Translations under genes and position numbers: made by a program
The notes under the pieces: generated by a model
What the model was told of the DNA's origin: nothing
The model's input: only the letters and a program-made list of their open reading frames with translations
The model's database searches: none
Assembly (NCBI GenBank): GCA_039028615.1
Contig: JBCCHT010000008.1
Location: 160,001 to 224,000 of the forward strand
Length of the DNA: 64,000 nucleotides
From: Myxococcota bacterium
GTDB taxonomy: Bacteria; Myxococcota_A; Polyangia; Nannocystales; Nannocystaceae
Reading direction: 5' to 3'
Shown here: piece by piece, positions 1-64,000 of the stretch
Numbering within the stretch: position 1 is the stretch's first letter
Layout of the letters: every line of letters starts with the position of its first letter

Positions 1-778
1 CTCGAGCACCTCACAGCCCGTCGACACGGACACCGAGGGCGACGACACGGCGGGCGACACCGAGGAAGACACGGACATCGGCACCGGGACCGACACGGGC
101 GAGCCCTTGCCCGAGTGCCCCGAAGCCGAGGACGTCTCGGCCGCGTTCGTCATCGAGATCGATGGCCAGGAGATCGATGCCGACTACGCCGAGTTCAGCG
201 GTGGCGTGTTCGGCCGGCCGAAGGATTGGAACGTGCAAGACACCCTGCCCGAGATCAACTCGATGTGCACGATCTTGGAGCAGATGCCCGGCTCGCTGAC
301 CCTGACCTGCAACGACAACGACGCGGTCGAGCGCACCTTCACCGTGCGCCCCGAGGCCTCCGAAGCATTCGCGCTGGACGTGGGCAAAGGGCCCGTGAAC
401 GTCTGGTACCAGATCGTCGAAGATGGCGACATGCTCGAGCACGTCTCCGACACCGCGGGGCATTCGTTCGTCCTGTCCAATGACGCAGGGGTCATCCTCG
501 CGGGCATCGACGGGCGCTACACCATGCTTGGATCGGCCTCCGAAGCCTGGCCCGACCTCATCCAAGGCCGGGTACGAGAGCCGCAGTGCACCGGTCGCGA
601 CATGGCCGAGATTTCGCTGGGCGAGGAAGTGGCGGAGCTGCTCGAAGGCTCGGCCGGCGACCTCGGAGACCACCGGGTGATCGTCGAGACCGCGGTGTTC
701 ACCTTGGAGTTCGACGGCGAGCTCAACGAGTCGGTGGACACCGCCCGCTGGATCGTGGGGCGACCCGCCGCGAAGTAA
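1..778 (+). CDS. 5'-truncated hypothetical exported protein/lipoprotein with acidic S/T/D/G linker
   Basis: The frame is open from the window edge (SSTSQPVDTDTEGDDTAGDTEE...), continues into ORF 107..778 and is followed by a terminator. Confidence 0.7.
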   Translation, partial: SSTSQPVDTDTEGDDTAGDTEEDTDIGTGTDTGEPLPECPEAEDVSAAFVIEIDGQEIDADYAEFSGGVFGRPKDWNVQDTLPEINSMCTILEQMPGSLTLTCNDNDAVERTFTVRPEASEAFALDVGKGPVNVWYQIVEDGDMLEHVSDTAGHSFVLSNDAGVILAGIDGRYTMLGSASEAWPDLIQGRVREPQCTGRDMAEISLGEEVAELLEGSAGDLGDHRVIVETAVFTLEFDGELNESVDTARWIVGRPAAK

Positions 779-798
779 GGCCGAAACTCTCGAACACT

Positions 799-836
799 GC
801 GCCGTCCGACGACCGTCGGGCGGCGCGTTTTCGTTT
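799..836 (+). terminator. Rho-independent terminator
   Basis: Stem GCGCCGTCCGAC/GTCGGGCGGCGC followed by GTTTTCGTTT, 20 nt after the stop at 778. Confidence 0.7.
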
Positions 837-867
837 CGAGCCTTCGTTTCAGGCGCACGAATTACTC

Positions 868-1078
868 ATGCAGACCCTTGCGGCTCACGCTCGGCTCGCT
901 CGACCTGCAGGACCAGACGATCGCCGCCAACAACTTCTTCAAACACATCGCTCGTCATTTCCAACGACACGGGGGGTCATCGTGGCGGGCATCGACACGC
1001 TACACCTTCGTCGGCTCGGTGAACGACGCGTGGCCCGAGTCGCTTCTCCAAGGCCGTATGCCCGCCCCGGAGTAGCCA
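868..1078 (+). pseudogene. Frameshifted remnant of a paralog of the upstream gene
   Basis: 960-1075 aligns by eye with 476-590, with indels: RYTFVGSVNDAWPESLLQGR vs RYTMLGSASEAWPDLIQGR. Confidence 0.6.
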
Positions 1079-1079
1079 C

Positions 1080-1907
1080 CTAGCCCAGCAGCAGCGCCAT
1101 GAACAACGCGGCCACCATGCCGAGCGCCAGCGCGTTGAAGTACAAAAACCCCAGCGCCATGGATCGCAGCGCGGTCGCCCACCAGCTCGCGTCGTAGGCG
1201 TGCTGCAGCGCAAAGACGGTATAGAACGGGATCGGCAGCAGGAACACGGCGGACCACGCGTAGGGGATCGCCAAGGCCGGGATCGCGAGCAGGAACCACA
1301 CGCTGTGGACGTGCAGCGAGAACACCAGGTGCTCCACGTACAGCCCGCCCGTGCCCAGGAACACCAGCTTGAGCAGCAGGGCGAACACGGGCAGCAGCAC
1401 GAACATCAGCAGCGGGCCGTTGTCGAGCGCGCCCGAGAAGATCTTCTGGTCGCGCTCGGCCGGAGGTAGCTTGCCCAGCTCGTCGATGCGTTCCTGGAGC
1501 AGGCGATCGAAGCCGGTCGCCGTTTCGTCCGTGCCGTCATTGAACTCGAGCTGGGTCACGCCGCCTTCGGGCGGATCCATCATCGTGTGCAGCCGCAGGG
1601 AGAGGCTGGCCGCCGCGAACATCAGCAGGCTGACGAACAGATACAGGCGTACCGGGGAGACGTAGCGCTGGCGCTTGCCCTGGTTGAACTCCCGCGTGAT
1701 GCGGCCGGGGCGAAGCATGCCCCGCAGCGTGCGGCCGAAGCGTCCGTCGAACTCGGTGGTCTCGCGGAAGACGTCGCCGATCAGCCGAAGCAACGACTTG
1801 CGAAAGTCGCCCCGCCGCTGACCACAGGCCGGGCAGAACTCGAGCTCGACCATGGTGCCGCAATTGAGACAGGGCTCGGGTTGCAGCGGGGCGGGCTCGT
1901 CGGACAT
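1080..1907 (-). CDS. DUF3667-domain membrane protein
   Basis: N-terminal CLNCG...FCPACGQ zinc ribbon, RPG..T.EF..G.R.RYVSP.RLYL motif and several TM helices. Start set at MSDEPAP. Confidence 0.8.
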   Translation of the reverse strand: MSDEPAPLQPEPCLNCGTMVELEFCPACGQRRGDFRKSLLRLIGDVFRETTEFDGRFGRTLRGMLRPGRITREFNQGKRQRYVSPVRLYLFVSLLMFAAASLSLRLHTMMDPPEGGVTQLEFNDGTDETATGFDRLLQERIDELGKLPPAERDQKIFSGALDNGPLLMFVLLPVFALLLKLVFLGTGGLYVEHLVFSLHVHSVWFLLAIPALAIPYAWSAVFLLPIPFYTVFALQHAYDASWWATALRSMALGFLYFNALALGMVAALFMALLLG

Positions 1908-1980
1908 CGGGACCCGCAGGATAGCGCGCGCGGTGCCGTAACGCCGACCGAACGCGTGGTTCGGGTATGCTCGGCGCTCC

Positions 1981-2769
1981 GTGTCCGTCACGCCCGCTCC
2001 CATCCCGCCGAAGTTGGCATCGACCTACCGAGGCTGGGAGTGGGCGCCGTTTTATCGCAACCAACTCGGGGTGGTGACGCATCGCCTGCGGCGGAGCGGC
2101 GAGACGCTCTTCGCCAAGGTCGCCCCGGCTACGACCCACCCGAGCCTGAGCCAGGAAGCAGAGCGCATGCGGTGGGCGGGCAATCACCTGCCCGTGCCGA
2201 CCATCCTCGACTGCGATGCCGAAGCGGGTCACCAGTGGCTGGTCACGCGCGCGCTACCGGGCGAGGACGCGACCCGGCACTCGCTGCTCCAGACCGACCC
2301 CGCTCGACTCGTCGGTGCCCTCGCCCGTGGCCTCTCGGTCTTCCATGCCCTCCCCGTGGCCGAGTGCCCCTGGCGCTTCGATCTCGAGACCTCGGTCCCC
2401 CTCGCCACCGAACGAGTCCAGCAGGGCCTGGTCGAGCCCAGCGATCTCAACGAAGACTTCGCCCACCTCACCCCCGAGCAGGCCCTGGCCCAGCTGCTAC
2501 GCACCCGCCCGGACAGCGAGGACCTCGTGGTGTGCCACGGCGACTACTGCTTCCCCAACCTGCTGCTCACGGGCGAAGAGGTCACGGGCTACGTGGACCT
2601 CGGCGAGCTGGGCGTGGCGTGCCGCTGGTGGGACCTCGCCGTCGCCACCTGGAGCACGATCTGGAACGCGGGCCCAGGCCACGAGGACGCCTTCACCGAC
2701 GCCTACGGGGTCGCCCGCGACGAGGCTCACATCCAGTTCTACCGGCTGCTGTACTGCCTGGTGTCGTGA
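1981..2769 (+). CDS. Aminoglycoside 3'-phosphotransferase-like kinase (APH(3') family)
   Basis: VVCHGDYCFPN catalytic loop, YVDLGELG metal motif, RWWDLAVA and C-terminal FYRLL; 262 aa is typical of APH(3'). Confidence 0.8.
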   Translation: MSVTPAPIPPKLASTYRGWEWAPFYRNQLGVVTHRLRRSGETLFAKVAPATTHPSLSQEAERMRWAGNHLPVPTILDCDAEAGHQWLVTRALPGEDATRHSLLQTDPARLVGALARGLSVFHALPVAECPWRFDLETSVPLATERVQQGLVEPSDLNEDFAHLTPEQALAQLLRTRPDSEDLVVCHGDYCFPNLLLTGEEVTGYVDLGELGVACRWWDLAVATWSTIWNAGPGHEDAFTDAYGVARDEAHIQFYRLLYCLVS

Positions 2770-2770
2770 T

Positions 2771-3988
2771 TCACTGCGCGAACATCCGCAGCTTCGACAC
2801 GGCCACGTCCCGCATCTGGCAGACGTCGGCATAGTCCACGCTGCGCATCATGACCATGCCGTCGCCGAGCAGGGTGTTCTTCCAGTCCCGCCGTCGGTGG
2901 CCGATGGGCAGCAGGTCCTCGATGACCAGGCCGCCCCCCGCCCGCTGCCGCACGGCATCGAGGCCCTCGATCCGAGTGATGCGCCCCTGCCCTTGCGCGC
3001 GCTTGAACACCGCGGCCACGTGATAGCGCCGATGCGGCGTGGCCTGAAACGAGCGCCAGCAGACGGCTCGCGCCCACTCCCGATAGATGTCGATGTCGTT
3101 GGCGAAGTTGATCGCGTCCATCAGCTTGCCGCCGCCGCTGCGACAGGCAATCTCGCTGAACACCGCCTCGCCCCGCGAATTCGTGAACCACTCCATGTGC
3201 ACGAAGCCCGTGCCCATGCGCAGCGCCTGCAGAGCCTGTCGCCCCAGGTCGATCCCACACTGCATCTCGGCGATATACGGATCTCGCAGCGTGATCTGAG
3301 CGGGGCTGATCCACTCTTGCGTGCGCGACTGCAGCGGCGGCGGGTGGTACTGCGTGATGCTCTCGAACACAGCCCGCCCCTCGATGGCCACCGCGTCGTA
3401 GGTGAACTCCTCGCCCTCGATGAACTCTTCGATGCCGATCTCGGGCACGTGCCCCATGGTCTCGAGCTTGGCCCGCGCCTGCTCCGGGTCGTCGACCCGC
3501 CAGGTGTCCTTGGTGCCCGCCCCGGAGACCGGCTTGATCACCACCGGGTAGCCGATGGCCGCGGCCGCCTCGAGCACGCCCTCGACGGTATCGGCCCGAT
3601 CGAAGCGAGGGATGCGGACCTCGGCCTCGGCCAGTCGCGCCTTCATGATCGGCTTGTCGCGAAAGCCCAGCGTGGTGTCGTGGTCCATCCCGCCAAGGCC
3701 CAGCGCCTCGCGGACTCGGGCCGCCAGCAGCACCAGCGGCTCCCACAGGGTCTCCACCCGATCGGCCCCGATCGCCCGTGCAGCGTCGATCAGGGGCCCC
3801 AGCGCCCGCTCTTCGTCGAACAGCGAGGGCAGCTCGAGGTAGTCCCGCAACGCCCGGCGCACGTGCTCGGGAAGCACCTGCGCGGGCACGTCCCCCACCC
3901 CGTAGACCTCGGCGCCGACCTCCGAGAGCCCCCGGGTGAACTCGGGCATCTCCTCGGGATAGTGCGGCGAGAGGAACAGGACCTTCAT
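2771..3988 (-). CDS. ATP-grasp domain protein
   Basis: RDKPIMK, GYPVVIKPVSGAG, EEFIEGEE, HMEWF and FSEIACR motifs. Confidence 0.85.
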   Translation of the reverse strand: MKVLFLSPHYPEEMPEFTRGLSEVGAEVYGVGDVPAQVLPEHVRRALRDYLELPSLFDEERALGPLIDAARAIGADRVETLWEPLVLLAARVREALGLGGMDHDTTLGFRDKPIMKARLAEAEVRIPRFDRADTVEGVLEAAAAIGYPVVIKPVSGAGTKDTWRVDDPEQARAKLETMGHVPEIGIEEFIEGEEFTYDAVAIEGRAVFESITQYHPPPLQSRTQEWISPAQITLRDPYIAEMQCGIDLGRQALQALRMGTGFVHMEWFTNSRGEAVFSEIACRSGGGKLMDAINFANDIDIYREWARAVCWRSFQATPHRRYHVAAVFKRAQGQGRITRIEGLDAVRQRAGGGLVIEDLLPIGHRRRDWKNTLLGDGMVMMRSVDYADVCQMRDVAVSKLRMFAQ

Positions 3989-3993
3989 CGGAC

Positions 3994-4521
3994 CTAACGC
4001 AACACCCCGCCCATGCGTCGCTCGGTTCGTCGCCGTCGCGAGTCGGCCCGCAGCGCCGAGATGCCCACCGCATAGATCGCCCAGAACGCGATGCCGACCA
4101 CCATGCCCTGCAGCCCCGAGCCCACCACGGGCGACTCGGCCTGGATGGTGCGTAGCTCCCCCGCCGCCCGGATGGTGGTGTAGAGGAAGAATAGGAACGC
4201 GGTGGTGGTGACCATCGCCCGCAGGATGCTGAAGCCGGAGATCCGCTGCGGGCGGTTGATGCCCGGACGGCCGAACTCCATGCCGTCGAGCATCACTCGC
4301 ATCCAGCTGGCCAACATGGGAAAGAGCAACAGCCCAGTGATCCCTGCGAGCCCGGGCACGGCTTGTCGCAGCTGCTCGATGGGCAGCACGACTTCTCCGG
4401 GCAGCAGCGCGAGCAGAGGCATCACGGTCTGCGCAGCGTAGCGGATTCGCGCGCCGTCACCCAGACCGGGCCCCGATGCGCCCTCATCGGGCGTTGGCGG
4501 GGTCGTGGCGAGCTGCCCCAC
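3994..4521 (-). CDS. Hypothetical membrane protein
   Basis: 175-aa ORF with 3-4 hydrophobic segments, directly upstream of the ATP-grasp gene. Confidence 0.6.
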   Translation of the reverse strand: MGQLATTPPTPDEGASGPGLGDGARIRYAAQTVMPLLALLPGEVVLPIEQLRQAVPGLAGITGLLLFPMLASWMRVMLDGMEFGRPGINRPQRISGFSILRAMVTTTAFLFFLYTTIRAAGELRTIQAESPVVGSGLQGMVVGIAFWAIYAVGISALRADSRRRRTERRMGGVLR

Positions 4522-4647
4522 AAGTGCCGTCGGGCCCGCGCCAAATCGCTCGCGCCTCCGTTCCGATATGACCCGCGCTCATCTTTCGATGGCAACCACC
4601 GATCGTGCCGGTTACGATGCCATTGGGGATAGGGGGTAGAAAACTAG

Positions 4648-6609
4648 ATGGGGGAGTCTTGGCGCTCAGTCTTCTGGGCGGTCGGGATACTCGTGCACGC
4701 GGGTTGTTCCGACACGCCGAACACAACCAATGACACGGAGCCGAGCGGGGTGAGCTCGGCCGATGCATCGACCGGCGATGCATGTCGTCCAGACCAAACG
4801 ATGGCGTGTACCTGCTCCGATGGGGCCACGGGCACGCAATCATGTCTGAACGGCGGCGGTGGCTTTTCACCGTGTGTCTGCGAACCGCAACCACTCGATA
4901 CGGGAGCGATGACGGGAAGCGATACGGGCGATCCTCCCGAGGACGACTCGACCGGAGGGCATCGTCCCGAATGTGCCAGTGATGATGAATGTGTAGCAAC
5001 GAGTGGAGAGTGTTGGATCGGAGTTTGTGGAGAGGATGGAACGTGTACGGAGGTCGCCGCCGCCGACGATACGCCGTGCGGTGATCCGGGCGAGACCGAT
5101 TGCACGACGCCCGATCGTTGCGAAGCGGGCACCTGCATGGCCAACCACCGCGCTCAGGGGCTCGGCTGCCAGACCTGCGCAGAGGGGCCCTGCGCCTGCG
5201 ACGAAGGGAGCTGCGGCGCCTGCCAGCAGTTCGCGACGGTCAACGAGTTCACCACGGCGCGCTCCATCGAAGGCTGGACGCTGACCGGGGACTGGGCTCT
5301 GCGGACCTTTGCCCCGCAGAGCCAGGTCGAGCCGCGCACGATCTTTTCGGGCCAAGTGCTGGGCACCGACGGCAATCGCAGTGACCCGGCGCCCGGAGAA
5401 GAAGCCGAGACCTCCTACGCGCGCACGCCCGAGGTACCGCTGCCGGAGACGGTGGTGTTCTGGTCGTGGCACGTGGACGAGGGGGCGGGTGACCACGACG
5501 CCAAGTCGGTCCGCGTCTCGACCGATGGTGGCATCAGCTGGGTGACCCTGGCCGACTGCAACCTCGATCCGGGCCTGCCCTTTTGCGCCTATGTGAACAC
5601 GGCCGACCCCGCGGCGTGGGCCCAGGTGGAGCTCGCCGTGCCCGAGCCACTGCAGGGCCAGCTCGGCATCATCGAGTTCGGCTACGACACGGTCGACGAG
5701 TGCTGCACCTTCGAAAAGGGCTGGTACATCGACTCGCTGAACGTCGGCACCGAGTGCGCGTGCGTGGCCGATTCCGATTGCATGCGCTACGGCAGCGCCT
5801 GCGGCTCGGGACAGTGCCTGCCCACGGGCGAGTGCGGCCTGCTGCCGTCTCCGCTGGATTGGCCCTGCGGCGACCCGACGACCAACGAATGCAACGGCGC
5901 CGACACCTGCGACGGGCAGGGCTACTGCCGTGATCACCTCGAGCCGACCGGGCTCGTGACCTGCGACGACTGCCCCAGCGGAGGCCCGTGCTCGGTGTGC
6001 GTGGAGGGCGAGTGCCCCGACTGTGGATCCGTGGGCTTCGACCCCGGCTTCGACAACCCGATGACGGTCGCCGACTGGACCATCTCACCGCTGTTCGGCT
6101 CGCCCGACTGGGGCCTTTTCGACGAGGCGCCCCGCAACGCCAACCCGGGCTCCGAGCCCGTGCCCTTTCCCAACGCGCCCGTCTTCGGGGTCGATGGCAA
6201 CCGGGACCCGCCCTACCCCGGCTACGAGATGGAGCACTCTCGGGTCGTGACCGGCGAGGGCATCATCGCCGCCGCGCTGACCTTCGACTCGTGGCACGTG
6301 GACGAAGGTGGAGCGAACCACGACACCAAGCGGGTCGAGCTGAGCGTCGACGATGGAGCCACGTGGCACGAGCTCGCCAATTGCGAAGGCGCCGCCGGAA
6401 GCCAGCTCTTTTGCACTCCGGTCGGGGACGGCCGGGCCGGCGACGACTGGGACGCCATTAGCCTGGATACATCGGCCTGGGAGGGCCAAACCGGCCGGCT
6501 GCGCTTCTCTTACGACACCCAGGACGGCTGCTGTTCCTTCGAACGCGGCTGGTTCATCGACAACCTCGACGGCTTCACCCAGGTCTGCGAAGACGACCCG
6601 TTTCCATGA
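4648..6609 (+). CDS. Cys-rich lipoprotein with two tandem homologous beta-sandwich-like domains
   Basis: Lipobox HAGC and Cys-rich repeats. A module (DGNR...SWHVDEG...K.V..S.D.G..W..LA.C...YDT.D.CC.FE.GW.ID.L) occurs twice. Confidence 0.8.
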   Translation: MGESWRSVFWAVGILVHAGCSDTPNTTNDTEPSGVSSADASTGDACRPDQTMACTCSDGATGTQSCLNGGGGFSPCVCEPQPLDTGAMTGSDTGDPPEDDSTGGHRPECASDDECVATSGECWIGVCGEDGTCTEVAAADDTPCGDPGETDCTTPDRCEAGTCMANHRAQGLGCQTCAEGPCACDEGSCGACQQFATVNEFTTARSIEGWTLTGDWALRTFAPQSQVEPRTIFSGQVLGTDGNRSDPAPGEEAETSYARTPEVPLPETVVFWSWHVDEGAGDHDAKSVRVSTDGGISWVTLADCNLDPGLPFCAYVNTADPAAWAQVELAVPEPLQGQLGIIEFGYDTVDECCTFEKGWYIDSLNVGTECACVADSDCMRYGSACGSGQCLPTGECGLLPSPLDWPCGDPTTNECNGADTCDGQGYCRDHLEPTGLVTCDDCPSGGPCSVCVEGECPDCGSVGFDPGFDNPMTVADWTISPLFGSPDWGLFDEAPRNANPGSEPVPFPNAPVFGVDGNRDPPYPGYEMEHSRVVTGEGIIAAALTFDSWHVDEGGANHDTKRVELSVDDGATWHELANCEGAAGSQLFCTPVGDGRAGDDWDAISLDTSAWEGQTGRLRFSYDTQDGCCSFERGWFIDNLDGFTQVCEDDPFP

Positions 6610-6769
6610 GACCGTGAGCTGTCCCTCGGTTTTTGGGCCGAAGCCGGAATGCCTACGCCCGCCCCGCCGCCTGGGCCCGTAGTGGAGACCACGCCCTCGG
6701 CAGGTTTCGGCGTCGGGGACCCGCTCGGGGCTTGCGCGTGGCGACGGAGCAGCCGACCATCGTCTCTCC

Positions 6770-7642
6770 ATGAAGCGCTCGCTGGCCCCCCTCGTCGCCC
6801 TGCTGTGCCTCTCTGCCTGCGCGGAAGAGGAGACGCCGACCATCCTCGACGGGGCGCGTGGCGCCTGCGGCTCGGTGGTCGAGGACGTGATCCCGGCCCA
6901 GGTCGAGTGCCCCTCCGACTGCCCGATCGCCGTCAAGGCGTTCCGCGTGCGGGACCTCGGCACCTGTGAGCGCTCCGCCAACCAGTACGTCGCCTGTGTC
7001 ACCGCGGGCGACGACGTCGGCAACCCCGGGCCCGCCTTCCTCGACACCCCCGACGGCGCCTTGTTCGTCGACTCGCCCGCCATCGACTGCAGCGACGGCT
7101 CGGTGGGCTGCGTCAACGTCGACACCGCCGTCCGCGGCCGCTGGCAGACCTGCGCCGACTCGGACGAAGAGGGCTGCGAGTGCGCCTGCTCCGGCGGCGA
7201 GTGCCCCTACGACCGCTTCTTGGCCGAGGTCAACAGCTGCAGCCTGCCCTCCCCCTGCGACCCGCTCACCGCCGATAGCGAGCCCACCGAGAGCCAGCTC
7301 GAGTGCTACATGGACGTGCTGGCCATGGGCGGCCCCGCCTACATCGAGCTCGACGCCGAGGTCCGCAACGACGTCACCGGCCAGCCCGAGATCGCCCGTC
7401 AGGTCTACGCCGTCAACGACTTCGAGGTCACCCGCCTCGGTGCGGTCGCCTTCGACGAGCCCGTCACCGCCTGCGAGCTGCAGAACGCCTCGTACTTCCT
7501 CGGCTGCGACCCCGACAACCCGATCAGCCTCAACTTCGAGCTCGAAGACGGCATGACCGAGCGCCTGCCCTGCACCGACCCCCGCACCTGGGTCATCGAC
7601 TGCGAAGCCGCCGATCCGGTCTGCCCCGGCACCGAGGCCTGA
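6770..7642 (+). CDS. Cys-rich lipoprotein
   Basis: Signal [17 protein letters not shown] (lipobox); strong GC3 bias. Confidence 0.8.
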
Positions 7643-7702
7643 GCGCCGTCCCTGCACGCCCGCACCCGTCACGCCCTCGGCTATGATGCGCCGAGGGTCG
7701 TC

Positions 7703-8431
7703 ATGAGCGTGCGCGTCACCGATTTTCGCAACATCGTGTTCTTCACTGGCGCCGGTATCTCGGCGCAGAGCGGCATCCCCACCTTCCGGGGCAAGGGCGG
7801 CATCTGGAAGGAATACGACTGGGAGAACTGCGCCTGCCAGGGCGCCTTCGATCGCGACCCGAATTACGTCTGGGAGTTCCACAACTACCGCCGCGACCTC
7901 GTCTCCAAGTGCGATCCCAACGACGGGCACCACCTCATCGCCCAGTGCGAGAAGGTCCTGCCCAAGGTCACCATCGTCACCCAGAACATCGACGGCCTGC
8001 ACCAACAGGCGGGCAGCGAGCGCGTGCTCGAGCTGCACGGCAACCTGTGGAAGCTGCGCTGTGACGGCTGCAGCTGGCGCACCGAAGACCACTCGAGCCC
8101 CGTCGAAGATCTCGAGTGCCCCGAGTGCATCGACCGCTACAAGCGACCCGACATCGTCTGGTTCGGCGACAACCTCAACCACCGGGTCGTCTCCCGGGTG
8201 GCGTCGGCCCTCGGCAGCTGTGACCTGCTCGTCTCCATCGGCACCTCGGCCGTGGTCTATCCCGCCGCCGACATGCCGCTCATCGCCAAGCAGGCCGGGG
8301 CGACGCTGGTGGAGATCAACCCCGAGGACACGCCGATCAGCCATGCGTATGACCACTGCATGCGGATGAGCGCAATCGAGGGGCTGACCGAGCTGTGCGA
8401 AGGTTTGCCGCAGGCGCCCGCGGAGGCCTGA
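7703..8431 (+). CDS. cobB: Sir2-family NAD-dependent protein deacylase
   Basis: [28 protein letters not shown], CxxC...Cxx[19 protein letters not shown] and EINP motifs. Confidence 0.9.
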
Positions 8432-8435
8432 GGCT

Positions 8436-9479
8436 TCAGCCTTCGTCGTCGAGGCCGAGGCTCGACAGCGACGGGAGCCGGCCGTAGCGGCGCTGCATCG
8501 TGGGATCGGCCGCGGCCGCCTCGGTGCGGGCGGCCTCGGTCATCGCGCGTAGCCAGCGGACGAAGATCGGGCTGGTCGGAGAAATCGCGGGAGGCTGCGG
8601 GCCCTTCAGGCCGTCGTCGAGCCAGCGAACCCAGGCCTCTTCGTCAGGGGACATGCCCAGCCGCGGCGGTGGGCTGAGGCGATTCCCGATCCAAGCCGCG
8701 GCCTCCCGCAATCGCGGGGGCAAGGTCGGGCCGCCGTGATCGGCTCCGTGCACGAGGTGGTACTCGTGGCCGATGTCCAGCGACCACAGCACGCGATGCA
8801 GCAGCTCGGTGCCGTCGTGGGCATTGAAGACGTCTCGGTCGCCGACTTCGAGGTAGATCTCCGGCCCCTCGCGACGCAGCGCCTCCGCGTTTTCGATCGC
8901 ACGGGTGATGGGGCTGTCCGCGGCGTAGAGGTCCGGGTCGCGCTCGGTCCCCATCAAGCGCACGGGAGCGTCGGGCGGGAATTGAAAGCGATTGCGGAGC
9001 GGGGCCTGGTCGGCGTAGCGGGCCGGCTCGAGCATGGGCTGCACCGCCGCCACCGCGCCGAAGCGTCCGGGTCGTGCCAAGGCGATCTTCAGCGCCCCAT
9101 AGCCGCCCATCGAGATCCCCAACAGCCCGGTCGACGCGGGGTCTCGACGAACGGGTAGCCGAGCGCGAACCTCGTCGAGCAGTGCCTCCGCCACCACCTG
9201 CTCCCAGGAGGTCTGCGCCACGTCGTCGTCGAGATAAAAGCTCATCGAGCCCACCTCGGCCGACGCGAACACCATGGGGGCGACCGCGTCCGAGGCCCAC
9301 CAGCGCTCGATCAGGGGCCGCATCTGCACCAGGGTCTCCGCGCTGCCGCCCCCGCCGTACAGGAACAGGCACGCGGGTAAGGGCTCGGCCGGGGCGGTGG
9401 GAACGACCGCGGTACACGCAGCGGTGCCACCGCGCGGGTTGGGCACGGAGAAACGCTCGACGGCCGAGGAACGGGGCAT
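8436..9479 (-). CDS. Alpha/beta-hydrolase, putative esterase family
   Basis: GISMGGYGA nucleophile elbow, GDRD and GADHG catalytic His. Confidence 0.8.
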
Positions 9480-9674
9480 GGTGCCCTCGCTACACAAATT
9501 ATCGATCATCCTGCAACACTTGCCGCGGCGGTGGCATCCCGGGGCGCGTCACCGACCCGACCGGTTCGCTCGTGGATGCTCCCGCCCTTGGCCGCGAAGA
9601 CCTTCGAGTACACATTCGAGCGACCGATCGATCCGGCCGTCGATGGGCTGCCGCGTCCGCTCGAGTCGTCGAGT

Positions 9675-10046
9675 TCAGTTGCGGCAGGCGATCTGTGCCG
9701 GGTAGGACTCGAGCACGATGCACTTGCCCTCGCCACACCCGGCCGCGGCACAGGCCGCCCCGGCCGACGCGTAACAACACCCGTCGTGCTCGTAGCTGCA
9801 CCCCTGCGCCTTGCCATCCCACGGCTGCCCGCCTTCGCCACAGGTGCCCCCGGCCGCAGGCTCTTCCGCGGGCTCGGGCTCCGCCGGCGTGGCCGTGGGC
9901 GACTCGGTGGGCGTGGTCGGGGTCGGCTGGGTCTGCGTGTTCTTCGTGGGCGTAGGCTGCTGCGAAGTCCGACGAGGGCAGCCGGACGCCAACGCCAGGG
10001 TCATCGCGACCACGCAGAGCGAACGGAGGAGCACGGCGGAGATCAT
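9675..10046 (-). CDS. Small Cys-rich lipoprotein
   Basis: Lipobox LASGC, P/T linker and C-terminal Cys module (C..LESYPAQI.C). Confidence 0.7.
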   Translation of the reverse strand: MISAVLLRSLCVVAMTLALASGCPRRTSQQPTPTKNTQTQPTPTTPTESPTATPAEPEPAEEPAAGGTCGEGGQPWDGKAQGCSYEHDGCCYASAGAACAAAGCGEGKCIVLESYPAQIACRN

Positions 10047-10180
10047 ACCCGACCGCCGTTGCCACGAGGCCGGGAATACGGTCGTTTCTGGGGCGGTGGA
10101 GTGGTCGTGCGCCGCCTGGCCGCGTTGCGCCCCTGCACGGCGACCCAGCGCGGCCCGACTCCTGCCCCCGAAATCCGCTC

Positions 10181-10900
10181 ATGCTCGGCTTCCTCGTCGC
10201 TCTCGGCCTCTCCTGGCTCCTGCTCTGGTTCTTCGGGCGAGAGCCCATCACCCGCCTCGGCATTCGCCCGACCGGCCGGCGCCTGGCGGAGTTCGGGATG
10301 GGCACGCTCGTCATGGGGGTGCTGTGCGCGATCACCTTCCTGGCGCAGGCCCATTTCACGCGAATTACTCATGGCCTCAACCCCGACTACGATCTGTGGG
10401 GGGCCATCGAGGCGATCGGCTGGACGCTGCGGGCCACGCTGTTCGAGGAGCTGCTCTTTCGCGGCGCGCTGCTGTACCTGCTGATCCGAAAGCTCGGGAC
10501 CACCCGTGCTTGCCTCGCATCCGCGGTGGCCTTCGGCATCTACCACTGGTTCAGCTACGAGATGCTGGGCGGCCCGATCATCGCGCTCGTCTACGTGTTC
10601 CTGCTGACCGGCGCCGCGGGCTTCATGTTCGCCCTCGCCTTCGCCAAGACCAAGTCTCTGTACGCCTCGACCGGGCTTCACTTCGGCTGGATCGTGGTCA
10701 GCATCGTGGTGTTCTCCTCGGGGCCTCTCGGAAACCAGCTACTGCTCCCCCAGGGCGAGGCCGCCCCCTTGGACGGATGGCTGACCCTGGTGAACTTCCT
10801 GTGGCAGGCGGTCGCCGTCCCCGGGATGGTGATCCTGGCGCTCCGCAAGTGGTGGCCGCCGATCGAGGAGGAGCCCCCGGTCGCAGGCCAATCGGATTGA
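10181..10900 (+). CDS. CPBP (Abi/CAAX) intramembrane glutamic endopeptidase
   Basis: FEELLFRG, FGIYH and a downstream H motif; multiple TM helices. Confidence 0.85.
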   Translation: MLGFLVALGLSWLLLWFFGREPITRLGIRPTGRRLAEFGMGTLVMGVLCAITFLAQAHFTRITHGLNPDYDLWGAIEAIGWTLRATLFEELLFRGALLYLLIRKLGTTRACLASAVAFGIYHWFSYEMLGGPIIALVYVFLLTGAAGFMFALAFAKTKSLYASTGLHFGWIVVSIVVFSSGPLGNQLLLPQGEAAPLDGWLTLVNFLWQAVAVPGMVILALRKWWPPIEEEPPVAGQSD

Positions 10901-10960
10901 GCGCTCCGCATCGTGACCCCGAGGTCGAGTGTCACCCCTCAATCGCGATCGAGGTCGTGG

Positions 10961-12865
10961 TCAACGAGCGACGGTGACCAGCTCGGGGCGCAGCGTGTTG
11001 CAGCGCTGCGCTCCCGCATCGCTGCCGTGTCGCCGCGCCATGAACCCCCCGGTCGCCAACCCGCTCGCGCTGGGATCCGCATCTCCGCCCGGGATGCAGG
11101 TCCACAGGCTCGCGTCCCACAGCGCCCCCGAGCCCGCGTCGTCCCACGTCATGGCCGACAGACCCCGCTGCACCAAGTCGGCATGGACGCAGCGTAGGTT
11201 GGGGATCTCGGGCTCGGTGTAGCCCGCCACCGCCACCGCCCCCATGCACACGAAGCCCAGCGGCGGGATGGGATTCCAGATCGAGACGTCGTTGACCCCA
11301 CCACTGAGGGTGTCCTGCCAGATGAGCTCGAAGCCCCGCGGCGGCTGCACGAGCAGGGGGTCGTCGACGATCGACAGCGCAGGCGTGGTGGGAGCATCGT
11401 GGCCTCCGACGGCGATGTCTCCGAGCAAGGCGTAGCCCTCGGGCACGATCGGACGCCACAGCGAGACGTCGGAGAACGCCAGCGTCCCCGTGTCGTCGTA
11501 CAGCCACACCGTGTCGGTCACGCTCACCGCCTCGGCCTCGGCGGGCCCCGGCGGCAAGGTGAGGTCGGAGCCGTAGAGCCCCTCGACGACCGGACTGGCG
11601 ATCCACCCCTCGGGCTCCGGGACCTCGAGCAGCGCGAGCGCGGTGGCGGCGATGTCCCAGATCCTCAGGTCGCGCTCGATGAGTCCCGCGCCCGATTGCG
11701 GCGCCCGCATGAGGAAGGGCGTCGCCCGCTCGCCTCGCGTGTCTGCGCCATGGCTGAAGCCCTCGCCCCCGTGATCGGAGCTGACCAGGATCGCGGTGTA
11801 GGGCCACATGCCCGCGTCCTCCAGCGAGGTCCTCAGCTGACCGACCAGATCGTCCGCCGTCTCGATCGCATCGAGATAGCCGCCCGAGCCCCAGGTGGTG
11901 GAGTGCCCCGCCCCGTCGACGTGGTCGATGTGCACGAACAGCAGCGTCGGCAGCTCGCCCTCGAGCCACGCCGTGGCCGCGTCCATGGTGTCCTGCTCGT
12001 CGCCGGGATGCTCGATGTGATCGGCCACGCCCGGCTCGGTGAGGCGAGCGAAGTCCGACCAGTCGTGGAAGATGCCGATGGTCGCGTCCGGCTGGTGCTG
12101 CCGAAGCGCGGCGAACATCGTCGCGGGCGGGCTGGAGTCGCCCGGCTGCCAGCCATTGGAGAGCACCCCGTGCTGCTGCGGACCCGCGCCGCCGATCATC
12201 GACATCCAGTTGGTGCTGCTCGAGGTCGGCAGTGCATCCTGCATGTCCAGGGTCCAGCGAGACTCGTCGCGCAAGGCATCCAGCGCGGGCGTGTCGGCGA
12301 CGTCGAACCACTCGCCGCCGAAGCCATCGATCCCCAAGAGCACCACGTGCCGGATGGGGGTCACACAGCGCACCACGATGTCCTCGATGTCGGCGCCTGC
12401 GACCGTGCCCTCGCCCCCGATCACCGTGCAGGTCTGATCGGGCCCGATCGGCTGCACCTGCACCTGCACGGCATAGTCGTCGCCGTCGTCCACGATGCTC
12501 GGAAACGTGAAGGGGCCGTCGGCGTCGAGGGTCAGCGCATCCTCACCGTTGATGATCTCGACCGTGGCGCCCTGCAGCCCCTCGAGCGCCCCGCCGACCG
12601 TGTGCTGCCCGGGGCCGGTCTCCTCGCCGCTGGTCGTCGCGCCCGACTCGGCCGCACTGGTCGCGACGGCGGTCGTCTCGTCGAGCCCCGAAGGCTCGGT
12701 CGTCGGCGCGTCGGTGGTGCTCGTGGGTGCGGTCGAGCCCGAGGAACCCTGTTGGCCGCCGTCGGCGGCATCATCCGCACCGCACCCCACCGACACCGCC
12801 AGCGCCACCGCCCACGCGCTTCGACTCGCCCCCGCCTTCGCGTCCCCCATGCCCTCGCTCGTCAT
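10961..12865 (-). CDS. Lipoprotein: alkaline phosphatase/NPP-superfamily domain fused to a Vps62-like domain
   Basis: Lipobox SVGC. Phosphatase motifs VVLLGIDG, PTSSSTNW, DHVDGAGH and SSDHGG. C-terminal repeats S.W.P..P.G...LG / WDD.GSG. Confidence 0.75.
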   Translation of the reverse strand: MTSEGMGDAKAGASRSAWAVALAVSVGCGADDAADGGQQGSSGSTAPTSTTDAPTTEPSGLDETTAVATSAAESGATTSGEETGPGQHTVGGALEGLQGATVEIINGEDALTLDADGPFTFPSIVDDGDDYAVQVQVQPIGPDQTCTVIGGEGTVAGADIEDIVVRCVTPIRHVVLLGIDGFGGEWFDVADTPALDALRDESRWTLDMQDALPTSSSTNWMSMIGGAGPQQHGVLSNGWQPGDSSPPATMFAALRQHQPDATIGIFHDWSDFARLTEPGVADHIEHPGDEQDTMDAATAWLEGELPTLLFVHIDHVDGAGHSTTWGSGGYLDAIETADDLVGQLRTSLEDAGMWPYTAILVSSDHGGEGFSHGADTRGERATPFLMRAPQSGAGLIERDLRIWDIAATALALLEVPEPEGWIASPVVEGLYGSDLTLPPGPAEAEAVSVTDTVWLYDDTGTLAFSDVSLWRPIVPEGYALLGDIAVGGHDAPTTPALSIVDDPLLVQPPRGFELIWQDTLSGGVNDVSIWNPIPPLGFVCMGAVAVAGYTEPEIPNLRCVHADLVQRGLSAMTWDDAGSGALWDASLWTCIPGGDADPSASGLATGGFMARRHGSDAGAQRCNTLRPELVTVAR

Positions 12866-12993
12866 CCGTTCAAGGGTGCCAGAGTCCTCGCCGCGACGGG
12901 GCCGCGACGCAATTGCGCATTGAACGCGCGTCCGATCGAGGGTATCCACCTGACGACTTCGAACGAGTCCTGCGGGACCATCGGACGACCGTA

Positions 12994-15291
12994 GTGCGCT
13001 CGCGTCGTACATCCGCCGCGGCCCTCGTCGCCGCCGGGATTGCCCTGGCCACACCGGCCACGTCCCGCGCAGCTCCAGAGGAGACCGACACCGCCGCGCT
13101 CACCGAGGCTGCGCCGTCGGACCCGAGCGACCTGCCTCCCGCGCCGCTGGAAACCATCGAGGCGCCCGAACCCGAAGACGAGTCGTCCCGAGTCGTTCGC
13201 GTGGGTCGACGGCGGCCGAAGATCTCCGAAGCCGGCCGCTCCGCGACGGTGGTCACACGCGAGGAGATCGAGCAAAAGCTGCCCCGCTCCGCCCCCGACG
13301 CGCTCAAGGGCGAACCCGGCATCTACCTCCAGCAAACCGCCCACGGCCAGGGCTCGCCCTACTTGCGCGGCCTGACCGGCCAACAGACGGTGATGTTCTT
13401 CGACGGGGTTCGGGTCAACAACAGCACCTTTCGCCAGGGGCCCAACCAGTACTTTTTCACCATCGACGCGCGCACGATCCAAAAGCTCGAGATCCTGCGC
13501 GGCAGTGCGTCGACCCGCTACGGCTCCGACGCGATCGGCGGGGCGCTGCTCAGCACGCCGATCGACCCGACCATGACCGTCGGCGACAAGCCGTGGACGG
13601 TCCACCCCCGCGTGATCACCCGCTTCACCACCGCGGATGCGGAGATCGGCGGCCGGGCGCAGGTCGACCTGTCGTATCGCGGCAAGCTCGGCATCTTCAC
13701 CGGGGTCGGCTATCGCAACGTGGGGCAGCTGCGCTCGGGCGGCCGGGTCATCGCCCCCGCCACCGGCCAGCCTCAGAACGTTCCGCCCGCGTTCGAGGCG
13801 GACGACGAGACCCAGCGCGGCACCGGGTTTCGCGAGCTGACCTCCGACGCCCGAATCGTCTACCAGCCCCGCACGCGTTACCGCTTCACGCTCGGCTACT
13901 ACGACTACCGCCAGTTCGACGTCCCGCGCACCGACAAGTGCCCTCCGCCCACCGCCCCCGAGGACGAGTGCCTGCGCTACCTCCAGCAGTTCCGCACCCT
14001 GGCCTACGGCGCCTTCGATGCCACCTCGGGCCCCAAGGCGGCCGAGACCGTGCGGATGACCTTGAGCTACCAAAACCAGCACGAACGTCGGCAGCTCACC
14101 GTGGGCTCGCCCTCGCTCACCGAAAACCACGGTGACGACGACGTGCACAGCCTGGGCACGGGGCTGCGCATCGACACCCACGAGTTCGAGCTGGGCAAGT
14201 GGGTCACGCTCAAGGGGCGCTACGGCGCGGACGCCTACCTCGATCTCATCGACAGCGAGGCCTGGGTGTTCTTCCGCGACGTCCAGATCCGCTCCGACGT
14301 CTCGCGTGGGCAGTACCTCGACGGCGGCCGCTACCTGAGCTCGGGGCTGTGGGCGGACGCCGAGTTCACCTTCATCGATGCCATTCACCTGCGCGGCGGC
14401 GGCCGGGGGGCGCTCATCCACGGCAAGGCCGATGGCGACGCCGAGTCCGAGTCGGCCCCCATCGACAGCACCTGGGCCACCCCGGTCGGGCACGTGGGCT
14501 TCACCGTCGACCCCGTGCAGTGGCTTTCCTTCCACGGCAACGTCGACCAGGGCTTTCGCGCGCCCAACATGGACGACCTGACCTCGCGGCAGCAGACGGG
14601 CCCCGGCTTTCAGTTCGAAAACCCCGACCTCGATCCAGAGCGCTCCCTGTCCACCGAGATCGGCCTGACCATCGATCACCCCTGGATCGAGATCTCGGCG
14701 TGGGGCTATCAGACGCGCATTCGCGACCTCGTCGGTCGAGCGCCCCGCCAGGTCGAGGATTGCCCCGCCAACGCCTCCGGCTGCGACTCGTCGCAGACCC
14801 GCTTCCAGCTCGTCAACCTCGACGGCTTCGCCTTCGTCCGCGGCACCGACGTCGACCTGCGCGTCTACCTGCCCTTCGATCTCCGCCTACGCAACACCCT
14901 CTCGTACGCGTGGGGCGACGGCCCCAACCCCATCGCCGACATCGGCGACGACCAGCCCGCGCGCACGCCCCTGTCGCGCATCCCCCCGCTCAACGGCATG
15001 GCCGAGGTCGGCTGGCAGGGCGGCAGCACGGGACTCTACGTCTACGGCGTCGTGCGCTGGGCCCAAGCGCAAACCCGGCTCGCCCTCGCCGACACCGTCG
15101 ACGTACGCATCCCCTTGGGCGGCACCCCCGGCTACACCGTGTTCGACGTCCGCGCGGGCTACCGACTCGACCGACGCATGCTCATCGCCGCCGTGTTCGA
15201 GAACATCGGCGACGCGGCCTATCGGCACCACGGCTCGAGCGTCAACGGAGCGGGCCGAGGCCTGTCCCTGCAGCTCGAGTTCGGGTTCTAG
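12994..15291 (+). CDS. TonB-dependent outer membrane receptor
   Basis: Plug motifs (PYLRGL, DGVRVN, EILRGSASTRYGSDAIGG), GFRAPN, NPDLDPE, ENIGD..Y and a terminal Phe. The GTG start is inferred. Confidence 0.9.
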   Translation: MRSRRTSAAALVAAGIALATPATSRAAPEETDTAALTEAAPSDPSDLPPAPLETIEAPEPEDESSRVVRVGRRRPKISEAGRSATVVTREEIEQKLPRSAPDALKGEPGIYLQQTAHGQGSPYLRGLTGQQTVMFFDGVRVNNSTFRQGPNQYFFTIDARTIQKLEILRGSASTRYGSDAIGGALLSTPIDPTMTVGDKPWTVHPRVITRFTTADAEIGGRAQVDLSYRGKLGIFTGVGYRNVGQLRSGGRVIAPATGQPQNVPPAFEADDETQRGTGFRELTSDARIVYQPRTRYRFTLGYYDYRQFDVPRTDKCPPPTAPEDECLRYLQQFRTLAYGAFDATSGPKAAETVRMTLSYQNQHERRQLTVGSPSLTENHGDDDVHSLGTGLRIDTHEFELGKWVTLKGRYGADAYLDLIDSEAWVFFRDVQIRSDVSRGQYLDGGRYLSSGLWADAEFTFIDAIHLRGGGRGALIHGKADGDAESESAPIDSTWATPVGHVGFTVDPVQWLSFHGNVDQGFRAPNMDDLTSRQQTGPGFQFENPDLDPERSLSTEIGLTIDHPWIEISAWGYQTRIRDLVGRAPRQVEDCPANASGCDSSQTRFQLVNLDGFAFVRGTDVDLRVYLPFDLRLRNTLSYAWGDGPNPIADIGDDQPARTPLSRIPPLNGMAEVGWQGGSTGLYVYGVVRWAQAQTRLALADTVDVRIPLGGTPGYTVFDVRAGYRLDRRMLIAAVFENIGDAAYRHHGSSVNGAGRGLSLQLEFGF

Positions 15292-16402
15292 CGGATTTCT
15301 GAGGCCCTTGGAGACGAGTTCGGTCGAGCGACGGTCGTTTCGCCGTGAAGTGGCACTACCCCCTCATGAACCAGCTCCGCTCTTGGTTGCCCCGCCGGAT
15401 CCCGGCCGTGTCGGTCACGGTATTCGGTCTGACGCCGGCCGGTTGCAACTAAATTGCTGACCGGGCCCGAGGACAACTACTCCGAGGGCGGCTGCTTGAT
15501 CGGTACCCAGTGCCCAACGGCCAGTGTCTTGCCGCTGCTCGGATGGAGCGAGGACATTTGCTGCGGCTTCGGTGGCGAATGCTTTGCTTGTCACGACCCC
15601 CTGGTATGGCGGGATGGTCGGATTCTCCCGACGGCACCTGTGCATGGTCGAGAGAACAGCGCTGAGAGCATGGCGGCGCATGTGCAACAGGCGGCGCCTC
15701 GGGCACGGACGGAGGCTCGAGCGGCTCGGAGTCCGGCGACTTGGGGGAGACCGAAACCGAGACAGGGACCAAAGGAACGTCGGAAACCCTCAAGGTCACG
15801 TCCGGCGATGAACCCATGGGCTCCGGGACCGACGAGAGTACGGACACCGATGGCGAGGCCGACGCGAGCACGGGCGGCTCCAGCGACGACGCGATGGAGA
15901 TCGGCAGCTCGGGCACTACCGATCTGGGGGCAACTCGAACGCCAGCGGATGCTTGCGGAGCAGCGCCGCGGTGGATTCGTTGAGCACCGGTTCTTCGCGT
16001 CGACGGAATCATCGGCCATGCGAGCGGTTAGAACGTGAGCACGCAAGGGTCCGTTACCAGGGTTGCCCGCCCCTCGAACACTCGGCTTCGCAACTATCTG
16101 TTCCATGGAACTCGGAGCAAAGATGACTCCATGCGCTCCAGGTTGTTCGTGGACCCCCCTACGATCGGTGCAGGTAGCGCTCACACGCCAACGCTCATAG
16201 AGGCGCAGTGGCCCGATAACGCACCGACGATGCGTTCATCCCCGAAACTTCCGTGAAACACTGCACCTTCAGGGCTGTGTGGTAGATAACGTCTATCGAG
16301 AGCGCGCAGGTATTGCCCTGGAACGGGGAGATTCTACGTTCTCCTTGAAGACCGCGGCGGCGTTCACGTACGATTCCCTCACCGCTGGACAGGAAGCGCG
16401 AT

Positions 16403-16642
16403 ATGGACATCAACACCCGACGTACCCGGCACATCGCGCTCATCAACCTCTGGAAAACAATCCGGCGCAAGGCCAGCCCGCAGATGTTCCACGCGGAGCT
16501 CAACCTCTTGCCCGATGAGGATCGTCGCGTCGTACAGGCCGTGGTGTTGGGCCAAACCGACGCGTTCGATGACAGCCAAGAACTCCAGGTGCTGAGGGAG
16601 GCAACCAACACGCCTTCCGCCGGCATGGCCATCACGGGATAG
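16403..16642 (+). CDS. Small hypothetical protein
   Basis: 79 aa with an AGGAAG RBS and natural-looking composition; convergent with the next gene. Confidence 0.5.
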   Translation: MDINTRRTRHIALINLWKTIRRKASPQMFHAELNLLPDEDRRVVQAVVLGQTDAFDDSQELQVLREATNTPSAGMAITG

Positions 16643-16674
16643 GGTCGCACCTTCTCGTGGAGGTGGGCCTTTAC

Positions 16675-18483
16675 TCATCCTTCGAGTTCAGCCTTCGTGA
16701 TTCGGCGAGCAACGGCTGCTTTCGAAATCGACTGAAAACCGCCGAACACAGGAAACGAAGCGTAGCCATCATCCGACCTACCGTCGGATGACCACTCCGG
16801 TCCGTGTTTGATCGATAGGCTCAGCACACCGCCGACGGCGTCGTCTCCGATCGCGAGTTCCCGCTCGCCGAAGTGAACGTCGTGCCACAAGGCGATGACC
16901 CCGGACATGTCCCGTTCGGTTTCGACGTTGCCTCGAGTCAGCCTCGACATGCCGAGACTGGTGAGCGTGAGAACCGAGCTTCCCGGGTCGTCGGACAAAA
17001 CCGACGCGTAGCGAGCCGACCAGCGACTACGAAGTTGTGGCCCATCCATGAGCAACGCGAACACCAGGTGTGGGCCCACCGCACGGACGATCTCCGTCAC
17101 ATCGTCCTGCCGAGCCAGATCCTCGCAGATCAGAACACAAAATGTCAGAGATGGACTGGGGCTAAAGAAGGTCAGTCGGCGGCTCTTGAAGTCGTTGTAC
17201 TCCCAGCAATCCTTGGTCGAAGGAAGCCGCCCTCCCAGACCGTATGCGAGGATCTGACTTCGATCGAGGCACCATCGATGTCGCTTATTCTGGAAGAAGT
17301 TCGGCGCACACCCGAAGTTGATCGCGGCCGCGTTTTGTGTCGCCAGAGGATCCTTCTCGTTATAGCCGTGGACCCCGGAGATGAGCAGCAACTTCTTCTC
17401 GCGCGCCACTTCGAACGCCAAGTCGAACTCGCCCGCTGACAACGCGAGTTCTGGGAACACGACGCCGTCGAGCTTGCCGCAGGCGGAGCGCGCTTCTTCG
17501 ATCGATTGTTCGAGCGCAATGCGGAAGTCCTCTTCCTCGGTAAGACCCGCCAAGGGCCCTTTCCGATCGAACTCGAAATACCGGAAGCGCTCGGGCAGCC
17601 CGACGCTCTCTTTGTCGAGCGTACGAAAATCAGTCGGGTGCAGAGTCAAGGGCCACGGCAACAACAATAGGTTCATGACCGTGCGGTCGGCGAAGAGTGG
17701 ACCCGCACCACCCGGCGGCTGTGGCGTCCACAGCGTCGCGATCTCGCGGGAGCGGCAGAGCGCGAGGTTGTGGGACAACGATCGAAGCGTGAGGCCCCGC
17801 TGCGGGATATGTTGTTTGGGCAATACGACCACTCGATCCGTGGGCACTGCTCCGCATAGCGAATGCGCTTCGCCCTCCGGTCGGTGCACCCCGACCAGCA
17901 ACGCAATGACGAATTTCTGAAGGTCACCGAGTTCTTCATCCTCCAGCGCAACAAGGCCACGACCGTCATGGACATGTCTTCCATCGTGAAAGTAGCCCCC
18001 GATCCCGAAGCCGGCCGAGGCCTGGTCCGCGATGGCACATAGCTGCACGAGGCAATCCGCAACTTCGGGATCGCCTTCGGAGACAGGCAAAACCTTCTTC
18101 ACCGCCAGGGTCCGGTGCTTCATCAACGTCTGCCATCTCGCCTCTACGGCCGCGGGCAGACAGTCATCGAAGGTCTCCAGCTTGATGATGGGTGCCGACT
18201 CGGCTCGGTCACACAAGTCCAAGTGCCACCCATTGCCGACACGCGCAGCGTATTTCGGCCACGAGATCATGGGTGGCGCCTCCCCTTCCGCGACCGTCAC
18301 CTCGTCATCGGGCAGATCGAGCTGACAAACCTCGATGCTCCTCAGATAGGCACCACTGGCCGCGAGCAGGCTCGCCGTGATGGCGAACAGATCTGGAGGC
18401 CAACTCGGACAAACATGAGGGGAAAAGCCTGGGAAGAGACTACGAATGAGTTCTTCGATCGTCTGGTGAGGATCGTCGGACAT
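16675..18483 (-). CDS. Carbon-nitrogen hydrolase (nitrilase)-fold protein with N-terminal extension
   Basis: Triad-like motifs VFPELAL (E), QNKRHRW (K) and LICEDL (C); codon usage visibly less GC-biased than the neighbours. Confidence 0.65.
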   Translation of the reverse strand: MSDDPHQTIEELIRSLFPGFSPHVCPSWPPDLFAITASLLAASGAYLRSIEVCQLDLPDDEVTVAEGEAPPMISWPKYAARVGNGWHLDLCDRAESAPIIKLETFDDCLPAAVEARWQTLMKHRTLAVKKVLPVSEGDPEVADCLVQLCAIADQASAGFGIGGYFHDGRHVHDGRGLVALEDEELGDLQKFVIALLVGVHRPEGEAHSLCGAVPTDRVVVLPKQHIPQRGLTLRSLSHNLALCRSREIATLWTPQPPGGAGPLFADRTVMNLLLLPWPLTLHPTDFRTLDKESVGLPERFRYFEFDRKGPLAGLTEEEDFRIALEQSIEEARSACGKLDGVVFPELALSAGEFDLAFEVAREKKLLLISGVHGYNEKDPLATQNAAAINFGCAPNFFQNKRHRWCLDRSQILAYGLGGRLPSTKDCWEYNDFKSRRLTFFSPSPSLTFCVLICEDLARQDDVTEIVRAVGPHLVFALLMDGPQLRSRWSARYASVLSDDPGSSVLTLTSLGMSRLTRGNVETERDMSGVIALWHDVHFGERELAIGDDAVGGVLSLSIKHGPEWSSDGRSDDGYASFPVFGGFQSISKAAVARRITKAELEG

Positions 18484-18557
18484 CGTGATGACTTTAGCAC
18501 TGAGACCATTGCTCAAAGCATGGACCCTTTAGTGCCAATGAGTGCGACCACGAATCT

Positions 18558-19841
18558 CTACTCGAAGACCAGCGGGTGCGTGCCGAGCAGCGCCGCGGTG
18601 GGCTCGTTGAGCACCTTCGCATCACCGCTGAGCACCAGCCGCCCTTCGGCATCGATCCGTCGCTCCACCGTCCAGCGGGTCGTGTCCATCCCCTCGCTCG
18701 TGCTTCGTTGGGACTCCGACGCCCGCGGCAACGCGCCCGTGCAGCGCACCACCCCGGAGGCGCCCAGGCCACACAGGAACTCGACCCGGTCGATCTCCGC
18801 CCCCTGCTCCACGCCGGCCTCCTCCTCGGACCATCGCGTCTCGATCTCGAGGACCACTTCAGCGTCTCCGCCACCGACCAACTCCTCGATGGCGGCGGAG
18901 AGCCGGGTCGCTCGCTCCTGGGTCTCGGGCAAGTCACGCGCCAGCGAGGCGACGTCGGGCAGGACCCACCAGCCCTCGGCCGTCCGCAACGCGGCATGAA
19001 AGCGCACCGCATAGGGGTCGGGCCGGGTCTCGATGAAGCGCAGCGCCTTCCACGGCGCGCTCACCCGACCCCGGCCCGGCACCTGCACCGCCTTGCCGCC
19101 GATGCCCTTGGCCGCGTCGGGGACACAGCCGAAGGCGGCCTCGTCCTCCTCGCCGAGCATGCGCCGCTCCTGCGCACAGAAGCTGGCCACGCTGTCATAG
19201 GGACCCTGCAAGCGCTGGATGCTGGGGCCGAACACGTAGCGGGTCCCGTCGGGCAGGCCCATCAGGTGCCGATAGGCCGCGGGGTGCGGGCGCAGCCGCA
19301 GGGACTCCTGGTAGGCCAACAGCGCGTCCTTGGGCCGCGACTGCGCCTCGGCCACCCGCCCCAGGTTGTACAGGATGGAGGCATGGAGCCGTCGCTGGCC
19401 TCGCGCCCCTCGCTCGGCCTCCTCGAGGGCGCGCTGGGCCTCGTCGAGCCGACCGGCGAACAACGCGGCCCAGCCCTGCTCACTCAGCGTCCGCGGATCG
19501 CCCGGGGCCACCTTCAGCGCGCGGGCAAACGCGTGGAAGGCCGCGAGGTAGTCGCCGTCGCGATGCAGCCGTCGGCCCTCGGCGACCGCATTGAGGTGGG
19601 CACGGCGCTCGGTGGGGCTCAGCGCTTCGACCGACTTGGACGGCGTGTCCTCGATCGACGGGTCCGTCGGCTCGGGCGGGAGCTCGGGCTCGGGCCGGGC
19701 CGCGGGCTCCGGGGCGGGCTTGGCCTCGGGCTCGGGCCGGGCGGGACGCGGGCGCGGCCGGGACTCCGCCTCACAGCCGAGACCGCCTCCTTCCGCCAGC
19801 AACAGCGCCCCCAGCAGCGCAACCCCGCAAAGCCCCCGCAT
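18558..19841 (-). CDS. Exported tetratricopeptide-repeat protein
   Basis: Signal-like MRGLCGVALLGALLL, Pro-rich linker and TPRs (ILYNLGRVAEAQ...AYQESLRLRP). Confidence 0.75.
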   Translation of the reverse strand: MRGLCGVALLGALLLAEGGGLGCEAESRPRPRPARPEPEAKPAPEPAARPEPELPPEPTDPSIEDTPSKSVEALSPTERRAHLNAVAEGRRLHRDGDYLAAFHAFARALKVAPGDPRTLSEQGWAALFAGRLDEAQRALEEAERGARGQRRLHASILYNLGRVAEAQSRPKDALLAYQESLRLRPHPAAYRHLMGLPDGTRYVFGPSIQRLQGPYDSVASFCAQERRMLGEEDEAAFGCVPDAAKGIGGKAVQVPGRGRVSAPWKALRFIETRPDPYAVRFHAALRTAEGWWVLPDVASLARDLPETQERATRLSAAIEELVGGGDAEVVLEIETRWSEEEAGVEQGAEIDRVEFLCGLGASGVVRCTGALPRASESQRSTSEGMDTTRWTVERRIDAEGRLVLSGDAKVLNEPTAALLGTHPLVFE

Positions 19842-19923
19842 GCTCCCCCCCTTCGTTTCACGATCGATCGGCGGACGCAAGCCCGGGCGAAGCTCGGGGC
19901 CAAGGCGAGGTAGCATCCCCGGG

Positions 19924-20907
19924 ATGGCTGCGTCCCCGCCCCGGCAAGAGCCGGACATGCCCGACCTCGACGGCTGGGGGCGCTCGAATCGACTTTGGCT
20001 GACCGTCTCGTTGAGCATGGTGGTCCTGCTGGGAGTCGCGGCGTGGCTCGTGGCCTTCGATACGGACCAACCCCTCCCGCCCTTCCTGCGACCGGGAGGA
20101 AAAGAGGTCACTGAAGCGTCACCCGCCGTCGCGACCACCGATGGGCTGCGCCTGGCCGGCTCGGGCTCCAACCTCCCCATGGCCCGGGCGCTGAGCGCCG
20201 CGTTTCCGCGGGACGAGTCGCACCACCCCGTGGTCCACGCGAGCATCGGCTCGGGCGGCGGGGTGCGGGCCCTGCTCGACGGGGTCATCGACATCGCCCT
20301 GGTCTCGCGCCCCCTCCGCGAACACGAGCGCGAGCAGGGCCTCGTGGCGACCCCCTACGCCCGCGTCCCCATCGTGGTGGCGGCGCACGCCAGCGTGCCC
20401 ATCGACGACCTCGCCCGCGAGGACCTGGTCGCGCTGTACGAAGGGCGCCAGCGCACCTGGCCCAATGGCGCTCGCGTGGTCGTCCTCCAACGCGAGCGCG
20501 GAGACTCGTCGCATGTCGGCGTCTCGCGGGTGCTGCCGAGCTTCGACGACGCCAACGAGGTGGCCTATCGCGAGTCCCGCTGGCGCGTGCTGTACCGCGA
20601 CGACGCCATGCGCGAGGCCCTGGCCGATACGCGGGGGGCAATCGGGCTGTTCGGACAGGGCAAGATCCCCGAGGGGCTGCCCATCCACGGCCTGACGATC
20701 GAAGGGGTGATGCCGTCGCCCGCCACCATCGAAAACGGAGACTATCCCTTCACCAAGGACTTCGCGTTCGTGACCCGGGGTACGCCGCGGGGTGAGACCG
20801 CCGCCTTCATCGAGTTCGCACGCTCCCCCGAGGGGCGGCGGATCATCCTCGAGCTGGGCGGACTACCCCTGCAGGGTCGCCGAAACGCCGCCACGGAGGA
20901 GCGCTGA
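19924..20907 (+). CDS. PstS-like periplasmic substrate-binding protein
   Basis: LAGSGSN, SIGSGGG, DIALVSRPL, RERGDSS and YPF motifs; N-terminal TM anchor. Confidence 0.8.
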   Translation: MAASPPRQEPDMPDLDGWGRSNRLWLTVSLSMVVLLGVAAWLVAFDTDQPLPPFLRPGGKEVTEASPAVATTDGLRLAGSGSNLPMARALSAAFPRDESHHPVVHASIGSGGGVRALLDGVIDIALVSRPLREHEREQGLVATPYARVPIVVAAHASVPIDDLAREDLVALYEGRQRTWPNGARVVVLQRERGDSSHVGVSRVLPSFDDANEVAYRESRWRVLYRDDAMREALADTRGAIGLFGQGKIPEGLPIHGLTIEGVMPSPATIENGDYPFTKDFAFVTRGTPRGETAAFIEFARSPEGRRIILELGGLPLQGRRNAATEER

Positions 20908-20909
20908 GC

Positions 20910-22265
20910 GTGGACACCCCCCCGGTCCACAGCCCCCGCCTGCGCCTGCGCGGCTACCTCGGCTCGCGTCTCGGTCCCCTGGCCATGCTGCTGATCGCGG
21001 TGGTCGCGATCTCGGCCCCCGTGGCGTTCTACGTGCTGGGCAACCGCGCCGCGCGGGTCCAGGCCCGAGCCACCGCCGAGCAGTTCGCCGCCGTCGTGCG
21101 CCGCGAAGCCGAGCAGCGACCGCTTCTGTGGAAGTACGACTCGCCCAAGATGCTCGCCCACCTGCGGACCTACGACGACCCGCAGGAGCACATCGAGCAC
21201 ATCGCGGTCATCGACGCCCAGGGCCACAGCATCGACCGAGACGCCCAGGACCACAGCGCCCTGGCCGAGCGCGCCATCGTATGGGAGTCGGCCCGGGTCA
21301 CCGTCAACAACGAGGAGGTCGCCACCGTCTGGGTCGCGGCCTCCACGGCCGAGGTGCGTACGGGCGCCCTCCAGATGCTCGCCGTGTTCGGGCTCATCGG
21401 GGCCGCCCTCGCCGGGCTCATGTACTGGCTGCCCCTGCGCGCCATGGGTCGCATCGAGCACGAGATCGAGGCCTTGCTCGATCAGCTCCGCGAGTCGCGG
21501 GGCGCCCTGTCCACGCTCGCCGAGAACCTCGAGCACCAGGTCGAGGCCCGGTCCTCCGACCTGTCCCGCGCCCTGGCCGAGCTCAAGGACAAGGAGCAGA
21601 ACCTCCGCGAGCTGTCGACGCGCGCGGTGAGCATGCAGGAGGCCGAGCGCCGCGCCATCGCCCGCGAGCTGCACGACTCGGCCGGGCAATCGCTCACCGC
21701 CATTCGCATCCACCTCCAGCTCATGGAGGGGCTCTCCGGTCAGGCCCGCGACAACGAGGGCGCCGCCGGCCGCCTGGGACAGATCGCCGCCCGCACCACG
21801 GGGATGGTCGACGACACGCTCGAGGAGATCCGCCGCGCGGTCAATACCCTCGGTCCCGCCGTGCTCGACGACGTCGGCCTGGCCGAAGCGGTCGAGCGTG
21901 CCTGCCTCGACCTATCCGAGAACCTCGAGATCGAGGTCGACAGCCACGTCGAGCTGCCCTCCACCGGGCTCGCCCCCGCCATCGAGACCTCCTGCTATCG
22001 CGTGGTGCAGGAGGCCTTCACCAACATCACCCGCCACGCCGAGCCGAGCCACGTGCAGGTCCGACTCGTCATCGGTGCGGGGACGGCGACGGTCACCATC
22101 ATCGACGACGGCAAGGGATTCGATCCCGCGGCGGCGATCCGAGCCGGGCGTAGCCGCGGCCTGGTGGGCATGCGCGAGCGCGCGGAGCTGCTCGGCGGCG
22201 AGCTACGCATCGACAGCGCCCCCGGAGAGGGTGCCACCGTCACCGCGGTCATCCCCCTGGGCTGA
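20910..22265 (+). CDS. Membrane sensor histidine kinase (HisKA_3 type)
   Basis: ERRAIARELHD H-box, QEAFTNITRHA, DDGKGF and GLVGMRER; two TM helices. Confidence 0.92.
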   Translation: MDTPPVHSPRLRLRGYLGSRLGPLAMLLIAVVAISAPVAFYVLGNRAARVQARATAEQFAAVVRREAEQRPLLWKYDSPKMLAHLRTYDDPQEHIEHIAVIDAQGHSIDRDAQDHSALAERAIVWESARVTVNNEEVATVWVAASTAEVRTGALQMLAVFGLIGAALAGLMYWLPLRAMGRIEHEIEALLDQLRESRGALSTLAENLEHQVEARSSDLSRALAELKDKEQNLRELSTRAVSMQEAERRAIARELHDSAGQSLTAIRIHLQLMEGLSGQARDNEGAAGRLGQIAARTTGMVDDTLEEIRRAVNTLGPAVLDDVGLAEAVERACLDLSENLEIEVDSHVELPSTGLAPAIETSCYRVVQEAFTNITRHAEPSHVQVRLVIGAGTATVTIIDDGKGFDPAAAIRAGRSRGLVGMRERAELLGGELRIDSAPGEGATVTAVIPLG

Positions 22266-22298
22266 GGCTGCCCCGGCGAGCTGGCGGACGGGCTCGAA

Positions 22299-22826
22299 TC
22301 AGGCGACCTCTTCGTTGGCGCACTCGAGCATCACTTTTCGCAGCCACGCCTCGATGCGCTGGTCATTGAGCTCGGGCTGGTTGTCTTCGTCGAGCCCGAG
22401 TCCCACGAAGTGCTCATCATCGAGCAAGCCCTCGGATTCTTCGAAGTCGTAGCCTTCGGTCGGCCAGGCTCCGACCAGTAGCGGAGACCCCAAGCCCTCG
22501 AGGACCTTCCACAGCTGCCCCATGGCATCCAGGAAGTTGTACGGATAGCCGACGGCGTCTCCCATCGCGAAGATCGCGATCTTCTTGCCGGACAGGTCCA
22601 GGCCCTTCATGCGCGGGATGAACTCGTCCCAGTCGTCCTGCATCTCGCCGATGTTCCACGTCGAAACCCCCAGCAGCAGGATGTCGAAGGACTCCAGATC
22701 TCGGGGCTCCGCGACCGCCACGTCTTCCATATGGACGACGCCGCCCAGCCGCTCTCGTATCTTCTCCGCGGCCATCTCGGTGTTGCCAGTACAGGAGCCG
22801 TAAAAAATGCCGATGGATTGGTTCAT
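22299..22826 (-). CDS. fldA: Long-chain flavodoxin
   Basis: IGIFYGSCTGNTE, STWNIGE, GD..GYP.NF.DA and FVGLGLDEDNQ motifs. Confidence 0.9.
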   Translation of the reverse strand: MNQSIGIFYGSCTGNTEMAAEKIRERLGGVVHMEDVAVAEPRDLESFDILLLGVSTWNIGEMQDDWDEFIPRMKGLDLSGKKIAIFAMGDAVGYPYNFLDAMGQLWKVLEGLGSPLLVGAWPTEGYDFEESEGLLDDEHFVGLGLDEDNQPELNDQRIEAWLRKVMLECANEEVA

Positions 22827-22852
22827 GGATGAGACCTCGGAGTGATTAATTA

Positions 22853-22867
22853 TGAAATCAATTTTCA
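22853..22867. promoter_or_regulatory. Putative Fur box upstream of flavodoxin
   Basis: TGAAATC-A-ATTTTCA resembles the 7-1-7 Fur repeat, within an AT-rich patch. Confidence 0.6.
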
Positions 22868-23029
22868 ATTTCAAGATATTTTCGAAGCCAGCCATGTGAC
22901 TTCATCGACGACCCGGAGGGCGAGGGTGCCGCGCGAGTCGACGCTCGCCCACAGATGCCGACGAGTGCCAGCGCCCCGGGCCCTCGTATTGGCGGATCCC
23001 GGCCCGGCGTGGGTCCGATCACCGGGCGG

Positions 23030-23764
23030 TCAAGCGACCAGCGCACTACGAACGAGCCGCCGACCGGTCTTGCGGTAGGCGCTCCAGTAGGGCTTGACCC
23101 GCAGGGCGCCCGGGGCAATCCCGCGCGACATCAGGGCGTGGCGCAGCTCGAGCACGGAGTTCGCCTCACCGGAGAGCCAGACGATCCCGTCTCCCGGCGG
23201 GAAGCTCTGGTAGTCGAGCCAGTCGACCAGGGCCTCACCGTGCACACGGCCTCGCGCGATCGCGTCCAGGGGCAGACCCATCGCGGCCGCGGCCTTCAGA
23301 TCCTCTCGTGCGAGCTCTACGGCGCCGAATATGTGGGTTTCAGGGTCTGCCCCCTCGATCAGCGCCTGCCCCAGACCGAGCGCCGTCTCGTCACCGAAGA
23401 ACAACGCCCAAGGGGGTGGCGGACCGAATTCGATCGGCATGCTGTGCGCCGGCCCGATGAACGAGACCGCATCTCCAGCCCGTACGCGCTCGACCCAGCG
23501 CGACCCGGGGCCGTGACCGTGCACATGGGCCACGACCTCCATCCTCCGCGCCGCAGGGTCGACTCGGGACGGGGTGTACAGCCGCATCGTGCCTCCACCG
23601 ACGTTGATCTTGATCTTGTCGCCGGGATACCAACGCATGCGCTCGATGAAATCCCCTCGCAGGTCGATCCTTCGCACACGGGGTGAAAGGACCTGCACCG
23701 CGGCGACCTCCACTTCGTTTCGGAGGACCGGTATCGCCTGACCCAGGAGCGTCTCGTTCATCAT
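23030..23764 (-). CDS. Siderophore-interacting protein (FAD-binding ferric-siderophore reductase)
   Basis: RLYT, HGHGPGSRW, GDETAL, WLSGE and KPYW motifs of the ViuB/SIP family. Confidence 0.85.
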   Translation of the reverse strand: MMNETLLGQAIPVLRNEVEVAAVQVLSPRVRRIDLRGDFIERMRWYPGDKIKINVGGGTMRLYTPSRVDPAARRMEVVAHVHGHGPGSRWVERVRAGDAVSFIGPAHSMPIEFGPPPPWALFFGDETALGLGQALIEGADPETHIFGAVELAREDLKAAAAMGLPLDAIARGRVHGEALVDWLDYQSFPPGDGIVWLSGEANSVLELRHALMSRGIAPGALRVKPYWSAYRKTGRRLVRSALVA

Positions 23765-23779
23765 GATTTCGCTCTTGTT

Positions 23780-23799
23780 GAAAATGAAAATCTATATCA
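23780..23799. promoter_or_regulatory. Putative Fur box upstream of SIP gene
   Basis: GAAAATGAAAATCTATATC matches GATAATGATAATCATTATC at 15 of 19 positions. Confidence 0.7.
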
Positions 23800-23965
23800 A
23801 ATTACACGAGACGAGATTCTTGGCAAGGCCTCGACGAGGAGAAAACGACGCCGTACCGACCCTCGCCCGGCGAGGGCGGGTCGAAAGGCGGCGAGGACTC
23901 GCTCGATGGGCAACTACGGCCTGTCCGGGCCCGATTGCGGCGGCGTGCTAACCTGAGTCTCGAAC

Positions 23966-24628
23966 ATGGCAGACCCCGTTCGCGTCGTCCTGGCCGAGGA
24001 TCACACCATCGTGCGTGAGGGCTTGCGGGCCCTGCTCGACGGGCGCGACGACGTCACCGTCGTCGCCGAGGCCGACAACGGCCACGACGGGGTAGCGGCC
24101 GCAAAGCAGCACCGCCCCGACGTGGTGGTCATGGACCTCAACATGCCGCGGCTCAACGGGGTCGATGCCACCAAGGCCATCCGCGAGGCGCTGCCCGACA
24201 CCCACGTGCTCATCCTGTCGATGTACTCCACCGAGGAGCACGTGCGACCGGCGATCCGGGCGGGGGCCGAGGGCTACCTGCTCAAGGGCTCGGGCCTGTC
24301 CGATCTCGTGGCCGCCATCAAGGCGGTCGCCTCGGGCAACGCGTTCTTCAGCCCGCAGGTCGCCAAGATCGTCCTCGACGACTCGCGCCGAGCCGCCCGC
24401 ACGGGCGTCAACGAGCGCGCGGGCACCGAGCTGACCCCGCGCGAGCGACAGGTGCTCAAGCTCGTGGCCGAAGGTCACAGCAGCCCCGAGATCGCGCGCG
24501 ACCTCGACCTCAGCGTCAAGACCGTCGAGGGTCACCGCGGGCGCATCATGGCCAAGCTCGACACCCGCAACGTGGCCGGCTTGGTGCGGCACGCGATCCG
24601 CTTGGGTCTCGTCAGCGCCGACATGTAA
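23966..24628 (+). CDS. NarL/LuxR-family response regulator
   Basis: Receiver domain (AEDH, MDLNMP, YLLK) plus LTPRERQVL...LSVKTVE.H HTH. Confidence 0.95.
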   Translation: MADPVRVVLAEDHTIVREGLRALLDGRDDVTVVAEADNGHDGVAAAKQHRPDVVVMDLNMPRLNGVDATKAIREALPDTHVLILSMYSTEEHVRPAIRAGAEGYLLKGSGLSDLVAAIKAVASGNAFFSPQVAKIVLDDSRRAARTGVNERAGTELTPRERQVLKLVAEGHSSPEIARDLDLSVKTVEGHRGRIMAKLDTRNVAGLVRHAIRLGLVSADM

Positions 24629-24752
24629 TCGAACCTCGAGTGGCACGACGAGTGCCCTCGTGTGATCGATATCCGCGCGGTGGCACGATGGGTGTCCGCC
24701 ATCCGGCCCAACGCGCTCGACAGCCCCCAACCCCTCCCCTACGCTGCTGAGG

Positions 24753-25517
24753 TTGGATGGTAGCAACGAAGCGACGCGCGAGTACCTGGGGCTCGCGCGG
24801 GCGGCCGAAGAGCAATCGCGAGCCGCGACGGTCCCGACCGAGATCCCGGTGATCGACGCGGACTCGGACGTGGTGTTCATGCAGCGCTTCGCCGACTTGG
24901 GCCGTCCCGTGCTCATCGAGCTGCCCGTCCCGGAGCATCCGTGGACCCTCGAGCGATTCGTGGCCGAGCGCGGCGAGCAACCGGTCGTGGTGCGCAAGGG
25001 CGAGGACTACGACGCCATGAAGCTGGCGCAGACCCGCGCCCACACCTATCTCGACCCTTCTCGCTCGACCTCGTTCTACGCCGCTCGCAACCCCCTGCCG
25101 CCACAGATCGACCAGCAGACGCCGCGCCCGCCCTACCTTCGCGCACGACAGCACCCACAGCTGATGCACCTGTGGATCGGTCGTGAAGGCACGGGCACGC
25201 GCCTGCATCGCGACCTGCTCGACAATTTCGTGCACGTGCTCGACGGCACCAAGCACGTCCAGCTCGTCGCCCCCCACCATGCCGACGTACTCGACATCTG
25301 GCAGGTCGAGCCCGCGCTGCAGAGCTCGCGCGTCGACCTGGACGCGCTCGAGCCCGACGCTCGAGCCGAGCTGGGCGTCCAGGCCGTGCGGGTGCGCCCA
25401 CACCAGATGCTGTTCATTCCCTGCGGATGGTTTCACCAAGTCCGCAACGAGACCGCGACCCTGGCGATCACCTGTTTTTTGGCGGGCTTCCCCGCGTGGT
25501 TTCGCCCCCCTCGCTGA
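24753..25517 (+). CDS. JmjC/cupin-like Fe(II)/2OG oxygenase
   Basis: LWIG..GT.T.LHRD..DNF, G.K.V.L and LFIP.GWFHQV (HxD...H facial triad). Confidence 0.8.
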   Translation: MDGSNEATREYLGLARAAEEQSRAATVPTEIPVIDADSDVVFMQRFADLGRPVLIELPVPEHPWTLERFVAERGEQPVVVRKGEDYDAMKLAQTRAHTYLDPSRSTSFYAARNPLPPQIDQQTPRPPYLRARQHPQLMHLWIGREGTGTRLHRDLLDNFVHVLDGTKHVQLVAPHHADVLDIWQVEPALQSSRVDLDALEPDARAELGVQAVRVRPHQMLFIPCGWFHQVRNETATLAITCFLAGFPAWFRPPR

Positions 25518-25521
25518 GACG

Positions 25522-26334
25522 ATGCTGACCTACGTATCCGGCTATCCCAAGAGCGGCACCACGCTGCTGCAGGCTCTGCTCTCCACCGATCCGCGTTGTG
25601 GCCCGCTGACGGGCGAGAGCACCTTCCCCATGGACGTGGCGCTTTCGTATGGCCGCCACCTCGCGGCGTGGAACGACGACTCGCGCTACCTGTTCGAGAG
25701 CAAGGACCAGATGCGCGAGTTCTTCTCGGGCATGCTGGCGAGCTACGAAGCGCAGGTCGTGGGCCGCTATCCGCCCGCGAAGGGCCTGGTCCTCAAGCAT
25801 CCCAAGATGACGGGGCTCTTTCCTCTGCTACGGCGACTGCGGCCCGACGATCGCTTCGTGGTGATCATCCGCGACCCGCGAGACGTGATGGCCTCCTATG
25901 TCCAGGCCGCGATCAAGGCGGGCGAGACCATCGACGAAGCCGCCCAGCGGACGATGGCCGAGCACCTCGCCCAGGCGTGGGCCGAGGCCTACCAACGCAT
26001 CGCCGCCTCCGATCCGCCCTTTGTGGTCGTTCGCTACGAGGATCTGGTGCAGGACTTCGACCAGGTACGAGCCGAGCTCGAGGAGGAGTTCGGAGTCGCG
26101 CTCGAGCCCGATCCGGCGGCCGTCTGGCGACGCTCGGTCTTCGACTATCTGCAGGGCAGCGACACCCCCGAACAAAACTTCGTGTCCGAAGACTGGGGCA
26201 AGCCGGTCACGCGGCGACGCATCGGGATTCACGAAGACTGCGTGCCCCCGAGCGTACGCCGGCTCCTCGAGCGCGCGTGTGGGCCCATCGCCGAGCACTT
26301 CGGCTACGCGCTCCGCCCCTCTCCCACACCGTAG
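25522..26334 (+). CDS. Sulfotransferase family protein
   Basis: PAPS-binding GYPKSGTT, IIRDPRD..AS and VRYEDLV motifs. Confidence 0.85.
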   Translation: MLTYVSGYPKSGTTLLQALLSTDPRCGPLTGESTFPMDVALSYGRHLAAWNDDSRYLFESKDQMREFFSGMLASYEAQVVGRYPPAKGLVLKHPKMTGLFPLLRRLRPDDRFVVIIRDPRDVMASYVQAAIKAGETIDEAAQRTMAEHLAQAWAEAYQRIAASDPPFVVVRYEDLVQDFDQVRAELEEEFGVALEPDPAAVWRRSVFDYLQGSDTPEQNFVSEDWGKPVTRRRIGIHEDCVPPSVRRLLERACGPIAEHFGYALRPSPTP

Positions 26335-26337
26335 ATC

Positions 26338-27510
26338 ATGGCGAAACGAAGCAAACGAGGGCTCGTGGGGCTGTTTCCCGAGCTCGGCCCCGAGGGTTTT
26401 CGCGAGAGGCACTGGCCGACCGAAGGCCTCGTGCACCATGGCGATCCGCAGCGCGTAGCCGAGCTGGTCGACGCCCCCGAACTGCTCGACATCGAGGGCC
26501 TCATCCGCGGCCACGATGCGATCCACGCGCTCGGCGTGCGCGAAGACGACGGCGCCTTCGTGCAGACCCCCGTCTCCGGGCGCCAGGGCTACGACCTGTA
26601 TTCGCTGGGCTCATCGCTCATGCTCGACCGGGTCGAACGCCGCGCCCCCGTCATCGCGCAGTGGGTCGACGCCTTGGCCGAAGACCTCGGCATCGAGCGT
26701 CGGGGGTGCTACTGCCAGGCCCTGCTGTCGCCCCCCGGCTGCGTCGTGCCCAAGCACTTCGATGGCGTCGAGGTCGTCATCATCCAGCTCCAAGGCGAAA
26801 AGCACTGGCGCGTCGGCCCCAACGAGGACGTCCGCTTTCCCATGTGGCAGTGGTTCCCCGGTCGCCCCCTGGGTCCGCTGCGCCGGATCGGGGCCTCCTC
26901 CTACGACGACACCCCGCCGAACAAGCGCGCCCGCATGCGACCGGGCTCGGCGCTGTTCGTACCGCGGGGGCACTGGCACCAGACCGAGACCCGCCGCCAG
27001 GCTTCGCTCTCGCTGTCGTTCATCGTGCCCGCGCCCACATGGTTCGAGCTGGTGATGCCGCGGCTACGGCTGCGGCTGCTCGACGACGAGCGATGGCGTG
27101 CACCCCAGCCCTATCGCATGCACGGCCGGGGTGACGCGGAGGCCTTCGCCGAGCACGCGCAGGCCATGCTCGAGGCCCTCGGCGAGCAGATTCGTGACAT
27201 CGCGCCCCACGAGCTCGCGCCCGCGATGGACCTGCGGCTGCGCGCGAACACTCGCCTGGTCGCCCGCGCGAGCGCCCGAATCGACGTGGACGCCACGTCC
27301 GTCACCGTGCACTCGCCCGGGCTGCTGCGACCCGTGACGCTCGCCGCCTCCACCATTCCCCCACAGCTCGGCCGATGGATTGCCGCCCGAGACGGTGCGT
27401 TCGCCGTCCGCGACGCAACGGCGAGCCATCGCGACCTGCCCCGCGCCGAGGTCGTGCACGCCCTCGAAGCCCTGATGCGGCAGGGCTACCTGCAGCGGCA
27501 CCTGCCCTGA
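26338..27510 (+). CDS. JmjC/cupin oxygenase (YcfD/ROXA-like) with C-terminal winged-helix-like domain
   Basis: HFD..EV...QL.G.K.W and FVPRGHWH motifs; paralogous to the genes at 44127 and 45347. Confidence 0.82.
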   Translation: MAKRSKRGLVGLFPELGPEGFRERHWPTEGLVHHGDPQRVAELVDAPELLDIEGLIRGHDAIHALGVREDDGAFVQTPVSGRQGYDLYSLGSSLMLDRVERRAPVIAQWVDALAEDLGIERRGCYCQALLSPPGCVVPKHFDGVEVVIIQLQGEKHWRVGPNEDVRFPMWQWFPGRPLGPLRRIGASSYDDTPPNKRARMRPGSALFVPRGHWHQTETRRQASLSLSFIVPAPTWFELVMPRLRLRLLDDERWRAPQPYRMHGRGDAEAFAEHAQAMLEALGEQIRDIAPHELAPAMDLRLRANTRLVARASARIDVDATSVTVHSPGLLRPVTLAASTIPPQLGRWIAARDGAFAVRDATASHRDLPRAEVVHALEALMRQGYLQRHLP

Positions 27511-27516
27511 GCCGGG

Positions 27517-28824
27517 CTACAGCAGGTGGCGCGCCTTGACCTCGAGGTAGGTCCGCACCACCTCGGGCGTGACCTGGGACGACTCGACGTCGAGCACCAT
27601 CGCGCCCGCTCGCTCGAGCTGCTGCATCAACCGTGAGCGCTCGGTGAGCAGCTCGGCCGCCGCCGCGGCATCGTACATCGCGGTCATCGAGCGCTCGGCC
27701 GGCCGCGCCATGGCCTCGAGATCGGGATCCCGCAGCAGCACACACAGCGGCAGGTGCCGCCGCCCGAGGCCCTGCACGGTACGCAGCAGCGCCTGCGCCC
27801 CGGTCTCGTCGGACACCTGGGTCACCAGCACGAGCAGACAGCGCTTGCGCAGCAGCCCGTCCATGCGCAGCAGGGCCCCCTCGTAGTCGCTCTCGGTCTC
27901 GCGAGCATGCAGGTCGAAGGTGGACCGAAGCAGCCGCCGCACCATCGACGGGCCCGCGCCCGGGGCGACGAAGCGATGCACCGCGTCGGAGAACGCGAAC
28001 AAGCCCGCATGGTCGCCGCGGCGAATGGCCACGTGCGAGAGCATCAGCGCCGCGTTGAGGGCATGGTCGAGCAGCGGCAGGCCCCCGCTGTGGGCCGTCA
28101 TGAGACGGCCACAGTCCAGGGCGAACACCACGCTCTGGTCGCGCTCGAGCTGGTACTGGCGGGCGATCAGCTTGCGTCGCCGCGCCGTGGCCCGCCAGTC
28201 GATGGAGCGGAACTCGTCGTCGCGGGTGTACTCGCGGAGGCTCTCGAACTCGCTCTCGCCGCCCCGCGACCGCGCGACCGCCGACATGCCCCACGACGGA
28301 TCCTGCTGCGCGAGCATGTCGTAGGCGCGAATCTTCTGGATGTCGGGGTAGACGCGGACCTCGTCGCGCGCGGCGATCCGCACCTGGCGAACCCACAGCC
28401 CCAGCGGAGAGCGGTGCCGGATCCAGTGGTCTCCCAGCTCGTAGGCCCCGCGGCAGCTCGGGATCACCCGGTACTGCACCGTCGCCCGCCCGTGCGGACC
28501 CAGCTGGACCTGCGCGGGTAGGCCTTCGGCCTCGGCGCCATCGAAGACATCGTCCGTGACCTGCAGCTCGAGCGCCTGCGGGGCCCGGGAGCGCAGCTCG
28601 AGCGTGACCACGTTGGGGCGCCCGATCGAGAACACGCCCGTGCCCACCGAGCGCTGCACGTCGATCCAGCGCCGCCGAGCCAGGGCCGCGTCGACCCCGA
28701 GCGCGAGTAGGAGCCCGAGATCGGCCGCCAGCATGGGCCCGATGAACGACGCGTCCGCGGCCGCGGCAATGCCGAGCACGAGCGGCACGATGGCCAACAG
28801 GACGCTGATGCGGGACGGAAGCAC
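27517..28824 (-). CDS. DUF58 (vWA-associated) protein of MoxR operon
   Basis: [22 protein letters not shown] and LDCGRLM motifs. Confidence 0.9.
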
Positions 28825-28845
28825 GAGGACGATCGCTGTTGCCGG

Positions 28846-29810
<965 letters not shown>

Positions 29811-29814
<4 letters not shown>

Positions 29815-31763
29815 GAGTGGTCCTCGTTCATCAGTGCCATGAGCCCGCGGATGATTCGCCGGGCTTCTTCGTCGTCATCGACCGTGCCCTGCTCGGCGGC
29901 CGTGTGGGCCTCCACGAGCAAGCGAACGATCTCGGTCTCGTCGCGCCCGGTACGGCGCGCCAGGGCTCGGGCCATGCCTTCGAGCCCGGGACCTGCGGTA
30001 TGCGGGACGGAGGCGCGCAGCCGGTCGAGCGCCCACGTGGAGTAGGCCGCGGCCGCATGCGGCAGCGCGCCCGCCCGCCCGTAGACCCGCGCCATCGCCT
30101 TGGCGTGGCGGGTGAACGCCCGACGGCTCGGCGGCGCGGACCCGCGGGGCCGACCGAAACGCACGCCTCGCCACCAGTACAACAGCCCCATCACGAGTAG
30201 CAGCTGGAGCACGGCCGCGGTGAGGTGACTGTTGGCGATGGAATCGGTGGGGCTCGACGCCCCTTCCATGGTCCAGCTGTCGATGAAGCGCACCCGCAGG
30301 CCCGGCGCCCCCAGCAGCTCTTCGATGACCACCGCGTTGCCCGGCATCGCCAGCGACACGCTGGACAGCGCGTCGAGGTTGGGCAGCACGAGCACCTCGC
30401 CATTCCCGATCTGCCACGACATGCCGTAGATCGAGTCGCCGCGGGTGATGGTGGGGTAGCCCGCGTCGTCGCTGCGCAACACCCCGCGGTCGGGCACCCA
30501 GAGCAGCGCGAGGTCGTCCGAGTACGCGAACTGGTACCAGGCCGGAAGATTGCGGTCGGCGGGCGGGGTCGAGATGGACCAGGTGTCGATGTTCGACCAC
30601 GGCAGGGAGTGCTCGCCGCCGACCACCACGACCAGGCCACCCATGTGAACCATCTGCTCGAGGGCGTCCCATTCGGACGGCGACAGCTCGGCCCCGCTGG
30701 CGATCACCACCGCGTCGAGCGGGTGCTCGATCTGATCGAGGGGCTCGGTGGCGTACTCGGCATCGGCGCCGAGTTCCTGCAAGAACTCGATGGTGGCCCC
30801 AAAACCCGAGGGGGACTCGTCCCAGCGATACCGAAGGGCATCGCTGATCGCCCCGCAGCCGAGGCCCATGATGATGAGCGCCCAGACCAGGGCGGTGCTG
30901 CCCGCTTGCCGTAGTACCGCCTGCACTCGCGCCAGGATCGACTCGAACACCGTCTGGTCGGGGGCCTGGCCGCCGAAATAGGCCCGGTCGATCTCTCGCA
31001 AGGCCTCGCGCACGGGCCCTCGCAGCTCGGGGTGAGCCCGCAGCTCGCGGAGATAGTCGCCCGTGGTCCGCGAGCGATGCAGTCGAATCTCTCCGCGCCG
31101 ATCGAGCCGACGCAGCAGGGCGGCGTGGGCTCGCTCGATGGCGTCGAGCCACCGACCCGACGACGCGAAGTCTCGTGCCTGAGCCAAGAGCCGGTCGGCG
31201 TCGAGCACTCGCGCCTCGACGTCGTCGATCGGCTCGCGCTCGTCGTCGTCGCGCGCGGTGTCGTCGGGCTCCGGCTCGGGCTCGTCGCGACGTCGACCCA
31301 GGCTGGTGTTGCGGGCGATGGCTATGCCCAGCGCCAGCACGGCGACGCCGAGCACGATCCAGAACAGGACTTGGCCAAAGCCGCCCAGACTCGGGAGCTG
31401 GAGTCCGTCGTCCGAGCCCTTGGAACGCGAGCGACGGCGCTTCGGTTCGGGCGGACGAGCTCGCTCGTCGCGATCGCTGCGCGGGGCGACCCGGCGGGAC
31501 CCGAAGCGATGAGACTCGCCTTCGTCGACGATCACGGCGGGCTCCGCCGCACACGCCTGCTTCAGCGCGGGGCAGCGCCCGATGGCTTCCTCGGCCAAGG
31601 GGCACCACCGCCGCTCGCTATCGTTGAGCGGATACTCGGGATCCGTACAAAACGCGTAGTCGGCCACGACCCGAGCCGCTTCCTGCTCGGCCGTGGACAC
31701 GGTGGCGCCGCCCAGGTCGGTGGCGCTCAGGGAGGCCAGGAGCACGGCGTGGAGCAGGATCAC
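29811..31763 (-). CDS. DUF4129/DUF4350-type membrane protein of MoxR operon
   Basis: [10 protein letters not shown]...YFGG, RFGRP and operon position; GTGA/ATGA overlaps with its neighbours. Confidence 0.7.
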
Positions 31764-32542
31764 CGCGCGTCCTCCCCCTCGTCGTCGATGGCCATGAACG
31801 CCAGCTGGATGTCCCAGCCGTCGCGACGCGTCCGCGCATCGATGTAGTAGAGGAACTGCGCGGAGGCCACGAAGGGCACCGCGGCGAACAGCCCGAGCAA
31901 GGCCGCGAGCGAGCCACCATCGGCCAGAGCGCCCCAGGGTCGCTCCATCTGGAGCACGAAGTCGAACACGGCGGCGGCGGCCGACTCGACGATGAACACC
32001 CCGACGAGCATCGCGGTGACCGAGGCGAACAACAGACCAATGAGCCGCCCGTAGTGCCCTTTGGCGAACGCGATCGATCGACGCATCGCGGCCATGACCG
32101 GTTGCTGCTCGAGCAGCACCGCCTCGTGGATGTACAGCGTGCGGGGCCACGCCCAGGGGACGAGCACGAGCACCAGCATGGCCACCCCGAGGTAGATGCG
32201 ACTGACGATCAACGCCCCGATGAACGTGGGCAAGCGGCGAGCAAAGGTCCGCAGCACGGCCCGGGCGGTCACCTCGGGCTCGAACATCATCTGGCTGGCA
32301 GCCACCGTGAACACGCCGTGGAGGACGGTGGTCAGGGCGATGGCGAGCCACCAGACCTCACGCCACGCCCAGTCTGCGCCGCGGTGCAGCGCGAAGCAGC
32401 CCAGGGCCGCGGGCAGCAGCAGCCCCAGCGACAGGCGCAGGTACGTCCCGCCACCCACCGAAATCTGCCAGCGCAGCGCGAGGTCGAGGGTCTCCCCCAG
32501 CGTACGCGGGCGCAGCACGATCTGAGCCTGCGCGAGGTTCAT
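31760..32542 (-). CDS. Membrane protein of MoxR/SpoIIM operon
   Basis: LRPR..GE.LD N-terminus and YID.R.RRDGWDI C-terminus; TM helices. Confidence 0.75.
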   Translation of the reverse strand: MNLAQAQIVLRPRTLGETLDLALRWQISVGGGTYLRLSLGLLLPAALGCFALHRGADWAWREVWWLAIALTTVLHGVFTVAASQMMFEPEVTARAVLRTFARRLPTFIGALIVSRIYLGVAMLVLVLVPWAWPRTLYIHEAVLLEQQPVMAAMRRSIAFAKGHYGRLIGLLFASVTAMLVGVFIVESAAAAVFDFVLQMERPWGALADGGSLAALLGLFAAVPFVASAQFLYYIDARTRRDGWDIQLAFMAIDDEGEDAR

Positions 32543-33555
32543 GCCGCCCCCGCTTCGGCCTGGGCCGGCCGTGCTCGGCCCGCGAAGCCCAGGTAGCTGA
32601 ACACGAGCACCCACAGCGAGGCCGCGACGCCCCACTTGACGGGGACCGGCACCGAAGACGGCGACCAGAAACCCTCGATCAACGCCGCGATGCCCAGCAT
32701 CAGCGCCGCACCCAAGACCAGGCGCGCCAGCGCGGGCGCATGGCTACGCAGCGAGGCCAACCGGGTGGCCCCGCGGGTCTGGACGAGCGCAAAGCCCATG
32801 CGCAGCCCCGCACCTCCGGCGATGACGATGGCCGTCAGCTCGAATGACCCGTGCCCCATGGCAAAGGTGAGCAGGTTTCGCAGCGCCCCGTCTTCGTGCC
32901 ACAGCCAGCCCAAGGTGGCGCCGAGATAGAGCCCGTTGAGTACCAAGAAGAACGCACTCCCCAAGCCGCCCGCAATGCCGGTCGCGAAACAACGGAAGGC
33001 GATGCCCACGTTGTTGTACACGTAAAAGCCGGTCATCATCGTGTCGCTGCTCTGGCTGCGGCCCTGCTCGAACCCCTCGAGATAGGACTGGGCCGTGGCC
33101 TCGAGCTGCTCGGGGGGCAGCACGGTGGTGGCGAGGCTGGGGTCGAGCACGGCGGCGATGAGCACCACCACCATGGGGATCACGAACAGAGCGCAGGCGA
33201 TGGCCATATAGGCCCAGGACTCGCGCACAGTCCGGGGGAAGTCCTGGGCGATGAGCTCCCAGACCGCCCGGAAGCGATAGGGCTCGGCCCGGTACAGCGC
33301 GCCGTGGGTCCGCACCGCGAGGGCATCGAGATAGGCGATGCGATCCTGGGGAAAGCTGGCCCCGCGCACATGCACGAGATCGGCACAGACCTCTCGGTAC
33401 AGCTGCCCGACGCGAGCGATATCGGCCGGGTCGAGCTTGTGCAGCGGACGATCGGCCACGAGCAAGGCCTCGAGCGCGCTCCACGAGCCCCGCCGCTGCT
33501 CGACGAACGCGTCCGGGTCCGCGGGACGCGTGGTGCGATGCTCCGTGGCACTCAC
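32539..33555 (-). CDS. Stage II sporulation protein M (DUF95) family membrane protein
   Basis: NNVGIAF..FA.G, HGSFELTAI and AALIEGF motifs. Confidence 0.85.
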   Translation of the reverse strand: MSATEHRTTRPADPDAFVEQRRGSWSALEALLVADRPLHKLDPADIARVGQLYREVCADLVHVRGASFPQDRIAYLDALAVRTHGALYRAEPYRFRAVWELIAQDFPRTVRESWAYMAIACALFVIPMVVVLIAAVLDPSLATTVLPPEQLEATAQSYLEGFEQGRSQSSDTMMTGFYVYNNVGIAFRCFATGIAGGLGSAFFLVLNGLYLGATLGWLWHEDGALRNLLTFAMGHGSFELTAIVIAGGAGLRMGFALVQTRGATRLASLRSHAPALARLVLGAALMLGIAALIEGFWSPSSVPVPVKWGVAASLWVLVFSYLGFAGRARPAQAEAGAA

Positions 33556-34334
33556 GATTGAACGTCCGTCGCAGCCGCAGAGGCGCCGACCGGCTGGGTC
33601 GCGCGGTGATGGACCAGGGCCAGGAAGCGGCCGGGATCTCGATAGCGAACGCCGAGACGCTCGGCGATGCGCGGGGCGAGCAGCTCGGCCAGCTCTTCCT
33701 CGCGGGCCGGGGCCAGCGTGTTGCGACGGGGCACGAAGCGCTCGAGGGCCCGCCGCTCGTCGGCCTGCAGCGGCACCCGGTGGGGCAGCGTGGCCAGCTC
33801 GTCGGCGGTGGGCGGCACCTCGTCGGCCTGTCCTCGCAGCAGTCGGGCTCGATTTTCGTGGATGACCACCGTGCCCGCGACCATGTCTCCGAGCCGCCGA
33901 AAGCGAGGATCGATGCTGGAGCACACGATGCCCACGCAGCCACCCACGGGCAGCCAGTCCGCCGCCCGCAGCAGATTGCGCAGCACCGAGTCGACAAAGC
34001 CCATGGGGAAGCCGCCCTCTTTGACGGTACGCAGGGCCAGCACGCGCTTGCCCGGGGTCTGGCCGCTCCACATGCTCTCGAGCAACACGTAGTAGCCCCA
34101 CTCGACCACGAAGATCACGATGAGGGCCATGCCCGTGGACTGCTCGTTGAACGCGCTGCTGCCCTCGGCCATCGAGATGAGCACGAGCAGCATGAGCACG
34201 ATGAAGCCGCGAATCAGCCCGTCGATGGCATAGGCGAGACCGCGCCGCCACGGCCCCGCCAGCCGCAGCCGCAGCGTGACGTGCTCGGGGGTCTCGATGC
34301 TGACGGTGGTGTCGAGGGGCTCACGCATGGACAA
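33552..34334 (-). CDS. RDD family protein
   Basis: TPE.V.L...LAG...R..AY.ID, GQTPGK and RLGDMVAGT motifs. Confidence 0.88.
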   Translation of the reverse strand: MSMREPLDTTVSIETPEHVTLRLRLAGPWRRGLAYAIDGLIRGFIVLMLLVLISMAEGSSAFNEQSTGMALIVIFVVEWGYYVLLESMWSGQTPGKRVLALRTVKEGGFPMGFVDSVLRNLLRAADWLPVGGCVGIVCSSIDPRFRRLGDMVAGTVVIHENRARLLRGQADEVPPTADELATLPHRVPLQADERRALERFVPRRNTLAPAREEELAELLAPRIAERLGVRYRDPGRFLALVHHRATQPVGASAAATDVQS

Positions 34335-34346
34335 CCGGCGGGCCCG

Positions 34347-34874
34347 CTACTCGGTGGGCGACCAACCGGCCATCACGACCTTGGTGTTGGCCATGCGGTC
34401 GTGCAAGCAGCGTTGCTCGGAGCCGAAGATCCACAGCACGTTGACCAACGAGATGAGCGGACCCACCGCGGGAATGACCGCCAACAACGAAAAGGGCAGG
34501 TAGCGCAGGGCGAACAGGTGGCCGGCCGAGGGCGGCTCGTTGCTGTTGACGTCGACCATCCGCAGCCCCAACGCCCGCTTGCCCACCGTCTGGCCCGACT
34601 GAAGGAAGTACCACTGCACCGCTGCGAACACGACCAGGCCGATGAGCGAGGTGATGATCGTATTGATGAAGTCCGGCTCCGGGTTGTCGAAGTCCAGCAA
34701 CCCCAAGGCGATGAGGATGGCGAAGTTGGGGATCGTCAGCGCGAAGCCATCGATGATGGCCGCGCCCAAGCGAGAACCACGGCTGGCCAGCGGCGGCTCG
34801 AGGCCATCGCCATGAAAGGACGGCTGGTTCGTTTGATCTTCGACCGGAGCTTGGTAGGGGTTGATATCGTTCAT
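34347..34874 (-). CDS. RDD family protein
   Basis: NPY.AP, LASRGSRLGAAIID, GQTVGK and RCLHDRMANTKV motifs. Confidence 0.88.
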   Translation of the reverse strand: MNDINPYQAPVEDQTNQPSFHGDGLEPPLASRGSRLGAAIIDGFALTIPNFAILIALGLLDFDNPEPDFINTIITSLIGLVVFAAVQWYFLQSGQTVGKRALGLRMVDVNSNEPPSAGHLFALRYLPFSLLAVIPAVGPLISLVNVLWIFGSEQRCLHDRMANTKVVMAGWSPTE

Positions 34875-35027
34875 GGTGGGGCTGCCCGTCTACTAGTGCA
34901 CCACCCCCTTCATTTCAGACAAAGCACTCCGAGTTTTCCAAAATGGGACATTCGTTCGGGTCACGTCGGCGGCCCGGCGCCCACCGGACGGCCAGCCGCA
35001 ACGGCTAAAACGGCCCTGGACGCCCCT

Positions 35028-36266
35028 CTACTGCTTCTGCACGGCGATTGCCGAGGCCCCGCCCAGCACGTGCAGGAACTGGTTGAAGTGGCCGCGCTCG
35101 GAAACGCGAGCCGCCTTGCGCAGCACCTCCTGCACCGATCGCGGCTCCCGACGCTGCAGCCATCGCAGCAGCCACCGCGCCCCACGAGTGTCGGGCAGCT
35201 CGAACGAGTACCCATTGGCCGCGACGATGAGCGCGTCACCGGCCTCCGCTCGCTCGAGCCACAGGTCGGGCTGCGGCGCGATGACGTCGGCGGCGGCGAG
35301 CTTTCGAAACGCCCAGGGTGCCGGCAGCACTCCGCCCGCGGTCCGAACCCGCAGCCAGTGATGCAGCTGATCGCGATGCAACGCACCCGATGCCAAGACC
35401 TCTGCGAGCCGATCGAGCGGTGCGGTGAGCTCGGGCGGCGCCTGCTGTCCGTCGGCATCGGCGGGCAAGGCCATGGTCGGCGGCACGCCCATCCCCGAGA
35501 CGGTGCGCTCGAGATGCGTCGCCAAGGTTCGATGCATGATGCCGATGCTGAACGACGCCCCCAGCCCCCCGTCGGCCGTCGCCACATGCCAGGCGTTCCG
35601 CGGCCAGTAGGCGAGATCGCGGGTGCCCAGGGTGAGCGTCTCGGCGTCGTGCTGGTACTCGGTGGCCTCGGCCGCGGCGCGGGTCCGCAGGGTGGGCACG
35701 CCGGGCCGCGGAAAGTAGTCGTCGTCCCACACCAGCATCTGCTTGTGGCCCTTGACCGCGAACGCCATGGTGTCGGTGAAGTCGCGGTGGATCCCGCCCG
35801 GCGTAGCCCCGTAGTTGCCCAAGAACAGCGCGGTGTCGGTGGTGCACACGGGTAAGCCGACGCGCCCGTAAAACCCCCGCAAGAAGGTTCGGACCCGGCG
35901 CCACGCCCCGACGTGATGCCGGGTCAGATCGTTGAAGATGACACCGTGCGGCCGCCCCTCGCTGAGTCGATCGAGCCGCCGCGCGTAGCCGGCCAGGCTG
36001 CGATCGGAGGCGCGGGGCATGAACAGCCCCAGCTCCTTACCCGACTCGAGCTGCCGATCGTCGACATAAAAGCGCGCCCGAAACTGGTCGGGCCGCTTGG
36101 CGCCCTGCACCAGCGCATCGAAGGCCTCCTTGGCCGTCAGCATCGGGCGCGTCAGCGGAGTTCGCATGACGCCGGGGCGCTGCGACCAGAGCCGATCGAC
36201 GAAGTCCGACCAGAAGGGCTCGAGGGCTAGCGATTCCACGCGTTCTTTTCTTCGGGAGGTGGCCAT
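35028..36266 (-). CDS. JmjC/cupin Fe(II)/2OG oxygenase (RiPP cluster)
   Basis: F.GNY..TP.GIHRD, G.K and YWP..AWHVA motifs. Start at MATSRR, or at the GTG at 36239. Confidence 0.8.
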   Translation of the reverse strand: MATSRRKERVESLALEPFWSDFVDRLWSQRPGVMRTPLTRPMLTAKEAFDALVQGAKRPDQFRARFYVDDRQLESGKELGLFMPRASDRSLAGYARRLDRLSEGRPHGVIFNDLTRHHVGAWRRVRTFLRGFYGRVGLPVCTTDTALFLGNYGATPGGIHRDFTDTMAFAVKGHKQMLVWDDDYFPRPGVPTLRTRAAAEATEYQHDAETLTLGTRDLAYWPRNAWHVATADGGLGASFSIGIMHRTLATHLERTVSGMGVPPTMALPADADGQQAPPELTAPLDRLAEVLASGALHRDQLHHWLRVRTAGGVLPAPWAFRKLAAADVIAPQPDLWLERAEAGDALIVAANGYSFELPDTRGARWLLRWLQRREPRSVQEVLRKAARVSERGHFNQFLHVLGGASAIAVQKQ

Positions 36267-37327
36267 GTTCGTCCGTGGGCGGCGTAGAACTCTTCGTACT
36301 CGCGGTATCGGCCCATGCCGGCCACCGCCTCGAAGGCGGACAGGCGCGTGCAGCCGTAGGGGGCCTGCACCGCGTCGGGACACAGGGTGGCGAACGCCTC
36401 GCGGAGCAGACCTTCGAGCTTCCAGTAGCGCTTGGCGGGTGTCTCGTAGCTCCGGTAAAAGGCCCGGCGAATGCGGTGGAACTGCTTTTCGGCCGCCTCG
36501 TCGATGAGCGACTCGTGGGCGAAGCGTGAGCCCACCGCCTGGCCGTAGGGGCCCAAGTGCAGGTTGTCGCCGAGAAACTTCGCGTAGCGATTGCGACCGA
36601 AGCGAACGTTCACCGACAAGCTCGTGGTGACGTACTCGATGTGGTGCCACCAGGCGGGCGGGATGTAGACCGCCTCGCCCGGCTCGAGGAAGAAATCGTA
36701 GCCGCCGACGAAGCGAACGAACTCGGCCCGGTCGCGCTCGCTGAAGTCACCGAACTGGATGAAGCTCTGGTTCTTCATCGGCAGCATGCGCAGCGACTGC
36801 GAGGGCGGCACCAGCAGGATGCGCTTGCGACCGAAGACCTGGTAGAGGATGACGTGGCGTAGATCGCCGTCGTAGTGCATGTGGGCGTAGTTGCCCTCGC
36901 CCGCGCCGAAGATCATCGACAGGACCTCGTCCTCGCCCGGCGGCATGCGAGCGTACGCGGGCAGCGTGAACAGGTCGCGCAGCATGCCCGGCGTGTCGAG
37001 CTCGCTGCACAGCAGATCGGTGGCCGGGTTTCGCTCGAGGCGTCGCAAGTAGGCGCCGAGCTTCGATGGTTTGGGGGCGACCGGGGGCGGCGGCGGCGTG
37101 CCCCGCTGGTAGGCCCTAAACATCCCGCGCGAGGCCTCGGGCTTGATCTGCACGGGCAGCGACGCGAGCCTGCGCTCGGCCTTCGCCCGCGTGTCGATGC
37201 GGCGGATCGGGTCGCCCGTGTAGAGGTTGGTCAAGATCACGGGGCGCTGCGTCGCCAGGTAGCGGCGTCGCATCTGGCCCGGGCTCGGCGCCTCGATCCG
37301 GCGAATGCGTCGGTTGGCGTTCATCAT
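36227..37327 (-). CDS. JmjC (cupin_8, FIH-like) Fe(II)/2OG oxygenase (RiPP cluster)
   Basis: RPVIL, HMHYD, QVFGRKR and LEPGEAVYIP..WWHH motifs; ATG 1 nt after the rSAM stop. Confidence 0.85.
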   Translation of the reverse strand: MMNANRRIRRIEAPSPGQMRRRYLATQRPVILTNLYTGDPIRRIDTRAKAERRLASLPVQIKPEASRGMFRAYQRGTPPPPPVAPKPSKLGAYLRRLERNPATDLLCSELDTPGMLRDLFTLPAYARMPPGEDEVLSMIFGAGEGNYAHMHYDGDLRHVILYQVFGRKRILLVPPSQSLRMLPMKNQSFIQFGDFSERDRAEFVRFVGGYDFFLEPGEAVYIPPAWWHHIEYVTTSLSVNVRFGRNRYAKFLGDNLHLGPYGQAVGSRFAHESLIDEAAEKQFHRIRRAFYRSYETPAKRYWKLEGLLREAFATLCPDAVQAPYGCTRLSAFEAVAGMGRYREYEEFYAAHGRTWPPPEEKNAWNR

Positions 37328-37328
37328 C

Positions 37329-39062
37329 TCAAGCGGGGATCGCCTCGGCGCCGAGCTGCACGTGCCATGGCTGGGCCGCACGCCTTCCTGGGACCTCGAG
37401 GTCGTGCTCGAAGCGGAAGCGGTGCTCGGGGCGACTTTCGTCGGCCACGTGCGCGTGTAGGCTCGTGAGCGTGTGCCAGTGCTCGGGCTGGTCTCGCAGG
37501 CTCTCGACCACGCGGTACTCGATGGCGTCGCGCACCACGGCGGCCGCCTCGGGATCGGGCGCCCGCGCCTGGGCCCAAGCCGACAGCGCCCGACCGAAGC
37601 GCGCCACGTTCGTCATCAGGGCATGGTCGTCGAGGGCGTCGAAGAACGAGGCGGTGAAGATCTCGGTGAAGAACGCCCCGCCCGGCCGCACCTGGTACGT
37701 ATCGAAGAGCCGAGAGATCACGGGATACATCTGCTCGATGAGCATGGAGACCAGGTGGGCGCGCAGCATGTCGGCCGGGCTGAACTGCGGCGTCTGGCGG
37801 GTCACATGCGGGCTCACGTCGTCGTAGCGAAGGCCGAGCTCCTTCGCGGTGGCCCGGAACTCGGTGCCGGGCAAGACCTGCAGCGGCTGCAGAGCCATGG
37901 GCGCGCCGGGCTGGACGCCCTGGATGTAGTCGATGCCCTCGAGAAAGTCCTGCAGGGTGTCGCCGGGCAGCCCGTAGATGAGGTCCCAGCGCAGGTTGGG
38001 GTTCTCGCCCAGCTTACGGATGTTGCCTTCGAGCCGCTGCAGGCTAGTGGGGCGACCGATGGTCTTGAGGGTCTGGCGGTTGACGCTCTGCAGCCCCACG
38101 CCGAAGTGCAGGCGCCCCTGGCGGAACAGCTCGCGGCACTGGTCGGCCACCAGGTCGGGCAACATGTCGAGCTTGATCTCCGTATGAAGGTTTCCGTCGG
38201 TGAACTCTTCGAGGAAGAACCGGAAGATCTCGAAGGCTCGCTCCTTCCGCACGGTGAGGATCCCATCGGCAAAGTAGACCGACTTGATCCCCAGATCGCG
38301 CACATGAGCGAGTTCCTGCAACACTCGATCGATGTCGAAGTATCGCATTCTTCCCCCGTCGTTCTTGGGGTACTGGCAAAAGGCACAATTGACCGGACAA
38401 CCGCGAGAGGTCTCGACGATCACCGAAGGCCGCCCCTCGCGATGAAAGCGAGTCAGCAGCTCTTGTACGGTTGCCCCCAAGATCGGTGACGGGATTTCGT
38501 CGAGATTCTCGATATAGTCGCGGCGCTTGCCGCGGACGATCTCGTCCCCATTCCGAAAGGCGATGAAAGGGACACCGTGAAACCCAGCCTCGCCCGCGAG
38601 GGTCAGGCCGGTCGACGGCGCGAGGCCGAGCCACGCGAGCAAGAAGCGGCGAAACGCCTGCTCGCCTTCGCCATCGATCACGTAGTCGAGCTGCGAGTGC
38701 TGCGACAGCAGGCTCTCGCTCTCCCCGTAGGTATCGGGGCCGCCGGCCACGATGGTGAGCTCCGGGCGTAGCTTCTTGCAGACCGCCGCCACCGCCAGCA
38801 AGAAGCCCGCGTTCCAGCAGTAGAGCGATAGGCCCACGATCGTGGGCGATTGCGCGATGATCTGCCGAGCCGTGTCGATGCACGCGCGCGCGTGCGCCTG
38901 GCGATCGCGGTGGGTGACGGCGAGCACCGGGTGATGGATGAACTCGCAGCGCTCGGCCACGCGCTCGTCGAGGCACGCGTAGTTGCGCAGCAACCGGAAG
39001 GGGGTCGACGAAGCCTCGAAGCTCGGCCCCTGGCTCACGAACACGATGCGTACTGGGTCCAT
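37329..39062 (-). CDS. B12-binding radical SAM enzyme (class B methyltransferase-like)
   Basis: Cobalamin-domain motifs VGLSLYCWN, AGGP and GEGE; ETSRGCPVNCAFC (CxxxCxxC); DLIYGLPG. Confidence 0.9.
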   Translation of the reverse strand: MDPVRIVFVSQGPSFEASSTPFRLLRNYACLDERVAERCEFIHHPVLAVTHRDRQAHARACIDTARQIIAQSPTIVGLSLYCWNAGFLLAVAAVCKKLRPELTIVAGGPDTYGESESLLSQHSQLDYVIDGEGEQAFRRFLLAWLGLAPSTGLTLAGEAGFHGVPFIAFRNGDEIVRGKRRDYIENLDEIPSPILGATVQELLTRFHREGRPSVIVETSRGCPVNCAFCQYPKNDGGRMRYFDIDRVLQELAHVRDLGIKSVYFADGILTVRKERAFEIFRFFLEEFTDGNLHTEIKLDMLPDLVADQCRELFRQGRLHFGVGLQSVNRQTLKTIGRPTSLQRLEGNIRKLGENPNLRWDLIYGLPGDTLQDFLEGIDYIQGVQPGAPMALQPLQVLPGTEFRATAKELGLRYDDVSPHVTRQTPQFSPADMLRAHLVSMLIEQMYPVISRLFDTYQVRPGGAFFTEIFTASFFDALDDHALMTNVARFGRALSAWAQARAPDPEAAAVVRDAIEYRVVESLRDQPEHWHTLTSLHAHVADESRPEHRFRFEHDLEVPGRRAAQPWHVQLGAEAIPA

Positions 39063-39093
39063 CCGCGGCACTTCAGAGCACAAAGAGAAGGGT

Positions 39094-39115
39094 GCCAGCC
39101 CCCCGGGGGGCTGGC
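39094..39115. repeat. Perfect 22-bp palindrome upstream of rSAM gene
   Basis: GCCAGCCCCCCGGGGGGCTGGC is self-complementary. Confidence 0.7.
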
Positions 39116-39252
39116 CGAGCCATGATCTTCACGCTGGGCGCAAGCGACCATGGCGACATCGCGAAACCGCGAGGTCGATGCATGCGGTGGCAATTGCCTT
39201 CAACCCTGGAGGCTGGGCGGCGCCCCACCACGTTGCGTTGATGTAGACGTCA

Positions 39253-39280
39253 CACTCGGGGTGTCGGCCCTCCCCGAATG
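39253..39280 (-). terminator. Stem-loop just 3' of precursor gene (attenuator or mRNA stabiliser)
   Basis: Minus-strand CATTCGGGG-N10-CCCCGAGTG, 6 nt after the stop; no U-tract. Confidence 0.5.
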
Positions 39281-39286
39281 ACTCGC

Positions 39287-39457
39287 TCAGGCGTTCGTGA
39301 AACGGGTGGTAAACCCACCGATCAGCGTCAGCTCGAAGCTGCAGCGGTAGTAGCCGCCGGTCACCTCGAGCAACTGATCCTCGTCGAGCTCCTCGGTCTG
39401 CTGAGTCACGACCTTCTTCTTGACGACGAGCTTCTTCTGTTTGTTCTTCTTTTCCAT
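39287..39457 (-). CDS. RiPP precursor peptide with double-glycine leader (56 aa)
   Basis: Hand translation: MEKKNKQKKLVVKKKVVTQQTEELDEDQLLEVTGG-YYRCSFELTLIGGFTTRFTNA*. AGGA RBS, EL.E.QL..V.GG motif and S/T-rich core; lies between lanB and the rSAM gene. Confidence 0.9.
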   Translation of the reverse strand: MEKKNKQKKLVVKKKVVTQQTEELDEDQLLEVTGGYYRCSFELTLIGGFTTRFTNA

Positions 39458-39659
39458 CTGTTGTCCTACTGTATTTCCCGAGCTCGGTCTTCGAGCCCGA
39501 GCTGTGGAACTACATTAAAGCAGTCCCGTCGTGTCCTTGTTATGGACAGTTTGGAATGTACTTAACAGGAAAACCTGGTTCAAGTAGAAATTCGTGGAAT
39601 CGGACACATCCGGGTGTTAGTCTTCCCGCCTACCCCACGTTATTCTCGAAGTACTCGTA

Positions 39660-42600
39660 ATGACAGAGTCTTTCGTCTTCCGACGGCCAATTCTCCCGCT
39701 GAGTGCCCTCATCGACGCCGGAGCTTGTCAGTCGTCAACTAAGCAAAACGAGCACCTTTCCGAGCGTATCGACAGTGAGTGGCACTATCTGCGTAATTTG
39801 GTGACGGCACCATTGCTGCAACAAGCGCTGCACATTGCCAGCCCCAATGCGCTCCAAGCCCTCGGTGAAGAGTCGAGCGACCGGAAGCAACAGAAGAAGA
39901 TCGAACGCACACTTGCGCGCTATCTGTCGCGTATGACGTGGCGATGCGAACCCTTTGGGCTATTCGCAGGCATCGGCACTGGCACAATTAGCGAACGCAC
40001 CAATCTACACCCGGGCAAAGATCTCCGCCTTCGCCGCCATACCCGGCTCGACACCGGGCTGGTCGCCGATGTCGCCGCGCGCCTGCAGTCCCACCCGGAT
40101 GTGCTCCGAACCCTACGCTACTTCCCGAATTCGAGCGTATTTCGGGTCGCCGAGGGCGTGCGACACCTCGCCGCGCGCCCGACTTCGCGCGGGCGCACCT
40201 TCGATCTCGTCGCGCTCGAGTCTTCTGCGCCCATCGTGGCTGCGCTGGACTTCTGCCGACGAGGTGTGCCCTTTGCCGCCGTGGCAGACTATGTGGCCAC
40301 CGAGTTCGAGGCCGAGCACGAAGAAGCGATCGAGTTCGTGGAATCGCTCATCGAGAGTCAGACTCTGGTGAGTGAACTCGAGATCACCCTGACCGGAATC
40401 GAGCCCACACTGGCGCTGTGCGCGGCGCTGACCGAGCACGAAATCCCGGTGGCCGCCGCCGTCTGCGAGCACCTTCGCGCGATTCATGATGCGATCGAGT
40501 CCATCGATGGCACTGCGGTCGAACGCATCACGCTCGATGCTCAGCGCACGCTCGAGCACCGTGTCCGTGAGCTGGCCGGGCCCGACTACTCGGGGCCGCT
40601 GCTTCAGGTCGATCTGCACTTCGAAGGCGCCACGCCCACGCTGGGGCGCGACGTCGTGCGACAGCTTCGACGAGTCGCCGAAGTCCTGCCGTGGTTCGGT
40701 ACGCGCCAGCGCGGGGCCGAGGCGTTCGCGACTCGCTTCATCGAGCGCTACGGCTACGCCGAGGTGCCCCTGTTGGAAGCCGCGGACGAAGACTTCGGCA
40801 TCGGGGTCGCCACGTCGCAGCGCTCCTTGTCTCCGCTGCTCGGCGGCATCGTGTTTCCCATCGCCCTGGCCGTGGACCAGCCCAGCACCTGGGCCCCGCG
40901 TCACGAGTTCCTGCTCGAGCGCCTCAGCGGGGCGCTCCGCCGCGGCGAACGGGAGATCACCATCACCGCCGAAGACGTCGAGGCGCTGAGCGAGGTCGAG
41001 GACGCTCCCCTGCCGCTGCCGTCGGCGCTGTCGGTGCGGGCCACCGTAGTGGGGTCTGCGTCGCAGGTCGAGTCGGGTAAGGCGCGGGTGCTCGTGCGCG
41101 GCGTCGAGGGGCCCTCGGGAGCGCGGTTGTTGGGCCGCTTCGCCCACGGGGACCCCAAGCTCGCCGACGAGGTTCGCGAGCATCTGCGGGCCGAAGAACG
41201 ACTCGATCCCGAGGCCATCTTCGCCGAGATCGTGCACCTGCCCGAGGGACGCCAGGGCAACGTGTTGCTCCGCCCCGTGCTGCGCGAGCACGAGATCCCC
41301 TACATGGCCCGCAGCGGAGCGCCGCTCGACAAGCAGATCCCGCTCGACGATCTCATGGTGTCCGTCTCGGGCAACTCCGTGGTGCTGCGCTCGCGTCGGC
41401 TCGGCAAGCGCATCGTGCCGCGGTTGTCGACGGCCCACAACTACGACAACCTGCGGGCGCTTCCGCTGTATCGCTTGCTGGCCGCGATCCAAGACCAAGG
41501 CTGCGAACCCCGGGTCAAGTTCGAGTGGGGCCCGCTCGAGAACTCGGAATTCCTGCCGCGAGTGGTGTACGAGCGGGCGATCCTCAAGCCGATGACGTGG
41601 CGAGTCTCGGGTCATCGGCTCTCGCAGTGGGCCGCGCTCGAGGGGCAGGCCCTGGCCGATCACACCGCCGCGCTTCGCAAGGAGCTGGGGCTTCCTCGCT
41701 GGGTCATCTTGGCCTCGGATGTCGACGATCCGCTCGCGGTCGATCTCGAAAGCCCGATCATGCGCGAGTCGTTGGCTCAGATCCTTCGGCGGCGCACCTG
41801 GGCTCGCTTCACCGAGATGCTGCCCGGCCCCGACGAGCTGTGCTCCGATGGCCATGTGCACGAAGTCGTCGTGCCCTTGGTGCGCGACACTCCGCCCCGC
41901 GAGGTGCCTCGGGTCGAGCCGGTCGAGTCGAAGCTCCGCTACTACCCGCCGGGCAGCGAGTGGCTCTACGCGCGGCTCGTCGCCGGCCGCGGGTTGCTCG
42001 ACGACGTGCTGCTCGAGTTTCTGCCCGTGGTCTCGCAGGTGTTGGGCCAGCAGCAGGCCGACCGCTGGTTCTTCGTGCGCTACAACGACCCCTCGTGGCA
42101 CCTACGGCTGCGCCTGCACGGCGAGCCCACCCGGCTGTGGAACGAGGCCCGGCCCCGCCTCGACGAGGTCGCCGCGCGGCTCGTGGCCAACGGCACGCTC
42201 AGCGACTTCGAGTACTGCACCTACGACCGCGAGCTCGAGCGCTACGGCGGCGACGCCACCACGGAGATCTGCGAGCACATCTTCAACGTCGACAGCACCG
42301 CCATGGCGCGCATCGTGGCGCACGTGAACGACAGCGGGCAGGCCGACCTTCGTTGGCACGCGGGGCTCGTGGCCACCGATCGCATGCTCGACGACCTCGG
42401 CTTCGACCGGGCGGGCAAGATCGCGGTGCTCCAGCCGCTGCGGGACCTCATGGCCAGGGAGTTCCAGCTCGAAGGCGCGCGGGGCCGCTCGCTGAGCAAG
42501 AAGTACCGGAAGCTGCGCGGCACCGTCGAAGCCCTCGTCCAAGACCGCAACCACTCCGCCGCGCTGGCGCCGATCCACCAGATCCTCGACCAGCGCTCTG

Positions 42601-42797
42601 CTGCCCTGGTTCCCCTGGGCCAGCACCTGCGCCGAGCCGAGAGCACGCAGCCGCTCGATCGAGTCGGCTGCGCGCTGCTGCACATGCAGCTCAACCGCCT
42701 CTTCGACAGCTTCCAGCGCGAGCACGAGATGGTGCTCTACGACTTCCTGTACCGCCACCATCATTCGCAGTCCAAGCGCAGGACGCCCGGTCGATGA
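39660..42797 (+). CDS. lanB: Full-length LanB-type dehydratase (glutamylation + elimination domains)
   Basis: YLSRM..R..PFGLFAG, QVDL, GRF, PRLSTAHN and FLPRV. Elimination domain WFFVRY.D..HLRLR, Y.RELERYGG and HM..NR. 1045 aa. Confidence 0.92.
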   Translation: MTESFVFRRPILPLSALIDAGACQSSTKQNEHLSERIDSEWHYLRNLVTAPLLQQALHIASPNALQALGEESSDRKQQKKIERTLARYLSRMTWRCEPFGLFAGIGTGTISERTNLHPGKDLRLRRHTRLDTGLVADVAARLQSHPDVLRTLRYFPNSSVFRVAEGVRHLAARPTSRGRTFDLVALESSAPIVAALDFCRRGVPFAAVADYVATEFEAEHEEAIEFVESLIESQTLVSELEITLTGIEPTLALCAALTEHEIPVAAAVCEHLRAIHDAIESIDGTAVERITLDAQRTLEHRVRELAGPDYSGPLLQVDLHFEGATPTLGRDVVRQLRRVAEVLPWFGTRQRGAEAFATRFIERYGYAEVPLLEAADEDFGIGVATSQRSLSPLLGGIVFPIALAVDQPSTWAPRHEFLLERLSGALRRGEREITITAEDVEALSEVEDAPLPLPSALSVRATVVGSASQVESGKARVLVRGVEGPSGARLLGRFAHGDPKLADEVREHLRAEERLDPEAIFAEIVHLPEGRQGNVLLRPVLREHEIPYMARSGAPLDKQIPLDDLMVSVSGNSVVLRSRRLGKRIVPRLSTAHNYDNLRALPLYRLLAAIQDQGCEPRVKFEWGPLENSEFLPRVVYERAILKPMTWRVSGHRLSQWAALEGQALADHTAALRKELGLPRWVILASDVDDPLAVDLESPIMRESLAQILRRRTWARFTEMLPGPDELCSDGHVHEVVVPLVRDTPPREVPRVEPVESKLRYYPPGSEWLYARLVAGRGLLDDVLLEFLPVVSQVLGQQQADRWFFVRYNDPSWHLRLRLHGEPTRLWNEARPRLDEVAARLVANGTLSDFEYCTYDRELERYGGDATTEICEHIFNVDSTAMARIVAHVNDSGQADLRWHAGLVATDRMLDDLGFDRAGKIAVLQPLRDLMAREFQLEGARGRSLSKKYRKLRGTVEALVQDRNHSAALAPIHQILDQRSAALVPLGQHLRRAESTQPLDRVGCALLHMQLNRLFDSFQREHEMVLYDFLYRHHHSQSKRRTPGR

Positions 42798-43291
42798 GCG
42801 CCGAAGCGATCGTCGTGGGCCTGCTCGGGCTGTGGGTCGTGGCCGCGGCCCTCGTGCAGGTGCCGTGGGGCTCGCGGTGGGTGCCCAACGTGGTCATGAC
42901 GCTCTTTCTGCCGGTCTGGACTCTGTTCACCGACCCGATGATCGCGTTCGACTACGGCCTGTACTGGCAATCGCGGGGCAAGGGCGCGGACGAAGACGAG
43001 TGGGAGCCAGTAGAGATCGCCGCCCCACGCGGCCTGCTGAGCGCGCTGTGGAACCCCCGCAAGCGCATGGCGGCGCGCTTCCGTGCGCTGGTGGCCCTGG
43101 TCACCGCGCTGCGCATGCAACGAAGGACCGACGCGATCCCCGACTCGGTCGCCTACCGGATCCTCGAAGAGCACGTTCGCAGCCAACGCAGCAACCGCGA
43201 TCCCTTCGTGTTCGCCATCGTCATGACCGACCCGCGCGACGACGAGGCCGAGCCCCACTTTCTCTACGTCTCCGAGCGGTGTGAATCGTGA
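42794..43291 (+). CDS. Small membrane-anchored partner of HTTM protein (SdpA-like)
   Basis: ATGA overlap with lanB; N-terminal TM helix; LP.W.LF..P...DY and LWNP.KR motifs. Confidence 0.65.
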   Translation: MSAEAIVVGLLGLWVVAAALVQVPWGSRWVPNVVMTLFLPVWTLFTDPMIAFDYGLYWQSRGKGADEDEWEPVEIAAPRGLLSALWNPRKRMAARFRALVALVTALRMQRRTDAIPDSVAYRILEEHVRSQRSNRDPFVFAIVMTDPRDDEAEPHFLYVSERCES

Positions 43292-44124
43292 TCGCTCCGA
43301 TCGACAGCACCACGGCGCTGCGCCTGGTCGAGGTGGTCCTGGGCGCGAACCTGCTGCTCGCCTCGCTCGAGTACCTCGCGCAGCATGCCGACTTTCGCCC
43401 CGGCGGCCTGGCCTACGGCGGTGCGACCTTCCGCGGCGGCGGAGGCCTGCGGCGGGTCAACCGGGCCGTCGCCTCCGCCCCCTTGTTTCCGTTGCTCAGC
43501 GCGGTGCGGGGACTGGGCGCCATCGCGTTGATGGCCGGGGTCGTGCACGGCTCCGCCCTCCCCGTGCTGATGGTCGGCCTGTGTGCGCTGACCGTGGCCA
43601 TGAACATGAGCTTCGTGTTCGGCACGGATGCCTCCGATCAGATCAGCCTGCTCGTGCTCTTCGGCCTGACGGTGGGCGCCCCCTTCCGCGACAGCGAGTC
43701 CATTCGGCTGGCCACGCTGTGGTTCATCGCGCTGCACTCGGCCATCTCGTACATGAGCGCGGGGTGGTCCAAGCTGCGGATCCGCGAGTGGCGAGACGGT
43801 CGCTTCGTTCGCAGCGTCGCCACGTGCGAGCTGTACGGCCATCCGTGGACCCAGCGGGCGCTGTCCGGCCAGGCGATGGCCGTGCTCGCATCGTGGGCGA
43901 CCATGGGGTTCGAGGTCCTGTTCTTCCTCGCGATCGTGGGCGGTCCCGTGCTCGCCCCGGCCGTGCTCGTGGTGGGGTTCCTCTTCCACCTGAGCAACGC
44001 GGTGTTCATGGGCCTCAACCGCTTCGTCACCGCGTTCCTGGCCACCTACCCCGCACTGTGGTTTTGCGGGCAACGCCCCGAGTCGTTCCTCGATCTCGCC
44101 GCCGTCTTCACCACGGGAAGCTAG
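43288..44124 (+). CDS. HTTM-domain (SdpB-like) integral membrane protein
   Basis: Multiple TM helices; G.D.SDQ, Y..AG.SKL...W.DG, FE and FH..NA..MGLN.F motifs; GTGA overlap. Confidence 0.75.
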   Translation: MIAPIDSTTALRLVEVVLGANLLLASLEYLAQHADFRPGGLAYGGATFRGGGGLRRVNRAVASAPLFPLLSAVRGLGAIALMAGVVHGSALPVLMVGLCALTVAMNMSFVFGTDASDQISLLVLFGLTVGAPFRDSESIRLATLWFIALHSAISYMSAGWSKLRIREWRDGRFVRSVATCELYGHPWTQRALSGQAMAVLASWATMGFEVLFFLAIVGGPVLAPAVLVVGFLFHLSNAVFMGLNRFVTAFLATYPALWFCGQRPESFLDLAAVFTTGS

Positions 44125-44126
44125 CC

Positions 44127-45350
44127 ATGCCCGATACCGCCGCCAACTCTGCCCCCATGCCCGGGCTCGGTGCCCTGCTGGGCATGGACGACCTCGCGCC
44201 GTTTTTTCGCGAGCACTGGCCCGACCGTCACTGCCTCACCCACGGCTCGGTCGAGCGGGTCGGCGAGCTGGGCCACGTGCCCGAGCTGGCCAGCGTCGAT
44301 ACCCTGCTCGAGGCCGTGGACGACGAGATCCTGGTCATGCCCAACCATCTGCCGGGTGAAGGCTACGGCGGGGGTGTGCCGGTCAAATCGTCGGCCGCCC
44401 GGGCGCTGTTCGCCTCGGGGCTGACGCTGTGGATCAAGCGACTCGACAAGTCGATCCCGTTCTTTGCGCGCTTGCGCTCCCGCTTTGCCGCCGACCTGGG
44501 CGTGGCCGAGTCCGACGTGCACCCGCAGCTGTGGGTCTCCCCCAAGGGCAAGGCCACACCGCAGCACTTCGATGCCGCCGAGGTGTTCGTGTTCCAGCTG
44601 CGGGGGCACAAGCGCTGGCGCGTCGCGCCCAACGACGAGGTCCGCTACCCCATGATCGACTCGCAGCTCAGTCGCATGCAGCTGCGTCGCGCCGACACGC
44701 AGCTCGACCTGCAGCCCGGCTCGTTTCTCTACCTCCCGCGCGGTCACTGGCACCACACCGAGGCGCTGTCCGAGTCCTGGTCGATCACCCTGTTCGTCAA
44801 GGCGCCGAGCTGGCTGCGAGTGCTGCAAGAGCACCTGTTCCGCGAGCTGGGTAAAGACGAACGGTGGCGCAAGCCGGTCGCGGTGGCCTCGCCCGTGGAG
44901 GGCTATCGGCGCGAGTCGGCCGCAGAACTCGGCACACTGCTGGGCGAGCTGGTGCACGAGTTCGCACCGCAGCACGCGGATGCGATCTTCGAGGCGGCCC
45001 GCCGCGGGGTGACCGGCCGAAGCCGAGCCGCCCGCGAGCGCTCGCGGACACGGCCGTATCGACGCATCGAAGGCAGCACCGTCGAAGTCGAGCGCGGCGG
45101 CTCGATGGTGGTGGTGCGGGTGAGCTCTACCGAAGACACGATCACCGAGCTGGAGCTGTCGGCCGAGCTCGAGTCCATCGTGCGGTGGATCATCGAGCAC
45201 GAGGGCGCCTTCAGCCCGGTCGATCTCGACCCGTTGCTGCACGAGATCGCGGGCGACGCCTTCTCGCGAGCGCTGTACACCAACCAGTACCTGCCCACGC
45301 TCTTGCACGAGCTGTATGATGCCGGGCTGCTCGGTAGCGACGAAGAATGA
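44127..45350 (+). CDS. JmjC/cupin oxygenase (YcfD/ROXA-like; RiPP cluster)
   Basis: FFREHWP, HFD..EVFVFQL.G.KRW and YLPRGHWH motifs. Real start is MPDTAAN. Confidence 0.85.
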   Translation: MPDTAANSAPMPGLGALLGMDDLAPFFREHWPDRHCLTHGSVERVGELGHVPELASVDTLLEAVDDEILVMPNHLPGEGYGGGVPVKSSAARALFASGLTLWIKRLDKSIPFFARLRSRFAADLGVAESDVHPQLWVSPKGKATPQHFDAAEVFVFQLRGHKRWRVAPNDEVRYPMIDSQLSRMQLRRADTQLDLQPGSFLYLPRGHWHHTEALSESWSITLFVKAPSWLRVLQEHLFRELGKDERWRKPVAVASPVEGYRRESAAELGTLLGELVHEFAPQHADAIFEAARRGVTGRSRAARERSRTRPYRRIEGSTVEVERGGSMVVVRVSSTEDTITELELSAELESIVRWIIEHEGAFSPVDLDPLLHEIAGDAFSRALYTNQYLPTLLHELYDAGLLGSDEE

Positions 45351-46513
45351 GCGGCTCCGCTCCGCTCGGCCTCTCCGCCCTGTTCGCCCCGCTCTCCGAC
45401 CGCGACTTCCTCGAGCGGCACTGGCCGCACATCGGGTTGGTGCAGCACGGCGATCCCGAGCCCTGGACCTCGCTCACCGCCGAGCCTCGACTGGCCAGCC
45501 CTCTCGCGCTCGCGCAGGTGCATGCCGGGCCCATCCAGACGCTGGGCACCACCGACGAGGGCGGTCACGCCCAGCGGGAGGTCGCACGGGAGCAGGTGCC
45601 GACGCTGGTGGAGCAGGGCAAGAGCCTGAAGTTCGACGGTGTCGATCGAACCATCGAGGAGGTCGACCGCATGTGCGAGGCGTTGGCCAGCGACCTCGGC
45701 CTCGAGCGCTCGACCTGCTACTGCCAGGCGTTCTTGTCGGGCAAGGGTGAGCGCGTCGCCCTGCACTTCGACTCGGTCGAGGTCTTCGTGCTGCAGCTGC
45801 GCGGGCGCAAACGCTGGACACATGCACGCAACGACGAGGTTCGCTTTCCCCTCAACCCCTGGGCGCCAGGGGTCCAGAGCAGCCCCGACCACGGCATCGT
45901 GGCGCCCGATGGCTTCGATCCCGACGTCGACACGGAGTCCGCCGTGTTGCGGCCGGGCTCCGCGATGTTCGTGCCCCGCGGGTGGTGGCATGGCACCGAG
46001 GCCCTCGACGACGACTGCGTCTCGCTTTCGTTCATGGTGCACACACCGACGTGGATCGAGGTTGGGTTGGCCGCCCTGCGCAAGCGCTTGATGGCCTCTG
46101 AGGCCTGGCGGCGGCCGATCGCGCACGATCTATCGAAGGCGTCGGGGTTGCTCGAGTTCGTGAACGAGGCACAGGGCATGGTCGACCGCGCACAGCAGCT
46201 GGCGGGGCAGCTGGCGGCGATGGACCTTGCACCCAGGCGACCACGGCAGCTCCACGCGGACATGCAGCTTCAGCTGCGACCGGACACGACTCTCGAGACA
46301 TTCGTCGAAGATGGGCGGGTCGTCGCCTGCATCACCCGCCCGGGCGTGAAGCGACGAATCGCCGTCGGTCCCAAAGGCGCCGCGCTGTGTCGCTTCATCG
46401 TCGAGCAGCCGGGGCCGTTTTCGGTGAGCCGTGCTCGCGATGCGGTCTCCGAGCTCGACGCCGACCGCATCCTGCTCGCGCTCATCCGCCTGGGCGCGCT
46501 TCAGCCCTCGTAG
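45347..46513 (+). CDS. JmjC/cupin oxygenase (YcfD/ROXA-like; RiPP cluster)
   Basis: FLERHWP, HFDSVEVFVLQL.G.KRW and FVPRGWWH motifs; ATGA overlap. Confidence 0.85.
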   Translation: MSGSAPLGLSALFAPLSDRDFLERHWPHIGLVQHGDPEPWTSLTAEPRLASPLALAQVHAGPIQTLGTTDEGGHAQREVAREQVPTLVEQGKSLKFDGVDRTIEEVDRMCEALASDLGLERSTCYCQAFLSGKGERVALHFDSVEVFVLQLRGRKRWTHARNDEVRFPLNPWAPGVQSSPDHGIVAPDGFDPDVDTESAVLRPGSAMFVPRGWWHGTEALDDDCVSLSFMVHTPTWIEVGLAALRKRLMASEAWRRPIAHDLSKASGLLEFVNEAQGMVDRAQQLAGQLAAMDLAPRRPRQLHADMQLQLRPDTTLETFVEDGRVVACITRPGVKRRIAVGPKGAALCRFIVEQPGPFSVSRARDAVSELDADRILLALIRLGALQPS

Positions 46514-46514
46514 C

Positions 46515-48506
46515 TCACTTGCTCGCGGGCACCAAGCACACGCAGCGCCCACGCCAAAGCTCGATCATCTCCTGCACCAACGCCTCGAACTTCGCCCCCT
46601 GGGTCGGCAGCCCGAGCTCGTCCACCAACGCCGCGATCGTCTTTTGTCCATCGGCGGCACTCAGCACCGCAAACGCCTCCACGCTGACCTGAGCGGTGGG
46701 CGGCTTGAAGTCGGGCGAGGTCAACGTCCCCACCCGATGCACGTCGCCGCGCTTGACCAGCTCTTGGTAGACCGTCAGCGACGGCACCAGCTGCGCATGG
46801 TCCCGCGTGCCGACTTCACGCTTCTCGATGATGTGCTCGCCGATCACCAACGCGTCGAGCTCGGTGGTCAAAAACGCCACCATCGCGTCATGGGCCGTCT
46901 GCACGATCGGCTCGACGGCGTTGTTGAAGGAGGTATTGAGCACGACCGGCATCCCCGAGCGCTCACCGAACGCCTCGAGCAACCCGTGAAAACGCGGGTC
47001 GACCTGCTCGCGCACCACCTGTACCCGAGCCGTGCCGTCGACATGGGTCACCGCGCCGAGCGAGGGCCGATGAGGCTCCCGCACGGGCGCGACGAAGCCC
47101 ATGAACGACAGGTCGCTGTCGTCCTCGGGGATCTCGAAGTAGGTCCGCGCCGCCGCCTCGGTGACCGCGGGCGCAAAGGGCCGATAGCCCTCGCGCAGCT
47201 TGACCGCCCGATTCACCCGATCCCGCGTCCCCGCCTCGCGCGGGTCGGCCAGGATGCTGCGGTGCCCCAGCGCTCGCGGCCCGAACTCGGAGCGCCCCTG
47301 AACCCAGCCGACGATCTTGCCCTGGTGCAGCAGCGCCGCCGTGTCGGCACAGATCTGCTTCGAGCGCCGCGCGTGCACCCACCCCGCCCAGCGGTCGATC
47401 TCCGCGGATGGATCGCCGACATCGGGCCCCAGGTACGCATGCTTCAGCCGACGCGGCGCCGCGGCGCCGTGCCCGAGCCGACGACACACCTCCAACGCTG
47501 CACCGAGGGCTCCGCCTGCGTCGTGCGAGGCTGGCTGCACGAAAATCCCGTCGAACTCGCCCGAGGCCAACAACCGACCATTGAACGTAGAGTTGTGGGC
47601 GACACCCCCGGCCAAGCACAAGTGACGCTCGCCCGTCGCTTCGCGAAAATGATCGACGATGTGCATGGCGAGGGTCTCGAGGGTGGCTTGAATGGCCGCC
47701 GCGATATTGCGATGTGCCTCGGTGAAGGCCTCGCCCCGATGACGCACATCGGCGAGCACCCCAGCCTTCTGCAGCCGCGTGACCCAGGCATAAAGCGGCG
47801 CGACTTCGTAGGCGCCCTCGGGCTTCAGCTCGTACAGCGACGCGAAGGCCTCGGCGTGCACGGAGGGATCGCCATAGGGTGCCAGCCCCATGACCTTGTA
47901 CTCGTCGAAGCGCCGATAGCCGAGCAGGCAGATGAGGTCGCGATAGAGGTCGCCAAGCGACTGCGCCCCAGTATAGGTCTGCAGGCGCTCGAGCTCGCCG
48001 CCGCCGTGGGCCCGAAACACCATGCCCGAGTTGCCGTCGCCACCACCATCGATGACGACCACCAGCGCGCGCTCGAAGCCGCTGCAGGCGTAGGTGCTAC
48101 GCGCGTGGGCGATGTGGTGATTGACGAAGTGCAGGCGCGCGGACACGTCGACGCCGAACGCATCGAGGAAGGGCTGGGCGGCATAGGTGCGGGCACCGAG
48201 TTCGTCGGCCCCGTTGGCGCGACCGACCATCTCTTGGATGGACTCGAAGTCCCACGTGGGCTTGGACCAGTTGTTGGCGACGGCATCGACCTCGTCGAGC
48301 CCCACGCCCGCGATGTCGAGCACGGCCCGGATGGCACGCTCGGGGAAGTAGTTGCCGTGCTTGACCCGGGTGAGGCGCTCGTCCTCGACCGCGGCGACGA
48401 CATCACCATCGCGCACGACCACCGCGGTGGCGTCGTGAAAGCCATATCCGAGGCGGTTGTCTTGGCCGAGCCGGCGACGACCACCATGAAATCCAAGCAC
48501 GATCAT
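46515..48506 (-). CDS. O-carbamoyltransferase (NodU/CmcH/TobZ family)
   Basis: HD.....DG......[59 protein letters not shown] and NTSFN motifs. Confidence 0.93.
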
Positions 48507-48528
48507 GAAGGTCGAAGTCTACGTCACT

Positions 48529-49020
48529 TCACCCTCGTGGCCACACGCAAATGGCAGTCTCACAGTCGAGGCAATACTCATTGAATTCGCAAATCATGCC
48601 ATCAGGACAAGCGTGCTCACCATCGCACGAAAGCACGCATCCATTCTCCCACCATCCCGAGTGTGGCCGACCAAAGACCGCACAATCGGGCACGGCGTTG
48701 CCCGTGTCTGCGGCCGGGCAGTGGCTCGGCTCCGAGCACACCGCTCCGCACTGGCCGAGGGCCTCGAAACACTCGGGCGTGGGCTTGTAGCACTCGGCGG
48801 GGCCATCATTGGTGCACGGGCCATAGGGTGTATCCGCGGGGACGACTCCGTCGAAGTCGACGGCGCCGCTTCCGTCGAGTCGTTCACCCGAATCCGACGA
48901 AGCATCACTGTCGGAGTCATGGGAGTCGGTGTCTTCACCGAGGTCGACGGCGACCGGGTCATCGACGGCACAAGCGACCGCACAAAGGAACAATGAACTG
49001 GAGAGCAACCAACGAGACAT
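48529..49020 (-). CDS. Cys-rich lipoprotein
   Basis: MSRWLLSSSLFLCAVAC lipobox, acidic linker and PYGPC...C..DCP.GM.C..C.W-like module. Confidence 0.7.
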   Translation of the reverse strand: MSRWLLSSSLFLCAVACAVDDPVAVDLGEDTDSHDSDSDASSDSGERLDGSGAVDFDGVVPADTPYGPCTNDGPAECYKPTPECFEALGQCGAVCSEPSHCPAADTGNAVPDCAVFGRPHSGWWENGCVLSCDGEHACPDGMICEFNEYCLDCETAICVWPRG

Positions 49021-49560
49021 GACAAACCTCTGGGGGCAGGAGGTGTGGTGAATTGCAGAACGACCTCGCGCGCCGATGAAGGGGGCATCGACGACGGGGA
49101 CCCGCGACGCGCTGCGACCGGGGGCGGGTGCAGACGACGACCGCGATGGCACGATGGCCATGGGCTCGAGCGTGGGGGACGACGCGCCCGGGCACCGCAG
49201 ATGGGCCCGAGCTTGCGCATGATGTGCACGCGGCCGAAGGGCCGCGGGCGGCGGAAGGGTCAGGCCGCGAGCGTCAGACCCGGGCCGGAACCGAAATTGC
49301 CTGAGGAACGGTCAATTCATGCGCGAAAACAGGGATTTGGGTTTTGGTGGGGGACTTGATGGGCACAATGGCCGTGGATCACGACCGAATTCGCTTCTTT
49401 GCTTCCAAATCTAACAAACAACGTTTCAATTCAGCTGGGCTTTCACCCTCTAGTCGATCAGGGGGATCCACCTAATGGCACCCGGGGAGGCCCGGGATTC
49501 ATCGCGCGGGCGCTCCCTCTACCGCGCGGGGGTGAATGCAGCCGAAGCTATGGGGGGACA

Positions 49561-50709
49561 ATGAAATACGGATACGGATGGCTAGCGATGGTTTTGGCAC
49601 TCGCCGCGTGTGACGCGGACACGGATGCCAATGATGATGGCAACGACAGCGGCGCCGAGCAGTGCATGGTCGACGAGCCGCTGGTGGTGGATGCGCTGAG
49701 CGAGAGAAATTGTGTGCCGGCTTCAACTGATTACCAGCCGTTAACCGACGCCGAAAACGACGCCTGGCCCGCCTGTCTCCCCGATGACGGCGCCTATCAC
49801 CTCGTCGACGCCACCCCCAGCTCCATCGCGCGCGTCGAGGCGTTCGAGCAGATCATGGAGGCGCTGGCCGACGACTCGCCGAGCGCCGATGCGTTCACCG
49901 AGGCCCGCACGATCTACTCGATCGAAGAGGGCCTCGAGTCGCGGCTCGTTCGTCGCGAAGACCATCACTACGACCCGGTGCCCGAGGCCGATTGGGTCGA
50001 GGGTGTCGACGCGGACAAGCAGTGCACGGTCGAAGAGAACGTCGCGGCCTACCCCGAGCGCTGCGCGGGACCGGGACGCATCGCGCCGATCCTCAACGAG
50101 GCGTTCGCCGCCGGGCAGACCGGTGATGGCATCGCGGCCGTCAACAAGGCCCAGGTCGAGGCCGCGCTGCTGTGGTTCATCCACCTGTCGGTCTACAAAG
50201 AGGCCAACACCTGCCTGCCCAAGGGCAAGGACTGTGACTCCAGCTGGGCCTACTACACCGGTGGCCACGATCGAAACGGCGGCATCGGTCTGTCGCGCGT
50301 GGTCCAAGGCCACTCCGACCTCGCCCACCAGCGCATCTGGGACGGCTTCACCGCCTTCCGTTGCTGGCGCGAGCTGTACCCCGATGCCACGACCCTCGAG
50401 GAGCTGTCCGAAGACGGGGTCATGTTCCGCGAGATGGCCGATGCTCAGCTGAGCGAGGCCCTGTGGTACGGCTGGGCGCTCATCGTCCGCGATCGCCTCG
50501 AGCAGCTGGGCAACAGCTGCGGCGACCAAGCCGAGGCCAACTGGGCGTTCCTTCAGATCGCCGGCCCGGTGCTGAGCGAGCAAGCCGGGCGCGTCGACGC
50601 CAACGCCAACGGGTCGCTGACCTCCTTGTGGAGCCAAGCCGAGCCGCCCGCGGCCGAGGACGTGACCGCGGCCATCGCGACGATCGACTCGATCTTCGGC
50701 TGCGGCTAG
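49561..50709 (+). CDS. Helical lipoprotein of unknown function
   Basis: MKYGYGWLAMVLALAAC lipobox; strong GC3 bias; terminator follows. Confidence 0.8.
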   Translation: MKYGYGWLAMVLALAACDADTDANDDGNDSGAEQCMVDEPLVVDALSERNCVPASTDYQPLTDAENDAWPACLPDDGAYHLVDATPSSIARVEAFEQIMEALADDSPSADAFTEARTIYSIEEGLESRLVRREDHHYDPVPEADWVEGVDADKQCTVEENVAAYPERCAGPGRIAPILNEAFAAGQTGDGIAAVNKAQVEAALLWFIHLSVYKEANTCLPKGKDCDSSWAYYTGGHDRNGGIGLSRVVQGHSDLAHQRIWDGFTAFRCWRELYPDATTLEELSEDGVMFREMADAQLSEALWYGWALIVRDRLEQLGNSCGDQAEANWAFLQIAGPVLSEQAGRVDANANGSLTSLWSQAEPPAAEDVTAAIATIDSIFGCG

Positions 50710-50742
50710 CCACCGAATTCCCAATCCACCCGCATCCACTGG

Positions 50743-50781
50743 GGAGCGCTCGCACTTTGCGCGGGCGCTCCTTTCTTTTTT
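50743..50781 (+). terminator. Rho-independent terminator
   Basis: GGAGCGCTCGC/GCGGGCGCTCC stem followed by TTCTTTTTT. Confidence 0.85.
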
Positions 50782-50866
50782 CGAAAATCGGTTAATGGAT
50801 TCGTGGCGCTGACGTGACCCACCCTCGTGAAGGCCCCTCGCGGGCCCCCACAGGACCCAACGACCC

Positions 50867-51895
50867 ATGACTCGAATCGCAACCTTGGCATCTCTGACCG
50901 TCACCCTCGCCCTGCCCGGGTGCGTCATCGACCATCAGCTGGGCGAGACCGCCGCAGACGGCTCCACCGGGGGCACGACCGGGGGCTCGACCGGAGACGG
51001 CGCCATGGAGGACGGCAGCTCGGCCGACCCCAGCGCCACGAGCGGGCAGCTCCCCACCGTCTCGAGCTCCGTGACGGCCAGCGGCGACGACTCCGGTTCG
51101 TCGATCACCGCAACCAGCGACGACGGCGGCATCCCCACCGAGACGGCCACCGACACCGAGGGCGAACCCAACTGCGAGGAGGACCCGCGGTACATCGCAT
51201 GGAACCAGGATTCCTTCGATGCACTGCCGGGCATCGAGGCCAGCTTTGCCGCTGCGCTGTCGGGAGACTGTCAGCTCACCAATGCCACCCAGGACCCCGG
51301 TGAGGGTCATCTGTGGGCGATGGAACTCGACTGCCTGCTCTCGGGCCATCTCGACGGTGACGACTCGATCGTCGACCAGGACTTCACCATCTCGCTCGAC
51401 GGCAGCTCCAGCGATCCCTGGATGAGCTGGATCGACGAGGTCGACGCCGAGAACCTCGAGCTCCGCGTCGTGCTCGATTGGTGGGGGATGGGCTGGAACC
51501 GCTATCTCGTGCTCAGCGACTCTTCTGGCGTGTTGCTGGACTTGGTCGCGGCCGAGTACGTCAATCCGACGCAGGAGGGCTCCCTGGTCGACCAAGCCGA
51601 AGAGCTGGTGAACGGCCAGGCATGGCACGGGGCGCTCGACGTCGACATCGTCGATTCCGATTGCACTCCCGGCGGGACCTTCTGCAATGACGAGCCCAGC
51701 GCGGTCGTGTTCGAGTCCCTCGACGGAGGGGACGCGGTCCAGCTGGAACCAAACCAAAGCACCGAGATCGCGACGACCGATCCGGATCGGGTGTATCAGG
51801 CCGCCGTCGTCACGGCGTTCCAGATCCCGCCGCCGGGATGCCCCGACACGCCCAACGGATCGTACGACTTCGCCCTGTGGGCGCTCGAGCTGTGA
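50867..51895 (+). CDS. Lipoprotein with S/T/D/G linker
   Basis: Lipobox LPGC and acidic low-complexity linker. Confidence 0.8.
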   Translation: MTRIATLASLTVTLALPGCVIDHQLGETAADGSTGGTTGGSTGDGAMEDGSSADPSATSGQLPTVSSSVTASGDDSGSSITATSDDGGIPTETATDTEGEPNCEEDPRYIAWNQDSFDALPGIEASFAAALSGDCQLTNATQDPGEGHLWAMELDCLLSGHLDGDDSIVDQDFTISLDGSSSDPWMSWIDEVDAENLELRVVLDWWGMGWNRYLVLSDSSGVLLDLVAAEYVNPTQEGSLVDQAEELVNGQAWHGALDVDIVDSDCTPGGTFCNDEPSAVVFESLDGGDAVQLEPNQSTEIATTDPDRVYQAAVVTAFQIPPPGCPDTPNGSYDFALWALEL

Positions 51896-51919
51896 TCGCC
51901 CGCGCTGGGCGACGAGCGA

Positions 51920-52948
51920 TTGCCCGCTCGAGTGCCGCAACGGATACTCGGGTCTCGGGTGCTGGCTTCGTTCCTCTGCGCATGGTGCCTCGGCCCGGTC
52001 GGCACCTCGACTCCGGTGCAGACCCGCTGGGAGACCGTACCCGCGTGCGTCGACGCGGTGCGGGTCTCCCCCCGGGTCGTCGCGCTGATGGGCAGCGCAC
52101 CGGGCGAGCCGGTGCGGCTGTCGTTGGGTGCGGTGGAGCACGAAGAGGGCTGGCGGGTCTCGCTGGCGCTGGAGCGCGGGGACCTGTCGGTCACCCGAAC
52201 GCTCGAGGGCCGCGACTGCACCACGCTGACCGAGGCGGTGGCGTTGGTGGTGGCGGTGCAGCTCGACGCGGCTTCGGTGATCGAGCAGGTGCCCGTGCAG
52301 ACGGTCCGACCGCCGACCGAACGCCCCCGCGAAGCTCCGCCTGCCCCCGAACAGCGCCCGGCTCCGCCGCCCACGGTGTCCCCTCGGACGAGCGGGCCCG
52401 CGGATGCTCCCGTGCGTCCGCCGACCCGACGCTCGCGTCTCCGCGCGCACCTGGGAGCCTCGATCGCAGCCGAGCGCGGCATCTTGCCGGCTGCGGCCGC
52501 GTCGTTCGAGGTCAGCGCAGGCGTAGCCTGGCCTCACGCCCGCCTCGAGTTCGGTGCCCTCAGCTCGGTCGGCCCCGATGCCGCCGCCGCCACGCTGCCC
52601 TCGGTGGGCGGTCGCTTCCGACTCTTTGCGGGCACGCTGCGAGCCTGTGGGATCTTGGGCGAGCGCCGATTCCAGCTCCCGCTGTGCAGCACGGTGGAGC
52701 TGGGCGACCTGCGAGCGGTCGGCACCGGGTTGAGCACGCCCGAGACCATCGATGCCCTTTGGATCGCGCTGGGCGTCGGTGCGCGCCCGCAGTGGCGACT
52801 GGGGCCGAGGCTCGCGCTGGGTGGCCTCGTCGACGTGGTCTTGCCCGTACAACTGCATCGCTTCTCCACCGCCGAAGGGGGCCTCGTGCACGCAGTCGCC
52901 CCCGTGGCCACCCGCCTGGGCGTGGCCCTGTCGCTGCGGCTACCGTGA
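51920..52948 (+). CDS. Hypothetical exported protein, possibly a C-terminal beta-barrel, beside ECF sigma
   Basis: R.L...DC..L.EAVALVVA motif, Pro-rich linker and alternating beta-strand pattern. Start uncertain. Confidence 0.65.
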   Translation: MPARVPQRILGSRVLASFLCAWCLGPVGTSTPVQTRWETVPACVDAVRVSPRVVALMGSAPGEPVRLSLGAVEHEEGWRVSLALERGDLSVTRTLEGRDCTTLTEAVALVVAVQLDAASVIEQVPVQTVRPPTERPREAPPAPEQRPAPPPTVSPRTSGPADAPVRPPTRRSRLRAHLGASIAAERGILPAAAASFEVSAGVAWPHARLEFGALSSVGPDAAAATLPSVGGRFRLFAGTLRACGILGERRFQLPLCSTVELGDLRAVGTGLSTPETIDALWIALGVGARPQWRLGPRLALGGLVDVVLPVQLHRFSTAEGGLVHAVAPVATRLGVALSLRLP

Positions 52949-52964
52949 CGGGAGCACGGCGCCC

Positions 52965-54164
52965 ATGACGTCTTCGAGCCCACCGGACGCCTCGATCGCG
53001 GCGTTGTTCGACGAGCACTGCGGCTTCGTGTGTCGGGTGCTGCGGCACCACGGGATCGACGACGCCACGCTCGACGACGCGGTGCAGGACGTGTTCGTCA
53101 CCGCATATCGACGATGGTCGAGCTTCGAGGGCCGCAGCAGCGCGCGCACCTGGCTGTTCGGCATCGCCCGTCGGGTCGCCGCCCGCTACCGTCGCTCGGC
53201 CAGCACCCGGGCCCGGCACCTGTCGACGACCGCCGCCGCCCAGGCCTCCGACGGCATCGACGAACCATTCGCCCGGGCCCAAGCCGCCCAGAGCCTCGAC
53301 GCGCTGCTCCAGGGCATCGACCGCGAAAAACGCTCGGTGTTCGTGCTGTGCGAGGTCGAAGGCATGACCGCGCCCGAGGTTGCCGAGGCGCTGGGGCTGC
53401 CCGTAGGGACCGTGTATTCGCGACTGCGCGCGGCCTGGCAGGGCCTCGGCCGCGAGGCGGATCGCGAGCAACGACGGCTGCGCCGCGAGCTGACCCGCAC
53501 CCGACCCGAACCCGCGCCCGAGCGACGCCGCCGCATGTGGGGCCTGGTCAGCGCCGGGCTGACACCCCTCCACGCGGCGCCGATCGCCACCTCGGCGAGC
53601 TGGCTGGCGCAGATCAAATGGGCCGCGATCGGCGGCGCGGTGGCAACTGGGGTGCTCGGTGCGCGTGTGGCCATGGTGCGCGAGGCAGAGCCCTCGCCGC
53701 GCCCTGCGACGGTCACCGCCGTCGCCCCCTCGGAGCCGGGCCGACGCCCGCGCTCCGCTCCGCCGCCGACCCGGGATCCCGCCCCTTCGATCGACCCCGC
53801 CGCACCGGTCATGACTGCCCGCCCCACTCCGTCGCGCCCCGCCGTGGCACGCCCCGACCCCGCCGTACCGACGCCCCACGCTGCCTCGACGCGAGCGGTG
53901 CGCCCTTCGGCACCCAGGCCCACGGAGACGCTGAACCAGGAACTGGTGCTGCTGCGCGGCGCTCAGCAGGCGATTCGCGAGGGCCGAGGCCCGGCTGCGC
54001 TCGAGCTGCTCGAACGCCACGCGCGACAGTTTCCCCGCGGCCAGCTCGCTGGTGAGCGCCGCACCGCACGAATCAACGCCCTTTGCGCATCGGGACGACC
54101 CGAGGACGCATCACGCGAAGCCGAGGCCCTGGGTCGCGACCCAGCGACGGCCTGCTCCTCGTGA
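52965..54164 (+). CDS. ECF sigma factor fused to TM segment and TPR-like C-terminal domain
   Basis: Sigma2 (DDAVQDVF, RTWLFGIARR) and sigma4 (EVAEALGLPVGTVYSRLR), continuing in frame through a TM segment, a Pro linker and L..H...FP.G.L..ER. Confidence 0.85.
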   Translation: MTSSSPPDASIAALFDEHCGFVCRVLRHHGIDDATLDDAVQDVFVTAYRRWSSFEGRSSARTWLFGIARRVAARYRRSASTRARHLSTTAAAQASDGIDEPFARAQAAQSLDALLQGIDREKRSVFVLCEVEGMTAPEVAEALGLPVGTVYSRLRAAWQGLGREADREQRRLRRELTRTRPEPAPERRRRMWGLVSAGLTPLHAAPIATSASWLAQIKWAAIGGAVATGVLGARVAMVREAEPSPRPATVTAVAPSEPGRRPRSAPPPTRDPAPSIDPAAPVMTARPTPSRPAVARPDPAVPTPHAASTRAVRPSAPRPTETLNQELVLLRGAQQAIREGRGPAALELLERHARQFPRGQLAGERRTARINALCASGRPEDASREAEALGRDPATACSS

Positions 54165-54225
54165 TTCGTGGGCTTCTGGAGGGATCTTAGCCTTGCAAAA
54201 CTCACTCTGCTACCCTGCCCCCGTG

Positions 54226-54864
54226 ATGCCTTGGATTCGCGTTCTCTCGCTGTCGATCGCTGCGCTGGCCCTGGGCGCGGGCTGCCAGAACAACACGATC
54301 CAGCTCGAGTTCGACACGGACGGCAACCCGCCGATGACCGACGACTCGACCGGCGACGACGACGGTTCGATGACCACGACGCTCACCACCGCGGCCGAGT
54401 CGTCGACCGGAGCTCCGGTTGGCTCGAGCACCTACCTCCTCGCGGTGAGCACGCCGCTCGACCCCAGCCTGCCCTTCCAGGGCCTGGTGACCATCACCGA
54501 ACAAGCCGGGACCATCGACCTGTCCGTGCAGTGGCTCAGCCTCGACATCGGCAGCCGCACCTCGCCGCGCGAGCTGGTCGGCACCGTGTACACCTACTCG
54601 ATTCCGATCGACGACACCGGGTTCATCTACTGGGACGCCGGGCTCATCGACATTCCCGCCGCCGCCAACCCGATCACGGGGCAGGACGTGACCACCTCGT
54701 TCCTGGCCGGCGCCACGCCCATCGGCGACCCCGCGTACTGCGGCGAGGTGGCGGGAGACATCGTGACCCCCGCGCCGCTGTCGCTCGCCGGGTCGACCCA
54801 CGCCATGACCGAGGTCGCCGGGACCGCCAACCTCCCGACCGACTTCCTCAGCTTCTGCCCGTAG
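54226..54864 (+). CDS. Lipoprotein
   Basis: Lipobox GAGC and acidic linker. Confidence 0.75.
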   Translation: MPWIRVLSLSIAALALGAGCQNNTIQLEFDTDGNPPMTDDSTGDDDGSMTTTLTTAAESSTGAPVGSSTYLLAVSTPLDPSLPFQGLVTITEQAGTIDLSVQWLSLDIGSRTSPRELVGTVYTYSIPIDDTGFIYWDAGLIDIPAAANPITGQDVTTSFLAGATPIGDPAYCGEVAGDIVTPAPLSLAGSTHAMTEVAGTANLPTDFLSFCP

Positions 54865-54873
54865 CCGCGTCGC

Positions 54874-55287
54874 ATGGCCCGCGCTCCCATCATCCCGGCC
54901 ATTCGCTACCGGGATGCCCCGGCCGCGATCGAGTTTCTGTGCGAGGCCTTCGGCTTCGTTCGCCACCTCGTCGTGCCCGGTGAGGGCGACACCATCGCGC
55001 ACGCGCAGCTGCGGCTCGGCCACGGGATGATCATGGTGGGCAGCGCCCGCGAAGACGAGTTCGGTGCGCTCAACGTCGGGCCCGCGCAGGCCGGCGGCGT
55101 CACCCAGAGCGCCTACGTGGTGGTCGAGGCCATCGAGGCCCACTACGCGCGCGCCAAAGCGCACGGGGCCGAGATCGTCATGGACCTCGAGGACCAAGGC
55201 GGCCGCGGACCGCTGTACGTCGCACGAGACCCCGAGGGGCACGTGTGGAGCTTCGGTTCCTACGACCCTTGGGCGGGCGTCGAGTGA
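54874..55287 (+). CDS. VOC/glyoxalase (PhnB-like) family protein
   Basis: Y.DA.AAI.FL..AFGF, HAQL..G.G.IM and RDPEGH.WSFG motifs. Confidence 0.88.
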   Translation: MARAPIIPAIRYRDAPAAIEFLCEAFGFVRHLVVPGEGDTIAHAQLRLGHGMIMVGSAREDEFGALNVGPAQAGGVTQSAYVVVEAIEAHYARAKAHGAEIVMDLEDQGGRGPLYVARDPEGHVWSFGSYDPWAGVE

Positions 55288-56318
55288 CCAACGTGCCGCC
55301 TCGAGCGCTGGTCGACGCCCCCGAGGACGCAGAGGCCTTTCGGGCCCATGCCGCCGTCCTCAAGGCGCGAAACGATCCGCGGGGCGAGTTCATCGAGCTC
55401 CAGCTCCAGCTGGAAGACGAGACCCTCGACGACGACACCCGCACCGAGCTGGCCACCCGGCAGGCCGACCTCCTCCACGCCTGGAAGCACGAGTGGCTCG
55501 GTGCGCTGTTCGAGTTCTTCGGCGACGAGGACATCGGCTACGGGTTTCGTCGCGGGTACCTCGACAACCTGGGCGCCGACCTCACCGATACACAGCTCGG
55601 GCAACTCGGCGAGCACCGCTTGCTTCGCGAGCTGTGGCTCCACGGCAGCGAGGTCACCGACGCGGGCGTGGCCCACCTGCGGGGGCTTCCCGGGCTGCGT
55701 ACGCTGGCGCTGAAGGCCAGCGGCGCCACCGATGCCGGCCTCGCGATCGTCGGAGAGCTGACGACCCTGCAGTCGCTCTACGTGTCTCGTCGGCGGGCGA
55801 CCGATCCCTTGTCCTTCAGCGCCGCGGGTATCGAACACCTGCGGGGCCTCACCGGGCTTCGCGATCTATCTCTGAGCGGACTGCCGGTCGCCTACAGCTT
55901 GGCCCACCTGCGGGGGCTCACCGCGCTCGAAGACCTGGACCTGTCGAAGACCTGCGTGAACGACACGGATCTGCCGCCCCTGGCCGGCTTCACCTCGCTG
56001 CGGCGCCTCGAGCTATCGGAGAACGCGGTGACGGACGCGGGATTGGTTCACCTGCGGGAGCTGTCGTCGCTCGAGCACCTGTCGCTGGCGCGGACCGAGA
56101 TCACCGACGCCGGGTTGGCCCACCTGCGGGAGCTTTCTGCTCTGCAGTCGCTGTCGCTATGGGACGACGCGATCACCGACGACGGGCTCGTGCACCTGCG
56201 CGAGCATGCTGCACTCACCAATTTATCGCTGGTGAGCACCCGGGTGACCAAGCGGGGCGTGGACGAGCTGAAGGCCCACCTGCCCGGCTGCAAGATCGAC
56301 ATGTGGATGGCCTTTTAG
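55284..56318 (+). CDS. Leucine-rich repeat protein with TIGR02996-like N-terminus
   Basis: DPRGEFI.LQL, FRRG and 24-aa LRRs (TDAGL.HL..L..L..LSL); GTGA overlap. Confidence 0.85.
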   Translation: MTNVPPRALVDAPEDAEAFRAHAAVLKARNDPRGEFIELQLQLEDETLDDDTRTELATRQADLLHAWKHEWLGALFEFFGDEDIGYGFRRGYLDNLGADLTDTQLGQLGEHRLLRELWLHGSEVTDAGVAHLRGLPGLRTLALKASGATDAGLAIVGELTTLQSLYVSRRRATDPLSFSAAGIEHLRGLTGLRDLSLSGLPVAYSLAHLRGLTALEDLDLSKTCVNDTDLPPLAGFTSLRRLELSENAVTDAGLVHLRELSSLEHLSLARTEITDAGLAHLRELSALQSLSLWDDAITDDGLVHLREHAALTNLSLVSTRVTKRGVDELKAHLPGCKIDMWMAF

Positions 56319-57424
56319 GGGTAGTGCGCGACGAGCTGGAGATCGTCGAAGTAGGCGTCGCAGAAGTTCCCCGCCGACTTGCGGCAGCACAGCTCGACCT
56401 GGATGAAGCGGGTGCCCTCGGGCGCGGGTCGCTCGTCATCGAACGAGGTCCACTCGTCGTCGAGGTTCCACTCGGAATCCCACGACTCGGACACCGCCAT
56501 CATCTCGTCGCGGTAGTGCACCAGCATGCGACCTTCGTCGTTGGCGACCTGGAGGCTTCGAACCTGCCCCGCGAATGAAAACCGCATCAGCCCCATGTCG
56601 ATGGTCGATGCCCACGCCGAGACGTCGACCGTCTGCCTCAAGTACAAGGGGGTGTCGTTGGGGCCGGTGTCGGCCCCGATGAAGTTGGATCCTTCGACCG
56701 GATCGACGTCCCCGAAGGGCTCGAAGGTCGCCCACTCGCCCGTGCCGTCGCTGGTCCAGCCGGGCGGGGGACTCCCCACCATCTCGCCGCCGGGATTGAC
56801 GAGCAGGTTGGCGCTGCTGCCCGTGCCGCCGCCCGCCAAGGGCCGCGTGACGTCGGGCCCCTGGTCATAGGCCAGCGCCAGCATCACCGCGTGCAAACCG
56901 ACCTCCATGGGCGTGAACGCGACGCTGACCGTGCAGGTATCGTCCACGTCGAGCGTGTCGCCACAGCTTCCCAAGAGCCCGGGGAACTCGCCGCCCTCGT
57001 AGGCAAAGTGCGGGGACAAGGGGAGCCCGGTGAGGCCGGTGGCCATGCCGTCGCCGACGTTGGTCACCGTGAACGAATGGAGGAGTGACTCGCCCAAGAC
57101 GACGTCACCGAAGTCGTAGACCGGCCCGTCCGAGATCTCGAGCTGCGGGACCCCGGACGCGGTCGTGCCCTCGGTCGTCGCGGACGGCGAGCCCGAGCTC
57201 GACGTTTCGCCGCCCGTGGCGTCGTCGGCCTCGTCGGTCGTCCCCGAGCCCGGGTCGGGGGTCATCGACGTGGTCGCGTTCGGCGAGGCCCCTCCGCTGG
57301 AGCCCGAGCCGCCGTCGAGCCCCGAAGGGGGCGGACCGGGCTGCCCGATGCAGGCGACGATCGAGGCCAATGACGCGATCGGAGCGACGGCTCCGAACCT
57401 CCAAGACCTGCTTCGCCGCCCCAC
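56315..57424 (-). CDS. Lipoprotein with Ig-like (choice-of-anchor D-like) and jelly-roll domains
   Basis: Lipobox IVAC; YDFG.V......FTVTN.G...C...L.....C.V.V.F.P; NLL.NPG.E...YFDDL. Confidence 0.7.
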   Translation of the reverse strand: MGRRSRSWRFGAVAPIASLASIVACIGQPGPPPSGLDGGSGSSGGASPNATTSMTPDPGSGTTDEADDATGGETSSSGSPSATTEGTTASGVPQLEISDGPVYDFGDVVLGESLLHSFTVTNVGDGMATGLTGLPLSPHFAYEGGEFPGLLGSCGDTLDVDDTCTVSVAFTPMEVGLHAVMLALAYDQGPDVTRPLAGGGTGSSANLLVNPGGEMVGSPPPGWTSDGTGEWATFEPFGDVDPVEGSNFIGADTGPNDTPLYLRQTVDVSAWASTIDMGLMRFSFAGQVRSLQVANDEGRMLVHYRDEMMAVSESWDSEWNLDDEWTSFDDERPAPEGTRFIQVELCCRKSAGNFCDAYFDDLQLVAHYP

Positions 57425-57437
57425 CTCGGCTCGAATG

Positions 57438-60400
57438 CTAGCACCGACCCACCGCAGTGGGGACCGGGGAAACCCGGGGGCCAGGGACCGCAGGGGGTCG
57501 AGCCGGCATCGCTTGCACCGTTGCTCCGCGGCGGTCGACCTCGCCGACTCCAGGTGCCTTGCGGCCGCTCATCTTCGCCAACAGGTCATTTTGGAGTCGG
57601 CGGAAGATGGCATCCGAACTCAAGGGGTTCTTGCGCTGCGCTTGGAACTTGTCGACGCACCACTTGAAGTTGCCCTCCAGCGTGAAGTCGGCGAGAGCCG
57701 GATCCGCCCGACAGCCCTCGGCAATCTCGCGGGCCTTGGCGTAGATCTTCTGGAACGAGACATCGACCGCGGTGGCATCGGCGGGCACCCGCGAGCTCTT
57801 GCCGTAGACCTCGAGCCACTTGTCCGCCCGAGCCCGTTGCTCGGGGGACAAGCGCGACGCCAGGCGATCGAGCTGCTCGCGGTAGACCTGCTCGGCGCCC
57901 TCCCCGAAGAGCTGTCGGCAGTGCCGGAGGATGTTGTACACGCCGTCGGTCGTGTCCTGGGGGCACTCGGCCTGCTCGATCCGCAGCGACACGTAGTCTT
58001 CGAGGTCGCCGTAGTCCTCGGCCGCACTCGGCCTTTCGAGGACATTGGCCGACAGCAGGTGCATGATCCGGTAGTTGGTCGACTTGAGGTGGTTCATCTG
58101 CTCGAGCCGAGCCGAGTCCCCCGCCTCGCCCCGGTACCACTCGAACTCGTGCCGATAGTAGTCGAGGGCGCGCTCGTAGATCTCGGTCATCTCGTCGGAG
58201 TAGAAGCCGCTCGAGCGGATCAGCGTCCAGACCTTCGACCGCTCCACGCTCTCCCGCGTGATGGCGGGGGCGTCGTTTTCGGCGCCGAGCTCGTTCGCGT
58301 CGTCGACGTTGAAGATCATCGCCTCCACGGTGAGCAATAGCGGGAAGCACTGCCAGAACTCGTCGCGGCTCCAGCCGTTGCCCTGGTAGTACACATGGTA
58401 CGAACAAAGGACGTTGCGGAGCGCTCGGCGGATGGAATCGAGCGGCAGGGTGTCGAGGTCGAAGGGATCGCGCTCGCTCGTCACCGGCTTCAGTATCGCC
58501 GCGGGCATCGCCCCCGGCCGGGTGAACCCGGCGATGCCCTGGGCCAGCTCGCCGACCCACGTGCGCATCGCTTCGTTCTGCCGCCCGAGTGCCTGCTCGA
58601 GCCGCCCCAGGTCCTCCACCACGTCGGCGAACAGCGCTTCCAGCCTGCGCAGAGTGTAGTCCAGGCTCCCGTGCTCCTCGAGCACCGCCAGTAGCCGTCG
58701 CTTGTCCTCGTCGGTCTTGTCGGCCTTGGCAAAGACCTCCATGAATACGTCGTAGGTGTCGGGATGTTCACCGATGCAGTGCACGACCGGATACGAGAAC
58801 TTCCCTTCGTCGAAGTCCGAGGCCATGCCGCCCTTTTTGGCGAAGTATGCCTCCGACGTGAGGTCGAGGTAGTCGTCGCGCACCTGGAAGAACACGCCGA
58901 TGTTGTCGGAAAAGCGCAGCACGGTGTCGTGAATGTCCGAGGAGACCGCCCGCGGGCTCAGCTCCAGCAAGCACGCCGCGAACACCCGGAAGAAGCTGCC
59001 CGTCTTGTTGGAGACCATCGCGAGGTAGGCGTCTTCGCTCGGGCACTGGCCCTTCTCGCGGAAGTACACGTCGTGGCTCTGGCCCACGTGCGCCCGCGCC
59101 GACTCCTCGAGGTACGCCAGCAGGCAGCCCTCGCCGAGGTTGAGGTAGGTCGACAGCAGGATCTGGAAGAACGAGGTGTACGCGGCCCCCAACGCCTGGT
59201 TCGTGCCGAACTGCACGTGGGCGCTGGCCTGCGTCCGCCGCACGTCCGTGTCGTCCATGACGTCGTCGATCAGCAAGGAGCAGTTGTGGATGCACTGCCC
59301 CGTCTCCAGCAGGTGCGCCATCTGATCGGTCGCCACATCGAGCCAGGCGTTGATGGCCATGGCGAACTTGACGCGATGCCCGCTGCCCTTCTTCTCCGTG
59401 GTGTACAGCAGGGGATCGAAGATCGGGTCCTCGGTATCGAGGTACGTGCCCAAGTTCGACGGGAACGACAGCGGCATCTTGTCCACCATCGTCATGTCGA
59501 CCCTGGACCACTCGCGCACGCGCTCGGCGAGCCGCTCCTTCATGACCCGGGAGCTGCCCTCGAGACCCTGGCCCCCGAGCAACAAGGGCAGGAGATCGAG
59601 GCCCCCGTGCTTGCTACTGAAGTCCTGCAGCAGGTCCATGGCCGCCCCATAGGCCTCGTCCAGGGTGTTCTGCAGCGACCCCTCGAACTGCATGAAGGGC
59701 ATCAGCGTGTCGATGAAGGCCTCGATCAGATCGGGCTCCACCAGGTCGAACATGTGGGGCTTGCCCTCGGCGAAGAGCAGCTCGTCCATCTGCACCAGCG
59801 GCTGGAGCATCCGGGTGACCTTGTCGTGCTTCTCCGTGAAGATCTCGCACGGCGCTCCCGAGTACTGCGCGTCCCTCAGCACCGCGTTGGCCGCCCGCCG
59901 CCCGCTCTCGTTGGCCGACTCCATGGTGGCCACATAGGCCGAGGTCCGGGTGAAGTCGCCCGCGATGTACAGGTTAGTGATGGCGGTCTCGTTGGTCGGT
60001 CGGTTGTGCCACGACGCGACCTTGTTCATGAACAGCGGCGTCTCGTTGTACGACTGGTCGTCCCCGGTCAGGTGAACGCCCGGGTCGACCTCCGAGTGCA
60101 GGACCTCCATCTGGGCGAAGCTCGCCGCGTACGCCTCGGGCGCGTAGGCCCGCAGCTGCGCCTCGACTTCTTCGATGAGCTCGGCCTTGGTGCAGTGCTT
60201 GGCCGGCTTGCGGACCTCGATCCCGGGCGCGTCCCAGTCGGCGATGATCAGCGACAAGATCGCGCCGTAGTCCTCGCTGTCGAAGCGCTCGTCCCAGAAG
60301 TCCGTCTGCTGGATGCAGGAGATCGACCACGGAGAGCTGCAGAAGCCGAGGTGCCCCCGCGGCATGTCCATGGGCTGCTTCAGATACAGCTGCAGGCCCG

Positions 60401-61274
60401 TCTGCCAGTCCGACTCCAGCGCGGGGAGCTTCTGGAGCATGGGGTCCTTGGCCACCATCGCCTCGGGCAGCAGCGCCTCCAGGTTGGCGTGCGGAATGGC
60501 CAGGACGTAGTAGTCGGCCTCCTCGGTGAACGAAGTCCCATGCTGCGTGAGCTCCAGCCCGGTGATCTGCTCGCCGTCGTGGCGGATCTTCTCCACGGTG
60601 ACGTCCTGGTGAATGACCACGCCCAGCGACCGCAGGTGACGTTCCCAGTAGTCGAACCACGTGTCGTTGGTGGGGCCCTCGAGAATGTCCAGGCCGGGGT
60701 TCACCAGCAGCCGATTGATGCTGTAGCTCATCGCGCGAACGGAGACCTCGGTCGAGTGCACCGAGGCCGTCGCCTTGGCCATGTTCTTGAAGAAGTGCAC
60801 GACCGTCTCGGACTCGCCCTGCAGGCTCTGCTCGACGTAGTCGTCCCAGTTCGTGTCCCCGAGCTCGCCCTCGTGCCGCGCCTTGCACGAACTCATCGCC
60901 TTGATCCACGCGACCGGAGGCCGAATGGGCACGGGCTCCGGCTTCACGAACGAGAACGAGTAGTCATCGATGGTGAGCTCGTCGACCGCGGTCAGGTGCT
61001 CGAACACGGTCTGCCCTGCCTCTTTGCCGGGGATCCGCGCCAGCGTGTGGTGCAGGTTCTCGTACCAGCGCAAGAAGAACCGAAAGCCGTGCTCGGCGGC
61101 GTGGCTCCCACCGTTGAGATAGAAGCTGCGGGCCTTGCCCCCCAGCTCCGCGTTGCGGTCGTAGACCGTGACGTCGAAGCCACGCTCGGCCAGCTCGTGC
61201 GCGGCCGTGAGTCCCGAAATACCTCCGCCCACCACCAATACTCGGGCGGGGCGTAACTCGCCTGTGTTCACCAT
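57438..61274 (-). CDS. Fusion: FAD-dependent desaturase-like oxidoreductase + polyprenyl diphosphate synthase + terpene-synthase-like domain
   Basis: VVGGGISGLTAA, EHGFR, NLYIAGD and TMESANESGRRAAN. SLLIDDVMD...RR, KTG and FQVRDDY...D.DEGKFSYP. A third helical domain has VDDANE and KS..YR. Confidence 0.85.
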   Translation of the reverse strand: MVNTGELRPARVLVVGGGISGLTAAHELAERGFDVTVYDRNAELGGKARSFYLNGGSHAAEHGFRFFLRWYENLHHTLARIPGKEAGQTVFEHLTAVDELTIDDYSFSFVKPEPVPIRPPVAWIKAMSSCKARHEGELGDTNWDDYVEQSLQGESETVVHFFKNMAKATASVHSTEVSVRAMSYSINRLLVNPGLDILEGPTNDTWFDYWERHLRSLGVVIHQDVTVEKIRHDGEQITGLELTQHGTSFTEEADYYVLAIPHANLEALLPEAMVAKDPMLQKLPALESDWQTGLQLYLKQPMDMPRGHLGFCSSPWSISCIQQTDFWDERFDSEDYGAILSLIIADWDAPGIEVRKPAKHCTKAELIEEVEAQLRAYAPEAYAASFAQMEVLHSEVDPGVHLTGDDQSYNETPLFMNKVASWHNRPTNETAITNLYIAGDFTRTSAYVATMESANESGRRAANAVLRDAQYSGAPCEIFTEKHDKVTRMLQPLVQMDELLFAEGKPHMFDLVEPDLIEAFIDTLMPFMQFEGSLQNTLDEAYGAAMDLLQDFSSKHGGLDLLPLLLGGQGLEGSSRVMKERLAERVREWSRVDMTMVDKMPLSFPSNLGTYLDTEDPIFDPLLYTTEKKGSGHRVKFAMAINAWLDVATDQMAHLLETGQCIHNCSLLIDDVMDDTDVRRTQASAHVQFGTNQALGAAYTSFFQILLSTYLNLGEGCLLAYLEESARAHVGQSHDVYFREKGQCPSEDAYLAMVSNKTGSFFRVFAACLLELSPRAVSSDIHDTVLRFSDNIGVFFQVRDDYLDLTSEAYFAKKGGMASDFDEGKFSYPVVHCIGEHPDTYDVFMEVFAKADKTDEDKRRLLAVLEEHGSLDYTLRRLEALFADVVEDLGRLEQALGRQNEAMRTWVGELAQGIAGFTRPGAMPAAILKPVTSERDPFDLDTLPLDSIRRALRNVLCSYHVYYQGNGWSRDEFWQCFPLLLTVEAMIFNVDDANELGAENDAPAITRESVERSKVWTLIRSSGFYSDEMTEIYERALDYYRHEFEWYRGEAGDSARLEQMNHLKSTNYRIMHLLSANVLERPSAAEDYGDLEDYVSLRIEQAECPQDTTDGVYNILRHCRQLFGEGAEQVYREQLDRLASRLSPEQRARADKWLEVYGKSSRVPADATAVDVSFQKIYAKAREIAEGCRADPALADFTLEGNFKWCVDKFQAQRKNPLSSDAIFRRLQNDLLAKMSGRKAPGVGEVDRRGATVQAMPARPPAVPGPRVSPVPTAVGRC

Positions 61275-61353
61275 GATGGAATCCCATGACCGAGGCGGGG
61301 AGAGCCGCCTCGCGCGAGTGGAGTCCCGACCACTGCCGAATCCTTTCAAGCAA

Positions 61354-61397
61354 TCGTCCCTTCGCCGCCCGAAGAGCTCGGGCGGCGAAGGGGACGA
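61354..61397. terminator. Long hairpin downstream of rtcB
   Basis: TCGTCCCTTCGCCGCCCGA...TCGGGCGGCGAAGGGGACGA near-perfect inverted repeat, 13 nt after the rtcB stop. Confidence 0.7.
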
Positions 61398-61410
61398 AAT
61401 GGCGCCGAAA

Positions 61411-62829
61411 TCAGGCCTTGAAGGTCAGCAGCGGTCGCATGCGCGCCACTCGGCTCACGACCCCCGCCTGCACCTGCACATCGACCACCGGGGTGATCGG
61501 TTTGTAGGCCGCGGGGGCCTCCTCGATCATGCGCTCGGCCTTGAGCGTGATGCACTCTACGCCGTCGAGCCCGAGATCTCGGGGGCCCTTGCGGCCGACC
61601 TCGAAGCGGCTCAGGGCACGACCCGCCCCGTGCGAGGCCGAGCTCAGGTAGCGGGCGTTGCCACGGCCCACCGCGAGGTACGACGAGTGACCCATCGACC
61701 CCGGGATCAACACCGGCTGTCCTTCGTGGGCCGGCGTGGCCCCCTTGCGGTGCACGAACCGGTCCCCCTCGCGCAGCACGATGTTGTGGGGCACGTCGAA
61801 GACCAGCGGCGCCTCGAGGTCAGGCCGATAGACCTCGCGCATGCGCAGCCGAACCAGCTCGGCCAGCAGCAGGCGATTGAGGAACGCATAGTTGGCCGCG
61901 CTGTGCACCGCCCCCAAGTACTGCGTCGCATCGTCGCCGTGCAGCGCGAAGATTCCCGCCTCGGGGTGCCGGACCCCGGTCGGCCAGCGCCGCCGTGCGC
62001 GATCGATCCACGTGTTGCCGACGTGGCGGCCGACCCCGCGCGACCCGGTGTGCACCATGAACGCCACCTGCCCCCGCCGCACGCCCCACTCGAAGGCACG
62101 GCGCGGGTCGAGGATCTCGTCGACCACCTGCAGCTCGAGGAAGTGGTTGCCACCGCCCAGCGTGGCCAGGGTCGGGTCGCGCAGCCACGATCGAGAATCG
62201 TCGACCAGCGCCTCGGGAGCATGACGGGCATCCCCGAGGAAGCTGCCGAGCTCGTACACCCGCGACAGGTCATCCCATAGCTGGGTCAGCTCGCTGCGGG
62301 CGAGTGCACCGCCGCGGGCCGTGCCCTGGGATTCCAGCCACCCCACGCAGCCCTCACCAAAGAGCGCGCGCATGGCCGCGGGCGTCATGGGCAGGTCGCG
62401 GGTCCCCAACAACAGGTCGCCGCGCAGGCGCTCGACCAGCGCCTCCTTGTGTGCGGTGAAACCATCGATGTCGAGGTCGGTCACGTGCAGGCGCATGCCG
62501 CAGTTGATGTCGGTACCGATGGCCTGGGGCACGACCAGGTCGGTCGTGGTGGCCACCACCGCCCCCACCGGAACGAGGTGCCCGGCGTGGAAGTCCGGCG
62601 TCGCGCAGACCGAGCACACCTGCCCACCCTGCGGATGCCCCACGCTCGCGAAGGCCATGAGCTGGTGCAGCGCCTTGGACTCCAGCGGGAACCCAGGCGG
62701 CAGCAACAGCTCGGCGGAAGGAATGTCGGCACGGCCGGATCGGCGGATCCGGACGCCATGGGCGGTGGATTGAAGATCGAGGCCTTCGCGGGCCAGGGCC
62801 GCGAAGACGCGAGAGAGTCGCTTGGACAT
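61411..62829 (-). CDS. rtcB: RtcB-family RNA ligase
   Basis: PDFH.G, DINCGM, GGGNHFLE, HTGSRG, HN, HRKGAT, PGSMG, HGAGR and EEAP.AYK motifs. Start MSKRLS with AGGAG RBS. Confidence 0.92.
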   Translation of the reverse strand: MSKRLSRVFAALAREGLDLQSTAHGVRIRRSGRADIPSAELLLPPGFPLESKALHQLMAFASVGHPQGGQVCSVCATPDFHAGHLVPVGAVVATTTDLVVPQAIGTDINCGMRLHVTDLDIDGFTAHKEALVERLRGDLLLGTRDLPMTPAAMRALFGEGCVGWLESQGTARGGALARSELTQLWDDLSRVYELGSFLGDARHAPEALVDDSRSWLRDPTLATLGGGNHFLELQVVDEILDPRRAFEWGVRRGQVAFMVHTGSRGVGRHVGNTWIDRARRRWPTGVRHPEAGIFALHGDDATQYLGAVHSAANYAFLNRLLLAELVRLRMREVYRPDLEAPLVFDVPHNIVLREGDRFVHRKGATPAHEGQPVLIPGSMGHSSYLAVGRGNARYLSSASHGAGRALSRFEVGRKGPRDLGLDGVECITLKAERMIEEAPAAYKPITPVVDVQVQAGVVSRVARMRPLLTFKA

Positions 62830-63035
62830 GATTGGCTGCTCCTGGCGACGCGCCGAGCGAGCCGGAGGCCCGCCCTCGCATCGCCCTGCTCGAGACGAAA
62901 CGAAGTTCGACCCGGGTCCACCCCCGCGAAAACGCGGGAGGACACGGGGTCCACGAGCGAGGTCAGCAGCCAGCATCCCTCGCAGTCGCGCAGTATGACG
63001 CGCTCGCGAGGCGAAGCAATCAAATCTTTGTCGAT

Positions 63036-64000
63036 TTATTTTTGGGCGGTGCGTCGCGGCGGCGTCGGCTTGCTCGAGTCGCCCCCATCGTCGAAGTCGA
63101 GCAAGGTCGACGCCCCCAGGCCCAGCACCACCCCGAAGACGGTGGCCGCCACCAGCGAGATGCGGCGCGTCCCCGGGCGCTGGAGGGCCCGCTCCAGCTC
63201 GACCAGCAGCGGCTGCATCGTGCGGTAGCGATCCTCGGGGCGATAGGCCATGGCCCGCACGATGGCCTTCCGCAGGCGTCGGGGCACCGGGCTCCGCCGC
63301 GGGAAGGGCTGCACGTCGCCGTCGAGCACCGCCTTGGCGTACTTGCCCTTGCTCCGCCCCTTGAACGGCAGCTGGCCCGTCAGCGCTTCGTACAGCGAGA
63401 CCGCGAACGCGAACTGATCCGATCGAGGATCGGAAGGCATCGAGCGGATCTGTTCGGCCGGCATGTAGGCGGGAGTGCCCAGGCGGGCGCCCGCTGGGGT
63501 GAGCGTGTTGCCGCCTTCGCTCACCGGCAGGTCGTCGTTCGTGGCGCGCCGCGAGTCGTCTTCCTCGGCGCTGCGGTTGGGCTTGGTGATGGCCTTGCTC
63601 CGCGCCACCACCGGCTCCCCCGAAGGGCGAGAGCTCCGACGATCGAGGGCCGGCTTGGCCAGGCCGAAGTCGACGACCTTGGGCACGCCCTCTTCTCCGA
63701 GCAGCACGTTCTCCGGCTTGAAGTCGCGATGCACCACCCCGCGAGAGTGCGCTGCCATCAGACCGCGACCCGCGTGGAGGAAGACCTCGACGATCTCCTG
63801 CCAGGTCCGGCGCTGGCGTAGCCACTCGCGAAGCGTCTGACCATCCACCAGCTCCATGCCGATGAACGCGTCCTCGCTCACATCGTCCACGCCGACGTCG
63901 AAGACCTGCACCACATTGGAGTGACACAGGCGCGCGACCACCTGGGCTTCACGCAGCAATCGCTGCCGAGCGCGTGCACCCATGTTGTCGCTGCCTCGTA
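63036..64000 (-). CDS. Ser/Thr protein kinase (5' end outside window)
   Basis: REAQ..A.L.H.NVV, HRDFKPENV, DFGLA, GTPAYM.AEQ and SDQF motifs; C-terminal TM helix. Confidence 0.9.
   Translation of the reverse strand, partial: RGSDNMGARARQRLLREAQVVARLCHSNVVQVFDVGVDDVSEDAFIGMELVDGQTLREWLRQRRTWQEIVEVFLHAGRGLMAAHSRGVVHRDFKPENVLLGEEGVPKVVDFGLAKPALDRRSSRPSGEPVVARSKAITKPNRSAEEDDSRRATNDDLPVSEGGNTLTPAGARLGTPAYMPAEQIRSMPSDPRSDQFAFAVSLYEALTGQLPFKGRSKGKYAKAVLDGDVQPFPRRSPVPRRLRKAIVRAMAYRPEDRYRTMQPLLVELERALQRPGTRRISLVAATVFGVVLGLGASTLLDFDDGGDSSKPTPPRRTAQK

Follow-up and report, generated by a model that had tools for sequence, protein, structure and literature searches.

A predicted RiPP gene cluster in a Myxococcota genome combining LanB, four JmjC oxygenases and a membrane protein pair resembling a split vitamin K-dependent carboxylase

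The locus lies at positions 35028 to 48506 of the window (the whole 64,000-nucleotide stretch that was analyzed), and every gene named in the first-pass annotation is present there. It consists of two divergent, tightly coupled gene runs, one on each side of a 202-bp AT-rich intergenic spacer (39458..39659, no strand assigned; 48.5% GC compared with 68.0% for the window) in which a promoter scan found no sigma-70-type consensus. The leftward run encodes a 56-residue precursor, a B12 radical SAM enzyme resembling TokK and CysS, and two JmjC oxygenases, while the rightward run encodes a full LanB, a 165-residue membrane protein, a 278-residue HTTM protein and two further JmjC oxygenases. As read from the sequence, lanB and the 165-residue gene overlap by ATGA, the latter and the HTTM gene by GTGA, and JmjC3 and JmjC4 by ATGA, with a gap of 2 nt between the HTTM gene and JmjC3, and the stop codons of JmjC4 and of a convergent carbamoyltransferase gene are 1 nt apart. 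The divergent runs around an AT-rich spacer and the convergent carbamoyltransferase ending 1 nt from the last gene had both been described in the first-pass annotation and are borne out, and its gene content, operon coupling and RiPP reading hold on the basis of Pfam, NCBIfam and PDB matches, the junctions, the precursor leader and orthologues. A contig of 41,552 bases, produced by an independent assembler, covers 33000–50500 with 0 differences and argues against misassembly, although it probably derives from the source run and is not an independent sample. Between the precursor and radical SAM genes there is a terminator-like site (39087..39108, minus strand), a G+C-rich hairpin, with its stem present in the fold, followed by a T-rich run. 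It may serve as an attenuator; the scan found four such sites where 1.2 were expected.

The predicted precursor (39287..39457, minus strand; AGGA motif 7 nt before the ATG) has the sequence MEKKNKQKKLVVKKKVVTQQTEELDEDQLLEVTGGYYRCSFELTLIGGFTTRFTNA. Its Lys-rich leader (residues 1–35) ends in Gly-Gly and resembles those of peptides adjoining LanB genes in relatives, and the predicted core (residues 36–56) contains one Cys (C39), five Ser/Thr (S40, T44, T50, T51 and T54), a single Glu (E42) that is kept in the orthologue, and no Lys. A silent or decaying cluster, or a small ORF that is not the real precursor, might be argued from the origin of the genome as a metagenome assembly and from the weak match to curated double-glycine leader models (PF10439, E 0.037). 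We consider this very improbable, however, as all of the reading frames in the cluster are open with their catalytic motifs intact, and the precursor orthologue, which is found on 6 contigs, is identical at 55 of 56 positions, exceeding the identity of LanB (89%) and the carbamoyltransferase (90%) to the same relative. Orthologues of at least six of the genes (those for JmjC2, the precursor, LanB, the 165-residue protein, JmjC3 and the carbamoyltransferase) are each recorded on a metagenome contig of 16,178 bp, and that this is a single contig is deduced from the equal recorded size rather than read from its DNA. The contig comes from a close relative (about 90% identity; the JmjC2 orthologue falls in the same 90% cluster), so synteny is expected anyway.

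LanB (39660..42797, plus strand) is a full-length class I lanthipeptide-type dehydratase with glutamylation and elimination domains (PF04738, 2.4e-149; PF14028, 2.5e-55), and its start is backed by N-terminal residues conserved in the 89%-identical orthologue. The solved structures that it matches include MibB (2.8e-54), 9g04 (8.9e-49) and NisB (7.3e-28), and the cluster thus shares with those of microbisporicin (MibB, the best solved match) and nisin (NisB/NisC) a two-domain LanB and a precursor with a leader and Ser/Thr in its core. It differs from such class I clusters in having only one core Cys, no LanC in the cluster or its contig, no C39 transporter nearby and a much heavier tailoring set. 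The whole-genome check for LanC and C39 that the first-pass annotation had recommended found both, off this contig only: family searches detected no LanC, YcaO or C39 peptidase on contig C8, but all three are present on other contigs, so the absence of LanC that had been noted for the window extends to the contig but not to the genome. The two LanC-type genes are on contigs C14 and C1, and together with the single core Cys they make one thioether ring possible. The locus could then be an ordinary class I lanthipeptide cluster in which a cyclase acts in trans, or a single ring closes spontaneously, and its product would be a tailored lanthipeptide bearing a single (methyl)lanthionine from C39. 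LanC is indeed encoded in six of the ten other LanB paralogue loci fetched from relatives (L019, L021, L022, L024, L025 and L026), including L019 and L025, which bear JmjC genes. Nevertheless, we regard this as rather unlikely, since both LanC-type genes sit with partners of their own (the C1 copy ~1.4 kb from another LanB match, the C14 copy inside a 1072-residue LanM-like frame), contig C8 has none, and the LanC-less cluster L027 has a core without any Cys.

All four JmjC/cupin proteins match PF08007 and/or PF13621, and the HxD...H motif and a Lys are invariant in 12/12 aligned JmjC proteins (alignment A2), with the metal triad kept in JmjC1 to JmjC4. JmjC1 (35028..36239, minus strand) is a predicted Fe(II)/2-oxoglutarate oxygenase barely above the cut-off (PF08007, 4.5e-5, 23.4 bits against 22). 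It has 403 residues from the GTG at 36239 or 412 from the ATG at 36266, both lengths occurring in public gene calls, and it belongs to the same subfamily as the JmjC proteins of L019 and L025. JmjC2 (36227..37324, minus strand, 365 residues; PF13621, 1.5e-16) is a Cupin_8 protein resembling FIH and JMJD5, which it matches in the PDB at about 1e-10. The rightward pair comprises JmjC3 (44127..45350, plus strand, 407 residues; PF08007, 2.1e-18), which matches YxbC in the PDB (5.8e-20), and JmjC4 (45347..46513, plus strand, 388 residues; PF08007, 1.8e-16). A comparable 2OG hydroxylase is MppG, which carries an RRE domain and acts in a lanthipeptide cluster (10.64898/2026.10.04.756588).

The B12-binding radical SAM enzyme (37329..39062, minus strand, 577 residues from the ATG at 39062; PF04055, 9.2e-21; PF02310, 4.9e-9) has a CxxxCxxC motif and is probably a C-methyltransferase, as judged from its matches to TokK (1.7e-24) and CysS (3.1e-18) in the PDB; those to NF033712 (KedN5 family, 7.5e-39) and TIGR03975 (8.1e-26) are both far below the NCBIfam cut-offs. 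The carbamoyltransferase (46515..48506, minus strand, 663 residues; PF16861, 1.8e-65; PF02543, 2.3e-40), which is convergent on the rightward operon, matches NovN (1.3e-150) and GdmN (8.7e-147) over its full length. Its RRE-like C-terminal domain is also found in these two enzymes, which act on small molecules, and from its sequence the protein by itself gives no pointer to a peptide substrate. A NodU-like carbamoyltransferase that acts on a RiPP in vitro is StdF (PMC13174530). StdF differs in its fusion to a peptidase and in its target, the amine of a Lys; the core considered here has no Lys, and the enzyme is of the NovN/GdmN O-carbamoyltransferase type.

The 165-residue protein (42794..43291, plus strand) matches no Pfam or NCBIfam model and belongs to no curated family, and its frame, on which public gene callers agree, differs from the ORF originally listed (42832–43284). 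It has P40, W42, F45 and W70 in common with the products of genes upstream of other HTTM genes (alignment A1), and its family comprises 1417 representatives at E ≤ 0.001. A structure search led to DUF5819 clusters (TM 0.53–0.65), and profile comparison with a DUF5819 protein gave an hhalign probability of 24.5% using a profile that itself held one DUF5819 member. The 278-residue protein (43288..44124, plus strand) has no Pfam match of its own, and its TIGR04033 score (1e-8, 35.2 bits against a cut-off of 178.4) does not sustain the earlier HTTM assignment, which stands instead through its profile and its relatives, all ten of those scanned matching PF05090 (4 above the cut-off). An HTTM profile (alignment A3) matches human GGCX chains at 1.5e-7, and K162, W168 and H234 do not vary among 17 HTTM proteins. 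In the A3 profile K162 falls opposite the second of the two Lys in the VKKL motif of GGCX, which we take to be K218, the catalytic base. A structural lead for the HTTM protein, which also bears on the comparison with linaridins below, is to the N-terminal part of actinobacterial alpha/beta hydrolases of 600–643 residues (TM 0.82–0.86). The HTTM protein is thus predicted from sequence to be a relative of vitamin K-dependent gamma-carboxylase, of SdpB and, by its HTTM label, of LinG.

The partner gene is upstream of the HTTM gene in 14 of 16 loci and the partner motif is present in 43 of 79. The predicted complex of the two proteins scores 0.87, with 0.00 for the best control; this value was reached by 116/157 solved complexes and 2/215 mismatched pairs, counts that apply here only roughly because our own alignments were used. 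The model runs share at least 90% of their contacts with a partner pLDDT of at least 80, and in the modelled interface the conserved partner motif (residues 40–46) meets HTTM residues 153–168, including the invariant Y155, K162 and W168. Profile and model together suggest that the pair is a vitamin K-dependent carboxylase relative in split form, with the predicted likeness in the HTTM core and the aligned Lys/Trp region, although it is divided into two proteins and far shorter. A preprint presents a model in which a DUF5819–HTTM pair resembles GGCX in its entirety: the small protein takes up the position of the propeptide-binding substrate clamp, the substrate channel is blocked and another opening is present (10.64898/2026.08.19.745780). 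The partner considered here, a protein with one transmembrane helix, is likewise predicted to bind over the Lys/Trp site, and just as GGCX is described in that same source as guided by a propeptide, the precursor has a leader.

These features raise the possibility that the pair is a leader-guided, menaquinol-dependent enzyme with a chemical role on the core and not one in processing or export; gamma-carboxylation of E42 would be one example, some other base-driven reaction a second. The invariant residues, the alignment of K162 with the GGCX Lys, the packing of the partner motif on that site, the replacement of the propeptide-binding clamp in the preprint model and the conserved single core Glu are all consistent with this. 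We think it unlikely, however, given the blocked channel and alternative opening in that model, the lack of a bacterial member with known activity and the absence of Glu from the core in cluster L027. The L027 pair is also of a different HTTM subtype, and this, together with its Glu-free core, speaks against a single Glu-directed reaction common to both.

The first-pass annotation had called the 165-residue protein SdpA-like, a label that has to be withdrawn since the protein matches no SdpA HMM (hhalign probability 0.3%) while a genuine SdpA, encoded in an SdpA/SdpB pair at another locus of this genome, passes the SdpA model. The locus does resemble SdpABC of Bacillus subtilis in that the gene for a small membrane protein overlaps one of HTTM/SdpB type and is tied to peptide maturation, but in addition to the failed SdpA model the HTTM protein scores 35 against 178 bits for SdpB and there is no SdpC-like protein. 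Mature B. subtilis SDP reportedly carries only a disulfide although SdpAB is needed, and this counts against a core-modifying HTTM pair. Linaridins and LanB–linaridin hybrids are also comparable, as dehydrated and mostly linear RiPPs (as the product would be here) with an essential membrane protein. The neighborhood of LanB and a LinG-type membrane protein has been noted bioinformatically in three Streptomyces, as LanB+LanC+LinE/G/L hybrids (10.1101/2020.07.09.196543), and LinG of a linaridin cluster is termed an HTTM-domain protein (PMC9927463). The present cluster differs in its leader type, in dehydration by its own LanB, and in having no LinE-type hydrolase or recognizable LinL.

An alternative to a single cluster is that a LanB/JmjC/rSAM core has been joined by an unrelated inserted HTTM pair, perhaps with a role in immunity or general membrane biology, and by an unrelated carbamoyltransferase, neither of which touches the peptide. 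The HTTM pair mostly occurs as a module by itself, which makes chance insertion possible: its family is widespread with varied neighbors, LanB, JmjC, rSAM or carbamoyltransferase genes occur within 8 kb in 0/80 fetched loci, LanB adjoins the pair in none of 16 class relatives, and HTTM genes are numerous in the genus (7–16 matches per genome). The carbamoyltransferase gene in turn is read from the opposite strand, has an upstream region of its own, resembles small-molecule enzymes and has three paralogues elsewhere in the genome. Yet the HTTM pair is placed between lanB and JmjC3, with the genes overlapping by 4 nt at the lanB/165-residue and 165-residue/HTTM junctions, and another LanB cluster of the genus, L027, also has a small-protein/HTTM pair. 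There a precursor, a 156-residue protein, HTTM and LanB form one run, with the pair between precursor and LanB; two 2OG oxygenases are also encoded, and the 12.7-kb contig has no LanC. It differs in that its HTTM protein has a full PF05090 match and is not retrieved by the window protein at 1e-5, its oxygenases are TauD/2OG-FeII rather than JmjC, a TfuA gene is nearby and its core is Pro-rich. Similarly, the carbamoyltransferase most similar to this one among five genomes of the genus (46% identity) is convergent on the LanB/rSAM/JmjC cluster L025, in the same position as here. Hence an accidental juxtaposition seems quite unlikely. Clusters L019, L023 and L025 all combine LanB with several JmjC_2/Cupin_8 oxygenases and similar leaders, and L025 adds an rSAM enzyme. 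They differ in that they have one or two LanC genes, as well as genes of the arginase family and for sulfotransferases, but lack an HTTM pair, and their proteins are only 25–46% identical to those of the window.

We propose, with a probability of about 70%, that the locus is one functional RiPP gene cluster with the following pathway, in which the chemical steps, their order and their target residues are all inferred. With leader residues 1–35 bound, cytoplasmic LanB would glutamylate some of S40, T44, T50, T51 and T54 and eliminate to Dha/Dhb. The four JmjC-type oxygenases would hydroxylate side chains, with Arg, Phe/Tyr, Asn and Leu positions as candidates, the cobalamin radical SAM enzyme would C-methylate an unactivated carbon, and the NovN/GdmN-type enzyme would carbamoylate a hydroxyl, the simplest candidate being one that a JmjC enzyme has introduced. 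As no dedicated cyclase is encoded, the product should be mainly linear with at most one thioether, from C39. The HTTM pair, as a membrane complex with the architecture of a split vitamin K-dependent carboxylase, would act on the peptide late, in a maturation step comparable to that of SdpAB on SdpC, through either quinol-driven modification or processing/export. The Gly-Gly leader would be cleaved off either in this membrane step or by a C39 transporter whose gene lies elsewhere in the genome.

Literature searches found no characterized cluster with this enzyme set, in agreement with the first-pass annotation, although JmjC with LanB (and with rSAM and carbamoyltransferase) recurs in the genus alongside LanC and the set is less isolated than was first thought. 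The locus is therefore an uncharacterized RiPP cluster with a putative product and a putative role for the HTTM pair. A small ribosomal peptide carrying many modifications is what would be expected from this compact cluster, which lies in a marine myxobacterium-like genome and includes a probable bacterial relative of the vitamin K-dependent carboxylase.

We propose that the genes at 35028-48506 encode a single RiPP pathway, a reading to which we give a probability of about 70% on the basis of gene-level facts. Two divergent runs of genes flank a spacer (39458-39659) with a G+C content of 48.5%, compared with 68% for the window. Leftward, on the minus strand, are the 56-aa precursor (39287-39457), a B12 radical-SAM (rSAM) enzyme (37329-39062), JmjC2 (36227-37324), and JmjC1 (35028-36239), while the rightward, plus-strand run comprises LanB (39660-42797), a 165-aa membrane protein (42794-43291), a 278-aa HTTM protein (43288-44124), JmjC3 (44127-45350), and JmjC4 (45347-46513), and converges on a minus-strand carbamoyltransferase gene (46515-48506). 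All gene models were built from frame plots and start scans, and public gene callers concur for 9 of the 12 proteins looked up; third-position G+C is high in the real genes, as is usual. The tight gene coupling described in the first-pass annotation is confirmed, with three junctions that overlap by ATGA or GTGA, the others separated by 1-2 nt, and convergent stop codons 1 nt apart. The interval between the precursor and rSAM genes contains a G+C-rich hairpin that has a T-rich tail. The genome of origin (12.3 Mb, ∼68% G+C) comes from a marine metagenome run, and a 41.5-kb contig produced by another assembler spans 33000-50500 with zero differences, the reads probably being those of the source run. 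This is the one DNA run found to contain the stretch; two others from the study gave short pieces only, and no RNA run is listed. In the 1.1 kb upstream of the carbamoyltransferase gene (48507-49593) a clear coding signal was not seen; an ORF there (48529-49161, minus strand) resembles a Cys-rich lipoprotein and has a third-position G+C of just 0.67-0.69.

LanB carries both the glutamylation (PF04738, 2.4e-149) and elimination (PF14028, 2.5e-55) domains and aligns along its length with the solved MibB, 9g04, and NisB. Its candidate substrate is encoded by an ORF with AGGA 7 nt ahead of the ATG, and has a Lys-rich leader with a Gly-Gly end at residues 34-35, a kind of leader also found in peptides adjoining LanB genes of related genomes. 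The 21-residue core (36-56) contains five Ser/Thr, one Cys, one Glu, two Arg, and zero Lys, a partial match to the precursors of class I lanthipeptides, in which a leader is followed by a core with Ser/Thr and several Cys. The absence from the neighborhood of LanC, YcaO, and a pyridine-forming cyclase, as claimed from the sequence at the outset, is borne out by the model scans. Whole-genome matches to the LanC model PF05147 fall on contigs C14 and C1 only, with none on C8, the contig of the cluster, and no LanC is present among the window genes scanned with Pfam. YcaO (PF02624) matches are confined to C50, C17, C63, and C1, and the C-terminus of LanB is the sole Lant_dehydr_C match among the window genes scanned. 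The locus has the LanB of a class I lanthipeptide system but not the LanC encoded with it, and the thiopeptide combination, in which the dehydratase is accompanied by a YcaO cyclodehydratase and a pyridine-forming cyclase, was not found. A LanC-type cyclase might instead act in trans. The first-pass annotation had raised a genome-wide search for LanC and C39 transporters, and LanC and C39-peptidase genes are both present in the genome, but on contigs other than C8; a cyclase supplied from there would meet a core with a single Cys, and LanB without LanC has precedent in other RiPP classes. Pfam scans of the rest of the window revealed no transporter or protease obviously tied to the cluster, and leader removal and export without a dedicated gene are one reason to assign the membrane pair a role in maturation.

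The rSAM enzyme has a PF02310 B12-binding domain and a PF04055 radical SAM core with CxxxCxxC, and among solved structures it is closest to the C-methylases TokK and CysS. It also matches curated models for RiPP and KedN5 methylases, with scores far under their cut-offs. By these features it belongs to the class B (cobalamin) radical SAM methyltransferase family, and methyl transfer is its predicted activity. The four JmjC proteins divide into two subfamilies, with JmjC3 nearest to YxbC of B. subtilis and JmjC2 nearest to JMJD5 and FIH. When these four were aligned with two other JmjC/cupin proteins of the window and six of related clusters, all 12 sequences proved to share an invariant HxD...H metal site and an invariant Lys. 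Pfam found nothing in the C-terminal portions of JmjC1-JmjC4, the rSAM enzyme, or the carbamoyltransferase; JmjC-RRE proteins are already on record in RiPP-like contexts. In the pathway that we envisage, leader-guided dehydration by LanB would be followed by hydroxylations by the four oxygenases, C-methylation by the cobalamin rSAM enzyme, O-carbamoylation of a hydroxyl, and finally a late membrane step by a split complex resembling GGCX, the human vitamin K-dependent carboxylase.

Over its full length the carbamoyltransferase is related to NovN (1.3e-150, residues 1-661) and GdmN (8.7e-147). A single-sequence fold of the whole protein was unusable (pLDDT 36.7). Its C-terminal domain, modeled with a pLDDT of 87.7, has a predicted RRE-like fold and matches GdmN and NovN at TM 0.76-0.80; we considered this domain as a sign of pathway membership and rejected it, as the folds it matches best are those of GdmN and NovN while PqqD and TbiB1 match weakly. 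The best match in five same-genus genomes (46% identity, full length; other paralogues 36-43%) lies in a leftward run that converges on the LanB-rSAM-JmjC-JmjC run of the related locus L025, the same topology as in the window. It is chiefly this shared arrangement that ties the carbamoyltransferase to the pathway; the protein itself offers no such evidence. A RiPP carbamoyltransferase has a precedent (PMC13174530). Elsewhere in the genome, at 16438-19248 and 31798-33519 of C17, two YcaO genes and a carbamoyltransferase paralogue are ∼12 kb apart, the paralogue being part of a 1287-aa frame with one TAG, an arrangement that recalls the std cluster with its YcaO and peptidase-carbamoyltransferase (PMC13174530).

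LanB matches are present in 9 of 61 related genomes (the window's own counted), often several per genome, and as they are only 33-44% identical there is no orthologous cluster among the 61 genomes searched. Pattern scans of genome and metagenome contig collections likewise yielded no close LanB relatives. A large protein collection contains one LanB that is 89% identical, on a 16,178-bp contig, and contigs of this very length are also recorded for a precursor orthologue (55/56 identical, differing at the last residue only, and present on five other contigs as well), a carbamoyltransferase orthologue (90% identical), and 90%-cluster members of the 165-aa protein, JmjC3, and JmjC2. From the equal recorded lengths we infer that a single contig carries the cluster from JmjC2 to the carbamoyltransferase. 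A silent locus is an unlikely alternative. Conservation is higher in the precursor than in the enzymes, as expected of a genuine gene under selection. A comparison with empty sites gave no outcome because in same-genus genomes the flanking genes sit on different contigs.

Related clusters in the genus resemble that of the window in part. Loci L019, L023, and L025 pair LanB with two or three JmjC proteins, and L025 adds an rSAM enzyme; they differ in having LanC and arginase-family genes, and sulfotransferases in L025. Two contigs of one genome hold such class I lanthipeptide-type loci with LanC, two or three JmjC proteins, and arginase-family genes (L019 on G005:C141; L025 and L072 on G005:C132). 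The second of these contigs further encodes an rSAM enzyme, an Asp/Asn-hydroxylase-sulfotransferase fusion, two more sulfotransferases, a DUF6445 oxygenase, an aldo-keto reductase, and the best-matching carbamoyltransferase noted above. In the window itself, a second, tailoring-like trio of plus-strand genes at 24753-27510 specifies a Cupin_8 protein, a sulfotransferase, and a JmjC_2 protein that shares 31% identity with JmjC3. It is located 7.5 kb to the left of the cluster, behind an eight-gene MoxR/DUF58/RDD run on the opposite strand. The sulfotransferase of this trio has no match in five same-genus genomes, and since the related LanB clusters L022 and L025 also have sulfotransferases, the trio may act on the peptide of the cluster or on a different one. 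Two further regions of the window stand out, one of ∼60% G+C (16000-18300, against 68% overall) containing a 541-aa ORF without any Pfam family, and one (57438-61274, minus strand) encoding a 1278-aa fusion of an FAD amine-oxidase/phytoene-desaturase-like part and a polyprenyl synthetase domain.

The 278-aa protein has zero Pfam matches of its own, and the SdpB model TIGR04033 covers residues 138-250 only with 35.2 bits, compared with a cut-off of 178.4. Its designation as an HTTM protein nevertheless holds through its relatives, which occur in 25 of the 251 genomes of the class, as PF05090 matches all 10 of those scanned (4 above the cut-off) and a profile built from 17 HTTM proteins detects human GGCX at 1.5e-7. 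The invariant K162 aligns with the second Lys of the GGCX VKKL motif, which we take to be K218, the proposed catalytic base. Protein-atlas features also point to HTTM clusters, and we assign the protein by sequence to the HTTM/vitamin K-dependent carboxylase superfamily, with the conserved Lys/Trp region present. HTTM matches are found in 138 of 251 genomes of the class, with 7-16 per genome in the genus, and the named relatives of the window protein are mostly from Myxococcota and Pseudomonadota; the genome of origin is putatively myxobacterial. The same atlas provides a lead, the resemblance of the 278-aa protein to the N-terminal part of long actinobacterial alpha/beta hydrolases, which would fit the LinG/LinE (LinH fusion) architecture of linaridins. 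The LinG-like fold suggested by it is no more than this lead, and Pfam detects no hydrolase domain within 35028-48506. The membrane protein of a linaridin cluster is termed an HTTM-domain protein in PMC9927463, and a 2020 preprint describes LinG/LinE (or the LinH fusion) as required for linaridin formation and three Streptomyces as having hybrid LanB+LanC+LinE/G/L clusters (10.1101/2020.07.09.196543).

The small protein encoded ahead of the HTTM gene was first annotated as SdpA-like, and this description fails. The 165-aa protein has no NCBIfam match at E<=1, the SdpA model TIGR04034 misses its gene and in the genome finds C72 only (95 bits, curated cut-off 53.1), and hhalign of its family with a true SdpA did not back the assignment (probability 0.3%). 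It belongs to no curated family, its own family having 1417 representatives, and its residues P40, W42, F45, and W70 are common to small genes preceding HTTM genes. Such a gene directly precedes HTTM in 14 of 16 loci, and of another 79 loci, 43 have the motif upstream of HTTM; in the window the two genes overlap by GTGA. A complex model of the two proteins scores 0.87 (median of three runs), versus 0.00 for the best of three controls. Of 157 solved complexes 116 attained the mark of the pair, as did 2 of 215 mismatched pairs, counts that are approximate as own alignments were used. At least 90% of contacts are shared between the runs, the partner pLDDT is at least 80, and in the modeled interface the conserved motif of the partner contacts the HTTM stretch with Y155, K162, and W168. 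We conclude that these are a two-gene module, in which a small one-helix protein encoded just upstream is predicted to bind the HTTM protein. The same gene order is seen in a true SdpA/SdpB-type pair (C72, 892-2525) and a DUF5819/HTTM pair (C21, 119725-121325) of the genome; both have an overlap between the small gene and the HTTM gene, and both adjoin a gene for a secreted or Cys-rich protein. A 2026 preprint independently arrives at a model in which a DUF5819-HTTM pair resembles GGCX as a whole, with the small protein replacing the propeptide clamp (10.64898/2026.08.19.745780).

Chance juxtaposition of the pair and the carbamoyltransferase is a less likely alternative to the single pathway. 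A link of HTTM to LanB is rare. LanB or other cluster enzymes are near none of 80 loci of this HTTM family and none of 16 class relatives, class-wide adjacency being checked among the matches listed, and within the genus LanB occurs with an HTTM pair twice, in the window and at L027 (G001:C1370:1-12747). The L027 run encodes a precursor with a Pro-rich core without Cys, a 156-aa protein, an HTTM protein (PF05090, 2.4e-13), LanB, TauD, and a 2OG-Fe(II) oxygenase; LanC was not found on this 12.7-kb contig, which also has a methyltransferase and a divergent TfuA gene. The HTTM protein and partner of L027 are of another subtype, a pattern more suggestive of repeated recruitment than of a single block passed on by descent. 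LanC is missing from both LanB clusters that have the pair and no LanC cluster has the pair, which with two cases is a hint and not a rule.

A function for a bacterial HTTM pair was not found in the literature searched outside subscription journals, and the first-pass impression that no characterized cluster has this enzyme set stands within that same scope. The separate elements (LanB without LanC, JmjC-RRE proteins, a RiPP carbamoyltransferase, and LinG in linaridins) each have precedents, and the carboxylase-like pair is the most interesting part of the cluster. One reading, drawn by analogy and in our view unlikely, is that the pair is a split bacterial homologue of the vitamin K-dependent carboxylase that reads the RiPP leader as GGCX reads its propeptide, and that it would use menaquinol and O2 for gamma-carboxylation of the single Glu (E42) or for another strong-base reaction on the core.

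More broadly, the cluster suggests a cyclase-free, LanB-based route to dehydrated peptides and a genus-wide habit of decorating LanB-type peptides with JmjC oxygenases, and its product may be the first O-carbamoylated RiPP. The locus joins a short, defined candidate substrate, the 56-aa precursor, with a bacterial relative of the vitamin K-dependent carboxylase, and the question of HTTM function, which concerns very common bacterial proteins, becomes testable here. If the reading of E42 carboxylation or another strong-base reaction is true, it would give the large family of bacterial HTTM proteins its first assigned substrate and reaction, and would offer a first handle on the role of the LinG membrane protein in linaridins.

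Follow-up and report, generated by a model that had tools for sequence, protein, structure and literature searches.

A RiPP precursor gene in Myxococcota whose cluster joins a LanB dehydratase to homologues of the linaridin proteins LinL and LinG

A short ORF and the genes around it

The locus studied here raises the question of whether a 56-codon ORF, lying divergently from a lanB gene in the 64,000-nucleotide stretch of DNA that we analysed (the window), encodes a RiPP precursor and, if so, what kind of peptide the enzymes around it would make. An earlier note, made from the sequence alone, had described an unannotated 56-aa precursor with a double-Gly leader. Translation of 39287-39457 on the minus strand gives the 56 amino acids proposed, and we conclude that this ORF is a genuine gene and the RiPP precursor of its cluster. 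It is not unannotated, however, since NCBI and Logan records contain exactly this protein as a called gene. As a gene the precursor is unremarkable in itself, and it is the surrounding cluster that is of interest. The cluster has the following features.

35028..36266, minus strand: JmjC oxygenase 2, 412 aa, whose relatives mark other RiPP clusters in the genus
36227..37327, minus strand: JmjC/cupin 2OG oxygenase 1 (JMJD5/FIH-like), 366 aa from its ATG
37329..39062, minus strand: cobalamin-dependent radical SAM protein, 577 aa (PF02310 and PF04055), CxxxCxxC intact, probably a C-methyltransferase
39287..39457, minus strand: RiPP precursor gene, 56 aa, with a 35-aa double-Gly leader (39353-39457) and a 21-aa core (39290-39352)
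39464..39467, minus strand: ribosome-binding site AGGA, 6 nt 5′ of the precursor ATG
39458..39659, no strand: low-GC (48.5%) spacer of 202 bp between the divergent precursor and lanB, presumed to be a divergent promoter region
39660..42797, plus strand: full-length class I LanB dehydratase, 1045 aa (PF04738 and PF14028)
42794..43291, plus strand: LinL-like protein (DUF5819/SdpA-like), 165 aa, its start overlapping the lanB stop
43288..44124, plus strand: LinG-like HTTM membrane protein, 278 aa, homologue of the N-terminal half of LinH/CypH
44127..45350, plus strand: JmjC oxygenase 3 (YxbC/YcfD-like), 407 aa
45347..46513, plus strand: JmjC oxygenase 4 (YxbC-like), 388 aa
46515..48506, minus strand: NodU/CmcH-type carbamoyltransferase, 663 aa, convergent with the lanB operon and not co-transcribed with it

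The precursor comes first in a leftward run that continues with the B12 radical SAM gene and two JmjC genes. The rightward run consists of lanB, the 165-aa gene, the 278-aa gene and two further JmjC genes, with overlapping stop and start codons at three of its four junctions and 2 nt at the fourth. The carbamoyltransferase gene is probably part of the cluster. All cluster reading frames are intact, JmjC oxygenase 1 has an alternative GTG start at 37381, and no sigma-70 consensus was found in the 202-bp spacer. The best NCBIfam matches of the radical SAM protein, KedN5-like and rSAM_ocin_1, are both under cut-off.

Between the precursor and the radical SAM gene, close to the start of the latter, a GC-rich hairpin with a T-rich run behind it (39085-39113, minus strand) could act as a transcription step-down after the precursor, though not above chance (z -1.9; 11 terminator-like sites against 7.6 expected). 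To the left, the cluster is flanked by an operon on the minus strand (27517-34874) of RDD, stage II sporulation M-like, MoxR AAA and DUF58-like genes (RDD assigned by Pfam, the rest by eye), which looks unrelated to it.

Several features bear on whether the ORF is a functional gene. Its GC content at codon positions 1, 2 and 3 (0.51, 0.30 and 0.86) shows a coding-type bias, and codon bias, ribosome-binding site and double-Gly-leader pattern coincide in 2 of the 52,733 short ATG ORFs genome-wide, the precursor among them, by criteria chosen after this ORF had been seen; the second such ORF resembles a membrane peptide. The precursor is single-copy in the genome, and no further precursor-like ORF was found between 33.5 and 50 kb of the window.

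In a second strain, the orthologue P0010, which is the second member of the precursor's 90% cluster, is identical at 55 of 56 positions and differs only at the last residue. The corresponding enzymes are 88-94% identical to those of the window (LanB 932/1045, LinG 244/277, LinL 155/165), and a single change in 56 amino acids has a binomial p of about 0.01 at 11% divergence and 0.055 at 8%. Judged from these two strains, whose precursor, LanB, HTTM and LinL orthologues were placed on one 16,178-bp contig by matching size only, the peptide is better conserved than the enzymes and appears to be under selection. If the contig is shared as just described, P0010 lies beside orthologous enzymes, LanB among them.

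Beyond this pair the precursor is isolated. Homology searches of 5.8 billion proteins returned its own cluster only, and there was no credible match in 400 genomes of the phylum (best E 0.014) or in 72 genomes of the family (best E 0.14), the latter search being insensitive because it also missed the related leaders described below. The B12 radical SAM protein has a match at E<=1e-30 in just 1 of the 72 family genomes (33% identity), and the whole cluster is thus not found among them. The 12.3-Mb, high-GC genome is present in a marine metagenome run; the cluster occurs in one DNA run only, possibly its source, and without sequence differences. No RNA run was listed as containing it. Scans of the genome contigs for LanB and of the metagenome contigs for HTTM found nothing.

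The core, the 21 residues after the first GG, has 1 Ser, 4 Thr, 2 Arg, 1 Asn, 1 Cys and 5 aromatics, as the earlier note had counted; the aromatics are 2 Tyr and 3 Phe, and there is also 1 Glu. The core matches nothing in our searches, the cores of all leader relatives are unrelated to it, and its alternation of polar and hydrophobic residues is not significant (1,251 of 20,000).

A leader family shared within the genus

The leader is Lys-rich and fits the double-Gly rule, with Val32, Leu29 and Leu24 at -4, -7 and -12 ahead of Gly34-Gly35, the hydrophobic positions given in the accessible part of PMC10885120. The earlier note had likened it to class I lanthipeptide leaders. The evidence on this is mixed and points to a divergent resemblance: none of 10,000 shuffles scored as well against a two-block leader profile, but the precursor's score lies under the class I family's own, and the NCBIfam model NF038153, which neighbouring class I precursors do match, does not match it. 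A comparison with shuffles by a home-made HMM was null (1,052 of 2,000).

Closer relatives came from searches with JmjC oxygenase 2 (35028-36266), which has matches in 13 of 400 class relatives; the comparison covered 15 regions around these JmjC hits and one LanB locus. At 19 of 25 positions the leader is identical to small ORFs at two loci of the same genus, L164 and L165 (0 of 5,000 shuffles as good in each case), from which it differs in being 10 residues longer, 9 of them in one insert. These closest leaders are carried by YcaO-TfuA clusters with JmjC and 2OG oxygenases and without LanB. More distant are the leaders at L159 and L161 (5 and 53 of 5,000 shuffles), which belong to clusters with LanB, LanC, JmjC and arginase genes. 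The remaining JmjC loci fetched showed no ORF with such a leader by the patterns used. By sequence similarity the leader is one of a family of RiPP leaders found across the genus. The L164/L165 and L159/L161 clusters share this family and the relatives of JmjC oxygenase 2 with the window, but have unrelated cores and other class-defining enzymes, and their LanBs retain the Thr discussed below. One leader across three RiPP chemistries in one genus would amount to modular reuse and offers a handle for genome mining.

The related clusters are of interest in their own right. The ORFs L164:8779-8949 and L165:2482-2628, both on the minus strand (G227:C164 and G146:C198), appear to be the precursors of uncharacterised YcaO-TfuA clusters, which also encode an M3 peptidase and whose precursors share a conserved 14-residue C-terminal core. 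L159:6136-16103 and L161:5484-16974 (G227:C141 and G146:C82) are class I lanthipeptide clusters, each containing LanC, three JmjC genes and arginase-family genes; the latter were confirmed in L159, and the cores contain Arg and Cys.

Homologues of linaridin LinL and LinG

Sequence comparisons identify the two genes coupled behind lanB as homologues of linaridin LinL and of LinG, the HTTM half of LinH/CypH. For the 278-aa protein, Pfam gives no match and NCBIfam a weak one to SdpB; in the Atlas it resembles HTTM clusters and HTTM-hydrolase fusions (TM 0.86), and such fusions are matched by sequence too. At L132, the one Streptomyces locus checked in full, it is 31% identical to the N-terminal half of LinH over 274 aa (E 6e-24), and the 165-aa protein is 24% identical to LinL over 129 aa (E 8e-10); there, the HTTM-hydrolase fusion is accompanied by a DUF5819 protein, a methyltransferase and an ABC exporter, and by a peptide weakly assigned to the cypemycin family. 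We fetched 35 named loci together with an alignment, 21 of them from Streptomyces, and most Streptomyces loci among the matches listed have an HTTM fusion of about 635 aa followed by a protein of about 192 aa.

LinL/LinG-like pairs are common outside RiPP clusters, with a match in 40 of 401 genomes, and most of those among the matches listed look stand-alone. In a quick tree, for which linaridin loci were picked using a motif that included the window's HTTM, the window protein falls among linaridin and peptide-linked pairs, and 19 stand-alone pairs from its own class lie outside this group (SH-aLRT 99); it lies on a long branch, and its place inside its clade is not fixed. At positions 108 and 115, which are near-invariant in the family, it also differs from the consensus. 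Near 55 HTTM loci, including 20 from class relatives, tblastn gave no match to LanB, JmjC or carbamoyltransferase, and 2 of the 55 had a borderline cupin match.

The full epimerisation chemistry of CypH/CypL was reportedly set out by Xue et al. in 2023. The accessible text of Georgiou et al. (bioRxiv 10.1101/2020.07.09.196543) attributes the installation of Dhb to linaridin LinE/G/H/L; from sources likewise available in part, grmL is a candidate epimerase and cypemycin Cys19 is dethiolated to Dha.

Two side observations concern related pairs. The pairs L038-L056, from many genomes of the same class, stand alone without a precursor-like neighbour that we could see and form their own clade. In Chlamydiota (L107:273-2122, L108:8676-10474, L113:1451-3217), a hydrolase-free LinL-LinG pair lies directly 3′ of an ORF of 112-117 aa that ends in an LLxxRE-like motif; Amycolatopsis precursors (L109, L111) have similar endings, and the Chlamydiota LinL-LinG pairs with these ORFs may be an unrecognised linaridin-like family.

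Proposed product

The earlier reading was right about the precursor, the double-Gly leader, the missing LanC and the JmjC oxygenases, and it missed both the LinL/LinG pair and a Thr-to-Glu change in LanB, which matter because they bear on what the product is. With about even confidence, we propose that the ORF encodes the only precursor of a hybrid RiPP cluster and that the product is a ring-free peptide which is dehydrated, epimerised, hydroxylated by the four JmjC proteins, C-methylated and possibly O-carbamoylated. This would probably be a peptide type not yet isolated. Its chemistry is predicted throughout from the genes, starting from the observed gene, its conservation in a second strain, the leader family and the identities of the neighbours.

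Through its leader the peptide would be brought to LanB and to the tailoring enzymes, and Dha and Dhb would be formed from Ser5 and from some of the four Thr, by LanB if its Glu97 is tolerated and otherwise by LinL/LinG. The membrane-bound LinL/LinG pair would remove alpha-protons as in linaridins, giving D-residues, and may strip the lone Cys4 to Dha; PsfB, a class I dehydratase, is said to have dethiolation activity. With epimerisation and loss of Cys4, no lanthionine ring would form and no LanC would be needed, so that the pair could explain both the missing LanC and a lone Cys ahead of all Ser and Thr. The four JmjC proteins would hydroxylate side chains, the B12 radical SAM protein would add C-methyl groups, and the carbamoyltransferase would cap a hydroxyl, the simplest target since the core has no Lys, by analogy with crocagin, for which 2OG-dependent hydroxylation and carbamoylation are described in the accessible part of PMC10070186. 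A C39 peptidase-transporter encoded elsewhere would cut after Gly35 and export the ring-free, heavily modified 21-mer; the genome encodes three C39 peptidase proteins, all outside the cluster.

Hydroxylation had been suggested by the earlier note, and the oxygenases are in keeping with it: all four JmjC proteins have an intact HxD...H, and their closest solved relatives are YxbC, YcfD/NO66, JMJD5 and FIH (the relative search gave no significant match for one of the four queries). Hydroxylation is therefore likely; Arg, Asn and Phe/Tyr as its sites are guesses.

A LanB with Glu at a conserved Thr

How far LanB itself would contribute may turn on one residue. In an alignment with NisB, MibB and MadB, Glu97 (codon 39948-39950) stands at the position of NisB Thr89. 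Of 12 key residues checked, 11 are intact, LanB retaining the equivalents of R14, Y80, R83, R87, D121, D299, R464, R786, R826, H961 and R966. The second-strain LanB carries the same Glu. At this position other database LanBs have Thr in 75 of 76 cases and Ala in one, a count that excludes the unpublished genome G332, and Thr is present in all 26 class relatives covering the site, one row of which is from G332. The window's LanB is thus a natural variant at a position taken only by Thr or Ala in the 76 LanBs compared with it. Its branch is long, at about 1.0 substitutions per site, and its sequence departs from the consensus in many places. NisB T89 is listed as essential for glutamylation in the accessible parts of PMC12241602 and PMC7296275, and, in that of PMC4341554, T89A abolished dehydration in an E. 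coli-based study and cost about one dehydration in L. lactis. Glu97 may weaken, kill or redirect LanB.

These data bear on an alternative that we regard as unlikely, in which LanB alone dehydrates Ser and Thr, and LinL/LinG are passengers or serve export or immunity. The product would then be a linear all-L peptide whose Cys is free or oxidised, with decorations from the oxygenases, the methylase and the carbamoyltransferase. The 11 residues retained, the mild effect of T89A in the native host and the frequency of stand-alone LinL/LinG-like pairs would all suit this alternative. Against it, the pair is translationally coupled to lanB, is conserved in the second strain and groups with linaridin-type rather than stand-alone pairs, and Glu is presumably harsher than the Ala that abolished dehydration in the E. 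coli-based study. A bolder possibility, which we hold to be improbable, is that LanB, with Glu97 in its aminoacyl-tRNA pocket, has been repurposed, transferring another amino acid or serving as a leader-binding scaffold, and that a LinE-free LinL/LinG pair dehydrates, dethiolates and epimerises the peptide. [quoted passage not shown]

We also considered and rejected a PEARL or thiopeptide-type split LanB, as the elimination domain is fused and intact and the cluster has no YcaO. Separately, a 56-aa class I-type precursor with Tyr-Tyr near its core start lies beside a LanB at L083:629-799 on the minus strand (G328:C341), and the 12 kb fetched there (L174) gave no match to LanC.

Cysteine order, the missing LanC and the HTTM fold

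The ring-free product that we favour has also to be weighed against a lanthipeptide, in which Cys4 would add N-to-C onto a downstream Dhb, spontaneously or through an off-contig LanC, to give one reversed ring. As the earlier note had observed, the single core Cys precedes every Ser and Thr (0 of 5 are N-terminal to it), an order expected in 1 in 6 cases by chance alone. Pfam finds no LanC, YcaO, transporter or protease among the cluster genes, and the absence of LanC noted earlier extends to the whole window; PF05147 occurs in the genome only on contig C14, in a LanM, and on contig C1, in a separate cluster. A missing adjacent LanC is not in itself rare, because a LanC-type motif lies within 1.5 kb of only 12 of 29 related LanBs (by motif only, in short flanks). 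A lanthipeptide would fit the full-length LanB, the leader's relation to precursors of LanB, LanC and JmjC clusters in the same genus (5 and 53 of 5,000 shuffles) and the 366-aa LanC on C1. However, the LanC on C1 belongs to a separate cluster that also encodes a small GG peptide, a P450 and a LanB-like protein, and at least one Ser or Thr stands ahead of the last Cys in 13 of 13 precursors beside related LanBs and none in the window's. We consider this alternative distinctly unlikely.

Less probable again, and in our view very unlikely, is that the HTTM protein is a vitamin K-dependent carboxylase acting on Glu7, the single Glu of the core, to give gamma-carboxyglutamate. The fold modelled for the HTTM protein (pLDDT 94) is that of the GGCX membrane domain (Z 17.3, rmsd 3.8, 238 residues aligned), and Lys162 is invariant in the family within a YxxxGxxK motif, which we take to be the GGCX catalytic lysine region. 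This fold and Lys do not discriminate, since they are common to the whole LinG family, and the protein is 15-18% identical to GGCX against 31% to LinH. A fold search with the LinL-like model, made with the carboxylase soluble domain in mind, gave nothing above Z 4. Finally, that the ORF is not the substrate or that the cluster is decaying, as the long LanB branch and its departures from consensus might suggest, is scarcely credible, given that all frames are intact, that the peptide is more conserved than the enzymes in the second strain and that no other precursor-like ORF lies in 33.5-50 kb.

Comparison with known RiPP systems

We thus return to the dehydrated, epimerised and ring-free product and ask which known systems its cluster resembles. 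As in linaridins (cypemycin, grisemycin, salinipeptin, corynaridin), LinL and LinG homologues are adjacent, the core is Thr-rich and LanC is not needed. Unlike linaridin clusters, that of the window lacks a LinE hydrolase (free or fused), LinM, LinD and LinT, and has LanB, four JmjC proteins, a B12 radical SAM protein and a carbamoyltransferase in a context that is not actinobacterial; linaridin leaders, in the accessible part of PMC9927463, have a PxxxTP cleavage motif, whereas the window peptide has no Pro at all and a double-Gly. With class I lanthipeptides (NisB, MibB, MadB) the cluster shares a full two-domain LanB and a KKL...GG leader shape, and it differs from them in having no LanC, Glu at the Thr89 position, Cys ahead of Ser and Thr, and no match to NF038153. 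The cluster works like a linaridin-LanB hybrid and is a member of neither family, since it lacks both the LanC and the Cys order of class I lanthipeptides and both the LinE and the PxxxTP motif of linaridins.

The three Streptomyces hybrids of LanB, LanC and LinE/G/L in the accessible text of bioRxiv 10.1101/2020.07.09.196543 likewise combine LanB and Lin proteins with a class I-like precursor, but, as far as that text goes, they have LanC, LinE and Cys throughout the core; the window has neither enzyme, one N-terminal Cys and six extra tailoring genes. The cluster is new relative to these published hybrids, which come with LanC and LinE. The literature searched, which mostly excluded subscription journals, did not describe the present gene combination, and the cluster lists of Georgiou et al. 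may hold similar ones. Crocagins from Chondromyces share 2OG-dependent hydroxylation, a carbamoyltransferase and an aromatic-rich core, by the accessible part of PMC10070186, which gives a tripeptide core against the 21 aa here; the window adds LanB and Lin proteins, and CgnB and CgnE are not among the cluster Pfam hits. Carbamoyltransferases are described as exceedingly rare in RiPPs, with two examples in the part of PMC13174530 available.

Two known routes to Dhb, LanB and the linaridin membrane proteins, would thus meet on one short substrate without LanC or LinE, and the cluster therefore offers a compact test of LinG and LinL without the hydrolase, a poorly resolved matter.

The genome holds other loci with LanB-like or LanM genes. 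At G000:C1:250274-256979, a second cluster encodes a small GG peptide, LanC, a divergent 874-aa LanB-like protein, a 402-aa protein and a P450-like protein, with a C39 transporter about 16 kb away. A divergent 873-aa LanB-like gene at G000:C1:299828-302449 has radical SAM and glutamate-cysteine-ligase-like neighbours, assigned by eye, and no precursor was found there. At G000:C14:175218-180203, a LanM gene is accompanied by a 197-aa NHLP-like precursor candidate, with a 365-aa gene between the two.
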